In this document: piece after piece, positions 1 to 27,413 of the stretch
How positions within the stretch are numbered: position 1 is the stretch's first letter
How the letters are laid out: each line of letters opens with the position of its first letter
DNA from: a virus
Lineage: Duplodnaviria > Heunggongvirae > Uroviricota > Caudoviricetes
DNA: 27,413 bases
Virus record (IMG/VR): IMGVR_UViG_2634166457_000011
Direction: 5' to 3' (one strand)
The notes under the pieces: generated by a model
What the model was told of the DNA's origin: nothing
The model's database searches: none
What the model saw: the letters and a program-made list of their open reading frames with translations, nothing else
Position numbers and translations under genes: made by a program

Positions 1-155
1 TCCGGCGACATCCGGAAATACTCCTCCGGCTCACCGGAGATATTCACGCAGGGAAAATATCTTTCCCCCTCCGGTGTTCTCACCACGAAGCCGCACGACT
101 CCGCTGGCGCACATCGCCGGGCGTGCGCCAGAATCGCTGATTCTGTCTCTGTCAT
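1..155 (-). CDS. K: Tail assembly protein K, N-terminal fragment (gene runs off the window start)
   Basis: Minus-strand ATG at 155..153; translation MTETESAILAHARRCAPAESCGFVV... matches my recollection of the lambda gpK N-terminus; sits directly after the L stop as in lambda. Confidence 0.7.
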   Translation of the reverse strand, partial: MTETESAILAHARRCAPAESCGFVVRTPEGERYFPCVNISGEPEEYFRMSP

Positions 156-160
156 GGGAT

Positions 161-859
161 TCACTGCGAAAGTTTGTTAATGGAAAGGTAGCCGCCAAAG
201 TTGCCGACGTTATTGCGAAACTTACAACCACTCAGGCATTTGCTGCATTTATCCTTCGTGATATCGGACGTCGGCTGGTCATATTCATCCGCGACCGCCG
301 GACCGTGATAACCGCACTCATCACCGCGATAGGTCCAGGTGCAGGTATTAGCCAGCATGATGCGCCCCGGAAAAACAGCACCGTCCGTTTCCGTCGGCGT
401 GGACAGTACAAAAGAGGCACTGACCGCGCTCAGTTCGCTGCACTGCTCGATGCGCCAGCGGCTGACCACCTCCTGCTCTGGGTCGGCGTCACTGTTTCCG
501 TTGACGAAGTTCACCGCATCCAGAAAACGGGCGTAAACCTTACGCCTGACCACCGTTCCGCCGACCAGACTCTGCAGGTCTTCCGCCATCCCGGTGACCA
601 TTCCGTGCAGGTTAGAAACCGTCAGTGTCGGACGGGCAGCACTGCCCTTGCCGTTCAGTTCAAATCCCGTCCCCTGAATGGGCTATGCCTGATACTGCCG
701 CCCCTGCCAGGTAACCGGCTCACCTTTTTCGTTCTGCTCATTACAGAAAAAATAACGTTCACCACCGACCTCTGTCAGATCGATTTCCCAGAGCACCACC
801 TGGGCTGACTGAGTGAGGCGTGTCGTCTCATGATGTGTTTCCTGTGGAATATCCTGCAT
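161..859 (-). pseudogene. L: Minor tail protein L (gpL, Fe-S tail tip protein) interrupted by an in-frame amber codon
   Basis: ATG at 859..857; translation MQDIPQETHH...EPVTWQGRQYQA then TAG (plus 683..685 = cta), after which the same frame continues PIQGTGFELNGKG...GMVTGMAED... to the stop at 161. The track ORF 161..601 is the C-terminal 146 aa with the Cys cluster (CSKCLSGCKF). Confidence 0.7.
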
Positions 860-868
860 CAGAGCCTC

Positions 869-1198
869 CTATGCCACGACCTGTTCAAAATCTGCCGTTA
901 TGGTTACCCACAGCGCCCCCACGCTTGCCGACCATTTACGACAAACCACCCTGATCGGTTTCCAGTCATAAGGTGGCGTCCACTGAAATGCACGGACGCC
1001 ACCGTGCCGTTCCAGAAAGGCTTTTAAAGATGGGTGTTCACATTTACGAACACGTATCGTCACGCTGTAAGTCGACAACTGGTTATTCAGTCCCGCCGCA
1101 CGACGCTGTTCATAACCATCGCCCAGCTTCACTGTCACCACTTTCGGCTCTGATACCACATTCATATCCGGGCGCACTTTCCAGTGAAACGTCTCCAT
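869..1198 (-). CDS. M: Minor tail protein M (gpM)
   Basis: 109-aa ORF between H and L with gpM-like sequence (KAFLERHGGVRAFQWTPPYDW); start overlaps the H stop (TAATG). Confidence 0.85.
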   Translation of the reverse strand: METFHWKVRPDMNVVSEPKVVTVKLGDGYEQRRAAGLNNQLSTYSVTIRVRKCEHPSLKAFLERHGGVRAFQWTPPYDWKPIRVVCRKWSASVGALWVTITADFEQVVA

Positions 1199-4100
1199 TA
1201 CCGATATGCTCCACTTAACCGACCACCATCACGGGCCTGCTGTTGCATAAAGTCCGCTGCCGCTTTTTTCCCGAGGTCATAAACCGCCTTCAGGGCAGCC
1301 GGACCTATCTGCCCGTTCGAGCCATCGTTATTGATCTCGATGTTGTACTGCGGGGAAAACATCGCCATACCTGAACCCCCAATATCCGCCACAACCCCCA
1401 GCTTACCGTCAGCACCACGACGCAATGGCAGAATGGCTTCAGGTCCCGCTTCCCCCATCACACCCGCGCCTTTTGCAAAAGCAAAAAACGTCGGACGGTT
1501 AACCACCGTGCCACTGTAACGACTCAAATCAGCAGACTGATAAATCCCCCCATTGGCATTCAGGGAAAGGCTGCTGAGATCAAATCCCAGTACACTGCCA
1601 ATCCCTTTTATCGATTTCATCATGGTTGCCTGCGCCAGGATTTTCGCCATATCTGACAGCACAGAAGAGGTGAAGGATTTGAAATTGAGTTTGCCGGTAG
1701 TGACAAAAGTTGCCAGGCCATTTCCCATGTTGCTGAAGGCTGACGAGAACACCTGTTCTGCTGTTTCTGCCGTATTATCTGCATCCACGGTAAAATCCTG
1801 AAATGCACGCAGGACTCCGTTTTTCCAGTTACCCTGCACAACTTCAAGCTGTTGCCAGTAACGGCGATTCTCATTCAGTTGTCGGTTCAGGCTCTCCGTC
1901 AGCGCCTGCTCGGCCTTTCTGTAGTCATCCGTGTTATATGTCCCTTTCTGCTCACTATCCCGCCTCAACTGCTCCAGCTGTTGCTGGTATTTCTGGCGAA
2001 GACTCAGTTGTACCTGATATCGCTGTCGCTGCTGATCACCCATACCCACCGTGGCGATATCCAGGTCATGTTGCTGACGCTGAGCGCGCTCTTCTTCAGC
2101 CAGTTGACTGGTCAGCTGAATTGTTTTTTTCTTCAGCTCGTTGAGTGCCGTCTGTTTCTGAAGCTCCTGCTGTTTTACATCCAGCAGCGTCAGTGCCTGA
2201 ATCAGTTCATCTTTACGGGCCAGCACACTCTTTTCATCTGCCGTCAGTTTTTTCCCGTCCAGGTCGCTGATGCGCTGCTGCAGAGCCAGAAGCTGTTTAT
2301 GCGCTTCTGTCATCCTTTCCGTGGCAATGCCTGCTGACTGTCTGGCAGCAGCAATCTGTCCTTCCACCTGTGCCTGTTGCTGACTGTACTGCAGCAATAA
2401 CCGGGTGGCCTCATCATTACGGGTTTCGCGTGTTTTTTTCTTACCGGATGCCAGGGCTTTCTCGTAACGTTCATTTTCACGTTGTATCGCCGCATCCCTG
2501 ACAGCCTGATCGGCGTACTGCATGGCATTAATACGCGCAATTTCACGCTGATGTCGTGCAGCTTCCGTTTCATTCATCCGGTTCAGTGCAGCATTTTCAG
2601 CATTACGGCGTTTCTGTTGCTCCTGATAATTCCGCTCTGCCTGCTCTTTTGCATCCTGCAAATCCTTCTGGCGTTTTTTCTCCTGAAGATCGTTAAGACG
2701 CTGCTGATCGTATTCAACCTGAGAAGATGACGCCGTCCAGGGGAGTCTTTTCGCCCGCGACACTTTCTCCTGCAAAGTGGCAATCTGCGCATCCAGCGAA
2801 TCTTCACGACCAATATTCATGGCCGCATCCCAGAACTGCTTCCACCAGTCAGACAAAGTTTGCAGCGTACTGCCCAGCGCATTGAGGTTATTATCAATAT
2901 CCGCAGTACGCCGACCGGTTTCCTCTGCCAGTGCAGACATGGCTATCCGTGCCGCATCACTGGACCGCCCCTGCTCTCCAAGGACGCGTATCTGCTCAAG
3001 CTGAGTGGCAGTAAGAAAATGCAGCTCATTGTCCAGAGACTTCGCGGCATTTACAGGATCATCCTTCAGCCGCTTAAACTGATTTATGGTATCGCTGACC
3101 GACTGGCCAACCGATCGCTCCATCTGTGCGGCAGCTCTCGCCACCATACCGATATCGTTTCCACGAAATGCACCACTCCCCACCACCTGAGCTAGCGCAC
3201 CGGCTGCAGCATGTTGCGTGATACCATTCCCGGAAATAGCACGACTGAGCGTCCACAGCTGCCCGGCAGTGACTCCGGCATAATGCCCCGTCAGCGACAG
3301 CTGGCGGTTAAATTCTTCCCCCTCCTTCTGACCGTCATACCAGGCTTTACCCAGACCATAGACGGCCGCGGTAATACCGCCAATAACCGCTCCTGGCATC
3401 ATGCCTTTCGGTGACATCAGTGTGTCTATCCATCCGGCACGGTTAGCCAGCGTTATCCCGGATCCCCTCAGCGCCCCTAAATTGCCGCGGGCCAGTTCAC
3501 CTATCAGAACGCCTATCTCCTGGCGGGCCGCTGCACTTTTCAGACCCAGCGAATGCGTGGCTTTTCCTGCCCGCTCCATTTTGCGGATATACACTTCTGC
3601 AGCACTGCTTACCCCCAGCTGGGCAGCCCTGGCACGAAGCAACTCAGAAGAAGAAAGATTCTGGCGGGTTGCCTGCTCTTTAAGCTGACGGATAAACGCC
3701 ACTTTCTGTCGGGTAGCCTCTGCCTCAGCCTGCGTAAGAACACGGGTTTTCGCCGTAACCTCAGAAATCAGCGCCAGATAATCCTGCTGACCAATCCCGC
3801 CACTGTTTCTGGCCTGTCGGATCTGCTGCTGAATACGCTGTAATTCCTGCAGCCCCGCACTGGCCTGTTTCACACTGTCAATCTGACGATAAAACGCAGC
3901 AGCCGCTTTATCCTGAGCCTCCGCCAGAGCCATGGCCTGCGCCTGTTCCTCGCGCATTTTCTGGCTCAGTGCCTCCATGCGCTGGCGGGTTTTCTCCACC
4001 TCGCGGGCCATGCGTTCATGAGCCTGTGCGTTCTTCTCCACCGTCTGCGCATGGACGGATGCGGCTGTTGCAGCCGAAGAAGCTGCCTGCGTTGTCTGCC

Positions 4101-4263
4101 GGGCGGCCTGAGTCTGACGCTCCATAAAACGCTGCATACGGGCAGAAGACCGTTCTGCATCGCTGGCTGCACCATTCAGAAGGTTTTTGATACGGGGAAT
4201 TTCATTTTTAAACTCTGCCGCATCAATCCCCAAATCAATGACCAGGTTGGCTATCTGGTCCAT
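1198..4263 (-). CDS. H: Tail tape measure protein (gpH-like)
   Basis: About 1020 aa, coiled-coil-rich; N-terminus MDQIANLVIDLGIDAAEF and C-terminus NNDGSNGQIGPAALKAVYD...RDGG resemble lambda gpH. The track ORF starts at TTG 4293; the ATG at 4263 has a GGAGG Shine-Dalgarno 6 nt upstream. Confidence 0.9.
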   Translation of the reverse strand: MDQIANLVIDLGIDAAEFKNEIPRIKNLLNGAASDAERSSARMQRFMERQTQAARQTTQAASSAATAASVHAQTVEKNAQAHERMAREVEKTRQRMEALSQKMREEQAQAMALAEAQDKAAAAFYRQIDSVKQASAGLQELQRIQQQIRQARNSGGIGQQDYLALISEVTAKTRVLTQAEAEATRQKVAFIRQLKEQATRQNLSSSELLRARAAQLGVSSAAEVYIRKMERAGKATHSLGLKSAAARQEIGVLIGELARGNLGALRGSGITLANRAGWIDTLMSPKGMMPGAVIGGITAAVYGLGKAWYDGQKEGEEFNRQLSLTGHYAGVTAGQLWTLSRAISGNGITQHAAAGALAQVVGSGAFRGNDIGMVARAAAQMERSVGQSVSDTINQFKRLKDDPVNAAKSLDNELHFLTATQLEQIRVLGEQGRSSDAARIAMSALAEETGRRTADIDNNLNALGSTLQTLSDWWKQFWDAAMNIGREDSLDAQIATLQEKVSRAKRLPWTASSSQVEYDQQRLNDLQEKKRQKDLQDAKEQAERNYQEQQKRRNAENAALNRMNETEAARHQREIARINAMQYADQAVRDAAIQRENERYEKALASGKKKTRETRNDEATRLLLQYSQQQAQVEGQIAAARQSAGIATERMTEAHKQLLALQQRISDLDGKKLTADEKSVLARKDELIQALTLLDVKQQELQKQTALNELKKKTIQLTSQLAEEERAQRQQHDLDIATVGMGDQQRQRYQVQLSLRQKYQQQLEQLRRDSEQKGTYNTDDYRKAEQALTESLNRQLNENRRYWQQLEVVQGNWKNGVLRAFQDFTVDADNTAETAEQVFSSAFSNMGNGLATFVTTGKLNFKSFTSSVLSDMAKILAQATMMKSIKGIGSVLGFDLSSLSLNANGGIYQSADLSRYSGTVVNRPTFFAFAKGAGVMGEAGPEAILPLRRGADGKLGVVADIGGSGMAMFSPQYNIEINNDGSNGQIGPAALKAVYDLGKKAAADFMQQQARDGGRLSGAYR

Positions 4264-4597
4264 AACGCACACCTCCGGAAATACCTTCCCCAAGATGCAT
4301 CAGTTCTTCGTCCGTTCGCTCCGGTATCCCGTTCTCTTCCGGTAAAAGGCTGAAATCAGCCACCGCAGCATCACTGCTGCCGGACACCATTCTCACGATC
4401 AATGCCTTCAGCGAGGCAAACTGCGCATCCATCCACACATCACTGAAGCTCTGCATCCGGAAATAATCGCCCCACTCACCAAGCTCAGTGGCCGACATTT
4501 CCGACAGCATCCGCCGCCAGTCTGCCCGCCGGAACTCCCGGGCAAGCCGCATGACAAACTGCATTTCCCGCGTCAGGACTTTTCCGGCGTCAGCGCC
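4235..4597 (-). CDS. T: T-frame segment of the G-T tail assembly chaperone (reached by -1 frameshift from G)
   Basis: The -1 frame relative to G is open from 4597 down to the stop at 4235 and overlaps the last codons of G; the position mirrors lambda G/GT. Confidence 0.6.
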   Translation of the reverse strand, partial: GADAGKVLTREMQFVMRLAREFRRADWRRMLSEMSATELGEWGDYFRMQSFSDVWMDAQFASLKALIVRMVSGSSDAAVADFSLLPEENGIPERTDEELMHLGEGISGGVRYGPDSQPGH

Positions 4598-4959
4598 TCA
4601 TGCTCATCATCCACGGCATTATCAATGGCCCCCATACCGCTCAGCGACAGAACCATCTCCGCCCCCGCACCCAGGGCATCATACGACCATGTTGTAATAA
4701 CGGATGCGCAAAGCGTCTCTACATCCTTAGACTGATCCGCATTCCACAGTGAGCGGGAAACCAGCCAGGCATTGATATCCATCCCCATCCGCAGAAAAGC
4801 AATCTGTCGTTCAGCCTCCGGCAGTTCTCCCTCCACGGCATCAAACTTTGCCGTTCGCTGCTGAACAAACGTCAGATATTCAATTCTCTGCAGCCCGGAC
4901 AGCTCACTGAGCACCACGGACTGTTTTTCATAATTAAACGTGTCCTGTTTCAGAAACAT
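4573..4959 (-). CDS. G: Tail assembly chaperone G
   Basis: Translation MFLKQDTFNYEKQSVVLSELSGLQRIEYL... resembles lambda gpG; GGAG 6 nt upstream of the ATG at 4959. Confidence 0.8.
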   Translation of the reverse strand: MFLKQDTFNYEKQSVVLSELSGLQRIEYLTFVQQRTAKFDAVEGELPEAERQIAFLRMGMDINAWLVSRSLWNADQSKDVETLCASVITTWSYDALGAGAEMVLSLSGMGAIDNAVDDEHEALTPEKS

Positions 4960-4975
4960 CATGTTCTCCACCTGC

Positions 4976-4999
4976 AAAAAAGCCCCGCATAACCGGGGC
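4976..4999 (-). terminator. Stem-loop plus T-tract between major tail gene V and chaperone gene G (attenuator-like)
   Basis: Minus strand reads GCCCCGGTTATGCGGGGC followed by TTTTTT; 6-bp GC stem at 4982..4987 / 4994..4999. Confidence 0.45.
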
Positions 5000-5019
5000 A
5001 AATGATGAGTATCGTCCTG

Positions 5020-5763
5020 TTAACCTGCTGCGCTGACAGTCACCGCAGTCACAGCCACAAAATTCCCGTCAGCGGTCATGCCCACAATGCTGACACTGCC
5101 CTGCTTCACGCCTTTTACCGTGGCCACAAGTCCGTTCAGGGTAACCGTGGCAGTCTGTGGATCTGACGAATGCACACTGATCGCTTTGTCACTGGCTCCG
5201 TCAGGTTTTACTGTAAAGGTCAGCGTGGTGGTTGCTCCCACTTTTACACTGGCAGACGCCGGTGATACTGTCAGCCCGGTAACGCTCACGGTTTCAGTGC
5301 CTTCCTCTGCCAGATACGGACGCCCCACACCGCTGATTTTCACAGTGCGGGTCATCACGTCTTTTGAGGCAATGGTTTTACCCAGTGAGCTCAGCCAGCC
5401 ACGGAAAACATCAACAGTGCCGTTGGGATATTTGATACGAAACGCGCAGACTTCACCGGAGTCGAACAACTGAACCAGTTTTTTCTGCCCGCTGTCACCC
5501 GGACGCCAGGCCAGCGTCGCCGAAGTATCACCAACGGATTTCTGCCCCTGGGTTGTCGTTTTCCAGTCTGCATCTTCATCATCGAGATAAGTGTCATCTT
5601 CTGCATCAGCGGTCATTTCGCCAGGTTGCAGATCCTTCACCATCGCAAGACGCAGCCAGTCAGTGTCCGACAAAGGGTTCGCAAACGCATCGCCGTTGCC
5701 GGTATACATCCAGAACGTCGTCCCCGCACCTTTCGTCTTTGCCAGTGGATTTGGTGTGGTCAT
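5020..5763 (-). CDS. V: Major tail protein V with C-terminal Ig-like domain
   Basis: MTTPNPLAKTKGAGTT...YLDDEDADW...PNGTVDVFRGW...VGRP resembles lambda gpV; C-terminal T/S/V-rich beta segment. The ATG at 5763 is chosen over the upstream track start. Confidence 0.85.
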   Translation of the reverse strand: MTTPNPLAKTKGAGTTFWMYTGNGDAFANPLSDTDWLRLAMVKDLQPGEMTADAEDDTYLDDEDADWKTTTQGQKSVGDTSATLAWRPGDSGQKKLVQLFDSGEVCAFRIKYPNGTVDVFRGWLSSLGKTIASKDVMTRTVKISGVGRPYLAEEGTETVSVTGLTVSPASASVKVGATTTLTFTVKPDGASDKAISVHSSDPQTATVTLNGLVATVKGVKQGSVSIVGMTADGNFVAVTAVTVSAAG

Positions 5764-5773
5764 TACCACCTCC

Positions 5774-6187
5774 TTAATTCGTGTACGTGATCTGGTACGT
5801 GATTTCCGCCATCGCCCAGGTGGCCATCTCATTATCACGTTGATAGTTAAAACCGAGTGGGTTCAGGGTGTCGATGAGTCCGGAAAGTGCCGGTACATCA
5901 TTCAGGGCCGGGAAAATGGTGCTCTCCATCCACATATCCAGCTCTGAATCCGGTGCCTGTGCCCGGATGAAGACGGCAATATGCAGAACAGCCTGCCAGT
6001 CATCTTCATCCGTCATTTTTCCGGTGTACTGAGCATCACTCAGCCACACCGCCACGGCAGGCAGTTCCTGCGCATCAATAAATGCCGGAAGCCCGTCAAA
6101 AAACGTGGCGCTGTCTCCACACTGTTCCCGAAGGCGTGCCAGTACGACCTGGCGGATTTGTGTATGTCGGTTCATCGGGTCAGCCAT
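5774..6187 (-). CDS. U: Tail terminator protein U
   Basis: Motifs ATFFDG, PAVAVWL..YTG, LHIAVF, PDSELDMWMES, ITYQITY match lambda gpU as I recall it. Confidence 0.8.
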   Translation of the reverse strand: MADPMNRHTQIRQVVLARLREQCGDSATFFDGLPAFIDAQELPAVAVWLSDAQYTGKMTDEDDWQAVLHIAVFIRAQAPDSELDMWMESTIFPALNDVPALSGLIDTLNPLGFNYQRDNEMATWAMAEITYQITYTN

Positions 6188-6762
6188 AACCTCAGTTGTT
6201 GTTTCAGTGCATACCCCAGCTGTTTCGGCATTTCCGCAGCAATGATGTGGTCGCGGGCATCTTCAAATGCCTGTGTCAGCGGTCCGGACAGCGGGATTTT
6301 CACTACCTCCACAGGAAGACGATTTTTTCTTGGCCTGCCCTGATGGTCATGCCCTGTTGCAAAACGCGCTTCAGGAAGACGCCTCAGAACATGCCAGCGG
6401 CCATTCGCCAGTTGCTGAACAAATGCCCCCCGGAAAAAGTATTTTCCCACTCTCAGTCCTTCACCAGCACGCCGCCGTGTTGTGTTCAGTTTGATGGCGG
6501 GCAGATTGCCCCGGTTAACGCGGATCCTGGCCGTCATTTTTCCTGACGGACTGGCTTTAAACACCCGGACACGCTGACGTACCAGTTTCAGGGGGATCCC
6601 TTTCACCTGGTTATCTCCCGCAACGGTATTCCCGGCAACCTGCCGGGTGGCAACCGAGACCGCTTTCTGTGCCACACGGTTTATCGCCCATGCGCTGGCC
6701 TGTGGCACCATACGGGTATCAAGGCTGTTCAGATTGCGGATGGCATTCTCAAGCCCCTTCAT
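6172..6762 (-). CDS. Z: Tail completion protein Z
   Basis: Motifs RIRVNRGNLP, GAFVQQLANGRWHV, VVKIPL, QLGYALKQQLR match lambda gpZ as I recall it. Confidence 0.8.
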   Translation of the reverse strand: MKGLENAIRNLNSLDTRMVPQASAWAINRVAQKAVSVATRQVAGNTVAGDNQVKGIPLKLVRQRVRVFKASPSGKMTARIRVNRGNLPAIKLNTTRRRAGEGLRVGKYFFRGAFVQQLANGRWHVLRRLPEARFATGHDHQGRPRKNRLPVEVVKIPLSGPLTQAFEDARDHIIAAEMPKQLGYALKQQLRLWLTR

Positions 6763-6773
6763 CCCACACCTCT

Positions 6774-7049
6774 TTACTCAATAAAGATCATTGGCTTACC
6801 GTTAAAGCGTTCATGCCGTGTGACCGTCCATTGTTGTCCGTCATAAACAACGCGATCCCCGCGCCGTGGGCGGTATCCCGAAGAAAACACCACCAGAGAG
6901 ACCGCAGGTCCGGACAGAGCATTCAGCTCTGCCAGTGTTTCTCCCGGGATCACAGTCATATCGACATCATTAATCGAGGCTGTCTTTCCCATCTTTCTGA
7001 CCGTGATCGCATCCATACGCGCTGCCAGCCGGGAAAAGGGATCAGACAT
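6774..7049 (-). CDS. Head-tail joining protein (FII-like, small beta protein)
   Basis: 91-aa ORF between the head-decoration-like gene and Z, at the lambda FII position; weak recalled similarity. Confidence 0.5.
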   Translation of the reverse strand: MSDPFSRLAARMDAITVRKMGKTASINDVDMTVIPGETLAELNALSGPAVSLVVFSSGYRPRRGDRVVYDGQQWTVTRHERFNGKPMIFIE

Positions 7050-7365
7050 TGAGTTTTACCGGCACTTCTTCTGCACTGGTTCCGGCATCTGCCCAGACAA
7101 CCCCGACCAGCGGATCAGAGCCGCTGTTAGTCAGCTGAACTTTTCCGGACTTCAGATAAACCTTCTTACCCGTTTTCATGTCATCCGTTTTCAGCTTAGG
7201 CAGCATAAACACACCTTCGGTCATGCCGTCGCCTGTTTCACCCTGTGGAATATCGGTCAGCGCCACCGCAAAAACATCACCCACCTGCACCAGCTCTCCG
7301 CTGCTGATGGCTGCACTGGCAACAATCGCCACCGTTTTTCCTTCTTCTACAAAATTCTTTGCCAT
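7042..7365 (-). CDS. DUF2190-like small head protein (decoration or head-closure candidate)
   Basis: ORF downstream of the capsid gene; start ATG at 7365 with GGAG 7 nt upstream; Gly/Val-rich beta-type sequence. Confidence 0.5.
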   Translation of the reverse strand: MAKNFVEEGKTVAIVASAAISSGELVQVGDVFAVALTDIPQGETGDGMTEGVFMLPKLKTDDMKTGKKVYLKSGKVQLTNSGSDPLVGVVWADAGTSAEEVPVKLNV

Positions 7366-7378
7366 AACTGTCTCCGCA

Positions 7379-7428
7379 CAGCCCCGTTCAGGGGCTGATT
7401 TCAGGTACAAAAAAAGCCCTTACGGGCC
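7379..7428 (-). terminator. Two stem-loops immediately after the protease-capsid gene, the first followed by a T7 tract
   Basis: Minus strand reads GGCCCGTAAGGGC then TTTTTTT (plus 7407..7428), followed by a 7-bp stem CAGCCCC-TGAAC-GGGGCTG (plus 7379..7397). Confidence 0.45.
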
Positions 7429-7451
7429 ATCAGAGTTGTTGTCTGCGACGT

Positions 7452-9410
7452 TTACGCCGTACATTTCACCAGACCGCGGTGATCAACTGGCGCGACACCG
7501 GCGTCAATACGCACTTTCGTTGTCACGCCATCCACACTGAAGCCCTCCATCTGATCAATATATGGCGTATCCACACCGTTGAGATAAGCCACTTCAATCG
7601 TATCGGAGCCTTTTGACGCAGCCAGGTAGAAGGTGGTCTGGCTGTTATCATCAAGACGAGGCTCTGCAATAACGGTCGCAAAATCTTTCACCGGGTTAAT
7701 AATACCGGCGTTAATGTCAGCCCCCTTGACACTTGAGGAGCGAATGACCTGGTTAGCAACAGACTCCATCGCCGTCGGTACCAGTACGAACGCAGGACGA
7801 ATATTCAGATGACGCTCCCCCTCTTTCTGAACGCGCATCAACTGGCGGGCTTTATCCAGCGATGCCACGTCCATTGCAGCGCTCTCCAGTACGTTTGCAT
7901 GTTTCGCTTTATCGAACAGACTTACATTATCTGTGGAGATTTTCGGGTTAGACGTCAGAATGGCATAAACCAGATCGGCAATAGTGGATTTCGCCGCACG
8001 GCCCAGTTTCATCGGGACATCGGTCAGCATATTCAGATCATCATTGATAATGGCCTGACGGGTGATACTGAACAGCTCGCCATAGGTCGCCAGTGCAATA
8101 GTGGCCTGTTTATCTCCGGTGGTGACGTATTTATATTCCGCCCCTTCACGCACCTGACGCAGAGCACTGAAGCCCCCCATACCCACACGATGGGCAATTT
8201 TAAAATCAGACAACTGACCTTTCCGCGTCCATTGTTCATAGGTTTCAGGAGCATCTTCCCAGCCCTGCAGAATGGCTTTGTTCGCAACATCCAGCAGAAT
8301 ATTACCGAAGTCAGACGTACTGTGGGTGAACGCCGCACCGACCATCTGCATCGGGTTATAACCGGAAACCCCAATACCCCGTTCAGTCAGTGACATACGG
8401 GCATATTCACGCAGGGTCATCCCGTTGTAGACATTATCACGTTCGGTTTTTTCAAATCCGGCACGCGCCATCAGCGCCTGGCGGATCCCGTCCCCCACAA
8501 AATTACCGTTACCAGCATAAATATGAGCCGGTGTATTTTTATTGGATGGCGTGGACTCGCGCCCCATCTCGTTCAACAGCTTTTCGCGGGCCTGCTCCAG
8601 CGAACACTCAGGATCGGCAAGACACTGAGCCTGCAGCGTCTGATAACGCCCGCCAAACATGGCAAACAGATCATTAATACCGTTTACACGCGCTTTTTGC
8701 TCTGCCAGTACCTGCGCACGGATACTGTTTTCATCCACCACGGGTGCTGCTGCCTGCACTGGCGTCCGGGAGGCTGCAGGTTCATCATCCTGTACGCGTG
8801 GAGCACTGTTGCGTGGCGGAGTAATCATGTTTCGAATGGATTCCGGCATCTTTTTAAATTCCTCTGTACGTTTTGACTGAATACATGCCATTGCCTTAAC
8901 GGCTGGCGTCACCTGATCAGCAAATCCATGTGCCAGACATTCGGCACCGGACATCCAGGTCTCATCCGCCAGCATGGCAGCAATTTCATCGGTGGTTTTC
9001 CCGGTTTTCTGTGCATAAGCGGGTAACAGAACCGCCTCAACCTTATCGAGCAGGTCGGCATAGGTGCGCATGTCCTCCGCATCACCGCCCGTAAAGCCAA
9101 ATGGTTTATGAATCATCATGAAGGTGTTTTCCGGCATAATGACCGGGTTTCCCACCATCGCAATGACCGACGCCATTGACGCCGCCACACCGTCGACATA
9201 AACGGTAATGGACGCACCATGTGTTTTCAGCGCATTAAAAATGGCGATGCCTTCAAAGACATCGCCACCCGGTGAATTGATATGGAGATTAATGTGGGTG
9301 ATATCGCCCAGTGCATTCAGATCACTGATAAACTGCTTCGCTGTAACACCCCAGAAACCAATCTCGTCATAAATATAAATATCCGCGTCACTCTGGTGAC
9401 CAGCCTGCAT
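7452..9410 (-). CDS. Prohead protease (ClpP/S14-like) fused in-frame to the major capsid protein
   Basis: N-terminal region IYIYDEIGFWGVT...HINSPGGDVFEGIAIFNAL...VDGVAASMASVIAMVG is ClpP-like; about 430 C-terminal residues are capsid-like; one uninterrupted ORF. Start taken at ATG 9410, just after the portal stop; the track ORF extends to 9671 and overlaps portal. Confidence 0.8.
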   Translation of the reverse strand: MQAGHQSDADIYIYDEIGFWGVTAKQFISDLNALGDITHINLHINSPGGDVFEGIAIFNALKTHGASITVYVDGVAASMASVIAMVGNPVIMPENTFMMIHKPFGFTGGDAEDMRTYADLLDKVEAVLLPAYAQKTGKTTDEIAAMLADETWMSGAECLAHGFADQVTPAVKAMACIQSKRTEEFKKMPESIRNMITPPRNSAPRVQDDEPAASRTPVQAAAPVVDENSIRAQVLAEQKARVNGINDLFAMFGGRYQTLQAQCLADPECSLEQAREKLLNEMGRESTPSNKNTPAHIYAGNGNFVGDGIRQALMARAGFEKTERDNVYNGMTLREYARMSLTERGIGVSGYNPMQMVGAAFTHSTSDFGNILLDVANKAILQGWEDAPETYEQWTRKGQLSDFKIAHRVGMGGFSALRQVREGAEYKYVTTGDKQATIALATYGELFSITRQAIINDDLNMLTDVPMKLGRAAKSTIADLVYAILTSNPKISTDNVSLFDKAKHANVLESAAMDVASLDKARQLMRVQKEGERHLNIRPAFVLVPTAMESVANQVIRSSSVKGADINAGIINPVKDFATVIAEPRLDDNSQTTFYLAASKGSDTIEVAYLNGVDTPYIDQMEGFSVDGVTTKVRIDAGVAPVDHRGLVKCTA

Positions 9411-9423
9411 CCTGAACCAGGAA

Positions 9424-10932
9424 TTATTCTTCGGACTGGTCGTCGGTGTGCTGCGGCTCCTGTCGTTTCGTTGCGGCACTGCTGCCTCCTTTATCACTGG
9501 CCGGATCGGTATCAAATACCAGATCCAGCTTGCGGTTTTCATCAATTTCTGCCTTGCGCCGACATTTGACATCATCCGGATTACGACCACCTGCACGTAC
9601 CCAGTCTGATTCTGTCGCCGCTCCACCACGAATCTGAATTTTCCAGGCCTCAGCCTCCTTAACAGGGTCAATCCACGGCATCACCGGTCCGGAATACACC
9701 GCGGTATACAGTGAAGAACGGTCAAGATCGCGGGGTAGCCTGATAACACCGGATGCCACAGCCTGTTTCAGCCAGGCACGATACATCGGGCGGGTGACGG
9801 CACCAATAAACCAGTCCTGCAGGATCAGGTAGCCATCAGTGGATTCAACCAGCTCCTGACGCTGGGCGCTGTAAGTGCCGTTATAGTTGCGCGCTGTACT
9901 GGAAAAACTCAGACGACTGCCCGCCGCCACGGCACGCAACTGACCATTACGAAAAGTTTCAAGGTTAGGATTGGGGCGATCCGACTTCACCATTCCGATT
10001 TCTTCGCCGGGTTTCAGATCGTCGTAAATAATGCCTGGCTGAATGGTAAGCTCGCGTTCATTCTCCTTGCTGTCATTACCATCCGTTTCATAGCTCTGTC
10101 CGTCGCCTTTGCGGATGTACATCCCCAGAGCAGCAGCGATCCTTGCTGCAGTCAGCTCAGAATCTTCATATTCTTTCAGGGCACTGAGGCGGATCAGCAC
10201 ACCGGACAATAAAGACGTCCCGCGCATCTGGTGCAGACGGCGAACAAATTTAAGATGCAGCATTCGCTCTGCATCCACTTCTTTGGTTTCCATCTGCCGT
10301 CCGGATACAGGACGACTTTTATACACCAGATATTTTTCGGGACGCCCCCAGTCATCAACAAACACGCCCTGATTCAGCCTGTTGCTCTCATCACTGGTCA
10401 TGGGAATAAAGTCTGGCTCGAGTGCCTCCAGCCAGAAATGAACACCGGCAGAAGGCGTCAGGCTGTTTATGCGCCCGGAAACCATCTGGGCAAACACCTC
10501 ACCATCGCGCAGCCAGGTACGCAGCATCAGACGTTCCAGCATCGGACGGGTAAACTGCCCGGTAACTTCCGGACTGACAGACCATTCACTCCATCGGGTG
10601 CGTATCTCCGCTGCCAGATCACGGGCAATGGCCCCATTGCGTAATACCGGATGTGGCTCGACAATAATCCCGTTTTTCCCCACCACCCGTTCTTCCAGCT
10701 TGTCAAATACACCAATGACCAGATCGTGGTTGTTATCAAGGTAACGGGCCTGCTCACGTAACGACACGGCCCCGTAGAGGCTTAACTGGTCGGCAGTTCG
10801 GTTTTCCCGCCGGGCTTTGTGTGTCCGCGTCGTTTTTACGGCCTCATAAGCCTGGATCACCGCCCGGGAACGCAGCCTTGCCGCTTTCCATCCTGGTGAA
10901 AAAACGCCAATCACATCATCAAGAATTGCCAT
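9424..10932 (-). CDS. Portal protein (lambda gpB family)
   Basis: About 500 aa between gpW and the protease/capsid gene; start ATG 10932 overlaps the W stop (TGATG). Confidence 0.85.
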   Translation of the reverse strand: MAILDDVIGVFSPGWKAARLRSRAVIQAYEAVKTTRTHKARRENRTADQLSLYGAVSLREQARYLDNNHDLVIGVFDKLEERVVGKNGIIVEPHPVLRNGAIARDLAAEIRTRWSEWSVSPEVTGQFTRPMLERLMLRTWLRDGEVFAQMVSGRINSLTPSAGVHFWLEALEPDFIPMTSDESNRLNQGVFVDDWGRPEKYLVYKSRPVSGRQMETKEVDAERMLHLKFVRRLHQMRGTSLLSGVLIRLSALKEYEDSELTAARIAAALGMYIRKGDGQSYETDGNDSKENERELTIQPGIIYDDLKPGEEIGMVKSDRPNPNLETFRNGQLRAVAAGSRLSFSSTARNYNGTYSAQRQELVESTDGYLILQDWFIGAVTRPMYRAWLKQAVASGVIRLPRDLDRSSLYTAVYSGPVMPWIDPVKEAEAWKIQIRGGAATESDWVRAGGRNPDDVKCRRKAEIDENRKLDLVFDTDPASDKGGSSAATKRQEPQHTDDQSEE

Positions 10933-11144
10933 CAGAACCTCGCCAGCCGGTACCCGGGATGCCCCCGTCGTCGTGTAATCAGAGCCGCAAGGCGGCGCTC
11001 CCACTCCTGCCGTCCCTGCCGGATCTCAGATAAGTTTTCCATGGTCATCTGCTGACCATTAAAGGTGACGGATTTTCCGTCCAGCACCGCCATTTCAGCT
11101 TCCGTATAACGCTGAATCATGGCTTCGATATCATTCTGGTTCAT
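10932..11144 (-). CDS. Head-tail joining protein gpW-like
   Basis: 70-aa ORF between terminase large subunit and portal, C-terminus RRRGHPGYRLARF resembling gpW; start overlaps the terminase stop. Confidence 0.6.
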   Translation of the reverse strand: MNQNDIEAMIQRYTEAEMAVLDGKSVTFNGQQMTMENLSEIRQGRQEWERRLAALITRRRGHPGYRLARF

Positions 11145-13240
11145 AACCATCCTCCGGAAGTCAGCCAGGGGTTAACATCGTCAGTTACTGTTTTCTTCCG
11201 TTTTTGTTTTTTAACAGGCGTGGATACCGGTTCCGGTGAGGGTGACGGTTCGGTACTGTCCGGGACACACTCCAACCAGGTTTCCCGGCTCGCCCACTCC
11301 GGTGCATCCGGCCAGCGGATCTTTTCGTATCCATGCAGAATGACCAGAGCCTCGGCATACACCATCAGGTCAAAAGCTTCGTTGGCACCGCGACCCGGCT
11401 TACTCCATTTCCCGTCACTGCTCCGCTCTTCATACGTCAGTTCGTCGTAAAACCAGCTCCCCAGCCAGTCAGGGAAATGCACATAGCCGGGACCTGGCGA
11501 GTCACGCCATAACGCGTTATTCACCCGGTCTTTCAGTGCATCCGTCTGAAGAAGCCAGAGCGGCACATCACCTGCGGCCTGCGCCCGTCGGCCCGTTCGT
11601 CCGGTGTTATCAGGGAATGTACGGGTGATCAGTTTTGCGCGCCGGATGCTGTCGCCCTTAAACAGGTAAATACGTTTACCAAGGCCATCACGACGGCAAC
11701 GACGCCAGAATTTATAGGCATTATCAGTGACCCCGTCTTCACCGCCGGAGTCCAGCGCCATTGCCATCAGTCGCATTTGTTGAGAAGGATCGGAGGCCAG
11801 CGGCCAGCTTTTATGAAAAACATCCGTCAGCAGGACATCCCAGTCTTCCGGATAGCTGGCCGGATCAATTCGCTGGCTCTCCCCGTCGCAGTCACTGCGC
11901 AATGACTGCGTGATATTGTAACGATCAATAATCCAGCGTTCGCCACGACTGCCATAGCCCGTTACCTGAACCACAAAACGGCGATGACGTCCCGCCTGCA
12001 CATCCACTGTCGCCACAAGGAAATTAACGCCATCCGGCACACTGCAGGAAGGAACTGGCTCTGCCCGCTGCTCAAGCAGTTCACTTTTTCGTTGCTCCAT
12101 GCTGGCACGAGGAAGATAAGGCAATCCCCAGTCGGTGTTGATAACCGCCCTGAGTGTTTCTTCGCTTCCTGTCGCTTCATACTCCTGTTCTGCAGTCAGT
12201 AATTTGTAAACCAGTTGCGCCCAGGTCTGATACGCAGCAGCTGGCCCTTCCATCCAGAAACTGGCGATACGGGAGCGGCGCGGTTCACCGGAAACGTTGC
12301 CGTTACGATCAATGACCTGACCTTCACGCAACCAGACTCCTGCACTATTGAGCTCACGCTTTTTCTCCGCAGTGATAATGCCGCTGCAGTGCGGGCAAAG
12401 TAGATACGCCGCCTCACTGGCTTTAAAGGGATCCGGTTCATTACGGTAGCCGGTCATGGCATCCATAGCTGGCTGAAAATATTCACCGCAGTGCGGACAT
12501 GGCCAGTACCAGCGGCGGCGGTCACCACGATTGTAAAGGGAAAGAATACCAGTCGTCGGTGGCGCTTCATGAGGCGACTTACGTCGCCATTTACTGTCGC
12601 AGATGTCACGTCCCGGCGAGCTCTCCACCAGAGTCATCCCGGCGGACATAAATGTGGTGGTACGTTTTGAGGCCAGGGAGAAACCATCACCCTCGCTGTC
12701 GATATTCTCCGGAAAACGGTCGTAATCGGTTAAGGCGACAAACCGGTAATCCGACGACGACATAATGTTGACCGAGGGCCAACCAATTTTAAGGAACGAG
12801 CCATCCCTGAACGTCTTATCATGGACATTATTGTCGTTACGACGTGGACTCATTCTTTTCTTTACCGCCGCACTGCTTCTGAACGTTCTGTCGAGGCGCT
12901 TTTTAGAATGCTCGCGGGCCTTATCTTCGGTCATCTGCACAACGAGCATGTCCGAAGGATCGCAAACGATGGTATAGACAATCCATCCATCGATCAGACC
13001 AATGGTCTTCCCTGTTCGCGCAGGACCAACAAAAATCACCGCATCGTATTCACGCGATGCCAGGCAGTTCATGGGCTCAATGATGTAGGGTGTCAGTTCA
13101 GGATCCCATGGCACCGAGTTACCAGCCCCCTTGGGAACACGCATGAATTTTTTAACAGCCTCCGAAATCGGCATGCGACGTGGTGGGGAAAATCCTGCCG
13201 ATATGTCCCTTCCCAAATTTCGGGCTGATGAAAAACCCAT
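11141..13240 (-). CDS. Terminase large subunit (GpA family)
   Basis: 699 aa, Walker A-like FVGPARTGKT, Cys motifs CPHCGEYF and CPHCSG, strong SD AGGAGG before the ATG at 13240. Confidence 0.9.
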   Translation of the reverse strand: MGFSSARNLGRDISAGFSPPRRMPISEAVKKFMRVPKGAGNSVPWDPELTPYIIEPMNCLASREYDAVIFVGPARTGKTIGLIDGWIVYTIVCDPSDMLVVQMTEDKAREHSKKRLDRTFRSSAAVKKRMSPRRNDNNVHDKTFRDGSFLKIGWPSVNIMSSSDYRFVALTDYDRFPENIDSEGDGFSLASKRTTTFMSAGMTLVESSPGRDICDSKWRRKSPHEAPPTTGILSLYNRGDRRRWYWPCPHCGEYFQPAMDAMTGYRNEPDPFKASEAAYLLCPHCSGIITAEKKRELNSAGVWLREGQVIDRNGNVSGEPRRSRIASFWMEGPAAAYQTWAQLVYKLLTAEQEYEATGSEETLRAVINTDWGLPYLPRASMEQRKSELLEQRAEPVPSCSVPDGVNFLVATVDVQAGRHRRFVVQVTGYGSRGERWIIDRYNITQSLRSDCDGESQRIDPASYPEDWDVLLTDVFHKSWPLASDPSQQMRLMAMALDSGGEDGVTDNAYKFWRRCRRDGLGKRIYLFKGDSIRRAKLITRTFPDNTGRTGRRAQAAGDVPLWLLQTDALKDRVNNALWRDSPGPGYVHFPDWLGSWFYDELTYEERSSDGKWSKPGRGANEAFDLMVYAEALVILHGYEKIRWPDAPEWASRETWLECVPDSTEPSPSPEPVSTPVKKQKRKKTVTDDVNPWLTSGGWL

Positions 13241-13248
13241 TATTCCTC

Positions 13249-13776
13249 CTAGAGACTCTCTCCTTCCTCATCAGGAATTAATTCAGCAGCACAAGCCTCG
13301 TAGGATTTTTCCTGAAGAGTGTATCGCAGGTCATCAATGGCCTGCTGTACAACGCCGACGGCCTGAGGAGTCAGAGCGCAATCGCGTTCAAGAACATCCG
13401 GAATTGTCTCCAGAACCTGGACGACAGCCTTTCTCATGGACGAATAGACGATGACTACTTCATCAACTGGGATGAGTTTTCGCTGCTCCTTTTCCAGCTT
13501 GATCCTTTCATTTTCAGACTGGTACCAGTCCTTTCTCTCTTTCGGCTCCATACGGGATGGATCATGAACAGAGTCTGCTGCCTCATGCTTCACACTAAAC
13601 AGGGCGGGCCCGACATGCTGCAGGGCGTAAACGGGGTTCCCCCTGACAGTCGCAGCCACAGGAGTGTTGGCCGCGAGGAGCCGTTTTTTTACTGTGTCCC
13701 GGTGAAGCCCAAAGGCCTCGGCGATTTTAAAAACACTCCAGTAATAAGCATCACCGATCCCGCTCACATTTGACAT
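13249..13776 (-). CDS. Terminase small subunit (Nu1-like, N-terminal HTH)
   Basis: Translation MSNVSGIGDAYYWSVFKIAEAFGLHRDTVKK...; GGAG 6 nt upstream of the ATG at 13776 (the track ORF starts 4 codons earlier). Confidence 0.8.
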   Translation of the reverse strand: MSNVSGIGDAYYWSVFKIAEAFGLHRDTVKKRLLAANTPVAATVRGNPVYALQHVGPALFSVKHEAADSVHDPSRMEPKERKDWYQSENERIKLEKEQRKLIPVDEVVIVYSSMRKAVVQVLETIPDVLERDCALTPQAVGVVQQAIDDLRYTLQEKSYEACAAELIPDEEGESL

Positions 13777-13939
13777 AAGCAACTCCATCTGGCAGGTGAA
13801 AATCAGGTTTATTTATATATTTCAATTAATTGCAAACTGGTCTAATGACAGGAAGAAAAAAATATTGTACAGGTGAAAAGAGAAATAACTTTTAATTATC
13901 AATAAATTACCAAACATGCTGCCGCCGCCATGGAAATGC

Positions 13940-14010
13940 AAAAACTAGCCTTTTTCCGCGACGCTCCCGCCCCGTGGCAGGGGCCCCCACCGGGAGGACC
14001 CGACAGCCTG
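13940..14010 (-). other. Candidate cos site (cosQ-cosN-cosB) with cosN about 13961..13972
   Basis: Minus strand reads GTCGGGTCCTCCCGGTG...CCACG GGGCGGGAGCGT CGCGGAAAAAGG, which resembles my recollection of the lambda cos junction (CGGGTCCTTTCCGGTG...TTACG GGGCGGCGACCT CGCGGGTTTTCGC). It lies about 180 bp upstream of Nu1, as in lambda. Confidence 0.55.
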
Positions 14011-14152
14011 ACAGCCGTGACGAGCATCTGATACAGCGCTTTACATAATGGCATAGGAATAATTCAGAAGGACATCACAGCATGCCCACACAAATTAGTG
14101 TGAGTGTCCTGTTTCTTCCTACGCACAGGACTGACGAGCATGAGGGGAAAAT

Positions 14153-14320
14153 ATGCGAACCATAAATGCCTCATCTTCAGCAATGCAGCCGGCATCCGAA
14201 CAGGACGATATTGTAAATTCACCTAATTACGAGGACATTGCAGTAGTTGAATTGCAGCTCTGTATTAGCATGACAGTGACAGAATGCGACATTGACTCTG
14301 TCACAGGTGAAATAGTTTGA
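14153..14320 (+). CDS. Hypothetical small acidic protein (55 aa)
   Basis: ATG at 14153 preceded by GAGGGG; ORF not in the track because it is under 60 aa. Confidence 0.2.
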   Translation: MRTINASSSAMQPASEQDDIVNSPNYEDIAVVELQLCISMTVTECDIDSVTGEIV

Positions 14321-14340
14321 ATGATTAGCAGTTATGGTGC

Positions 14341-14547
14341 TCAGTCAACCACCAGGGAATAATCCTTCGAATTCTTATCGTGCTTCACCAACGCTGCCTC
14401 AATTGCCCTGAATGCTTCCAGAGACACCTGATGTTCTATACATGCAATTACAACATCCGGGTAACTCATAGAAATGGTGCTATTAAGCATATTTTTTACA
14501 CGAATCAGATCCAACGAGAGTTCATCAGCAGATTGTTCTTTATTCAT
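14341..14547 (-). CDS. Hypothetical moron protein (68 aa)
   Basis: ORF with GGAG 8-9 nt upstream of the ATG; low-GC island. Confidence 0.4.
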
Positions 14548-14847
14548 TTTGTCGCTCCATGCGTTTGCTCGTCATCTAGCGGTTAAAATATTACTTCAAA
14601 TCTTTCTGCATAAAAGAGGAAAAGTATGAAAGTTTGAGTACATCGACCTTACATACATCTGTCGGTTGCATATCCCTCCTGGATGCCAGCAAGGCTCAAC
14701 TTTGTTACGCAATCAACACTATTCATTAAAAACAGGCTTAATATTTGACATAAATCATCAACAAAACACAAAGAGGTCAGACCAGATTGAAACAATAAAC
14801 ACGATAATGCAAACTACGCGCCATCGTATCACATGGAAGGTTTACCA

Positions 14848-15258
14848 ATGGCTCAGGCTGCCATTTTTAAAGAAATATTCGATCAAGTGCGTAAAGATTT
14901 AAACTGTGAATTATTTTATTCTGAGCTAAAACGTCACAATGTCTCACTTTATATTTACTATTTAGCCACAGATAATATTCACATTGTGTTAGAAAACGAC
15001 AACATAGTGTTAGTAAAAGGACTCAAAAAGGTTGTAAATGTTAAATTCTCCAGAAACAAACATCTTATAGAGACCTCCTATAATAAGTTGAAATCAAAAG
15101 AAATCACATTTCAACAATACAGGAAAAATCTTGCTAAAGCAGGAGTTTTCCGATGGGTTACAAATATCCAGGAACACCAAAGATATTACTATGCCTTTGA
15201 TAACTCATTACTATTTACTGAAAGCATCCAGAAAACTACACAGATCTTACCACGCTAA
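14848..15258 (+). CDS. ydfO: DUF1398 family protein (YdfO-like)
   Basis: 136 aa from the ATG at 14848 (GGAAGG SD); low GC; resembles the Qin prophage protein YdfO as I recall it. Confidence 0.55.
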
Positions 15259-15409
15259 ACCATAACGTCCGGCTTCTCTCACTCCTGAGCCGGACTGCAT
15301 TGGTTTAATAAAAACCATCAACAATTGTGATTTAGATATTCGGAACCATTCAAATATAACAAAACCCCGTAAAAACGAGGTTTATGGATAAATTTTATTA
15401 TTGAACACA

Positions 15410-15583
15410 TCAGATTAAATTAATCTTGACATCATAGCTTTCAAGACCCGTCATTTTTTCCCGTGCGGTAAACTGAATACTGGTAACTTCTTTCCCGGTT
15501 TTTTTCTTAAGTTCAATAATTTTTTTTGTTATATATTCAGAAATATCTGCTTCTGCTTTTGTTTTTAAGTCTTCAATATTCAT
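15410..15583 (-). CDS. gnsB: GnsA/GnsB family protein (57 aa)
   Basis: Hand-translated: MNIEDLKTKAEADISEYITKKIIELKKKTGKEVTSIQFTAREKMTGLESYDVKINLI; AAGAGGAA SD; absent from the track (under 60 aa). Confidence 0.65.
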   Translation of the reverse strand: MNIEDLKTKAEADISEYITKKIIELKKKTGKEVTSIQFTAREKMTGLESYDVKINLI

Positions 15584-15754
15584 CATTTCCTCTTTTAGTC
15601 TGTTATGACTTTCCAGTTACACAGTAAGTCGATTATATGGTGCAAACGTGTAAAAGATAAGATGAAACATCGCAATAATCAACATACGATAGTCTAAATT
15701 TTACACAAACAGACAAAGAGAATTTTCCTGAATTATCAATGCAATAGCATCAAA

Positions 15755-15910
15755 TCAACTCAAGAGCCTTATTGCTGCTTCCAGAATTTCTTCTGAAGTA
15801 ACATGTCGATCCGCGGCTACATAAATGACTTTATGATCTCCGGTCAGAGATGGAAACCCTGCGGCCATTACAGTAAGGTGTGTTTTTTCGCCATTTGGAT
15901 ATTCACGCAT
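15755..15910 (-). CDS. ynfN: YnfN-like small protein
   Basis: MREYPNGEKTHLTVMAAGFPSLTGDHKVIYVAADRHVTSEEILEAAIRLLS from an internal ATG of the track ORF; start choice uncertain. Confidence 0.5.
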   Translation of the reverse strand: MREYPNGEKTHLTVMAAGFPSLTGDHKVIYVAADRHVTSEEILEAAIRLLS

Positions 15911-16027
15911 GATGGTGTTAACTCCAGTCATCGCTGGCACTACCACTGCTGGTTCAGAGTTAAAAAAACTATGATTTTTTCATGATGTTACCGTAGTATG
16001 TGAGTATCCATCGAATAGACACCAAGC

Positions 16028-16050
16028 AAAAAAGCTCCCGAAGGAGCCTT
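16028..16050 (-). terminator. Intrinsic terminator downstream of cspI
   Basis: Minus strand GCTCC-TTCG-GGAGC followed by TTTTTT. Confidence 0.45.
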
Positions 16051-16254
16051 CATTTTCACTTTTTTAAATCCAACGACAGACGGCTGGCATTTAAGTATTG
16101 TGAAATATTATCAAATGTAATCATCATTGATTTACAAAAGATACATTTTGCCCCGAAAGGATTCATGTCAGAAACATCAAAAGATGATGTTCTATACTGG
16201 GAACCATGACAACACGGGCATCTAAAGTGAATATGGTTTGTAATATTGTCTACC

Positions 16255-16467
16255 TCAAAGCGCCACTACATGAACAGCGGCAGGACCTTTAGGTCCGTTC
16301 TCAATACCAAATTCAACTTCCTGATTCTCAGTTAATGTTTTGAAATCGTTGCTCTGAATTGCTGAGAAATGGACAAACACATCTTTGCTGCCATCTTTCG
16401 GCGTGATGAAACCAAAACCTTTTTCAGGGTTAAACCATTTCACTAAACCAGTCATTTTGTTAGACAT
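16255..16467 (-). CDS. cspI: Cold shock protein, CspA family (CspI-like)
   Basis: 70 aa, [23 protein letters not shown]...VFVHFSAI; canonical RNP1/RNP2 cold-shock domain motifs. Confidence 0.85.
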
Positions 16468-16829
16468 AATTATTACCTTTTGAAGAAATTAGCCCTTGGG
16501 CAGAATGGTCCGAAAAAAAATATCAGAGAGAAAAACCAACAAGGAAATCTCAAGAGGTACAAATAATAAAATTATAACAATGACTGCTTCAGATAAATTT
16601 GTAACAAACCAGAACACCATTAACGCATGATTAACCACCCATAGCAAGGATTACTTTTGTAAAGAAAAACACAGCAATGAAAGAATAGCTTTATTTATTA
16701 ATAAAACGTGTCATTCTGATTAAGACCTTTTATCTTACCCTTAAGATTTCAGGAATTTTGGCTCATGGAAGAGTCCTTTTTATTTAAATTTTACATTCCG
16801 CGATGTAAATGTTCCGATTTAATATTACC

Positions 16830-17853
<1,024 letters not shown>

Positions 17854-17857
<4 letters not shown>

Positions 17858-18165
17858 ATATATTTATGATGAGGACGCTCGTGCTTATTGGCAGGATTTT
17901 CAATCTTAAAGGAGTACTGATGCTGCAGATAAGACTCAACTTTTTCTGACAATTTTTCTGCTACTTCCAGGAAGACTTGCCGGACGCTCCTTCTGGCTGC
18001 TGCCTCATAAAACTCCAGCGCAGCTCCTTCAACACGGTCCATGGCGACATCCAGGCCAAAAATTTCACCGTCAAAGCGTTCTTTGTCCTGTAAGGCTACA
18101 GTTACCGTAACTTTATTCTCAAAATTACGGACTCCTTTCACAACCAGTTCATAGTCTTGAGTCAT
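17854..18165 (-). CDS. ydfR: DUF1327 family protein (YdfR-like) between holin and endolysin
   Basis: 103-aa ORF; ATG at 18165; position matches the Qin essQ-ydfR-rrrQ order as I recall it. Confidence 0.55.
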
Positions 18166-18169
18166 TGGA

Positions 18170-18385
18170 TTACTCTCCTCTCGCAGCCTTACGCCTGTCT
18201 TCTTTAATCTTGAAATAAAGATTTGTCAGATACGTCAGCAGGCCAAAAACCAGGCTACCCAGCACACCGATTGCAGCCCACTGTGACGGAGTTACTTTAT
18301 CGAGTAACTGCAATGCCCAGAAACCAGCATTACCCGCCGATGTGCCATAGGCAACACCTGTTGTTAACTTATCCATTGATTTCAT
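18170..18385 (-). CDS. essQ: Pinholin/antiholin (phage 21 S-type) with dual-start motif MKSM
   Basis: [31 protein letters not shown]...[32 protein letters not shown]; two in-frame ATGs at 18385 and 18376; GGTGAGGA upstream. Confidence 0.8.
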
Positions 18386-18604
18386 ATCCTCACCCCGATG
18401 TACACGGATGGTGCAATATGTTTGAAAAGATCGGAGTCTACGGGGTAGTTTTGACAGCACACGTTGTTCTCAACGGCGCTAAAAAAACATACACATTAAA
18501 AATGTGGGTAATTATTTTGAAAGAAAGTCATATATAAAATAATAATACGAGAAATGTTTTCATATTTAGTGTACTGTATACGGCCATTTATACAGGAAAA
18601 GCCT

Positions 18605-18775
18605 ATGTCAGAACGTAAAGACTCAAAATCACGCCGTAATTATCTCGTTAAATGTTCCTGCCCAAACTGCACCCAAGAGTCAGAACACAGTTTTTCAAGA
18701 GTACAAAAAGGTGCCCTTTTGATCTGCCCTCATTGCAACAAAGTATTCCAGACAAATCTTAAAGCTGTAGCCTGA
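18605..18775 (+). CDS. Small zinc-ribbon protein (C-x2-C ... C-x2-C), 56 aa
   Basis: MSERKDSKSRRNYLVKCSCPNCTQ...LICPHCNKVFQ; AGGAAAA SD before the ATG at 18605. Confidence 0.4.
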   Translation: MSERKDSKSRRNYLVKCSCPNCTQESEHSFSRVQKGALLICPHCNKVFQTNLKAVA

Positions 18776-18832
18776 TTGATTTTATTAGTAACAAGTATTT
18801 TTTATATTTTAATAATATATTTAAAGCAGATA

Positions 18833-18857
18833 ATAAAAAACCCGCCTGAGCGGGTTT
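18833..18857 (-). terminator. Intrinsic terminator downstream of cspB (weaker on the plus strand)
   Basis: CCCGC-CTGA-GCGGG hairpin; the minus strand follows it with TTTTTTATTA. Confidence 0.5.
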
Positions 18858-19138
18858 GAGATTGTGGTGCTTTTTGTGGGAGTCATCCACTTACGCACTT
18901 TGTTTTGCGATGCCAGCAGTTAGCTTCTGCTGTGAAACTATTCATGCAGCAAACCTGCACTTCACCACAATGGTTAGCATACTTTTCCTGATTAAGATTT
19001 TGCCAAATATGCTGGCCATTGTTTCATGTATTGGACCTCCTTACTTTTTATTAAAGAGATCCAATATTCACTACTCTGTCCGTATCTCTACTCAGGCATC
19101 AGCCTTCTTCGTTATCGTATACAGACGAGCGATGAATT

Positions 19139-19354
19139 TTAATCAGTAATGATGACATTTGCTGCTGCAGGACCTTTAGCACCACTCTCTATAGAGAAGG
19201 TAACCTTTTGACCTTCAAATAAGGTTCGATAATTATCATTCTGAATCGCAGAAAAATGCACAAACACATCTTTACTACCATCAACAGGAGAAATAAAGCC
19301 GAAACCTTTATCAGCGTTAAACCATTTTACTAAACCAGTCATTTTATTTGACAT
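19139..19354 (-). CDS. cspB: Cold shock protein, CspA family (CspB-like)
   Basis: 71 aa, [38 protein letters not shown]... Confidence 0.85.
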
Positions 19355-19894
19355 TCTACATTCCTTAACTTGAGCCTTTCGGCATAAATGGTTTGCATAA
19401 CAGAAACGACTTCGTACTTAATTGGAGAGACTCAAAGAAGGAATAAGTGAATAACACCTGAAATGAGAACTGCTTTAGTAAACTACTTCGTATATCGTCT
19501 GTTCTTCAAACCGACGCAGTCATTAACTCATAGTTGAACATATGAAGCAATGTTTATTTTAGACATCCAGCCACCTTCTACCCTATCAAAAAAGTAGTTT
19601 TCTCCAGGAACGTGTGTATGGTGCACCAGGTTATCAGTATTAAGGAGTTTTTCTGTCCCCTAAAATGACAGGAATTGTCAAAAACTTTGACTGCAAAAGC
19701 AGCAAAGGTCTTATATTCCCATCCGATGGCGTATCGATGCCCAGCTTCACGTTTCAGCTCTCAATCTTCGAGATGCAGAAGAAATTACCACAGGATTACG
19801 CGTGGAATTTTGCCGGATAAATGGTTCGCGTGGACCTTCAACTGCCAATGTTTATCCCGGGATGAGATTCAATATCTCTATTGCCCCATTTAAA

Positions 19895-19925
19895 GCACAA
19901 AAACCCGCTTATAAGCGGGTTTTCT
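19895..19925 (-). terminator. tR'-like intrinsic terminator downstream of the late promoter
   Basis: Minus strand AAAACCCGCTTATAAGCGGGTTTTTGT; about 50 nt downstream of the putative -10. Confidence 0.55.
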
Positions 19926-19969
19926 ACTTTTTTCTAAACGTCGGATACACAAAGCCCATCGTTGAGAAA

Positions 19970-19998
19970 ATCTTATCCATGTTTTTTGAAAAATGCAA
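19970..19998 (-). promoter_or_regulatory. Putative Q-dependent late promoter (pR'-like)
   Basis: Minus strand TTGCAT (19998..19993), 17-nt spacer, TAAGAT (19975..19970), immediately downstream of the Q stop. Confidence 0.45.
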
Positions 19999-20029
19999 AC
20001 ATCATGTCGCCATCTTCAGCAAAAATCAT

Positions 20030-20782
20030 TTATCTCGTCACCTTCCTCAATTGCGCTTCCGCGTATGCTTCTTCCTGCCAGCACTTTGTTACCAGTTTAT
20101 CAATGACGTCCGCATACCCCTTATACCACTGATAATCGGTCAGGTCTGGTACCAGCTTCTGGACATGACGTCGTGCCAGCGTGGTCGGTAAACGACTAAA
20201 TCGGTTTCCATTACAACGCCCACAAATCTTATATACCGGTACGCCATGAAACCGGGTTCTTTTTTCATCCAGAACAATCCCTTTACCCTTACACCCTCTG
20301 CACGCTGTGCTGACTTCGCCCTTACCATGGCAATGCTGACATAGTTCCTTCACCCATTCTTCCTTGATTACAGATTCCCCGCGTCTGTAGTGTTTCACCA
20401 CTTCGCGCAATACATTATAAAATCCCGTACCTGAACAATGCTCACAGCGAGCCTTACTTGCCGCAGACCTGGAGTAATCAGCAAAGGCAAAATTCACGAG
20501 GTAAGGAATAATCTGTAACCGGATTTCTTCACTCAATTTGTTCAATGTCGGGTTATCCAGTGCCATCGCGTAATTTAGCAGGCCTTCAATCGCAAACTGA
20601 GGGTCCTGAACACCAACTTTTGCCAGAAATAAGGCCAACCCAAGTGGTGCTTTCGACTGCACCATCCCCTGCGCTGCCATTACATCCGTAATTGTTAAAC
20701 AACCGGTGCCTGTCGCTGGAGCGTCATCGCTCAATTTTGGAGATTTTGGGGAGTAATATTTTGGTAAGGCTTCAAGGTTCAT
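20030..20782 (-). CDS. quuQ: Late gene antiterminator Q (Cys-rich zinc-binding type)
   Basis: 250 aa; CEHCSGTGF...CQHCHGKGE...CRGCKGKG...CGRCNGNRF; located upstream of the late promoter/terminator and lysis genes. Confidence 0.8.
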
Positions 20783-20795
20783 GCTCGTTCTCCAC

Positions 20796-21845
20796 TTACG
20801 CCAGTACGCCAGTTGCCAGCGCGCGATCGATAAAACGAAATATCAGCTCCAGTTGGGAGCCATACTTCTCTTCAAATGCCACTGTATCCGTATGCAGCTC
20901 GTTGTGATGCTTTCTGCACAAAGGCAACACAAAGAGATCATGTGCTTTTGTTCCCATTCCGCCCTGCCCGTGACCAATCAGATGATGCGGATCGTCGGCT
21001 GGCATACCGCAGCAAGCACACGGCTGTGTCTTAACCCAACGAGTGTATTTCTCCTTAACCCAGCGGCGACGTTTAGGCAGCTTCATGAAAGATTCCGGAG
21101 ACTCTGGATCAACGTTGATGCTTACCACCGTCTTTTCCTGTGGTGGTTTTTGTTGCTGGTGGGCGTAAGGCAACGGTGCAAGATTTTTTGTGCGTTGTTT
21201 CAATATGCTGGTGGCGGTCTGCTCTCCCGGTACGATGTCGCTTTCGCGGTACACCGAGCAGATTTTTTCCGCTGGTAATCCCAACGAACGACGCGATACA
21301 GCCTCAGGTAGTGCATCCACCACCTGATTGCAGACCGCCCACCAGGATAATTCAGCCAAAGATAATTCCCGCTCCTGCGTACCGCTTATTGCGTGACGGA
21401 TGACGTCAATCACCCATGCTGTCAGATTTTGTTGAGCAAGCAGCTCCAGTGATTCCGATGTCTGGTCACGCAGTTGGTTGTCACAGTGCCAGCACAACAC
21501 CATTGCGCCGGTACCATAACGGTGAATGACTGTTTCAGTGTGATGGTAATCGCCATTAGGCCACTGGCAGGATGTAACATGACGTAATAGCCAGTCAGAC
21601 AATGCGCCAACGCCGCCAGCAGCACGAATCACCCGTTCGTTACTAAAAAACGGCAGCAATGTTTTGTCTTCCGCCAGCGGCTGGCGAACGGCAGGAACGA
21701 CTCCGGATGGCAGATTACGCATGCTTTTTGGTTCCGGTTCCACCAGCACTCGAGGATTATGAAATATCTGTATGGATTCACGGCCCGGCTTAAGGACCAC
21801 CAGCCCAAGCTCAGGCACCAGAACAGGTCTAAGTAATACCCGCAC
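20796..21845 (-). CDS. ydfU: DUF968 family protein (YdfU-like) with C-terminal HNH-like Cys/His motif
   Basis: C-terminal CACCGMPADDPHHLIGHGQGGMGTKAHDLFVLPLCRKHHNELH; start set at GTG 21845 right after the upstream stop (track ORF extends to 21884). Confidence 0.55.
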   Translation of the reverse strand: MRVLLRPVLVPELGLVVLKPGRESIQIFHNPRVLVEPEPKSMRNLPSGVVPAVRQPLAEDKTLLPFFSNERVIRAAGGVGALSDWLLRHVTSCQWPNGDYHHTETVIHRYGTGAMVLCWHCDNQLRDQTSESLELLAQQNLTAWVIDVIRHAISGTQERELSLAELSWWAVCNQVVDALPEAVSRRSLGLPAEKICSVYRESDIVPGEQTATSILKQRTKNLAPLPYAHQQQKPPQEKTVVSINVDPESPESFMKLPKRRRWVKEKYTRWVKTQPCACCGMPADDPHHLIGHGQGGMGTKAHDLFVLPLCRKHHNELHTDTVAFEEKYGSQLELIFRFIDRALATGVLA

Positions 21846-21846
21846 G

Positions 21847-22125
21847 TTACCTCCAGATCCGTTGCTGGAAAGTGCGGGACGCACGTGGTGGGCGTTCGGA
21901 ATAAGGCAGCCTGACAGAGATTATCCAGTGCCGATAGTCGAGACTGAGAGCTTTCTTAACCTCGAACCCGCGCCTGCGGTAAGAATGAATCAGCCATTCG
22001 GCCTGTTCTGCAGTGCATGGAGGGTGCTGGAACCATTCAGACTTGAATGCGTGAGAATACCGCCCGTGCGTGCAGGCAAGAACGGGCGAATTATCAGAAT
22101 TGTAATATTTTACGTTGCGTGCCAT
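21847..22125 (-). CDS. Hypothetical protein (92 aa)
   Basis: ATG at 22125 with GGAG 8 nt upstream. Confidence 0.4.
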   Translation of the reverse strand: MARNVKYYNSDNSPVLACTHGRYSHAFKSEWFQHPPCTAEQAEWLIHSYRRRGFEVKKALSLDYRHWIISVRLPYSERPPRASRTFQQRIWR

Positions 22126-22191
22126 CGGTTTTCTCCGGTGGCACGGTGTTACTCAGCGGGAGTTCAGCCCCGCGCAAGATTGTAGATGAGT

Positions 22192-22443
22192 TTATTCTTC
22201 TGCAAAAGCTGAAAAGCCTGCTTTTATTCCGATCTCTTTCAGTGCCTGTAATGAAGTGACAAACTCACCGTCGCGCAAGATAAATCCGTCCGTCACTCGG
22301 GCATCCACAAAATTAATTAACGCAGCCCCATTTTTTTGCAAACACACAATGCGGTAATGACTAACAATATTTCCATTTTCGACGCACACAGCATAGAGGC
22401 CATCTTCACAAAAAATTTTACGCAGTTCTTCGATGTTCATCAT
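22192..22443 (-). CDS. Hypothetical protein (83 aa; possibly Rem-like)
   Basis: MMNIEELRKIFCEDGLYAVCVENGN...; GGAAGGA SD; same length and position as K-12 Qin rem as I recall it, sequence identity not verified. Confidence 0.45.
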   Translation of the reverse strand: MMNIEELRKIFCEDGLYAVCVENGNIVSHYRIVCLQKNGAALINFVDARVTDGFILRDGEFVTSLQALKEIGIKAGFSAFAEE

Positions 22444-22570
22444 CAGAATCCTTCCGGATAATTAGCTCTCCCCTTTAAGGGACCATCCCTCTTATCCCTG
22501 CGCGCTACTTAAGTATTTTTGATTCTATTCCGGCACCGTCCAGAACTTCAAACGCGTTGAAAATAAAAAC

Positions 22571-22594
22571 AAAAACCCGCCGAAGCGGGTTAAG
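22571..22594 (-). terminator. Intrinsic terminator at the 3' end of the hok transcript
   Basis: Minus strand AACCCGCTTCGGCGGGTTTTTGTTTTT; a second strong hairpin GGCGAGGGA-GAAA-TCCCTCGCC lies at 22631..22652 just after the hok stop. Confidence 0.55.
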
Positions 22595-22659
22595 TGCGGG
22601 TGCGTTGAGGATGCCTGCCACATCAGAGGTGGCGAGGGATTTCTCCCTCGCCGGGTCTC

Positions 22660-22815
22660 TTACTCCTCAGGTTCGTAAGCTGTGAAGACAGCGACCTCCG
22701 TCTGGCCGGTTCGGATTCGTACCTCGCAGAGGTCTTTCCTCGTTACCAGTGTCGTCACTATGACGGTTAAACAGATGACGATTAGGGCGATTAACATCGC
22801 CTTTTGCTGCTTCAT
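22660..22815 (-). CDS. hokD: Hok-family type I toxin (HokD/RelF-like), 51 aa
   Basis: MKQQKAMLIALIVICLTVIVTTLVTRKDLCEVRIRTGQTEVAVFTAYEPEE; AAGGAG SD; the track ORF carries an in-frame 19-codon upstream extension. Confidence 0.85.
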   Translation of the reverse strand: MKQQKAMLIALIVICLTVIVTTLVTRKDLCEVRIRTGQTEVAVFTAYEPEE

Positions 22816-22991
22816 AGCCTGCTTCTCCTTGCCTTCCGGCACGTAAGAGGCTAACCTACATGTGTCTAGCATGAAATTGGCCTCAGATTAATGTTAAGCG
22901 TCTTGCAGGACGCGTAATGTTAACTGGGGCTTTTCTCTATCTGCCTTTGGTGTTCATGCCCGAGGCATGATAGCCTCAGGCACCAGCAGCC

Positions 22992-23020
22992 ATTCTACTT
23001 AACTCCCGTTACCTCGCCAA
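22992..23020 (-). promoter_or_regulatory. Putative hok promoter
   Basis: Minus strand TTGGCG (23020..23015), 17-nt spacer, TAGAAT (22997..22992); would give a ~170-nt leader typical of hok mRNAs. Confidence 0.5.
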
Positions 23021-23027
23021 TATGAAA

Positions 23028-23117
23028 TCAGTCAGAAAGGCGATCCATAAGAACAATAGCAAGACAATAAATTGCCATTACAGCAGCAATAGCCAGCGCA
23101 CATTTGAGAACCAGCAC
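23028..23117 (-). CDS. Candidate small hydrophobic peptide (29 aa, GTG start)
   Basis: GAGG then 5 nt then GTG; translation (M)LVLKCALAIAAVMAIYCLAIVLMDRLSD is a single transmembrane-like helix with a charged tail. Speculative. Confidence 0.2.
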   Translation of the reverse strand: MLVLKCALAIAAVMAIYCLAIVLMDRLSD

Positions 23118-23448
23118 GATAACCTCATGTATTGGACGTACACCACTCCTGATAAATATGAGGTTGTCTCGTCAGTGATTCAAGACAACTATTGGATATA
23201 GTTTCTCTGATTTTTTCTGGGGAAATGGGACTCAAGAACCAGTCACCACCAGCACTTCTTTTAATACGCAAAGTCCGACTCAAGCTAACCTTCCAGTCCG
23301 CTTTGTGCGAAGAACGGACTTATCTGTACAAGGGAACTATCCAGCAATGGAGATCACCCAAAAGAAAAAACTCCTGGCTCCCCTCGACAACCTTCATCGG
23401 GGCAATTAGCCTCAATCAACATTTTTATATCTGTCAGGTGACTTCATT

Positions 23449-24357
23449 ATGAAAAATGATATCAAAACCCTCGACCTTAACTTACTTAAGACCTTTGATG
23501 CGTTAATGGATGAGGGAAGCGTGACTCGAGCTGCGCAGCGACTCTCCCTGACGCAGCCCGCTGTCAGTGGCATGCTTATTCGATTACGTGATTATTTTTG
23601 CGATCCTCTCTTTGTTCGCACCAGTCACGGTATGGTTCCCACACTACGTGCCAAAGAACTTGCTATGCCGGTAAAACAAATTCTCACCGATATAGCTATT
23701 CTGCTGAAACCAAGTAAATTTGAACCCATGACGGCAGAACTAACTTATACCATTGTCGCAACGGACTATGCAGTTAAGGCTGTTGTTGTCCCATTGATGG
23801 CTGCGCTGAAACATCGAGCACCGAATATTAAAATCTCTGTGCGGGCTGTAGACAATAAACGAATGTATCAGCAGTTATCTCAGGGAGAAGTGGATCTGGC
23901 TTTGGTAACACCACAAACTACTCCCGGAGAGCTGCACGGCAGAGCACTTTATGAAGAAGATTATGTTTGCATAGCACGACGGAATCATCCGTTGTCAGCG
24001 AATTCAGAAATGACACTCGAACAATTTTGCAAACAGGAACATATTCTGGTGTCTTCAGAAGGTAGCTTCTCCGGTGTTACAGATGAAGCACTGGCTAAAC
24101 TCAGTCTGACACGACGAGTAGGCATGTCAGTTAATAGTTTTCAAGTAGTTCCTGATATATTGCAAGTGACTGATATGATCGCTGTTGTCCCCCGCCGCAT
24201 GGTCTTGACTAACAACGATCTGATCATACTCCCTTTGCCCCTTAAAGTTCCGGGCTTTACCAAGAGTATGGCCTGGCATGAACGAACTCATCGTGACCCT
24301 AGCCATCAGTGGATTCGGGCTTTATGCGTAGAAGTTAGCCAACATACTGGCTCCTGA
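23449..24357 (+). CDS. LysR-family transcriptional regulator
   Basis: 302 aa; N-terminal HTH LLKTFDALMDEGSVTRAAQRLSLTQPAVSGMLIRLRD; LysR substrate-binding-type C-terminal region. Confidence 0.9.
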   Translation: MKNDIKTLDLNLLKTFDALMDEGSVTRAAQRLSLTQPAVSGMLIRLRDYFCDPLFVRTSHGMVPTLRAKELAMPVKQILTDIAILLKPSKFEPMTAELTYTIVATDYAVKAVVVPLMAALKHRAPNIKISVRAVDNKRMYQQLSQGEVDLALVTPQTTPGELHGRALYEEDYVCIARRNHPLSANSEMTLEQFCKQEHILVSSEGSFSGVTDEALAKLSLTRRVGMSVNSFQVVPDILQVTDMIAVVPRRMVLTNNDLIILPLPLKVPGFTKSMAWHERTHRDPSHQWIRALCVEVSQHTGS

Positions 24358-24377
24358 TATAATTTATCTTATTAAGA

Positions 24378-24405
24378 TTATAAGTAATCACAATTCGTCT
24401 TATAA
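24378..24405 (+). promoter_or_regulatory. Inverted repeat TTATAAG-N14-CTTATAA upstream of the SRPBCC gene (candidate LysR-type binding site)
   Basis: Perfect 7-bp arms at 24378..24384 and 24399..24405; candidate -10 TACAAT at 24463..24468. Confidence 0.4.
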
Positions 24406-24492
24406 CTTCATTGCGCTAATAATCACTGCCATCGTGTTGCGGCCGTAACGCAGCAAACCCAGTACAATTAACTACCGCAATTGGAGACATTT

Positions 24493-24999
24493 ATGAACGC
24501 TATTCACTGGCCAGAAGGCTTTGTTCCGGGATTTACTGATAACTTTGTTTCTAATGAAATGATCATATCCGGCCTGAACGTCAATGATGTTTGGCCACTC
24601 CTTAGTCAGCCATTGCTATGGCCGGAATACTATAAAAATTCAGCAGATGTGCGCTTTTATAACAATAAAGGTCCGGATCTGGAAAATGGAGTGCGCTTTT
24701 ACTTCAGCACATTTGGATTTCCGGTTGAAGCTCAGGTCGTGGAATTTATTCCACCTGTTGAAGGTAAACCTGCTCGTTTGGCATGGCACGGATGGTCAGG
24801 TGAAAAAGATACTGTTCAACGCCTCGATGTTCATCATGCGTGGCTACTGGAGGAACTCTCGGGTAACAGACTCCGTATCCTGACGCAGGAAACGCAGAAC
24901 GGAGTTCCGGCAAAAAAACTGGCAAATACTCGTCCGAACCCAATGCTCAATGGTCACCAGGAGTGGCTTGACGGCCTGATTCTGGCTGCAAAGAAATAA
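24493..24999 (+). CDS. SRPBCC-superfamily (polyketide cyclase/START-like) protein
   Basis: 168 aa from the ATG at 24493 (GGAG SD); sequence resembles small ligand-binding SRPBCC proteins; recalled, not searched. Confidence 0.6.
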   Translation: MNAIHWPEGFVPGFTDNFVSNEMIISGLNVNDVWPLLSQPLLWPEYYKNSADVRFYNNKGPDLENGVRFYFSTFGFPVEAQVVEFIPPVEGKPARLAWHGWSGEKDTVQRLDVHHAWLLEELSGNRLRILTQETQNGVPAKKLANTRPNPMLNGHQEWLDGLILAAKK

Positions 25000-25228
25000 T
25001 TACTACTTTTGCAGAAAAGTATCACTGCGGTTACATTTTCCCCAACATCCTCATAATATTTTCATCTTTACTATTGAACTTGAGCACAGGTAAATCCTGT
25101 GCTCCTCTCTAAGTGACAGCGCATGGCCATATTTGCAAATGCCGTTTCTGGCACAAAGCAAACTACCACGCTAGCTCTACCCTGCACCATGAAAATGTCA
25201 ATTCGCATCTGAACTAATACTCTTTAAT

Positions 25229-25642
25229 CTAGTAAATAACATTTCCCTGATAAAATGCCAGGATGCGCTGCATAACTTCGCTCTTCCGGCACTCGCGACA
25301 GATTATGTTTAGACGACTGTCGTAGCGACGTATTTCTCCGTCAGGTAATAACCAGATAAGGTCCGGATCAACCACAGCAGGTTTCTTCACCTTTGCCCTC
25401 GAGAGTTTTTTGCGGGCGTTTTGCCAGTCCTTACGCGCCTGTTCAGAGGGGAATAACCCGTAGCCGGAGTTGTATACATCGCCACTAGCAACCAGCTCTC
25501 TGGCAAGAACGCTCATCAGATATCTTGTCGCACCTGTTTTAGCTTCCAGTTGCCGTAACGTCTCTCGACCGCTCTGGCGCACGAGTTCCACCACCTGCCC
25601 TTTAATTTTTTCCCGCTCTTCTTGTGTAAAAACTTTTGCCAC
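25229..25642 (-). CDS. Hypothetical protein (137 aa) downstream of the replication initiator; possible winged-helix plus C-terminal CxxC
   Basis: GTG start with AAGGGGGA SD; sits where a helicase loader would be expected but is far too small for one. Confidence 0.45.
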   Translation of the reverse strand: MAKVFTQEEREKIKGQVVELVRQSGRETLRQLEAKTGATRYLMSVLARELVASGDVYNSGYGLFPSEQARKDWQNARKKLSRAKVKKPAVVDPDLIWLLPDGEIRRYDSRLNIICRECRKSEVMQRILAFYQGNVIY

Positions 25643-25682
25643 AAGTCCCCCTTAAAATTACCTCATGACCTGAAATCAACAC

Positions 25683-26648
25683 TTATCCTCTGAAACCAGG
25701 CGGAATTTCTGTATCCGGTTCAGAAATATGATTCACACAACGCTGTACAGGTGAACGTCCCAGGCGGATGACCAGTTCGTCCCATTTTTCGCGGAGTTTT
25801 GACGGGCTCATGATGTTTTTTACCCAGAATGGATCCCGCTGTACCCGACCAAACATTTCGCAAATTTGTCTGTGGCTTCTGCCATCCAGCATCCGCATTG
25901 TGCGCACGTCATTGGCCCAGGCTGTCCAGTTAGGCTCTTTTGGTCGCATGATCTCTCCATCGTCGCTGGCAGCCTGTTCGTAAAGGTTCACGATCCGCCC
26001 CCAAATCCACTGCGCACACGCCAAATCCTCCCTGCTACCCCACTGGCGTTTTTTCACACTAAACACAACCGCGTCGGGGTTCCGGGTTAAAAAATCCTGT
26101 TCAGTCGTCTGCGGGTCCGGTTGCGAAGCTTCCGGACGAAAAGTGTTTTTATTCTCTGTAGTAATCTCTGTTGTATTCTCTGTAAGATCATCAGGCCATT
26201 TTGACCCGATGGCATTGGGTCGTTTTGAACCAATGGAGCGTTTCATTTTGACCTCTTCCATCGTGTCATTTTGACCTGATGGAGCGGCGCATTTTGAACC
26301 GATGGATTCGTTCAATTTGCCACCATCTAAAAGCTCGCTCCCATAGTTGATCGTGTAGAAATTGGTCATATCGCGCTTTGATTTATTGAGCTTTTCACAA
26401 CGCAAAAGCCCCAGCGTTTTCAGACTTGCAAACGCGCGCTTTAACGTTGACTCTGACCAGAATGGGAACTGTTCCAGCCATTGTTCCGTTGTGTTATAAA
26501 TCCAGCGAACACCATCACATTCCATACCGGAGTTGGTATCTCTCAACCAGTAGTGCAGTTGTTGCAAAACAATGGCTTCGTTTAAGCCGATTTTCATTGC
26601 CAGCTGCGTGTTTATAACCAGTGGGCGTTCAGCAAAAAGAAGACTCAT
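25683..26648 (-). CDS. Replication initiator (lambda O-like replisome organizer) with ori iterons in its coding sequence
   Basis: N-terminal domain MSLLFAERPLVINTQLAMKIGLNEAIVLQQLHYWL; repeated IGSK peptide motif encoded by DNA direct repeats; first ATG at 26648. Confidence 0.7.
   Translation of the reverse strand: MSLLFAERPLVINTQLAMKIGLNEAIVLQQLHYWLRDTNSGMECDGVRWIYNTTEQWLEQFPFWSESTLKRAFASLKTLGLLRCEKLNKSKRDMTNFYTINYGSELLDGGKLNESIGSKCAAPSGQNDTMEEVKMKRSIGSKRPNAIGSKWPDDLTENTTEITTENKNTFRPEASQPDPQTTEQDFLTRNPDAVVFSVKKRQWGSREDLACAQWIWGRIVNLYEQAASDDGEIMRPKEPNWTAWANDVRTMRMLDGRSHRQICEMFGRVQRDPFWVKNIMSPSKLREKWDELVIRLGRSPVQRCVNHISEPDTEIPPGFRG
26197..26327 (-). repeat. Iteron array (about 6 direct repeats, 23-24 bp period), putative replication origin
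   Basis: Repeats of CATTTTGA(C/A)C(N)GATGG starting at 26197, 26221, 26244, 26267, 26290 and 26313; flanked at 26152..26184 by three TCTCTGT repeats at 12-bp spacing in an AT-rich stretch. Confidence 0.6.
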
Positions 26649-27150
26649 AATTCCATCCAGCTTTTTGTTGGTATTGCTGTCGATACGCAAGCTTGAAAGC
26701 AATTGCTTTTTCTATAAGTTCGTCAGTTTCACGATCTACAACGGCAGGATCTGCAAAAAGCAGTCCGGATTCCACCACATCGCCATATTCTTTATTTAAC
26801 CCGGCGATCATGTACGTAATACTTTTTCCATCACTGATCTCACGATACAACCTGAAATCACTAATCCGGATAGCCTCCATAATTGCAGGCACTAGCGCTG
26901 TGAACTTTTCACGCTTATCCCTAGTGTCGATAGCCTTCCAGCGTTCGAATATCTTCACTCGATTAACGCTAAGCGCTCGCTGATCAACCGCGCCACCTTC
27001 ATATGTGACACGCTGAACATCGATGTTCGGGCGCTCTTTCAAAGCCCAGAATGCTTCAGTGATTAATATCGTCGCCTGCTCCTGTGTCATTCCTGGTCGA
27101 CATATCCAGGCATCCAGAGCCTCACGAGCCTGTTCAGGAGTGATTTTCAT
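26629..27150 (-). CDS. Phage regulatory protein (CII-like / YdaT-like), 173 aa
   Basis: Located between the Cro-like and O-like genes; family assignment is from memory and uncertain. Confidence 0.4.
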   Translation of the reverse strand: MKITPEQAREALDAWICRPGMTQEQATILITEAFWALKERPNIDVQRVTYEGGAVDQRALSVNRVKIFERWKAIDTRDKREKFTALVPAIMEAIRISDFRLYREISDGKSITYMIAGLNKEYGDVVESGLLFADPAVVDRETDELIEKAIAFKLAYRQQYQQKAGWNYESSFC

Positions 27151-27361
27151 TGTTCAACCGCCCCGCCCGCTTCGTCTTACGATATTCGTCATAAACTTTG
27201 GGATCATACTGAAGCTCCCCGCCAGATGCCTCCTGTAGACGCATCGCGCGACCTTCAGGAACCAGTATCCCCCAAGCAGCAACACTTGCCAGTCTCACTC
27301 CTGCGGCATTGGCAAGCTTTGTTTTGCTGCCAAAAAAAGTAATTGCGTCAGCTTTAAGCAT
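27134..27361 (-). CDS. Cro/YdaS-like HTH DNA-binding protein
   Basis: MLKADAITFFGSKTKLANAAGVRLASVAAWG...; AGAGGGGG SD before the ATG at 27361; first gene of the rightward-type early operon. Confidence 0.6.
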   Translation of the reverse strand: MLKADAITFFGSKTKLANAAGVRLASVAAWGILVPEGRAMRLQEASGGELQYDPKVYDEYRKTKRAGRLNNENHS

Positions 27362-27374
27362 CAAAGCCCCCTCT

Positions 27375-27393
27375 TGTTAGACTTTTTCTAACA
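27375..27393. promoter_or_regulatory. Perfect 19-bp palindrome TGTTAGA-CTTTT-TCTAACA (candidate repressor/Cro operator)
   Basis: Read directly; located 14 bp upstream of the Cro-like start codon, with an ATAATG -10-like element just beyond. Confidence 0.5.
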
Positions 27394-27413
27394 TTATTGT
27401 GCGCGGGATACCT

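Follow-up and report, generated by a model that had tools for sequence, protein, structure and literature searches.

A probable recent amber mutation in the tail-tip gene L of an otherwise intact Qin-site lambdoid prophage of Escherichia coli M114

The window analysed here is the whole of scaffold KQ241490.1 (27,413 bp, no N) from assembly GCA_001186315.2 of Escherichia coli M114. Its early and lysis genes are dicC, ydaT, hokD, rem, ydfU, ydfT (Q-like), cspB/F, essD, rrrQ, rzpQ and cspI, with a complete head and tail module after them. On this gene content the window is identified as a lambdoid prophage of the Qin-site kind, as a first-pass annotation of the same DNA had proposed. The assignment is borne out by the intact Qin-site prophages of strains SCU-152, 2A, NRG 857C and ATCC 25922, which have the same gene order from dicC to K and are 98.5–99.3% identical to the window at the DNA level over about 23 kb. 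The structural module is similar to those of phages Tritos, cdtI and mEp460; its head part is of the ClpP-capsid-fusion type found in these phages, unlike that of lambda. The features of the morphogenesis region are the following, in window coordinates.

1..155, minus strand: gene K (C40/JAB peptidase), first 51 codons; the scaffold ends inside K (gene comparison)
161..859, minus strand: gene L, lambda gpL-type tail-tip hub protein, 232 codons, broken by an amber codon (translation, PF05100, alignment to 8iyk_L)
161..601, minus strand: possible 146-aa C-terminal restart fragment of L from Met87 (ORF list)
683..685, minus strand: amber codon TAG of L (codon 59; Tyr, TAC or TAT, in relatives); on the plus strand the altered base is the C at 683
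686..859, minus strand: coding part of the 58-aa N-terminal product, the sole product expected of normal initiation (ORF list; deposited gene call)
869..1198, minus strand: gene M, distal tail protein, intact (109/109 aa identical to SCU-152; Pfam Phage_min_tail, E=1e-39)
1198..4263, minus strand: tape measure gene H, 1021 aa, intact; its rare allele is a marker of the lineage (full-length 99.5% match to SCU-152)
4238..13776, minus strand: rest of the morphogenesis module, intact: T, G, V, U, Z, FII-like, DUF2190, ClpP-capsid fusion, portal, W-like, large and small terminase (99.6–100% protein identity to SCU-152)

Read on the minus strand, positions 859..161 form a single 232-codon lambda-type L frame with one internal stop, a TAG at codon 59 (685..683). 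The translation is MQDI...WQGRQYQA*PIQGTGFEL...INKLSQ*. An amber stop inside an otherwise continuous lambda-like L was the central claim of the first-pass annotation, and it is confirmed, as are the fragment sizes given there: the ORF list of the window has the L frame in two pieces, 683..859 (58 aa) and 161..601 (146 aa, ATG at 601). With the stop read as Tyr, the frame matches Phage_tail_L (PF05100) at E=8.7e-99 over profile positions 1–206 of 206, and aligns without gaps to the lambda tail tip protein L (8iyk_L; other gpL structures are 8iyl, 8k35, 8xcg and 9e7m) over 232/232 residues at E=1e-147. All four cysteines that bind the [4Fe-4S] cluster (lambda Cys173, 182, 205 and 212) are at the same positions; they lie downstream of the stop and outside the 58-aa product. 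The gene order H, M, L, K is the same in the window and in annotated relatives, and lambda likewise has M, L and K downstream of the tape measure gene. The window differs from lambda in that its frame is broken at codon 59, and in having Ala58 in place of the lambda Pro58; the 8iyk_L alignment has Pro58-Tyr59, the dipeptide that the first-pass annotation gave for lambda at this position.

The L frame is under purifying selection in relatives and is not a chance open frame, since among 65 distinct L alleles the third codon position holds 82 of the 133 polymorphic sites. Antisense to L, in the same codon register, lies a 244-aa ORF (74..808, plus strand) that is also open in relatives. We rejected it as a gene, because over the same 65 alleles about twice as many of its amino-acid columns are variable as in L (99/232 versus 45/232); it is a by-product of L codon usage. 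By profile, synteny and cysteine pattern, the window L belongs to the PF05100 / gpL family. The frame expected of a member is interrupted here by the TAG at codon 59, so the window L is best filed as a pseudogene of the family and not as a functional member.

Every window gene was compared with the annotated intact Qin-site prophage of SCU-152. From the small terminase to M, all genes are full length, without stops or gaps, and their products are 99.5–100% identical to those of SCU-152, in agreement with the earlier statement that no head or tail gene of the window other than L is damaged. The remainder of the tail module (the end of K, I, J and the fibre genes) falls outside the window. No secondary damage was found in the window structural genes, whether as more stops, frameshifts, deletions or IS elements. 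K, which starts 5 nt beyond the L stop, is intact (247 aa) on a contig of identical haplotype (L015), where full-length I and the start of J are also called.

The stop requires a single transversion, C>G on the coding strand, that changes TAC to TAG. At 2 of 699 bases the window L differs from the L genes of strains 2A and SCU-152, which are annotated and intact. One is L base 177, G in the window and C in 2A and SCU-152 (TAG versus TAC); the other is base 381, where the window has a synonymous A in place of G. There is no further non-synonymous change in the window L relative to these two strains. Two substitutions had been assumed at the site, an error that came from comparison with lambda instead of the nearest relatives: 2A and SCU-152 already read GCA TAC (Ala58-Tyr59), so Ala58 is native to the lineage and a single substitution is sufficient.

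Of 79 close IMG/VR relatives, 56 have TAC at codon 59, 23 have TAT and none has a stop there; no internal stop occurs anywhere in L in these 79 sequences. Base 177 is thus polymorphic (C/T) among relatives, and base 99 is polymorphic too. Tyr59 is also present in more distant homologues, and the YPIQ motif that contains it is preserved even in a 55%-identical one. An 81-mer centred on the TAG was searched in 5,426 complete E. coli genomes; it was matched at 2,236 places, spread over 1,929 of them, and none of these places is an exact (100%) match; a TAG-containing 42-mer has no match in GTDB species representatives, IMG/VR or JGI metagenome contigs. For the M-L-K region, the best match in the complete-genome collection, which does not include M114, is 99.8%. 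Judging from these comparisons, L orthologues are not naturally split at codon 59, which had been named as a result that would overturn the first reading, nor does the stop appear to be a conserved recoding site.

Heavily decayed copies of L do occur elsewhere. Read in the aligned frame, there is 1 stop in E. coli ECMA0423, 2 in Shigella flexneri SFBU1023 and 8 in S. flexneri SFBU0723, and these copies represent later decay stages of the same gene. A separate set of 92%-identical L genes with the lambda-type motif QPYPIQGS is found on short or low-coverage contigs of non-enteric GTDB representatives, in genera that include Neobacillus, Oceanobacillus, Shewanella, Bradyrhizobium, Kitasatospora and Chromatium. 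These genes look like lambda DNA contaminating the assemblies.

Evidence on whether the G at base 177 is real comes from other assemblies. The deposited annotation of GCA_001186315.2 calls two L products, one of 58 aa (Phage_tail_L) and one of 142 aa that starts at Met91 (589) and is deposited as 'phage minor tail protein L [Escherichia coli M114]' (KNA38939.1). The 142-aa product is called only when the upstream L frame is broken, and an exact product look-up places it on only three contigs, namely the window itself and two sister contigs, one in GCA_902842135.1 and one in GCA_051592065.1. Both of these sister contigs contain GCATAGCCC, with the same TAG. They are identical to the window over 781/781 and 738/738 positions and to each other over 910 bp, and they share with it the A at L base 381, which is rare (1/79 relatives). 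The exact window tape-measure protein is likewise on only three contigs in the whole assembly collection; a Logan contig that encodes it is identical to the window at 7494/7494 positions and ends at L base 90. The same TAG thus occurs with rare linked markers in separate submissions with differing contig ends, which makes a random sequencing error unlikely, and TAG is probably the true base. Its presence on one rare haplotype is what would be expected if the TAG was inherited within a clone, or if one strain was sequenced more than once. The three TAG assemblies might indeed be one strain or clone sequenced again, in which case they are replicates of the base call and not independent evolutionary events.

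The 58-aa product gives a different picture. Its exact look-up returned 66 blocks, and the nine other places listed are all contigs that end at L base 176. These nine contigs (positions 10001–10176 of each locus, corresponding to window 859..684) come from unrelated assemblies with two different head modules, and they end one base before the amber site. We rejected the idea that the 58-aa product in many assemblies signals a widespread stop, as the listed places are truncations at contig ends. A hypervariable or error-prone base 177 was also considered and rejected. An exact 58-aa look-up favours contigs that end at L bases 174–176, base 177 carries an ordinary C/T polymorphism, and the polymorphic base 99 lies 77 bases upstream, a common assembler k. 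The shared end at base 176 is therefore probably a selection effect of the look-up combined with forks at base 177, or with k=77 forks after base 99. The L region around base 176 is a recurrent breakpoint of draft assemblies, as expected of DNA common to co-resident lambdoid prophages.

We consider the best explanation to be a genuine and recent nonsense mutation, Tyr59 TAC>TAG, in gene L of the M114 Qin-site lambdoid prophage, confined to one rare lineage, and we put its probability at roughly 0.8. Of the three readings offered by the first-pass annotation (recent inactivating mutation, suppressor-dependent allele, sequencing error), the inactivating mutation is thus the best supported. The absence of secondary damage in L and in the visible module argues that the event is recent. 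Judged as a decaying prophage, the element has an inactivating mutation relative to intact orthologues and lacks accumulated secondary damage, and the stop would be the first visible step of prophage decay.

Gene L is essential in lambda genetics, and on this basis we infer that the M114 prophage should be tail-less on its own. Translation from the L start would stop after 58 residues, and the product would lack about two thirds of the HDI hub domain and the whole C-terminal [4Fe-4S] domain, so that the prophage is predicted to be unable to make a tail tip of its own. If translation restarted at Met87 or Met91, residues 1–86 of the same single domain would be missing. On induction in a cell without a suppressor, the prophage would then yield DNA-filled heads and no functional tails. 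With late transcription antiterminated by Q, polarity on K, I and J should be limited; because K starts so close to the L stop, lost ribosome traffic could lower its translation. In lambda, the HDI domain is an N-terminal beta-sandwich hub domain of residues 1–166, the C-terminal domain (154–232) binds [4Fe-4S] through the four cysteines listed above, and the last tail ring consists of gpL and gpJ trimers (PMC10721106).

A sequencing or assembly artefact, in which the true base is C (TAC) and the G results from error or from collapsed reads of two co-resident prophages, seems very unlikely. The draft scaffold ends inside K, 160 bp past L, and hence abuts repeated prophage DNA; the polymorphism at base 177 and the recurrent assembly-graph fork suggested by the nine contigs ending at base 176 point in the same direction, as does the absence of the TAG from all complete finished E. 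coli genomes searched, and a systematic base-calling error is formally possible. However, collapse of C and T copies gives C or T and never G, and the shared end of the nine contigs largely reflects selection by the look-up. The same G on an identical haplotype in two other submissions with differing contig boundaries, tied to the rare synonymous marker and the rare tape-measure allele, fits descent and not recurrent error, and the C-terminal fragment call is confined to three contigs while the same protein allele is intact in other strains. Programmed recoding or a naturally split L, with regulated read-through or two functional polypeptides, is extremely improbable. In-frame ATGs at codons 87 and 91 could give 146- or 142-aa fragments that retain the Fe–S cysteines, but the comparative data contradict this reading, as a stop or split occurs in no relative. 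Moreover, residues 59–86 would be absent from both pieces, although they lie inside the single HDI beta-sandwich domain, and no good Shine-Dalgarno match at normal spacing was found upstream of either ATG, so that neither has a convincing ribosome-binding site.

The mutation could instead be real and the prophage still productive, through an amber-suppressor tRNA of the host, low-level read-through of UAG, or the intact L of a co-resident prophage; we regard this as unlikely. Amber suppressors are uncommon in natural isolates. ARAGORN found no tRNA gene, and hence none of CUA anticodon, in the 27.4-kb window, the Q-to-lysis interval where lambdoid phages carry tRNAs included. As in a sus-type allele, the UAG lies in a gene that is essential by lambda genetics. 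The stop is conserved in no relative, and hence is not a maintained feature, and only a very rare lineage has the allele. In favour of a productive prophage, three gpL copies per virion suffice, and the module has not decayed further. Contig ends point to a possible source of gpL: the scaffold ends inside K, and each sister contig runs from a point within L (base 79 or 122) to one in J or K, so these genomes must hold at least one further lambda-like tail module with common DNA. The M-L-K region is present in two to three copies in close relatives, and the start of the 910-bp contig lies 55 bases short of base 177, as might result from a k=55 fork between G and non-G copies. A second, compatible L in M114 is nevertheless hypothetical. 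Rescue in trans would alter the phenotype and not the nature of the lesion. It seems quite unlikely that the amber allele is tolerated or kept because the prophage depends on the gpL of a co-resident prophage in trans, or on rare read-through that would suffice for three gpL per virion; if so, the prophage would be a tail-defective, head-competent element still spreading at low frequency, and would provide a natural example of one prophage complementing the tail-tip gene of another. There is precedent for such behaviour in defective prophages of O157 Sakai, which are still released and transferred through inter-prophage interactions (PMC2669165).

The closest known counterparts of the M114 allele are the laboratory tail amber (sus) mutants of lambda and the point-mutated O157 Sakai prophages (PMC2669165). 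Like these, the window combines a single nonsense codon in an essential morphogenesis gene with an otherwise complete lambdoid genome, and it should be open to rescue by a suppressor or by a co-resident prophage. Unlike them, it carries a natural allele of a wild isolate, with no suppressor found in the window. It is well known that one nonsense mutation in a morphogenesis gene can render an otherwise complete prophage defective, and no new mechanism is indicated. As a genuine recent mutation, the M114 allele offers a clean case of prophage inactivation at its very first step, with one base changed and no secondary decay, and a possible natural test case of complementation between co-resident lambdoid prophages. 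The correct annotation is one L pseudogene with an internal stop, not two 'minor tail protein L' genes; prophage-completeness tools would probably rate the element intact, although it is probably unable to build its own tails. Beyond annotation, the importance of the finding is small.

The M114 and SCU-152 prophages also differ in accessory genes. Their L genes are identical except for the stop and the one synonymous site, while the cargo between hokD and the DUF977 gene (window 23192..24999, plus strand) is different. In the window it includes the following genes.

23449..24357, plus strand: LysR-family regulator (best NCBIfam matches BsrA and LeuO, both under the curated cut-offs)
24481..24999, plus strand: 172-aa ORF that adjoins the regulator, with no Pfam or NCBIfam match

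The SCU-152 prophage carries an FRG-domain gene in place of this cargo, and because the two prophages are otherwise near-identical, the hokD–DUF977 interval is a hot spot of cargo exchange. Further accessory differences from SCU-152 lie at window 15413..15583, 19718..19855 and 25223..25642. The gnsB-like region has a gap and only 74% identity, and even the SCU-152 gnsB carries a frameshift according to its annotation; cspF aligns only from residue 23, at 87%; and the DUF977 protein ends 3 residues early relative to SCU-152.

Follow-up and report, generated by a model that had tools for sequence, protein, structure and literature searches.

The head module examined here raises the question of how a tailed phage builds its capsid from a single long gene. 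In phage lambda the capsid gene E is separate, the protease C is SppA/S49-like and the scaffold Nu3 is nested in the 3' end of C. In the window, meaning the whole stretch of 27,413 nucleotides analysed from a virus of the Caudoviricetes (IMG/VR record IMGVR_UViG_2634166457_000011), one frame lies between the portal gene and the decoration gene, and a preliminary description had proposed that it encodes protease, linker and capsid in one polypeptide. Is this frame one genuine gene, where does it begin, and which parts of its product would shape, cut and form the shell? Our answer is that the gene at 7452-9479 (minus strand) serves as head gene in a lambdoid (mEp460/cdtI-type) Escherichia coli prophage, that it belongs to the "tripartite capsid gene" family of Gifsy-2, and that its product would follow the assembly pathway set out below, a reading that we hold, taken as a whole, with high confidence.

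The ORF listing of the window gives a single open frame on the minus strand from 7452 to 9671, with the stop codon at 7452-7454. The preliminary description had taken this frame from ATG 9410 (7452-9410, about 650 aa); the single ORF stands, and it does measure 1959 nt and 652 aa from that codon, but the start itself gives way to another. The true start is most likely GTG 9479-9477, which lies 23 codons (69 nt) further upstream and yields a CDS of 2028 nt. The arrangement AAGGAGG-N5-GTG found there is identical in an Stx2d phage and in mEp213. Directly before the Met encoded by ATG 9410, an S-W-F/Y motif is kept across seven phage homologues despite synonymous codon changes (tcc/tcg/agc/agt and ttc/ttt/tac/tat), and the residue at the ATG 9410 position is itself Ile in three of the seven. 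Among 50 diverse full-length homologues, the position of Met24 is occupied by Ile in 32 and by Met in only 9, with Trp21 conserved in 39 and Phe/Tyr22 in 43. Residues 23-26, Met24 included, form a confident beta-strand of the protease fold in the AlphaFold model, and RefSeq both annotates the 2028-nt, 675-aa CDS and holds an identical 675-aa protein. Because GTG 9479 is taken as the start on these grounds (ribosome-binding site, conserved upstream residues, RefSeq and model), the gene spans 7452-9479, and its first 56 nt coincide with the last of the portal gene. Table 1 gives the coordinates of this and the other features.

Table 1. Features of the fusion gene and its neighbours in the window; residues are numbered along the 675-aa protein, and subtracting 23 gives the 652-aa numbering from ATG 9410.
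Feature	Coordinates	Strand	Remarks
Lambda-family portal gene, directly upstream	9424..10932	-	PF05136, E 1e-81; RefSeq CDS 1509 nt; stop codon 9424-9426
Ribosome-binding site and putative start	9477..9491	-	AAGGAGG (9491-9485), 5-nt spacer, GTG (9479-9477); inside the 3' end of the portal gene
Fusion CDS: ClpP-like prohead protease / scaffold-like linker / major capsid protein	7452..9479	-	675 aa, 73.5 kDa, from the favoured start
N-terminal extension, residues 1-19	9423..9479	-	Poorly conserved and gap-rich; predicted disordered, pLDDT <50 for residues 1-17; overlaps the portal frame
ClpP-like (MEROPS S14-type) serine protease domain, residues ~20-220	8820..9422	-	
Catalytic Ser101, in GVAASMAS	9177-9179	-	Aligns with the ClpP catalytic Ser
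Catalytic His124, in MMIHKP	9108-9110	-	Aligns with the ClpP catalytic His
Glu173	8961-8963	-	At the ClpP catalytic Asp position by alignment
Disordered spacer, residues 221-249	8733..8819	-	Pro/Ala-rich, variable in length
Three-helix middle segment, residues 250-307	8559..8732	-	Helices 250-273, 280-288 and 294-307; scaffold-like or "delta-domain-like"; no Pfam family
Junction loop, residues 308-326	8502..8558	-	ESTPSNKNTPAHIYAGNGN; length varies among homologues
HK97-fold major capsid protein domain, residues 327-675	7455..8501	-	Compact alpha/beta domain, ~38 kDa
Terminator-like hairpin, then T7	7408..7428	-	GGCCCGTAAGGGCT; 24 nt past the stop codon of the fusion gene
Head decoration/cement gene (DUF2190 / Phage_cement_2), directly downstream	7042..7365	-	PF09956 (formerly DUF2190), E 2.3e-20

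The Pfam model CLP_protease matches aa 23-168 of the 652-aa version (E 4.5e-36; 124.9 bits against a cutoff of 20.2), and the sequence of the N-terminal domain also matches ClpP chains in the PDB (E 4e-16). The NCBIfam equivalog-domain model NF045542, "head maturation protease, ClpP-related," scores 215.7 bits against a cutoff of 120, whereas the equivalog models for cellular ClpP all fall far under their cutoffs, TIGR00493, for example, scoring 59.6 against 308.6. The domain is a relative of the phage head-maturation proteases, not cellular ClpP proper, the tetradecamer with its Clp ATPase. Nor is it a protease of the SppA/S49 type, the SppA domain model scoring 22.3 bits against a cutoff of 155. 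The structure model contains the ClpP (crotonase-like) fold, which can be superposed on that of active ClpP at 1.7-3 Å. All 50 of the homologues aligned (33-52% identity) keep Ser101 and His124, in motifs of the form G-x-A-A-S-M and M-I-H-x-P, respectively. Position 173, where canonical ClpP has Asp, is acidic in 46 of the 50, with Glu in 41 and Asp in 5. Because Ser101 and His124 are intact and invariant, the protease is, judged from its sequence, very likely a working enzyme whose triad has Glu in place of Asp.

No Pfam family matches the stretch between CLP_protease and Phage_capsid_4 in the 652-aa version. Domain limits here and elsewhere were drawn from the AlphaFold model together with conservation and indel profiles of the 50-sequence alignment. 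That alignment (33-52% identity) was the input for a model with a mean pLDDT of 86.7, while a model computed from 18 close homologues (75-100% identity) reached a mean pLDDT of 36 and was discarded. The spacer that follows the protease has the lowest conservation (0.20-0.29) and the most indels in the alignment, and its residues 224-246 have pLDDT below 50. The helices of the middle segment, by contrast, are modelled at pLDDT 84-96 and were already helical in the discarded model; the segment is moderately conserved, and R264 is invariant. At the junction loop, pLDDT dips at residues 316-318, and indels occur at columns 301-318 of the seven-phage alignment. This loop is most likely the site at which maturation cleavage would free the capsid domain.

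The capsid domain matches Pfam Phage_capsid_4 (PF25209) over aa 352-649 in 652-aa numbering (E 8.3e-55; 187 bits against a cutoff of 27) and, more weakly, the Mu gpT family PF10124 (E 3.7e-8). Used as a single-sequence query against the PDB, the capsid part gave only a marginal match (E 2.6e-4); a profile search made the assignment solid, finding the Mu-gpT-type capsid chains 8rkc/8rkx (E 1.3e-14) and 9jod (E 1.5e-10). The HK97 fold is seen in the three-dimensional model, and major capsid proteins in BFVD match the C-terminal domain with TM scores of 0.67-0.79. The coat domain belongs to the HK97-fold family, in its Mu gpT-like branch (PF25209 / PF10124).

Profile searches and structure prediction, which the preliminary description had named as the means of placing the domain boundaries, delimit protease, linker and capsid domains, in keeping with the architecture it had sketched. 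It had allowed that the N-terminal part might prove not to be a protease; domain searches came out for a protease, and the ClpP/S14 type that it had assigned agrees with the Pfam, PDB and NCBIfam matches, the ClpP fold and the intact Ser and His. Its linker resolves, in the alignment and the AlphaFold model, into a disordered Pro/Ala spacer and a confident three-helix segment, and its capsid-like C-terminal domain is an HK97-fold major capsid protein by Pfam, PDB profile and model comparison.

No separate scaffold or capsid gene occurs in the head module. Other ORFs between the portal and decoration genes are short, out of frame and inside the big ORF, so that the lack of a separate gene there, remarked on from the start, is confirmed by the ORF listing and the RefSeq annotation alike. 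Upstream of the portal gene lie a small gene at the W position, with a sub-threshold Pfam match only (DUF6148), and then a gpA-type large terminase; the phage MD8 gene at the same position as the former is annotated as head-to-tail joining protein W. Beyond the decoration gene is a head-tail gene of the Gifsy-2 family (PF13856). All six phages inspected share one gene order, with the portal first, then the fusion, the decoration gene and the head-tail joining gene. A decoration gene occupies the same position in Gifsy-2, Fels-1, MD8 (as "head decoration protein"), mEp213 and the Providencia and Stx2d phages, and its product corresponds, by analogy, to the partner that stabilises the expanded shell in Gifsy-2-type phages. 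A rho-independent terminator is annotated in mEp213 at the same place as the terminator-like hairpin of the window.

The fusion is widespread. The whole CDS recurs at 98% identity or more in sixteen phage records, mEp460, cdtI, Ayreon and Tritos among them, and a protein search found 74 phage records whose homologue spans 80% or more of the protein. Identities are 77% for the long-tailed Stx phages, 74% for mEp213/LLS, 72% for Fels-1 and 69.6% for Gifsy-2, and, further off, 64% for a Providencia phage and 57% for the Pseudomonas phages MD8, F10 and JBD68. In a clustering of 1.8 billion proteins at 50% identity, well over 100 cluster representatives can be aligned with it from end to end; they are 35-60% identical to it and 640-740 aa long. 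Of 5,426 complete E. coli genomes, 2,125 (~40%) have the gene, 2,017 of them at no less than 80% coverage, under the RefSeq name [quoted passage not shown]

The arrangement is already known: it was described in Gifsy-2 in 2010, and it has its own NCBIfam model and PHROG family. Model NF045540 (scaf_prot_MCP1), [quoted passage not shown] scores 985.7 bits against a cutoff of 475 with the match running over profile positions 2-651 of 652, and PHROG 133 is matched end to end with E = 0; the present protein is a typical member of both and differs in nothing from them. Reportedly, the Gifsy-2 protein carries a ClpP-like protease at its N-terminus and a major capsid protein at its C-terminus, with ~200 residues between them that may act as scaffold, and Gifsy-2 capsids are said to be well modelled with HK97 gp5 and lambda gpD. 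The Gifsy-2 gene (STM1034.3n, NC_010393) shows its identity to the present one over the full length, with the same order of protease, middle region and major capsid protein, as does the Fels-1 paralogue over its full length. Synteny with Gifsy-2 is the same through terminase, W-like gene, lambda-family portal, fusion, decoration, head-tail joining, Z, U and V, and there, too, the start of the fusion overlaps the portal gene. Gifsy-2 and Fels-1 differ from the present gene only in sequence divergence, in small indels in the Pro/Ala spacer and junction loop, and in host, Salmonella rather than E. coli. One paper credits the "tripartite capsid gene" of Gifsy-2 to Effantin et al. (2010, Virology 402:355) and likens the head proteins of mEp213-type phages to it (PMC12315714); two others cite the same work for a Gifsy-2 capsid that is T=7 (PMC8814770) and for a trimeric decoration protein at its 3-fold axes (PMC8538268). 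Virion proteomics on members of this family was sought in the literature, with nothing usable found.

The resemblance to HK97 gp4 plus gp5 lies in a helical, scaffold-like N-terminal segment (the delta domain) that is fused to an HK97-fold coat and presumably removed by the phage protease inside the procapsid. The HK97 protease is the product of a separate gene and belongs to the herpesvirus-assemblin-like S78 family. Two reports give the HK97 gene order as portal, protease, capsid (bioRxiv 10.1101/2025.06.14.659615) and describe a shell that owes its stability to covalent cross-links and not to a decoration protein (PMC8538268). With lambda the locus shares a lambda-family portal, a gpA-type terminase, a lambdoid genome context and a trimeric decoration protein as cement, but here the protease is of the ClpP type, the capsid domain lies in the same ORF and the coat protein resembles Mu gpT. 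Two partial fusions known from other phages come together in this arrangement, scaffold with major capsid protein as in HK97 and protease with scaffold as in lambda C/Nu3. A "major capsid and protease fusion protein" is also routinely annotated in genome announcements of Arthrobacter and Microbacterium phages (actinobacteriophages). The model NF045541 (scaf_prot_MCP2) matches residues 220-672 only and scores 401.9, below its cutoff of 525; it and the actinobacteriophage fusions follow the same principle, maturation protease and major capsid protein in one ORF, but their protease parts are of other families.

The pathway that we propose builds on the domains, catalytic residues, synteny, fusion integrity and family membership, each of them directly established, and its steps are modelled on HK97-like heads and Gifsy-2. 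Translation would begin at the strong ribosome-binding site, where the portal gene has not yet ended. Together with the lambda-family portal, the full-length protein would build a T=7 procapsid that encloses the N-terminal ~320 residues of each subunit, with the helical segment in the role of the HK97 delta domain or of lambda Nu3. Crowding in the shell might then activate the protease, which would cut at the junction loop (~308-326) and degrade the N-terminal ~320 residues, leaving a mature coat protein of ~38 kDa; what is known of the family favours such self-cleavage at maturation, as the preliminary description had presumed. After DNA packaging the shell would expand, and trimers of the DUF2190/cement protein would clamp it. 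By a rough estimate, ~415 subunits carrying ~35 kDa each would place ~15 MDa of cargo inside, roughly half of a T=7 procapsid, which is feasible but crowded.

Two other readings would undercut this account at its base. One is that the fusion is an artefact in which a frameshift, or a sequencing or assembly error, has joined a protease(-scaffold) gene to a capsid gene, a concern that the preliminary description had also voiced. Tailed phages do more commonly have separate genes, the match is confined to the protease part in ~1,600 phage records, and the databases do hold erroneous chimeras of this same locus in the form of 1159-aa portal-plus-fusion "proteins." The frame, however, runs uninterrupted through the 16 near-identical and 74 diverse phage genomes, the 2,017 E. 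coli genomes at high coverage and the divergent cluster representatives, of which there are more than 100; a curated NCBIfam model covers its product from end to end, and the linker shows conservation at the protein level. Because the ORF recurs at full length in independently sequenced phages and thousands of genomes, the comparative data rule out such joining and identify a single real gene, and we regard the chance of an artefact as negligible. The other reading makes the ClpP-like domain catalytically dead and a pure scaffold, with maturation left to a host protease or proceeding without cleavage. Its one foothold is the third triad residue, Glu instead of Asp, and set against it are the invariance of Ser101 and His124 in conserved motifs, the close superposition of the fold on active ClpP and the score above the cutoff of the "head maturation protease, ClpP-related" model, which together make an inactive domain very improbable.

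A different kind of alternative concerns not what the protein is but how many products the gene yields. If the procapsid interior is as crowded as estimated, there would be room for a second translation product lacking the protease. In the clade of Gifsy-2, an internal start at Met211 (Met188 in 652-aa numbering; 8847-8849) might produce a majority of scaffold-MCP chains beside a minority of full-length ones carrying the protease, a scheme that likens the gene to the C/Nu3 nesting of lambda and to an HK97-type delta-MCP. An ATG with GAGG or AGGAG 9-11 nt before it is present in seven of seven Gifsy-2-clade phages (from Escherichia, Salmonella, Providencia and Pseudomonas), Met211 falls at the very end of the protease fold in the AlphaFold model, and an excess of the short product would, by the estimate above, ease the packing of ~415 internal protease domains. 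Yet the position is Met in only 3 of the 50 diverse full-length homologues and otherwise Ile, Val, Ala, Pro or Thr, the Shine-Dalgarno-like GAGGA amounts to conserved Glu-Glu codons, and a spacing of 11 nt is long. An internal start common to the whole family is rejected on the same count of 3 in 50, for all that ATG and motif recur in each of the seven close phages; one confined to the clade we consider unlikely, if clearly less so than either an artefact or a dead protease. Were it real, the nested start would let translation set the dosage of protease in the procapsid, with lambda-style nesting inside a capsid gene.

[quoted passage not shown] The points seen include WIDPVKE/LRPG, GGA/RQNQ, DTD/RPVI, SSA/QRND and KRQE/RSTP, the slash marking the change of frame, and some of these proteins carry additional C-terminal frameshifts. 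To judge by these junctions, the 1159-aa proteins are scattered 1-nt indels or errors at places where the fusion frame happens to be open upstream, up to 9671.

As a discovery the locus has small value, the Gifsy-2 architecture having been described experimentally in 2010 and the RefSeq naming being correct in thousands of genomes. Its practical value lies in the annotation of a gene that is inconsistently labelled across phage records, where it appears as "head-tail preconnector protease C," "Nu3," "major head protein," "terminase protein," "putative protease" or "scaffold protein," and where several records use a start codon that makes the fusion gene too short or too long.

The fusion gene, which encodes the protease, linker and major capsid protein, begins within the portal gene, with which it overlaps out of frame by 56 nt (window 9424-9479, minus strand); the portal C-terminal coding sequence contains AAGGAGG-N5-GTG of the fusion gene. 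Upstream of this start, the fusion-gene frame runs without a stop to 9671, and the start is placed inconsistently among phage records, which hold versions of 652, 675 and 707 aa. Product labels vary as well, including "head-tail preconnector protease C", "head-tail preconnector protein Nu3", "Major head protein", "putative protease", "scaffold protein" and, in PV340537/PV340538, even "terminase protein". In VT1-Sakai, the gene is interrupted by IS629.

Apparent triple fusions of portal, protease and capsid are numerous in public databases (see table). A programmed event behind these proteins is disfavored, as the point at which the portal frame switches to the fusion frame differs in nearly every one of them, and some carry additional frameshifts. 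They look instead like the products of scattered single-base indels or sequencing errors.

Features in and around the fusion gene (positions in the window; P-numbers denote database proteins)
Feature	Position	Strand	Remarks
Small gene	6774-7049	-	3' of decoration gene; match to Pfam PF13856, "Gifsy-2"
Second stem-loop, GC-rich, CAGCCCC-TGAAC-GGGGCTG	7379-7397	-	Directly ahead of decoration gene RBS
Terminator-like hairpin, GGCCCGTAAGGGCT + T7	7408-7428	-	24 nt past capsid gene stop
In-frame ATG (Met211) with GAGGAA 9 nt upstream	8847-8863	-	End of protease domain
Apparent triple fusions, 1158-1159 aa: P0005, P0007, P0009-P0014, P0016, P0017	~9430-9671 (equivalent)		
Apparent triple fusions, 1135 aa (P0043/P0044) and 1080 aa (P0070/P0071)	~9430-9671 (equivalent)		

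Met211 is a candidate internal start, with the GAGG core of its Shine-Dalgarno-like motif 11 nt from the ATG. Codon and motif are kept together in all seven Gifsy-2-clade phages examined; in the wider family, Met occupies position 211 in three of 50 homologs and is not conserved.

Past the capsid stop codon, the position of the terminator-like hairpin is equivalent to that of an annotated rho-independent terminator in mEp213. In a late operon under Q antitermination, such a putative terminator might set how strongly the capsid gene is expressed relative to the genes downstream.

For the small gene that follows the decoration gene, the database names look misleading: Pfam describes PF13856 as "ATP-binding sugar transporter from pro-phage", and the RefSeq name is "DNA breaking-rejoining protein". 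A head-tail joining protein is the more likely product, given the position of the gene and its weak similarity to Phage_attach (E 0.0018).

The window is a lambdoid prophage of mosaic composition. E. coli Ecol_316 carries a prophage that is 99.4% identical to positions 1-14624, which extend from the tail tape measure gene to terminase and the cos region. Phages Tritos and cdtI match this part with their left arms at about 98-99% identity, while 14625-27413 is matched only in patches, at 87-94%. GC content falls to 35-40% at 14-20 kb; the equivalent region of the related prophage carries lysis genes and cargo of the cspI/ynfN/gnsB type.

Follow-up and report, generated by a model that had tools for sequence, protein, structure and literature searches.

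The segment lying immediately upstream of the small terminase gene in the 27,413-nucleotide viral record IMGVR_UViG_2634166457_000011 (hereafter "the window", meaning this whole stretch of DNA) is very probably the cos site of a lambdoid prophage whose head module is of the Gifsy-2 type and whose terminase is of the gpA type. The site follows the layout of the lambda cos and would derive its specificity from the small terminase subunit (TerS) and cosB. It is a regular member of the lambda-like cos sites, and its position was already implicit in two GenBank records. What is new here, to a modest extent, is a comparative map of cosB for the TerS subfamily found in the window. The features on which the argument rests are collected in Table 1, where distances in bp are counted from the predicted nick in the phage orientation.

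Table 1. Features of the cos region and terminase genes, with positions in the window.
Feature	Position	Strand	Remarks
cosQ-like heptamer GGGTCCT	13995..14001	-	bp -29..-23 from the nick; equal to the lambda heptamer at the aligned position
cosN with flanks, CCACG-GGGCGGGAGCGT-CGCGG	13956..13977	-	two-fold symmetric at 12/22 positions (lambda 10/22)
Predicted 12-nt 5' cohesive end GGGCGGGAGCGT	13961..13972	-	left end 5'-GGGCGGGAGCGT
Right-end overhang 5'-ACGCTCCCGCCC	13961..13972	+	predicted; complement of GGGCGGGAGCGT
Conserved block CGCGGAAAAAGGCTAGTTTTTGCATTTCCATGG	13928..13960	-	bp 13-45, right of the nick; common to different TerS alleles
Lambda R3-equivalent position GGCAGCATGTTTGG	13910..13923	-	bp 50-63; degenerate version of the relatives' CAGCAGGTGA
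IHF consensus site TATCAATAAATTA (consensus WATCAANNNNTTR)	13897..13909	+	bp 64-76; predicted
Motif copy A CAGGTGAAA (phage strand TTTCACCTG)	13870..13878	+	bp 95-103; candidate TerS site, lambda R2-like position
Conserved block CCTGTCATTAGACCAG	13837..13852	-	bp 121-136; position of TGTCACCTCAAT in Providencia and Proteus relatives
Motif copy B CAGGTGAAA (phage strand TTTCACCTG)	13793..13801	+	bp 172-180; candidate TerS site, lambda R1-like position
Small terminase subunit TerS, 175 aa, DUF1441	13249..13776	-	ATG at 13776 is the likely start
Large terminase subunit TerL, gpA family, 699 aa	11141..13240	-	Pfam GpA_ATPase 5e-81, GpA_nuclease 5.7e-86

The cos core and its cohesive ends

Read along the minus strand, the region runs ...GGCTGTCAGGCTGTC GGGTCCT CCCGGTGGGGGCCCCTG CCACG GGGCGGGAGCGT CGCGG AAAAAGGCTAG..., with a CCCGGTG element placed between the heptamer and the CCACG-GGGCGGGAGCGT-CGCGG core. 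The heptamer, which in lambda is cosQ, starts 29 nt before the nick, versus 30 nt in lambda. An alignment to the lambda cos region, suggested as a check in the preliminary description of this DNA, was made against the joined ends of the lambda genome (NC_001416), and it returned GGGTCCT, CCGGTG, ACG/GGGCGG and T/CGCGG as common elements (the slash marking the nick). Among the features by which a lambda-like cos is recognised, a CG step beside both nicks, a partial two-fold symmetry and GGGTCCT about 30 bp upstream are found; together with a TerL of the gpA family, they support the lambda-like cos that had been proposed upstream of the small terminase gene. The predicted cohesive end GGGCGGGAGCGT, 196 bp upstream of the small terminase start, shows significant identity to the lambda 12-mer GGGCGGCGACCT, being equal to it at 8 of 12 positions: bases 1-6 are all the same and the differences fall at positions 7, 8, 9 and 11. 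The end is thus divergent from lambda, as had been stated, with a count of four differences in place of the five originally given.

Among 80 loci with the same TerS allele the cosQ-like heptamer is kept and its flanks vary, while relatives from other genera carry AGGTACTCC at the cosQ position. The flanks CCACG and CGCGG are retained in most relatives across six genera. The block at bp 13-45 is conserved across genera as well, and hardly changes in PhiR40_1 and mEp460_ev081, although the TerS of these two differs; it would correspond to a region contacted by TerL. Directly upstream of cosQ, a tandem repeat of GCTGTCAG-type units (GGCTGTCAGGCTGTCGGG) is found on the minus strand at 13999-14016, the number of units being variable, with one extra in phage Tritos and in about ten viral contigs.

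The similarity to lambda extends beyond the core. The two sites share GGGTCCT about 30 nt before the nick, the CG flanks, the 12-nt spacing, the GGGCGG left half, the partial two-fold symmetry, an IHF consensus placed between nick and repeats, repeated elements at comparable distances, a TerS start at about bp 191-197 and a gpA-family TerL. In lambda, cosB comprises R3 at 50-65, followed by I1, R2 at about 105-120 and R1 at about 151-166, with Nu1 starting at 191. What distinguishes the window from lambda, besides the 4/12 overhang bases and the one-nucleotide shift of cosQ, is a cosB with no sequence similarity to the lambda R sites and a TerS of the DUF1441 family rather than of the Pfam Nu1 family.

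Deposited phage genomes that begin and end at the predicted nick

When positions 13700-14150 were compared with phage records by megablast, the genomes of phages cdtI (NC_009514/AB285204) and Tritos (OV696610, deposited as a linear record) were each seen to start at query base 179, which corresponds to window position 13972. Both records start with GGGCGGGAGCGTCGCGG (in a longer reading, GGGCGGGAGCGTCGCGGAAAAAGG), so that their first 12 nt are GGGCGGGAGCGT, and both end with ...CCTGCCACG, i.e. with ...CCACG, at the base preceding the predicted cohesive end (in fuller form, ...GGGTCCTTCCGGTGGGGTGGCCTGCCACG in cdtI and ...GGGTCCTCCCGGTGGGGGCCCCTGCCACG in Tritos). The resemblance to cos is therefore not a matter of chance, because two records begin and end there. 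The predicted nick, which had been proposed to fix the ends of the virion genome, falls exactly, to the single base, where both of these deposited genomes start and finish, even if the two records could have been linearised by analogy with lambda instead of by experiment. In the literature searched, neither end-mapping data for this cos nor a paper naming phage Tritos was found. Identity of sequence with the deposited genome ends is what the comparison establishes; the chemical nature of the termini is deduced from it.

A third phage isolate, HannyBb (PP925841), carries an identical cos, internal to its record. All three phages encode a TerS 100% identical to that of the window and have the same 12-mer and the same motif copies A and B, with cosN-to-TerS DNA identical or nearly so to the window. 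Phage cdtI is unlike the window in having a different right-end module, in which the third motif copy described below is absent. No cos feature appears among the annotations in the stretches viewed of the cdtI, Tritos and HannyBb records, and none is listed for the region in the RefSeq annotation.

The terminase subunits

In the phage orientation, cos is followed by the DUF1441 gene and then by a TerL gene with both gpA domains. The large subunit is 24% identical to lambda gpA (E = 5e-22). The assigned TerS start, ATG at 13776, is preceded by GGAG at 13786..13783, while the longer open reading frame starting at 13788 is devoid of such a ribosome-binding site. The annotated start differs among records, with cdtI using the upstream ATG (179 aa) and both Tritos and the RefSeq entry of NRG 857C using ATGTCA (175 aa); only the 175-aa start has GGAG at an appropriate spacing, and in alignment it matches the MSN... 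start found in relatives from other genera.

The preliminary description had called this gene Nu1. TerS matches Pfam PF07278 (DUF1441) at 1.7e-44 and gives no match to Pfam Phage_Nu1. Against PHROG, it hits phrog_141 at 8e-65 and phrog_57, the family of Nu1, at 1e-9, both labelled as terminase small subunit; lambda Nu1, in turn, hits phrog_57 at 1e-76 and phrog_141 at 6e-8, and these cross-matches are reciprocal over most of the length. Direct comparison of TerS with Nu1 gave no link, either by BLASTP (E = 4.6) or by hhalign with a 3-sequence profile (probability 0.3%), and a sequence search of the PDB matched no solved structure to TerS. An AlphaFold model of TerS (pLDDT 83.5) displays an N-terminal winged helix-turn-helix with a beta-alpha-alpha-beta-beta-alpha order at residues 12-60. 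A single-sequence model (pLDDT 45) was unusable and was discarded. The best structural matches of the small domain in Foldseek are winged helix-turn-helix domains of the MerR type whose structures were determined on DNA (RacA, TnrA, BmrR, BldC, Xis and Par), with weak E-values of 0.07 or higher; no direct structural match of TerS to Nu1 was obtained by the same means. The DNA-binding domain of gpNu1 belongs to the MerR-like class. Its fold is a winged helix-turn-helix (PMC4669245). To judge from the model and the profiles, TerS would be remotely homologous to Nu1 and share its type of DNA-binding domain, standing outside the Pfam Nu1 family. The label Nu1 is accordingly a loose one: the protein is a DUF1441 (PF07278) member, and its kinship to Nu1 emerges by reciprocal profile matches only.

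In distant relatives from Pseudoalteromonas (loci L108 and L109) a cos-like CCACG...CGCGG is located farther away, about 290 bp upstream of the matched TerS, and the DUF1441 gene is separated from cos by a second small ORF resembling a helix-turn-helix protein (MSKKLALRHLN...). These loci may have another small-subunit arrangement, or an extra gene.

A repeated motif close to cos

The motif CAGGTGAAA, which had been reported to recur near cos at 13793, 13870 and 14303 and had been proposed as a terminase binding site similar to the R sites of cosB, occurs five times in the window versus 0.24 times expected, a number reached by none of 100 shuffles. Four copies are on the plus strand (13793, 13870, 14304 and 24797) and one is on the minus strand (6601). 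The first two positions, copies B and A, stand as described, and the third copy starts at 14304 instead of 14303. The copies at 6601-6609 (minus) and 24797-24805 (plus) are far from cos, probably within coding sequence. The copy at 14304 lies just downstream of a ybcW-like gene, in the module on that side; it occurs in only 17 of the 79 same-allele loci, is missing from the last 1.5 kb of cdtI, and was rejected as a part of cos.

Copy B, placed 16 nt before the TerS start codon, is present in 78/79 same-allele loci. Copy A is exact in 58/79 and substituted in the other 21 (CAGCTG in 11, TACCTG in 8, CGCCTG and CACCAG in 1 each). The 10-mer TTTTCACCTG common to the two copies is only modestly unusual, since a direct repeat at least as long was obtained in 201 of 5000 dinucleotide shuffles of cosB alone. 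A promoter or terminator reading of the motifs found no promoter-like or terminator-like site in the cos-to-TerS interval; the one promoter-like match in the scanned kilobase (14348..14321, minus strand) does not exceed what shuffled sequences yield. Footprinting among the 80 same-allele viral contigs was tried and abandoned, as it offered little contrast in a cosN-to-TerS interval that is nearly invariant.

Architecture of cosB in the relatives

Twelve cos regions from six genera, with TerS identities of 54-100%, were aligned. The informative relatives are those with 54-59% TerS identity, i.e. the Providencia phage PSTCR8lys and prophages of Providencia, Proteus, Xenorhabdus, Yersinia and Rahnella; the N-terminal domains of the relatives' TerS are close to that of the window. 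The distance between nick and TerS ATG is 195-196 bp in all twelve regions. The IHF consensus WATCAANNNNTTR is found at bp 64-76 in 10 of the 12, covering five genera and with variation at its N positions, and the copy in the window, TATCAATAAATTA, is the sole match to this consensus in the 27 kb.

TCACCT/AGGTGA cores are located in the relatives at about bp 56 (inverted), 99 (inverted), 124 (direct) and 173 (direct). In an unbiased k-mer count, this was the top recurring 6-mer of these cosB regions, with 32 copies in total and at least two in 11 of 12. In five diverged relatives, the 2-3 cores observed after exclusion of the ribosome-binding site were reached by at most 2 of 2000 shuffles. 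At bp 173, TCACCTG.C is kept in 10 of 11 relatives, including all ten with 54-59% TerS identity, within a diverged AT-rich context. Scandinavium, which among the other genera is the closest relative (its TerS is 87% identical), has TCGCCTG at this position and neither copy A nor copy B in exact form. At bp 56 the version of the window and of E. coli is degenerate (CAGCATGTTT), and at copy A (bp about 97-104) E. coli has CACCTG versus CAGGTG in the relatives, where the core at bp 99, AGGTGACA, is oriented the other way. Given the degenerate bp-56 site and the reversed copy A, any set of sites proposed for E. coli is a tentative one. The flip, compared with loci L098 and L104 and with the Providencia/Proteus loci, involves a near-palindrome, and the palindromic intermediate CAGCTG occurs in 11 of 80 E. 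coli-type loci. Under the tentative reading given below, the change from CAGGTG to CACCTG at bp about 99, with CAGCTG still segregating, would suggest that the site is read in an orientation-tolerant manner.

Five DUF1441 cosB regions associated with other TerS alleles (PhiR40_1, Gifsy-2, LLS, Hafnia yong2 and Kp4865-4) have no TCACCT/AGGTGA and carry TGTCGAA/TTCGACA and CATCAT repeats instead. An R-site-like role of copies A and B is supported, without being proved, because the repeat co-varies with the type of TerS, as expected of R sites. Part of the positional conservation would reflect inheritance rather than selection, given the shared ancestry of the relatives. The earlier proposal of R-site-like TerS sites is thus partly supported: copies A and B, which sit at the core positions of the relatives, are candidate sites, with copy A polymorphic, and the copy at 14304 is external to cos.

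No description of cosB for DUF1441 terminases was found in the literature searched. We put forward tentatively, and at somewhat less than an even chance, that the DUF1441 subfamily shared by E. coli, Scandinavium, Yersinia, Rahnella, Xenorhabdus, Providencia and Proteus has a cosB code of its own, made of TCACCT(G) cores at fixed distances and an invariant IHF site, and constitutes a new packaging-specificity group. If true, this would be an experimentally tractable group, having cohesive ends in common with a second group (mEp460 type).

Alternatively, cos is real and TerS would recognise other blocks, such as CTGTCAT..GACCAG at bp 121-136 or the stretch at bp 13-45, the CAGGTGAAA repeat being a by-product of AT-rich spacer and shared ancestry. 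This is an unlikely reading that nonetheless has several observations in its favour: the modest rarity of the A/B repeat in the window (201/5000 shuffles), the fact that copy A is among the most polymorphic spots of a nearly invariant interval, and the case of Scandinavium, which lacks exact copies and keeps CCTGTCATTAGACCAG. The latter block is also common to Yersinia and Rahnella, and might represent a further TerS site. The opposite indication comes from the diverged relatives, in which a motif defined in the window is strongly enriched (at most 2/2000 shuffles) and occupies fixed positions, and from its disappearance in the cosB regions of other TerS alleles. Between the candidate sites, a perfect 10-bp palindrome, CAATTAATTG, is found on the minus strand at 13823-13832 (bp 141-150), conserved in Scandinavium and partly in Yersinia.

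Variation of the cohesive end and packaging specificity

Among 80 viral contigs with a 99-100% identical TerS, 78 carry GGGCGGGAGCGT. One locus with a 100% identical TerS (IMGVR_UViG_2778261579_000006) has GGGCGGCAGCGG instead. The latter differs at bp 7 and 12 and shows more changes in the first 65 bp of cosB, and may be a recombinant or a decaying cos. Conversely, PhiR40_1 and mEp460_ev081 possess an identical 12-mer and cosQ, yet their TerS is 42% identical and their cosB is different. As the same 12-mer is found with a different TerS, and the same TerS with a different 12-mer, overhang and TerS type are therefore uncoupled. Relatives in species-representative genomes mostly keep the CCACG-12 nt-CGCGG arrangement with many different 12-mers, including GGGCGGCGCGCT, GGGCGGCGTGCT, GGGCGGCGCGCA, GGGCGACGCGCA, GGGCGGCGGACT, GGGCGGCGCACT, GGGAGTGGGACT and AGGCGGCGACCA; within the TerS subfamily of the window, exactly 12 nt separate the conserved flanks in 11 of 12 cos regions across genera.

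The 12-mer GGGCGGGAGCGT and its reverse complement were not found in the relevant literature searched; they may be listed by Vahanian et al. 2017, reportedly a survey of cosN variants. According to Feiss et al., lambda-like phages are defined by 12-base 5' extensions resembling those of lambda (PMC4669245). Natural differences at bp 7-12 are common, as in N15 (positions 9 and 12) and Gifsy-1 (positions 8, 9 and 11), and changes in this right half do not measurably affect cleavage. Conservation is seen in cosQ and in the CG flanks, and packaging specificity resides in cosB and TerS (PMC4669245). Variation of the overhang in the lineage of DUF1441-type terminases is already in print for mEp213 and LLS, the latter with an inferred 12-nt end GGGCGGCGCGCT (PMC12315714). 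The LLS record has a feature giving the same GGGCGGCGCGCT, and its TerS is of the DUF1441 type. The natural cosN variants of Gifsy-1, N15, phiD326, mEp213 and LLS follow the same pattern as the window, with left half and CG flanks kept and differences in bp 7-12; unlike them, GGGCGGGAGCGT is changed at bp 7 as well.

It had been suggested that the divergent 12-mer implies a packaging specificity distinct from that of lambda. The argument from the 12-mer is not supported, given that the same 12-mer occurs with a TerS of 42% identity and the same TerS with GGGCGGCAGCGG. It is the TerS/cosB pair that sets the specificity, not the 12-mer, whose right half drifts freely. A specificity different from that of lambda is nevertheless likely, as TerS shows no sequence relationship to Nu1, nor cosB to the lambda cosB.

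The mEp460/PhiR40_1 group is instructive in this respect. Cohesive end and cosQ are the same as in the window, the first 35 bp or so to the right of the nick are nearly so, and an IHF-like block is co-located. The differences are in TerS (42% identical) and in cosB, where a TGTCGAA...TTCGACA inverted repeat is found and TCACCT/AGGTGA is absent. On sequence grounds, the ends of this group equal those of the window and its cosB/TerS specificity would be another one.

A model for recognition and cleavage

According to the model that we propose, TerL would cut each strand once, at points staggered by 12 bp: the nick in the phage top strand would separate CCACG from GGGCGG, that in the bottom strand would lie at the symmetrical place, and the virion DNA would be left with 5' overhangs GGGCGGGAGCGT and ACGCTCCCGCCC. 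The GGGTCCT element, 29 nt upstream of the nick, would act as cosQ, i.e. as the termination signal, and cosB (bp 13-196), to the right of the nick, would position TerL. IHF would bend the DNA at bp 64-76, and the winged helix-turn-helix of TerS would bind TCACCT-type cores, namely copies A (bp 95-103) and B (bp 172-180), with CCTGTCAT at bp 121-128 as a possible additional core. The binding of IHF and of TerS to cosB is, in this scheme, predicted from sequence.

Prophage context and remaining alternatives

The cos region is located between a Qin/DLP12-like lysis/late region and a Gifsy-2-type head module. The head module (7452-9671, minus strand; also 18672-20699 in locus L112) encodes a ClpP-like prohead protease fused to the major capsid protein, as in Gifsy-2. 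The prophage joins this head to the Qin/DLP12-like late region, which carries cspI, cspB, cspF, gnsB and hokD, and to a P-loop ATPase of the Sll1717 family.

Knowledge of the cos position lets annotators linearise and orient a very common type of E. coli prophage (part or all of the region is in 2123 of 5426 complete genomes), and helps to predict which prophages or cos-hijacking satellites can be packaged by which terminase. The site is also a natural example of the rule known for lambda, 21 and N15, by which the overhang drifts and specificity lies in TerS and cosB: a single overhang accompanies two TerS/cosB sets, and more than one overhang is found with the same TerS. Current understanding is left unchanged, and is extended to the DUF1441 terminase lineage.

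It is improbable, if worth weighing, that this intact cos belongs to a defective prophage, so that no virion ends are fixed here or that packaging needs a helper phage with the same TerS. The late region does resemble that of cryptic prophages of the Qin/DLP12 type (ydfT, essD, rrrQ, cspI, gnsB), and many lambdoid prophages are cryptic, with the cos region or part of it occurring in as many complete E. coli genomes as indicated above. Against this stand the cos-to-TerS DNA of the window, which the phage isolates Tritos and HannyBb carry without any change, the intact cos and packaging genes, which match those of phage isolates in full, and the TerS, TerL, portal, capsid and tail ORFs, which are full-length both in the window and in the identical region of NRG 857C.

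Far less probable is a role of copy B as RNA, in which TCACCU, similar to an anti-Shine-Dalgarno sequence, would pair with the ribosome-binding site of TerS and throttle its translation. In the minimum-energy folds of the Providencia, Proteus and Yersinia relatives, CACCU does pair with an AGGUG in the ribosome-binding site, but these stems are 5 bp long and unremarkable (z from -1.75 to +0.55). The ribosome-binding site of the window is GGAG and forms no such stem (-3.6 kcal/mol, z = +1.15), so that a hairpin sequestering it was rejected for the window; moreover, such a role does not account for the cores at bp 56, 99 and 124.

Finally, that the true termini depart from the lambda-like prediction, for instance in overhang length, as terminases of this lineage might cut differently, finds some ground in the 24% identity of TerL to gpA and in the 14-nt spacing of Gifsy-2, which belongs to the same TerS family, and is very unlikely in view of the 12-nt spacing kept in all but one of the subfamily cos regions and of two independent records cut at the 12-nt positions.

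Two further observations concern the phages used for comparison. In Gifsy-2 (NC_010393, about 730-760), the 14 nt between CCACG and CGCGG are GGTGGCTTCGGGCT, and a cosQ-like element AGGTACTCC is present; overhang length or nick positions may differ in this phage. In the last 300 bp or so of the mEp460_ev081 record (LR597641), some 115 bp of cosB (GGCTAGTTTTTGAAATTTCATCC...GATTGTTTTTTGT) occur twice as a direct repeat just before the record end; the repeat could have arisen during assembly across the cos junction, or could be genuine in this evolved phage.

Follow-up and report, generated by a model that had tools for sequence, protein, structure and literature searches.

The hok locus in the stretch of viral DNA analysed here (IMG/VR record IMGVR_UViG_2634166457_000011, 27,413 nucleotides, hereafter the window) is very probably a complete hok/mok/sok type I toxin-antitoxin module of the hokW/hokD subfamily, carried by a Qin-like lambdoid prophage and working by the R1/Sp5-type mechanism. 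The module spans 23020..22564 on the minus strand (Table 1) and occupies the prophage's early-right (replication to Q) region, where the gene order hok-rem-ydfU-Q is the same as in K-12 Qin. Its leader matches the full length of Rfam model RF01794 (22985..22810, minus strand, model positions 1–157 of 157, 94.7 bits against a gathering score of 59, E = 2e-20). Together with the fold of the predicted 418-nt transcript (MFE −162.5 kcal/mol, z = −6.4), this match indicates more than a chance resemblance. The module itself is already known. Annotation of hokW-sokW, its subfamily, dates from around 2000 and the experimental test from 2021. The locus is of little consequence in itself; it belongs to one of the best-studied RNA-regulated toxin systems. 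Annotation precedents for near-identical loci include mokW/hokW/sokW in VT2-Sakai, a "MokW-like" entry in phage HannyBb, whose locus is 98% identical to that of the window, and hokD as assigned by PGAP.

Components of the hok locus

Table 1. Positions of the features in and around the hok locus, numbered along the window.
Feature	Position	Strand	Basis
hok/mok promoter	-35 TTGGCG 23020-23015, 17-nt spacer, -10 TAGAAT 22997-22992	(-)	Consensus scan
Full-length hok mRNA (predicted), about 417-418 nt	22985..22568	(-)	Fold and Rfam RF01794
tac, translational activator element, GGUGCCUGAGGC	22973..22984	(-)	Pairs with fbi in MFE
ucb, mok anti-SD AGCCCC	22931..22926	(-)	Homologous to R1 A70-C75 (PMC9841398)
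mok SD GAGG	22884..22881	(-)	8 nt ahead of mok ATG; homologous to R1 G105-G108
mok reading frame, 70 codons, in frame with hok	22872..22660	(-)	ORF list
dcb-like box GCCUC, complementary to mok SD	22851..22847	(-)	Homology and scheme in PMC9841398
hok SD AAGGAG	22830..22825	(-)	9 nt ahead of hok ATG
hok toxin ORF, 51 aa	22815..22660	(-)	Pfam PF01848 and alignment
Post-stop hairpin, GGCGAGGGA GAAA UCCCUCGCC	22652..22631	(-)	Contained in all folds
fbi, fold-back inhibitory element, CCUCAACGCACC	22599..22610	(-)	Pairs with tac
Intrinsic terminator of hok mRNA, AACCCGC UUCG GCGGGUU and U-run	22591..22564	(-)	Terminator scan and fold
Sok promoter (putative)	-35 TTGCCT 22829-22834, 17-nt spacer, -10 TAACCT 22852-22857	(+)	Homology to sokW
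Sok antisense RNA (putative), 71 nt	22864..22934	(+)	One-to-one with annotated sokW misc_RNA of AP000422
LysR gene, upstream of hok locus	23449..24357	(+)	

A Pfam search matched the hok ORF to HOK_GEF (PF01848) over profile positions 1–42 of 42 (E = 1.3e-23), and NCBIfam matched it to the Hok family with a score under the curated cut-off. As is characteristic of the family, the product is hydrophobic, about 50 aa long and carries the TRK-LCE and EVA-F motifs; the invariant columns that it shares with HokW, HokC and R1 Hok are C15, T25-R26-K27, L29-C30-E31, E40-V41-A42, F44 and Y47-E48. An earlier note, made from the sequence alone, had described a HokD/RelF-like toxin with a strong SD, a near-consensus promoter some 170 nt upstream, a hairpin right after the stop codon and an intrinsic terminator, and each of these was recovered. 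Hok is one residue away from K-12 HokD, and the promoter -10 ends 177 nt upstream of the hok ATG. This promoter is the only sigma-70-like match upstream of hok in a scan of 22400..23500 (a second match lies downstream of the hok terminator, ahead of rem); its -10 is invariant in four aligned relatives, and its placement relative to the GGYGC 5′ end agrees with that of the R1 promoter. By homology with the R1 +1 position, the hok mRNA would start at G22984, and its 3′ end was placed in the terminator T-run. The post-stop hairpin begins 8 nt past the stop codon and shows one compensatory change (A-U to G-C) in relatives, and the terminator stem spans 22591..22574, with the T-run directly after it.

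The surroundings also agree with what had been described, with a LysR gene beyond the locus on the opposite strand and relBE absent upstream: tblastn across the whole window returned neither relB nor relE (best E = 4). The arrangement of LysR and polyketide-cyclase/SRPBCC beside hokD is also present in E. coli A36. PADLOC gave no defence-system match for Mok-Hok, the LysR or SRPBCC cargo, DUF977 or DUF968.

At the sequence level, the locus has a Sok antisense gene that overlaps the mok start codon and SD and is equipped with a promoter and terminator of its own. Its RNA is predicted to have a single-stranded 5′ tail and, ahead of a closing UUUU, a long terminator hairpin (fold −30.3 kcal/mol, z = −5.5). 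Compared with sokW, 7 of 71 positions differ, one in the hairpin loop and six in the first 16 nt, which makes cross-repression between the two doubtful. Both promoter hexamers are identical to those of sokW. A generic sigma-70 scan missed this promoter (under threshold) because TAACCT matches only three of six consensus positions, and it was placed by homology. In sokW, mutating the -10 from TAACCT to GAGCCG (primer YO-421) led to loss of antitoxin activity (PMC8621323). The earlier expectation of a Sok RNA on the plus strand was therefore right as to strand, but the position shifts from the anticipated 22870..22980 to 22864..22934, with the promoter further left at 22829..22857. The RF01794 match does not place the Sok gene, because this "sok" model reports the hok-sense strand, as it also does in K-12 hokC/sokC, VT2-Sakai hokW and the R1-type plasmid locus. 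Rfam also matched the 3′ UTR to isrK (25.7 bits, gathering score 50) and rsmX (21.5 bits, gathering score 56), and the leader to ceN48 and fungal SRP; all of these scores lie far under gathering, and the matches, attributed to the two 3′ hairpins, were rejected.

The RNA switch and private changes in tac

RNA folding of the leader had been proposed as a check; the full-length mRNA gave a closed fold with tac-fbi pairing. In the MFE structure the pairs are 2-6:383-387 and 8-12:376-380, with ensemble probabilities of at least 0.97. The pairing covaries: among 59 unique loci (Escherichia, Photorhabdus, Kluyvera, Sodalis, Mixta and plasmids), position 3 of tac forms a U:A pair with its fbi partner in 26 and a C:G pair in 25, and the fbi duplex energy across the family is −17.3 with its own tac versus −15.1 for cross pairs. 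The scheme by which tac, fbi, ucb and dcb act as a switch is summarised in PMC9841398. In the predicted closed fold, the mok SD is held by ucb (GCC 22930-22928 pairs with GGC 22882-22880, and CAG with CUG), and sequestration extends to the mok AUG and to the SD and AUG of hok. GCCUC is assigned as a dcb-like box by homology. A further closed-fold helix joins CUCUUAC (22849-22843) to GUAAGAG (22663-22657) across the hok stop codon (MFE helix 137-143:323-329), a pairing kept and covarying in relatives. We dropped GCCUCUUAC/GUAAGAG as a "ucb-dcb" pair, since R1 numbering and PMC9841398 put ucb at AGCCCC and the dcb-like box at GCCUC; the helix is left without a name, as one more of the closed form's conserved long-range pairings. 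In unconstrained folds of the 3′-truncated mRNA, the tac-ucb open form never appeared and the MFE structure was a local 5′ hairpin; open and closed forms were compared by constrained folds only.

By homology with R1 hok/sok and Sp5 hokW-sokW, the module would work as follows. A constitutive promoter would yield a stable mRNA of about 417 nt whose 5′ tac pairs with the 3′ fbi. In this closed form ucb would hold the mok SD, the hok SD and AUG would pair to the coding region's 3′ part, there would be no translation, and Sok would be unable to bind. Slow 3′ trimming would strip off fbi, allowing tac to pair with ucb and freeing the mok SD, and translation of mok, in frame with hok, would open the hok start so that the membrane toxin is made. 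The unstable 71-nt Sok, transcribed from TTGCCT-17-TAACCT within mok, would normally stop this by pairing with the mok start region and setting off decay of the mRNA. Once Sok synthesis ends, through prophage loss or through induction as shown for sokW, Hok would depolarise the inner membrane. In prophages, such a module may serve maintenance, lysis timing or phage exclusion. The relatives provide experimental background for this scheme: HokW is toxic and sokW counteracts the toxicity (Takada et al. [quoted passage not shown]

The tac element of this copy carries a substitution, U6->C (22979), that is private to it: U occupies this position in all 60 other loci, although the search pattern permitted C. 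Two further private changes lie nearby: position −1 (22985) has T in place of G, and an extra A (A17, at 22968) is inserted in the adjacent stem, where it would be bulged. The earlier note missed these substitutions, which raise the opposite possibility of a silenced copy. The nearest leader is that of Escherichia ruysiae; only five differences separate the transcript from its nearest relative, three of them within 18 nt (clustering chance about 0.04). The 30/31-mer that holds the variant has no exact match in 5426 E. coli genomes, viral contigs or metagenome contigs, and the leader scores 94.7 bits against RF01794 where hokW scores 113.5. Neither ucb nor fbi carries a compensating change, and U6->C is predicted to place a C-A mismatch in the tac-ucb open form. 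In constrained folds that take U6->C and A17 together, the open-minus-closed gap is about +11 kcal/mol, versus +1.2 to +4.7 kcal/mol with the consensus restored, and the 5′ metastable hairpin is stabilised (−21.9 here, −18.8 with the consensus restored).

In R1, every substitution of G4, C5 or T6 leads to loss of toxicity. T6C, recovered there as a loss-of-function suppressor, abolishes it while full-length and truncated RNAs are still produced, and A70T, in the tac pairing partner, is also a loss-of-function change (PMC9841398). As U6->C is the equivalent of R1 T6C, this allele may be translationally locked. The tac changes would then keep the processed mRNA closed, so that no Hok is ever made, and the locus would be a relic in decay, as other chromosomal hok loci are. 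We take this reading seriously, although we hold it to be somewhat short of probable, and grade in the same way the broader statement that this copy is attenuated or silenced. Several points weigh against silencing. The R1 data come from a different subfamily and from a Sok-less selection for survival, in which partial attenuation would be selected as well. In the window, tac-fbi pairing still has a probability of at least 0.97, the simple duplex energy of tac versus downstream sequence is unchanged, the ORFs, both promoters, Sok and the terminator are intact, and further signs of decay are absent. A sequencing or assembly error could also account for the three clustered positions. A silenced module differs from the complete R1/Sp5-type module that we favour solely in its present-day activity. 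If the locked allele is real, it would be an intact-looking but untranslatable toxin gene in a prophage and a field example of RNA-switch mutations hitherto known only from laboratory selections, hinting that silencing of prophage hok loci hits the switch by point changes rather than the ORF. This copy is in any case a natural test of whether tac U6 is as critical in prophage hok loci as in R1.

The mok frame

The 19-codon upstream extension, which had been proposed as a mok-like coupling frame, begins at an ATG at 22872 and is homologous to MokW and MokC. The frame reads as the extension MLDTCRLASYVPEGKEKQA followed by Hok, and its 70 residues share 90% identity with annotated MokW and 71% with K-12 MokC, both of which are in frame with their own hok. 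Family-wide, the mok ATG is mostly offset from hok by 56–58 nt, with 48 or 60 nt in three loci; in 36 of 61 unique loci, as well as in this copy, mok is in frame and stop-free with its ATG 57 nt upstream (48 or 60 nt in three). Ribosomes starting at such a mok must make an N-terminally extended Hok, and the extension is moderately conserved among MokW, MokC and the window, so that a 70-aa Mok-Hok fusion could be conceived as an active toxin or second isoform and not just a coupling device. We consider this unlikely. The frame relative to hok varies, with offsets of 56, 57 and 58 nt sometimes occurring among close relatives, which argues that the act of translating mok matters and not its product, and the 51-aa HokW is toxic by itself (PMC8621323).

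Relation to K-12 hokD and other hok systems

The stand-alone locus had been presented as a departure from the K-12 Qin norm, in which hokD (relF) is the third gene of relBEF. The distribution in E. coli reverses this picture. Of 5426 complete E. coli genomes, 4284 carry the leader (at 8829 places) and 1166 the relE-hokD junction, making the stand-alone form about 3.7 times commoner than the relE-linked form. The leader and Sok gene are unannotated at every E. coli genome match among the matches listed, and the best E. coli match over 3.6 kb is 95–97% identical. The proposed synteny comparison with Qin showed the shared rem-ydfU-Q order downstream. Over the part that runs from window position 22829, a little ahead of the hok ATG, through the terminator and into the start of rem, the window is 99.2% identical to K-12 Qin, and Hok differs at one residue (A22T, Thr22 here). 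Upstream the two part: homology begins only 13–14 nt before the hok ATG, K-12 has relE directly upstream and lacks the hok promoter, tac, ucb, mok start and Sok gene, and K-12 relBE-hokD has no RF01794 match. The window instead has a complete module, with leader, mok and Sok present and both relBE and the K-12 junction absent, and is not a member of a relBEF operon.

As judged from this comparison, K-12 hokD is a 5′-truncated derivative: relBE took the place of all that lay upstream of the hok SD. It is very improbable that the window instead holds a newly independent hokD, an unusual variant of K-12 relBEF that lost relBE or never had it: the 99.2% identity, the Qin-like hok-rem-ydfU-Q order and the absence of relBE would fit, but leader, mok and Sok have homologues in hokW, hokC and R1 and are therefore ancestral, not newly acquired, K-12 is without them, and the stand-alone form is both commoner (about 3.7 times) and annotated in phages since VT2-Sakai/933W. 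The K-12 reference is thus misleading, as hokD there is a truncated relic whereas most E. coli genomes hold the complete module. The toxicity of K-12 HokD, one residue from the Hok of the window, has been shown (bioRxiv 10.1101/2025.08.07.668861).

Among the closest known systems is hokW-mokW-sokW of the Stx2 phage Sp5/VT2-Sakai/933W (AP000422), which is 92.3% identical in DNA over the locus. It encodes a 51-aa Hok (90% identical) and an in-frame 70-aa MokW (17 of 19 extension residues identical), its 71-nt sokW has the same position, -35/-10 hexamers and extended terminator hairpin, and it shares the fbi sequence and a location in a lambdoid prophage. It differs in the first 16 nt of Sok (six positions) and in the terminator region, and occupies another site in the phage genome, with different neighbours and without downstream rem/ydfU; the window alone carries U6->C, the inserted A17 and G->T at −1. 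The hokC/mokC/sokC (gef) locus of K-12 has the same architecture, with an in-frame 69-aa MokC, an annotated sokC overlapping the mok start, a Hok that is 80% identical, an identical consensus tac (GGGUGCUUGAGGC) and, in intact relatives, a GCACCC-type fbi. Unlike the locus studied here, it is core-chromosomal rather than prophage-borne, its Sok hairpin is shorter and lacks the 16-nt extension of the hokW/hokD type, and in K-12 an IS186 interrupts the locus downstream of the hok stop, so that the fbi region is lost. The archetype, hok/mok/sok (parB) of plasmid R1, has the same order of promoter, tac, ucb, mok SD, mok, dcb, hok, post-stop hairpin, fbi and terminator; it gives a full-length RF01794 match, and the R1-type Sok promoter lies in the same place (TTGCGC-17-TATCCT). 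In contrast to the window, its Hok is just 45% identical, tac/fbi read GGCGC/GCGCC versus GGUGC/GCACC here (a compensated pair), mok in classical R1 is offset by 58 nt (+1 frame) rather than in frame, and the locus is plasmid-borne and acts in post-segregational killing.

Composition of the hok locus

The 51-aa product of the hok ORF is a Hok/Gef toxin (PF01848, E=1.3e-23) that lies one residue apart from K-12 HokD. An earlier note had proposed a stand-alone hok with its own promoter, post-stop hairpin and terminator; each of these elements is present at the sequence level (see table), and the absence of relBE was confirmed, with neither relB nor relE detectable across the whole window. A full-length match to RF01794 ('sok') covered 22985..22810 (94.7 bits, E=2e-20; gathering score 59). 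The same model matched the hokC strand in K-12, opposite the annotated sokC, and the hokW strand in phage VT2-Sakai (AP000422), opposite the annotated sokW. It also matched an R1-type plasmid locus, and gave no match in K-12 relB-relE-hokD. Because these matches fall on hok-sense strands, the model represents the leader of hok mRNA, and this leader is present in the window. RF01794, though named 'sok antitoxin', is a hok-sense model ending at the hok AUG, and its matches locate the hok leader without giving the strand or extent of Sok RNA (comparison loci L005, L002 and L006).

The VT2-Sakai locus is 92.3% identical to that of the window, and its record annotates mokW (70 aa), hokW (51 aa) and the sokW antisense RNA; mokW and hokW share one stop codon and are hence in frame. 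Phage HannyBb, with 98% identity over the locus, has the frame annotated as 'MokW-like host killing protein'. The predicted Sok carries seven mismatches to sokW, of which six lie within the first 16 nt and one in the loop of the hairpin; its predicted fold (-30.3 kcal/mol, z=-5.5) leaves the 5' tail free and forms a long hairpin with UUUU after it. Both promoter hexamers are the same as those of sokW, in which the 'pro-less' primer YO-421 turns TAACCT into GAGCCG and protection against HokW is gone (Takada et al. 2021, PMC8621323). The window locus is a complete hok/mok/sok module.

Features of the hok/mok/sok locus (tac, translational activator element at the mRNA 5' end; fbi, 3' fold-back inhibitory element; ucb, mok anti-SD)
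Feature	Position	Strand	Basis
hok/mok promoter, sigma-70-type	TTGGCG 23020-23015, 17-nt spacer, TAGAAT 22997-22992	-	promoter scan
hok leader	~170 nt	-	
mok-hok ORF, 70 codons	ATG 22872, stop at 22660	-	ORF list
hok ORF, 51 codons	ATG 22815, stop at 22660; in frame inside the 70-codon ORF	-	ORF list
Post-stop hairpin, perfect 9 bp	22652..22631, 8 nt past the hok stop codon	-	
Intrinsic terminator	stem 22591..22574, then T-run	-	
Predicted Sok RNA, 71 nt	22864..22934	+	base-for-base transfer from sokW
Predicted Sok promoter	TTGCCT 22829-22834, 17-nt spacer, TAACCT 22852-22857	+	identity to sokW hexamers
tac-fbi pairing, part 1	GGUGC 22984-22980 with GCACC 22603-22599	-	MFE
tac-fbi pairing, part 2	UGAGG 22978-22974 with CCUCA 22610-22606	-	MFE
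mok SD held by ucb	AGCCCC 22931-22926 with GAGG 22884-22881	-	MFE
mok AUG pairing	with GGCAU 22615-22611	-	MFE
hok SD and AUG pairing	with 3' part of coding region	-	MFE
Pairing spanning the hok stop codon	CUCUUAC 22849-22843 with GUAAGAG	-	MFE
Private differences	22985 G->T; 22979 U->C; inserted A 22968; 22783 synonymous; 22752 Ala22Thr	-	

RNA switch and mok frame

The 418-nt hok transcript has a predicted MFE of -162.5 kcal/mol (z=-6.4), with tac-fbi pair probabilities of at least 0.97 in the ensemble. Covariation was examined in 80 loci from contigs (one genome per species), the window and four fetched references (VT2-Sakai, HannyBb, a Rac-like phage and an R1-type plasmid), of which 59 unique loci were analysable for tac-fbi after unusable loci and duplicates were dropped. 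The third tac position covaries with its fbi partner (U:A in 26, C:G in 25, four exceptions, four not found), longer compensated variants exist (e.g. CUCUGGAU with GAUCCAUGAG in Mixta and Sodalis), and the fbi always lies ~50–65 nt beyond the hok stop codon. The folds of the window and the family reproduce the known hok-family RNA-switch design (summarised in PMC9841398). Within the coding region, Hok codons 47-48 (UAC GAA within CUUACGAA, 22677..22672, minus strand) place the Tyr47 codon inside a UACG motif with likeness to the tRNA-Arg2 anticodon loop; with one exception, the 59 loci all keep UACGAA.

The suggestion that the 19-codon upstream extension (MLDTCRLASYVPEGKEKQA) is a mok-like frame also held: it is identical to MokW at 17 of 19 positions and aligns with K-12 MokC, which is likewise in frame with hokC. 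The distance from the mok ATG to the downstream hok is 56, 57 or 58 nt in most of the 61 unique family loci, and the mok frame relative to hok is therefore not conserved. Such variation fits mok acting through translational coupling rather than through the protein it encodes.

Private changes in the tac element

Only five differences separate the window transcript from its nearest relative (Escherichia ruysiae, L011), all private to the window among six relatives compared. Three of them are confined to an 18-nt stretch at the 5' end (chance of such clustering ~0.04). These changes (22985, 22979 and 22968) sit in an otherwise invariant tac/metastable-hairpin element, and 22979 corresponds to tac position 6, which is U in all 60 other loci. 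In R1 hok (numbering checked on an R1-type sequence), every G4, C5 or T6 substitution abolished toxicity, both RNA forms were still made with T6C, and A70T, a change in the pairing partner, was likewise loss-of-function (PMC9841398). No compensating change was found in the window ucb or fbi. In constrained folds of the window copy, the closed form was favoured over the open (tac-ucb) form by 11 kcal/mol, compared with 1.2–4.7 kcal/mol when the consensus was restored, and the 5' metastable hairpin of the window is 3 kcal/mol stabler. The private 5' variant was absent from 5426 E. coli genomes, viral contigs and metagenome contigs. Sequencing error is an alternative source of the 5' changes; taken together, the private tac changes, R1 precedent, fold energies and absence of the variant elsewhere tentatively suggest that the window copy is attenuated or silenced, a reading to which we give somewhat less than even weight.

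Distribution, prophage setting and known relatives

The earlier note treated a stand-alone hok as a departure from the K-12 Qin norm, which was reversed by the comparison: the leader alone (22830-23020) occurs in 4284 of 5426 complete E. coli genomes (8829 places, median 2 per genome, maximum 9), versus 1166 genomes with the relE-hokD junction. Alignment of K-12 hokD with the window starts only at AGGAGAAGCAGGCT-ATG, and everything further upstream is relE. Together with the genome counts, this indicates that stand-alone hok is the norm and the older arrangement, with K-12 hokD as the truncated exception. PGAP gives the name hokD to every leader and junction copy; under every E. coli match listed, neither the leader nor Sok is annotated. 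Enrichment of hok in prophages has been described (bioRxiv 10.1101/2025.08.07.668861).

Two loci with R1-like Hok, L080 (Escherichia sp. ESNIH1) and L084 (Pseudescherichia MAG), carry the K-12 hokD junction motif CACTTCTGCTTTGCGTTGACAGGAGAAG ~40 nt upstream of hok, with unrelated sequence beyond it; from this motif, the short relE-hokD segment in K-12 may be what is left of another hok leader. Near-identical E. coli-type or R1-type loci were also present on short contigs assigned to non-enterobacterial genomes (L012, Veillonella MAG; L034, Xanthomonas pisi; L027, Acinetobacter idrijaensis; L068, Streptomyces morookaense; L067; L069), most likely through contamination or mis-binning.

E. coli A36 and a small number of further strains share the exact gene context of the window, with replication genes and DUF977, then on the opposite strand SRPBCC/polyketide cyclase and LysR, and then hokD and DUF968. 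Cargo varies among E. coli prophages in the slot from the DUF977 gene (25642..25229, minus strand) to hok (22999..25228): LysR and SRPBCC/polyketide cyclase in the window and A36; retron Ec67 RT/endonuclease, a DUF4209 protein or a DUF262 protein in other strains; and flxA-ydfV-relBE in K-12. The slot bounded by hok has the look of a hot spot for cargo or defence. Directly upstream of the hok promoter, ~290 bp (23030..23318) are conserved in 765 genomes, with no gene annotation among the matches listed. Past the hok terminator, a second promoter-like site (TTGAAG-18-TAGAAT, 22551..22522, minus strand), ~80 nt upstream of rem (22443..22192), may be the rem promoter. Two full-length RF01766 (cspA thermoregulator) matches on the minus strand (19515..19123, 158.8 bits; 16613..16228, 112.8 bits) indicate putative cold-shock-protein genes flanking the prophage lysis module, like cspB/cspF/cspI in Qin.

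By homology, the window locus would work by the classical hok/sok scheme. The best evidence for a prophage setting comes from hokW-sokW: HokW is toxic and destined for the inner membrane, sokW protects against it, mitomycin C removes sokW and induces HokW in a way that depends on RecA, and deletion of the hokW-sokW locus halved phage release (PMC8621323). Since hok, the replication genes and Q share one strand, early-right transcription after induction would oppose the Sok promoter and could account for Sok loss. The window locus is real but ordinary: it belongs to the hokW/hokD subfamily of hok/sok, which is already known and has been characterised experimentally.

Follow-up and report, generated by a model that had tools for sequence, protein, structure and literature searches.

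In phage lambda, the initiator O's C-terminal domain is the part that contacts P. For RepA_N plasmids, the origin is said to lie inside the rep gene, as Weaver et al. reportedly described in 2009. The iterons of RepA_N origins are semi-palindromic direct repeats whose inverted arms converge on an A-tract (PMC7145576). In phage 80alpha, the evidence for an origin within the initiator gene is genetic, as a deletion of ORF20 cannot be complemented in trans (PMC5499656). At the origins of plasmids RK2 and F, the winged-helix Rep proteins TrfA and RepE bind double-stranded iterons and, in addition, one strand of the repeated 13-mers in the unwinding element (PMC4081077).

Here we describe a locus that shares features with each of these systems. 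The DNA analysed, called the window below, is a 27,413-nt (27.4-kb) stretch of a lambdoid E. coli prophage, and its positions 26115-26325 very probably constitute the vegetative (theta-type) origin, set in the linker-coding part of the prophage's own initiator gene. This would place the prophage origin at about 26.1-26.3 kb of the window. Judged by its layout, the origin appears to be an ordinary kind of element, lambda-like in architecture, with parts that seem nearly unchanged in Staphylococcus and Bacillus phages. A sequence-only reading of the same DNA had proposed the architecture of the lambda origin within an O-like gene, and our analysis supports this, with iterons at the domain boundary followed by a low-stability block, and with an N-domain that is not of the lambda O type. 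The features, in the direction of transcription, are these:

25683-26648, minus strand: 321-aa O-like replication initiator gene, with its ATG at 26648 and its stop codon at 25683-25685
26328-26648, minus strand: N-terminal winged-helix domain, aa 1-107, presumed to bind the iterons
26307-26325, minus strand: iteron R1, TGGTGGCA-AAT-TGAACGAA, degenerate, in register 23 bp upstream of R2
26284-26302, minus strand: iteron R2, TCGGTTCA-AAA-TGCGCCGC, exact match to the degenerate 16-mer, dyad 5/8, encodes S-I-G-S-K
26261-26279, minus strand: iteron R3, TCAGGTCA-AAA-TGACACGA, exact 16-mer match, dyad 6/8, read in another frame as P-S-G-Q-N-D
26238-26256, minus strand: iteron R4, AGAGGTCA-AAA-TGAAACGC, perfect 10-nt core GGTCAAAATG, dyad 3/8, read in the third frame as E-E-V-K-M-K
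26215-26233, minus strand: iteron R5, TTGGTTCA-AAA-CGACCCAA, exact 16-mer match, dyad 6/8
26191-26209, minus strand: iteron R6, TCGGGTCA-AAA-TGGCCTGA, adjoins the unwinding block, exact 16-mer match, dyad 6/8
25767-26210, minus strand: stretch aligning with lambda O, aa 147-294, with a conserved C-domain at about aa 200-294
26147-26183, minus strand: three phased repeats CAGAGAnTAnnA, 12-bp period (TRF), candidate DNA unwinding element
26115-26137, minus strand: weak inverted repeat GTCCGG-(11 nt)-CCGGAC beyond the unwinding block, listed tentatively
25686-25748, minus strand: C-terminal 21 residues, VQRCVNHISEPDTEIPPGFRG, matching the host DnaT C-terminus

The initiator matches PHROG 391, 'replication initiation O-like' (E 2e-92), as well as PHROG 277 and 9773, and its gene is 97.8% identical at the nucleotide level to that of the equally long (321 aa) 'DNA replication protein O' of Escherichia phage PhiR42_1. 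By BLASTP, aa 147-294 align with aa 135-270 of lambda O at 34% identity (E 1e-27), and the DNA of this C-terminal part is common to the 'O' genes of SfII, SfIV and other lambdoid phages that bear different N-domains. Neither initiator domain matches a family in Pfam or NCBIfam, a sub-threshold DnaT tail match aside; hmmscan against Pfam-A, run with the entire protein and with aa 1-107 alone, gave no family of replication proteins at E values up to 10. The predicted fold of the N-domain is closest, by Foldseek, to RepA_N plasmid initiators, at modest E-value and 11-19% identity, and the model has the DnaD-like winged-helix N-terminal fold that marks those proteins. A profile of 64 N-domain homologues found only weak PadR-type winged-helix matches among PDB sequences, and no RepA_N protein at E up to 10. 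By sequence and predicted structure, then, the initiator appears to be a mosaic of a winged-helix N-domain, a lambda-O-like C-domain and a DnaT-like tail.

This tail matches positions 160-179 of the 179 in the NCBIfam DnaT model NF002770, at a sub-threshold 16 bits against a cutoff of 201, and it is identical at 14-15 of 21 residues to the DnaT chains in PDB entries 2ru8, 6aep and 9zbt, at DnaT positions 159-179 only. The initiator lacks DnaT's N-terminal oligomerisation domain as well as its C-terminal three-helix ssDNA-binding domain. Because the match is confined to the last 20-21 residues, the name 'Primosomal protein I' carried by phage homologues is an over-annotation. We conjecture that the tail is a candidate adaptor to the host helicase-loading machinery; a 2026 paper on the preprimosome assigns no function to the extreme C-terminal tail of DnaT.

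The initiator lies in the gene order cro, cII-like, O, ren-like. Its downstream neighbor is a DUF977/Ren-like gene, and no P, DnaC, loader or helicase gene occurs between O and Q; PhiR42_1 and mEp460_4F5 likewise have no loader or helicase gene downstream, and in the viable phages PhiR42_1 and the mEp460 variants this gene is the sole recognizable replication gene. The window also holds a cargo segment at 23449-24999, with LysR and SRPBCC genes, that stands in for sequence found in related prophages.

The locus could be an origin by descent that is inert here, a relic in a replication-deficient prophage. Defective prophages are numerous in E. coli, the cargo segment has supplanted sequence of related prophages, and the left arm and immunity region lie outside the window. 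Yet the initiator reading frame is intact and as long as that of PhiR42_1, none of the six iteron positions or three CAGAGA repeats is damaged, and the window has long open reading frames for Q, lysis, terminase, portal, protease/capsid and tape measure. We therefore regard a relic as unlikely and return to the locus as a probable working origin.

The six direct repeats with a 23-24 bp period that had been noticed within the initiator gene are indeed there. On the minus (coding) strand they occupy 26191-26325 in phase, with spacings of 23, 23, 23, 23 and 24 bp. The degenerate 16-mer CCATYRGKTCAAAAYG has four exact matches in the window, at 26197-26212, 26221-26236, 26267-26282 and 26290-26305, against none expected by chance (100 dinucleotide-preserving shuffles of the window). 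A fifth copy at 26244-26259 retains only the 10-nt core, and a sixth at 26313-26328, GGTGGCAAATTG, is degenerate, yet in register. Relatives have GAGGTCAAAGTGA at the R1 position, and R1 is one of the two most variable copies. At the other extreme, the core of R6 is the least variable, with one of 10 columns varying among 59 unique E. coli-type genes, and R3 can be aligned to an iteron of a Staphylococcus phage.

The functional unit seems better described as a dyad-symmetric site of about 19 bp, centered on CA-AAA-TG, than as the 16-mer. The dyad core is GGTCA-AAA-TGRCC with an invariant CA-AAA-TG center; four copies in the window match at 5-6 of 8 dyad positions and several lineages reach 7-8 of 8, while R1 and R4 are poor dyads. 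Across lineages the palindromic arms change jointly, as GGTCA/TGACC, GTATCA/TGATAC, GGATCA/TGATCC, TGCTCA/TGAGCA, CGCCA/TGGCG and GGGCA/TGCMC. With their invariant center and these palindromic, co-varying arms, the sites resemble those bound by a dimeric protein.

The region of these repeats codes for the linker between two domains, and so they could be a by-product of low-complexity peptide repeats (IGSK, TExTTE) with no role as DNA. IGSK does occur in three copies, and 37 of 41 CAGAGA motifs sit in a single codon phase, encoding T-E. The sequence-only reading had the iterons encode IGSK, which holds for three of the six; the others read PSGQND, EEVKMK and GGKL, because 23 is not a multiple of three. 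This period spreads the copies over the frames, making the repeat a DNA feature rather than a peptide feature, and over 16 lineages the same iteron core falls into the three codon phases at 23:18:12. The co-variation of dyad arms, too, has no meaning at the peptide level.

Codon usage speaks in the same direction. Among the 59 unique E. coli-type genes, third-codon-position variability is 82% in the N-domain, 41% in the iterons, 12.5% in the CAGAGA block, 68% in the linker and 92% in the C-domain, a suppression that sets in precisely at the block (Fisher p = 4e-15). Thr-Glu dicodons of the region are ACA-GAG in 26 of 34 cases, and the codon preceding GAG is ACA, GCA, CCA or TCA, with CA constant throughout. 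The choice of ACA-GAG is fixed down to AT-rich Staphylococcus phages, and the residue ahead of Glu is variously T, A, P or S. Where Bacillus and Staphylococcus-type lineages space CAGAGA by 10-11 bp, the reading frame changes (PETTQRIPETT) and the DNA motif is kept. For the E. coli-type set, the variability of the 10-nt cores was not significantly below that of the spacers (22/60 vs 33/72 variable, p = 0.38), and some contribution of the protein, through a T-E-x-T-T-E linker, to CAGAGA conservation is possible. We observe DNA-level selection on the repeat block as a whole, and the constraint appears to act on the DNA rather than on the peptide. A by-product of the linker is thus very improbable: the reading that first raised this possibility is not refuted by it, given the three codon phases, the third-position suppression and motifs kept as far as Staphylococcus and Bacillus phages. 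DNA that doubles as coding sequence and replicator would explain the odd conservation of the linker.

Past the iterons in the direction of transcription lie the three TCTCTGT repeats at 12-bp spacing that had also been reported, read as ACAGAGA on the coding strand, at 26153-26159, 26165-26171 and 26177-26183. They fall within the least stable 40-mer of the gene (26146-26185), with a nearest-neighbor dG of -44.3 kcal/mol, at the 98th percentile, against a window mean of -54.9 kcal/mol (sd 4.6). The block is the G+C minimum of the gene, at 33%, a moderate AT-richness only, and the window has many less stable 40-mers between its genes. Five of its 37 columns vary, versus 55 of 85 in the downstream linker (p = 1e-7). 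In 14 of 16 lineages the iterons are followed by such repeats, confined to the coding strand, at 7.8 per kb against a background of 0.28 per kb.

Plasmid iteron arrays also act in autorepression and handcuffing, and the array lies within a transcribed gene. One could accordingly read it as a real initiator-binding site that serves mainly in autoregulation or copy control, as a roadblock or by handcuffing, with initiation at another site of the prophage; AT-rich intergenic stretches elsewhere, such as 18781-18820 and 24357-24396, are much less stable than the CAGAGA block. However, the window has no second iteron cluster (about 20 kb of the prophage lies past its end), a conserved low-stability block after the iterons would be needless for a pure operator, and the precedents of lambda, RepA_N and SPP1 put the origin at intragenic arrays of this kind. 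We consider a mainly regulatory array improbable, and an origin at the array the better account.

The inverted repeat GTCCGG(11)CCGGAC is not significant, as 39 of 300 shuffles yield a stem of equal or greater length, and we rejected it as a conserved third element, since GTCNGG...CCNGAC pairs occur in only about 6 of 16 lineages. It is possibly an analogue of the palindrome to the right of the lambda AT-rich region. DnaA boxes occur at chance level (4 found vs 3.2 expected), and no sigma-70-like promoter is present within the initiator gene.

The N-domain, CAAAATG-centered iterons and CAGAGAnTAC repeats recur together as a cassette in phages of Klebsiella (ST147-VIM1phi7.2), Erwinia (PEp14), Pseudomonas (AF and 8P), Staphylococcus and Bacillus, and the cassette accompanies the N-domain irrespective of C-domain or host. 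The N-domain family includes the staphylococcal phages 96, 42E, P954 and fPfSau02, and a 15-kb plasmid carries one copy of the cassette beside parA. Of 5426 complete E. coli genomes, 1861 (about a third) contain the origin segment, and in them the initiator gene is mostly annotated as 'hypothetical protein'. A first scan of IMG/VR gave only near-identical E. coli prophages among the matches listed; the diversity came from separate IMG/VR scans seeded with Staphylococcus, Pseudomonas and Bacillus homologues, and the family has at least 565 tblastn-confirmed matches there. Among distant plasmid homologues (Cyanobacteria, Rickettsiales, Clostridium), palindromic iterons occur in some only and the CAGAGA block is degenerate or absent, so the cassette does not appear to be universal within the protein family. 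A literature search with the iteron and CAGAGA strings yielded nothing but unrelated primers and gRNAs. We found no binding, melting or autonomous-replication data for any family member, and searches for a described origin of this family in Staphylococcus or replisome-organizer phages turned up only the unrelated G38P/80alpha case.

From this anatomy we infer how the origin could bind its initiator, melt, recruit a helicase and fire. Dimers of the N-terminal winged-helix domain would bind five or six dyad iterons, 23 bp (about 2.2 helical turns) apart, and form a bent or wrapped nucleoprotein complex resembling the lambda O-some. Stress from the array would then melt the adjoining low-stability block of three phased CAGAGAnTAC repeats. 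Because this block is conserved so widely, one of its strands is probably also held sequence-specifically, much as the 13-mers in plasmid unwinding elements are held by Rep proteins. The lambda-O-like C-domain and DnaT-like tail may recruit the host DnaB-DnaC (primosome) machinery to the bubble; the phage itself has neither a P-type loader nor a helicase. Transcription from the cro-side early promoter would traverse the site, as in lambda.

A broader joint reading is possible, and we offer it tentatively as a whole. It would treat the Pfam-less winged-helix N-domain, the CAAAATG dyad iterons and the phased CAGAGAnTAC unwinding element as a single unit that spans bacterial phyla, one for which we found no description as a unit. 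C-terminal adaptors might be swapped by host, lambda-O-like with a DnaT tail in enterobacteria and DnaD-like in Firmicutes. CAGAGA might be a single-strand recognition element read by the initiator, by analogy with DnaA-trios and the RK2 13-mers, and a DnaT-mimicking tail might let an initiator-only phage dispense with a P-type loader and hijack the restart primosome of its host.

With this origin type in about a third of complete E. coli genomes, better annotation of the gene now mostly labeled 'hypothetical protein' is within reach. The comparison across phages also makes two questions testable, namely how an unwinding element can be sequence-specific across Gram-positive and Gram-negative hosts, and how a lambdoid phage that has no P-type loader recruits the host helicase. 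Cloned origins of this type could be put to practical use, for instance as mini-replicons or phage-specific replication decoys.

Set against the described systems, the locus resembles SPP1 G38P/oriL and 80alpha ORF20 in that its probable origin lies within the initiator gene and would be bound there by the protein's N-terminal domain, and differs in protein family, ORF20 being a homologue of G38P. With RK2 and F it shares a winged-helix initiator, here predicted to bind the iterons, and a candidate unwinding element built of repeated, sequence-specific units adjoining them, and their 13-mers are, by analogy, the best precedent for a CAGAGA conservation that goes beyond mere AT-richness. The proteins and repeat sequences are unrelated, and the plasmid origins are intergenic and DnaA-box dependent, whereas the window has no DnaA-box enrichment.

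RepA_N initiators (pSK41, pTZ2162; PDB 4pta, 4pql), together with the RepA of Vibrio PLE, provide the best structural match to the predicted N-terminal winged-helix fold. As in RepA_N origins, the window iterons are semi-palindromes converging on an A-tract, with the center CA-AAA-TG, and the presumed DNA-binding N-terminal domain is paired with a host-specific, interchangeable C-terminal domain (PMC7145576). Unlike those proteins, the initiator has no sequence membership in the family (Pfam RepA_N, PF06970, is undetected), its C-domain is lambda-O-like, and the element is an integrated lambdoid prophage rather than a plasmid.

Several features separate the locus from lambda. The N-domain is not of the Phage_rep_O type (PF04492 is unmatched), and the iterons are unrelated (GGTCAAAATGRCC vs ATCCCTCAAAACGAGGGA). 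In place of an A-run, the candidate unwinding block is built of conserved, phased CAGAGAnTAC repeats; the prophage has no P gene, and its initiator carries the additional DnaT-like tail. Nonetheless, a comparison with lambdoid origins, suggested with the first reading, shows a layout that matches lambda feature by feature. The probable origin sits midway along the initiator gene, at the junction of the presumed DNA-binding N-domain and the C-domain. As in lambda and the Stx phages (the latter with six iterons), an array of 4-6 dyad iterons 20-24 bp apart precedes, along transcription, a low-stability, purine-biased block. Lambda O and the initiator have homologous C-domains (34% identity, E 1e-27), and the genes stand in the same order, cro, cII-like, O and ren-like.

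The window covers the right-hand portion of a lambdoid prophage. Its prophage genes are transcribed from the minus strand, and the O-like initiator gene stands in the following order:

Genes around the initiator
27364-27134, minus strand, Cro/DicC-like gene
27150-26629, minus strand, cII/YdaT-like gene
26648-25683, minus strand, O-like initiator
25642-25229, minus strand, DUF977/Ren-like gene
24481-24999, plus strand, SRPBCC-domain gene (cargo)
23449-24357, plus strand, LysR-type gene (cargo)
22660-22872, hok/mok-like gene, after the cargo genes

Further along are a PHROG-96 ‘HNH endonuclease’ gene, Q, and the lysis, terminase, portal, protease/capsid and tape measure genes. The cII/YdaT-like frame overlaps the initiator's start-codon region by 20 nt (26629-26648), suggesting translational coupling; a longer, TTG-started initiator frame extends to 26702, but the annotated start in homologues is the ATG at 26648. 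The LysR-type and SRPBCC genes sit on the opposite strand within the early-right operon, and their segment (23449-24999) resembles a cargo (moron) insert that was swapped in, as matches to E. coli prophages start only at ~25132-25148. Between the two genes lies a very AT-rich 40-mer (24357-24396). Elsewhere, two copies of a 21-bp unit (14981-15022, TRF score 63) lie in an AT-rich region that divides the lysis genes from the packaging genes.

Within the initiator gene, the sequence-only reading had described six direct repeats at 23-24 bp periodicity, followed by an AT-rich stretch with three repeats spaced 12 bp apart. We recover both arrays.

Elements of the candidate origin, in the direction of transcription
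26313-26328, minus strand, iteron copy, degenerate yet in register
26290-26305, minus strand, exact match to the degenerate 16-mer CCATYRGKTCAAAAYG
26267-26282, minus strand, exact match to the same 16-mer
26244-26253, minus strand, perfect 10-nt core, GGTCAAAATG, of a further iteron copy
26221-26236, minus strand, exact match to the 16-mer
26197-26212, minus strand, exact match to the 16-mer
26177-26183, minus strand, ACAGAGA
26165-26171, minus strand, ACAGAGA
26153-26159, minus strand, ACAGAGA

The four exact matches compare with none when the window was shuffled 100 times with its dinucleotides preserved, and core-to-core spacing is 23, 23, 23, 23 and 24 bp. The same reading had the repeats encode an IGSK peptide, which holds for just three copies. 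As 23 cannot be divided by three, the rest are translated as PSGQND, EEVKMK and GGKL. Aligned on their centres, the iterons are dyads with two 8-nt arms around a central AAA; the left arm ends in CA and the right one starts with TG. The arms match at 5-6 of 8 positions in four window copies and at 7-8 of 8 in other lineages, and the most conserved core is that of the iteron adjoining the unwinding block (R6). The ACAGAGA repeats make up a block (the CAGAGA block) of 33% G+C, the lowest of the gene, within which lies the gene's least stable 40-mer (26146-26185; nearest-neighbour dG -44.3 kcal/mol versus a window mean of -54.9, sd 4.6; 98th percentile). An inverted repeat further on, GTCCGG(11)CCGGAC at 26115-26137, might be a counterpart of the lambda palindrome; statistical support for this repeat was not found.

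Repeats within a gene could simply be the by-product of a repetitive peptide linker, the outcome named beforehand as refuting an origin. Codon usage argues against this. Across 16 divergent lineages, iteron cores occupy all three codon phases (23:18:12), and third codon positions are unusually invariant across the origin.

Variable third codon positions among 59 unique E. coli-type genes
N-domain, 82%
Iteron block, 41%
CAGAGA block, 12.5%
Linker after the CAGAGA block, 68%
C-domain, 92%

In this set, 20/60 third positions vary in the origin versus 222/260 elsewhere (Fisher p = 4e-15), and over all positions 5/37 columns vary in the CAGAGA block versus 55/85 in the next linker (p = 1e-7). The 10-nt cores were not significantly less variable than their spacers (22/60 vs 33/72, p = 0.38). 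In the 330 nt downstream of the N-domain, ACA-GAG accounts for 26 of 34 Thr-Glu dicodons, and the codon preceding GAG is ACA, GCA, CCA or TCA, such that CA stays constant while the residue varies. Bacillus and Staphylococcus-type lineages space CAGAGA at 10-11 bp, which shifts the frame (PETTQRIPETT) and retains the DNA motif. A minor peptide-level contribution is possible, given that 37 of the 41 CAGAGA motifs lie in a single codon phase.

At the DNA level, the gene itself is 97.8% identical to the ‘DNA replication protein O’ gene of the viable Escherichia phage PhiR42_1, and 96-97.5% identical to those of mEp460_ev081 and HannyBb. Of 5426 complete E. coli genomes, 1861 carry between one and 4 copies of its 241-bp origin segment (26100-26340) at a coverage of at least 80%; the initiator in these genomes usually bears the annotation ‘hypothetical protein’. 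More broadly, every phage lineage with the N-domain that we examined carries, 3' of it, 2-7 dyad repeats centred on CAAAATG, one every 21-24 bp, and after them 2-5 CAGAGAnTAC repeats, one every 11-12 bp. Over the 330 nt that follow the N-domain, CAGAGA reaches a density of 7.8/kb, solely on the coding strand; the remainder of these loci has 0.28/kb per strand. The CA-AAA-TG centre is invariant, while the arms differ by lineage and co-vary, the signature of a site that would be read by a symmetric dimer.

Iteron arm pairs by lineage
GGTCA/TGACC, E. coli and Staphylococcus types
GTATCA/TGATAC
GGATCA/TGATCC
TGCTCA/TGAGCA
CGCCA/TGGCG
GGGCA/TGCMC, Erwinia and Pseudomonas types

The cassette travels with the N-domain rather than with the C-domain. 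Klebsiella phage ST147-VIM1phi7.2 has only the N-domain and origin part in common with the window, its C-domain being different. In Firmicute phages the C-domain is DnaD-like, and genes for a loader and a helicase come next. Binding specificity seems to be kept across phyla. In S. aureus phage fPfSau02 (L008, ~1810-1872), three iterons align to R2-R4 (26237-26298, 62 nt) at ~84% identity, which seems to exceed the identity of the aligned N-domain coding stretch. The N-domain is also found on small plasmids, including a 15-kb Paracaedibacter plasmid whose N-domain gene adjoins parA and contains two CGACAAAATGTCG repeats. Among plasmid homologues at greater distance, only some show recognisable palindromic iterons, and the CAGAGA block is degenerate or absent.

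The initiator is a mosaic of three parts. Pfam and NCBIfam recognised no domain in it, and PHROGs places it in family 391, ‘replication initiation O-like’. Residues 147-294 match lambda O 135-270 (34% identity, E 1e-27), and the last 21 residues, VQRCVNHISEPDTEIPPGFRG (25686-25748, minus strand), match those at the very end of E. coli DnaT (…VNTVSEPDSQIPPGFRG). Relatives whose C-domain differs likewise terminate in IPAGFRG or VPAGFRS, and this tail is probably why phage homologues bear the name ‘Primosomal protein I’. Many public products of 100-190 aa, 95-100% identical to the N-domain, end in or just past the iteron region. These are probably assembly or gene-calling breaks, or a search artefact, rather than real truncations, since the listing gave short products only, many of them marked as partial or derived from very short contigs.

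Between the initiator and Q (20030-25642) we found no P-, DnaC- or DnaB-like gene, the interval containing only the DUF977/Ren-like, cargo and hok/mok-like genes, small unknown ORFs and the PHROG-96 gene. The replication modules of PhiR42_1 and mEp460_4F5 likewise consist of the initiator alone, with neither a loader nor a helicase gene from O to Q. The DnaT-like tail may be the route by which a loader-less phage engages the host primosome. We infer a mechanism in which initiator dimers would bind the iteron array as an O-some-like complex, this complex would melt the adjoining CAGAGA block, and the C-domain and tail would recruit the host DnaB-DnaC machinery. CAGAGA is conserved between hosts with no adaptor domain in common, which suggests that it is read by the conserved N-domain or reflects a universally conserved property. 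A literature search found no experimental work on this origin family. The evidence allows, and does not establish, a cross-phylum cassette that combines a sequence-specific unwinding element with a DnaT-mimicking adaptor.

Precedent for the reading of CAGAGA comes from plasmid Rep proteins, whose unwinding element contains repeated 13-mers that they bind strand-specifically (PMC4081077). An origin of iterons and unwinding element inside the initiator gene is of a well-known kind (lambda, SPP1, RepA_N replicons). In lambda, mid-O contains four annotated iterons of 18 bp at intervals of 20, 24 and 23 bp, then an A-rich, purine-biased stretch and a palindrome; the window is alike in layout and orientation, and the lambda ori architecture first proposed for this gene stands. 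The two differ in that the N-domain and iteron sequences are unrelated, and that between O and Q the window lacks a P gene or any other loader or helicase gene. Further differences are the window's repeat-structured unwinding block and the DnaT-like tail of its initiator.
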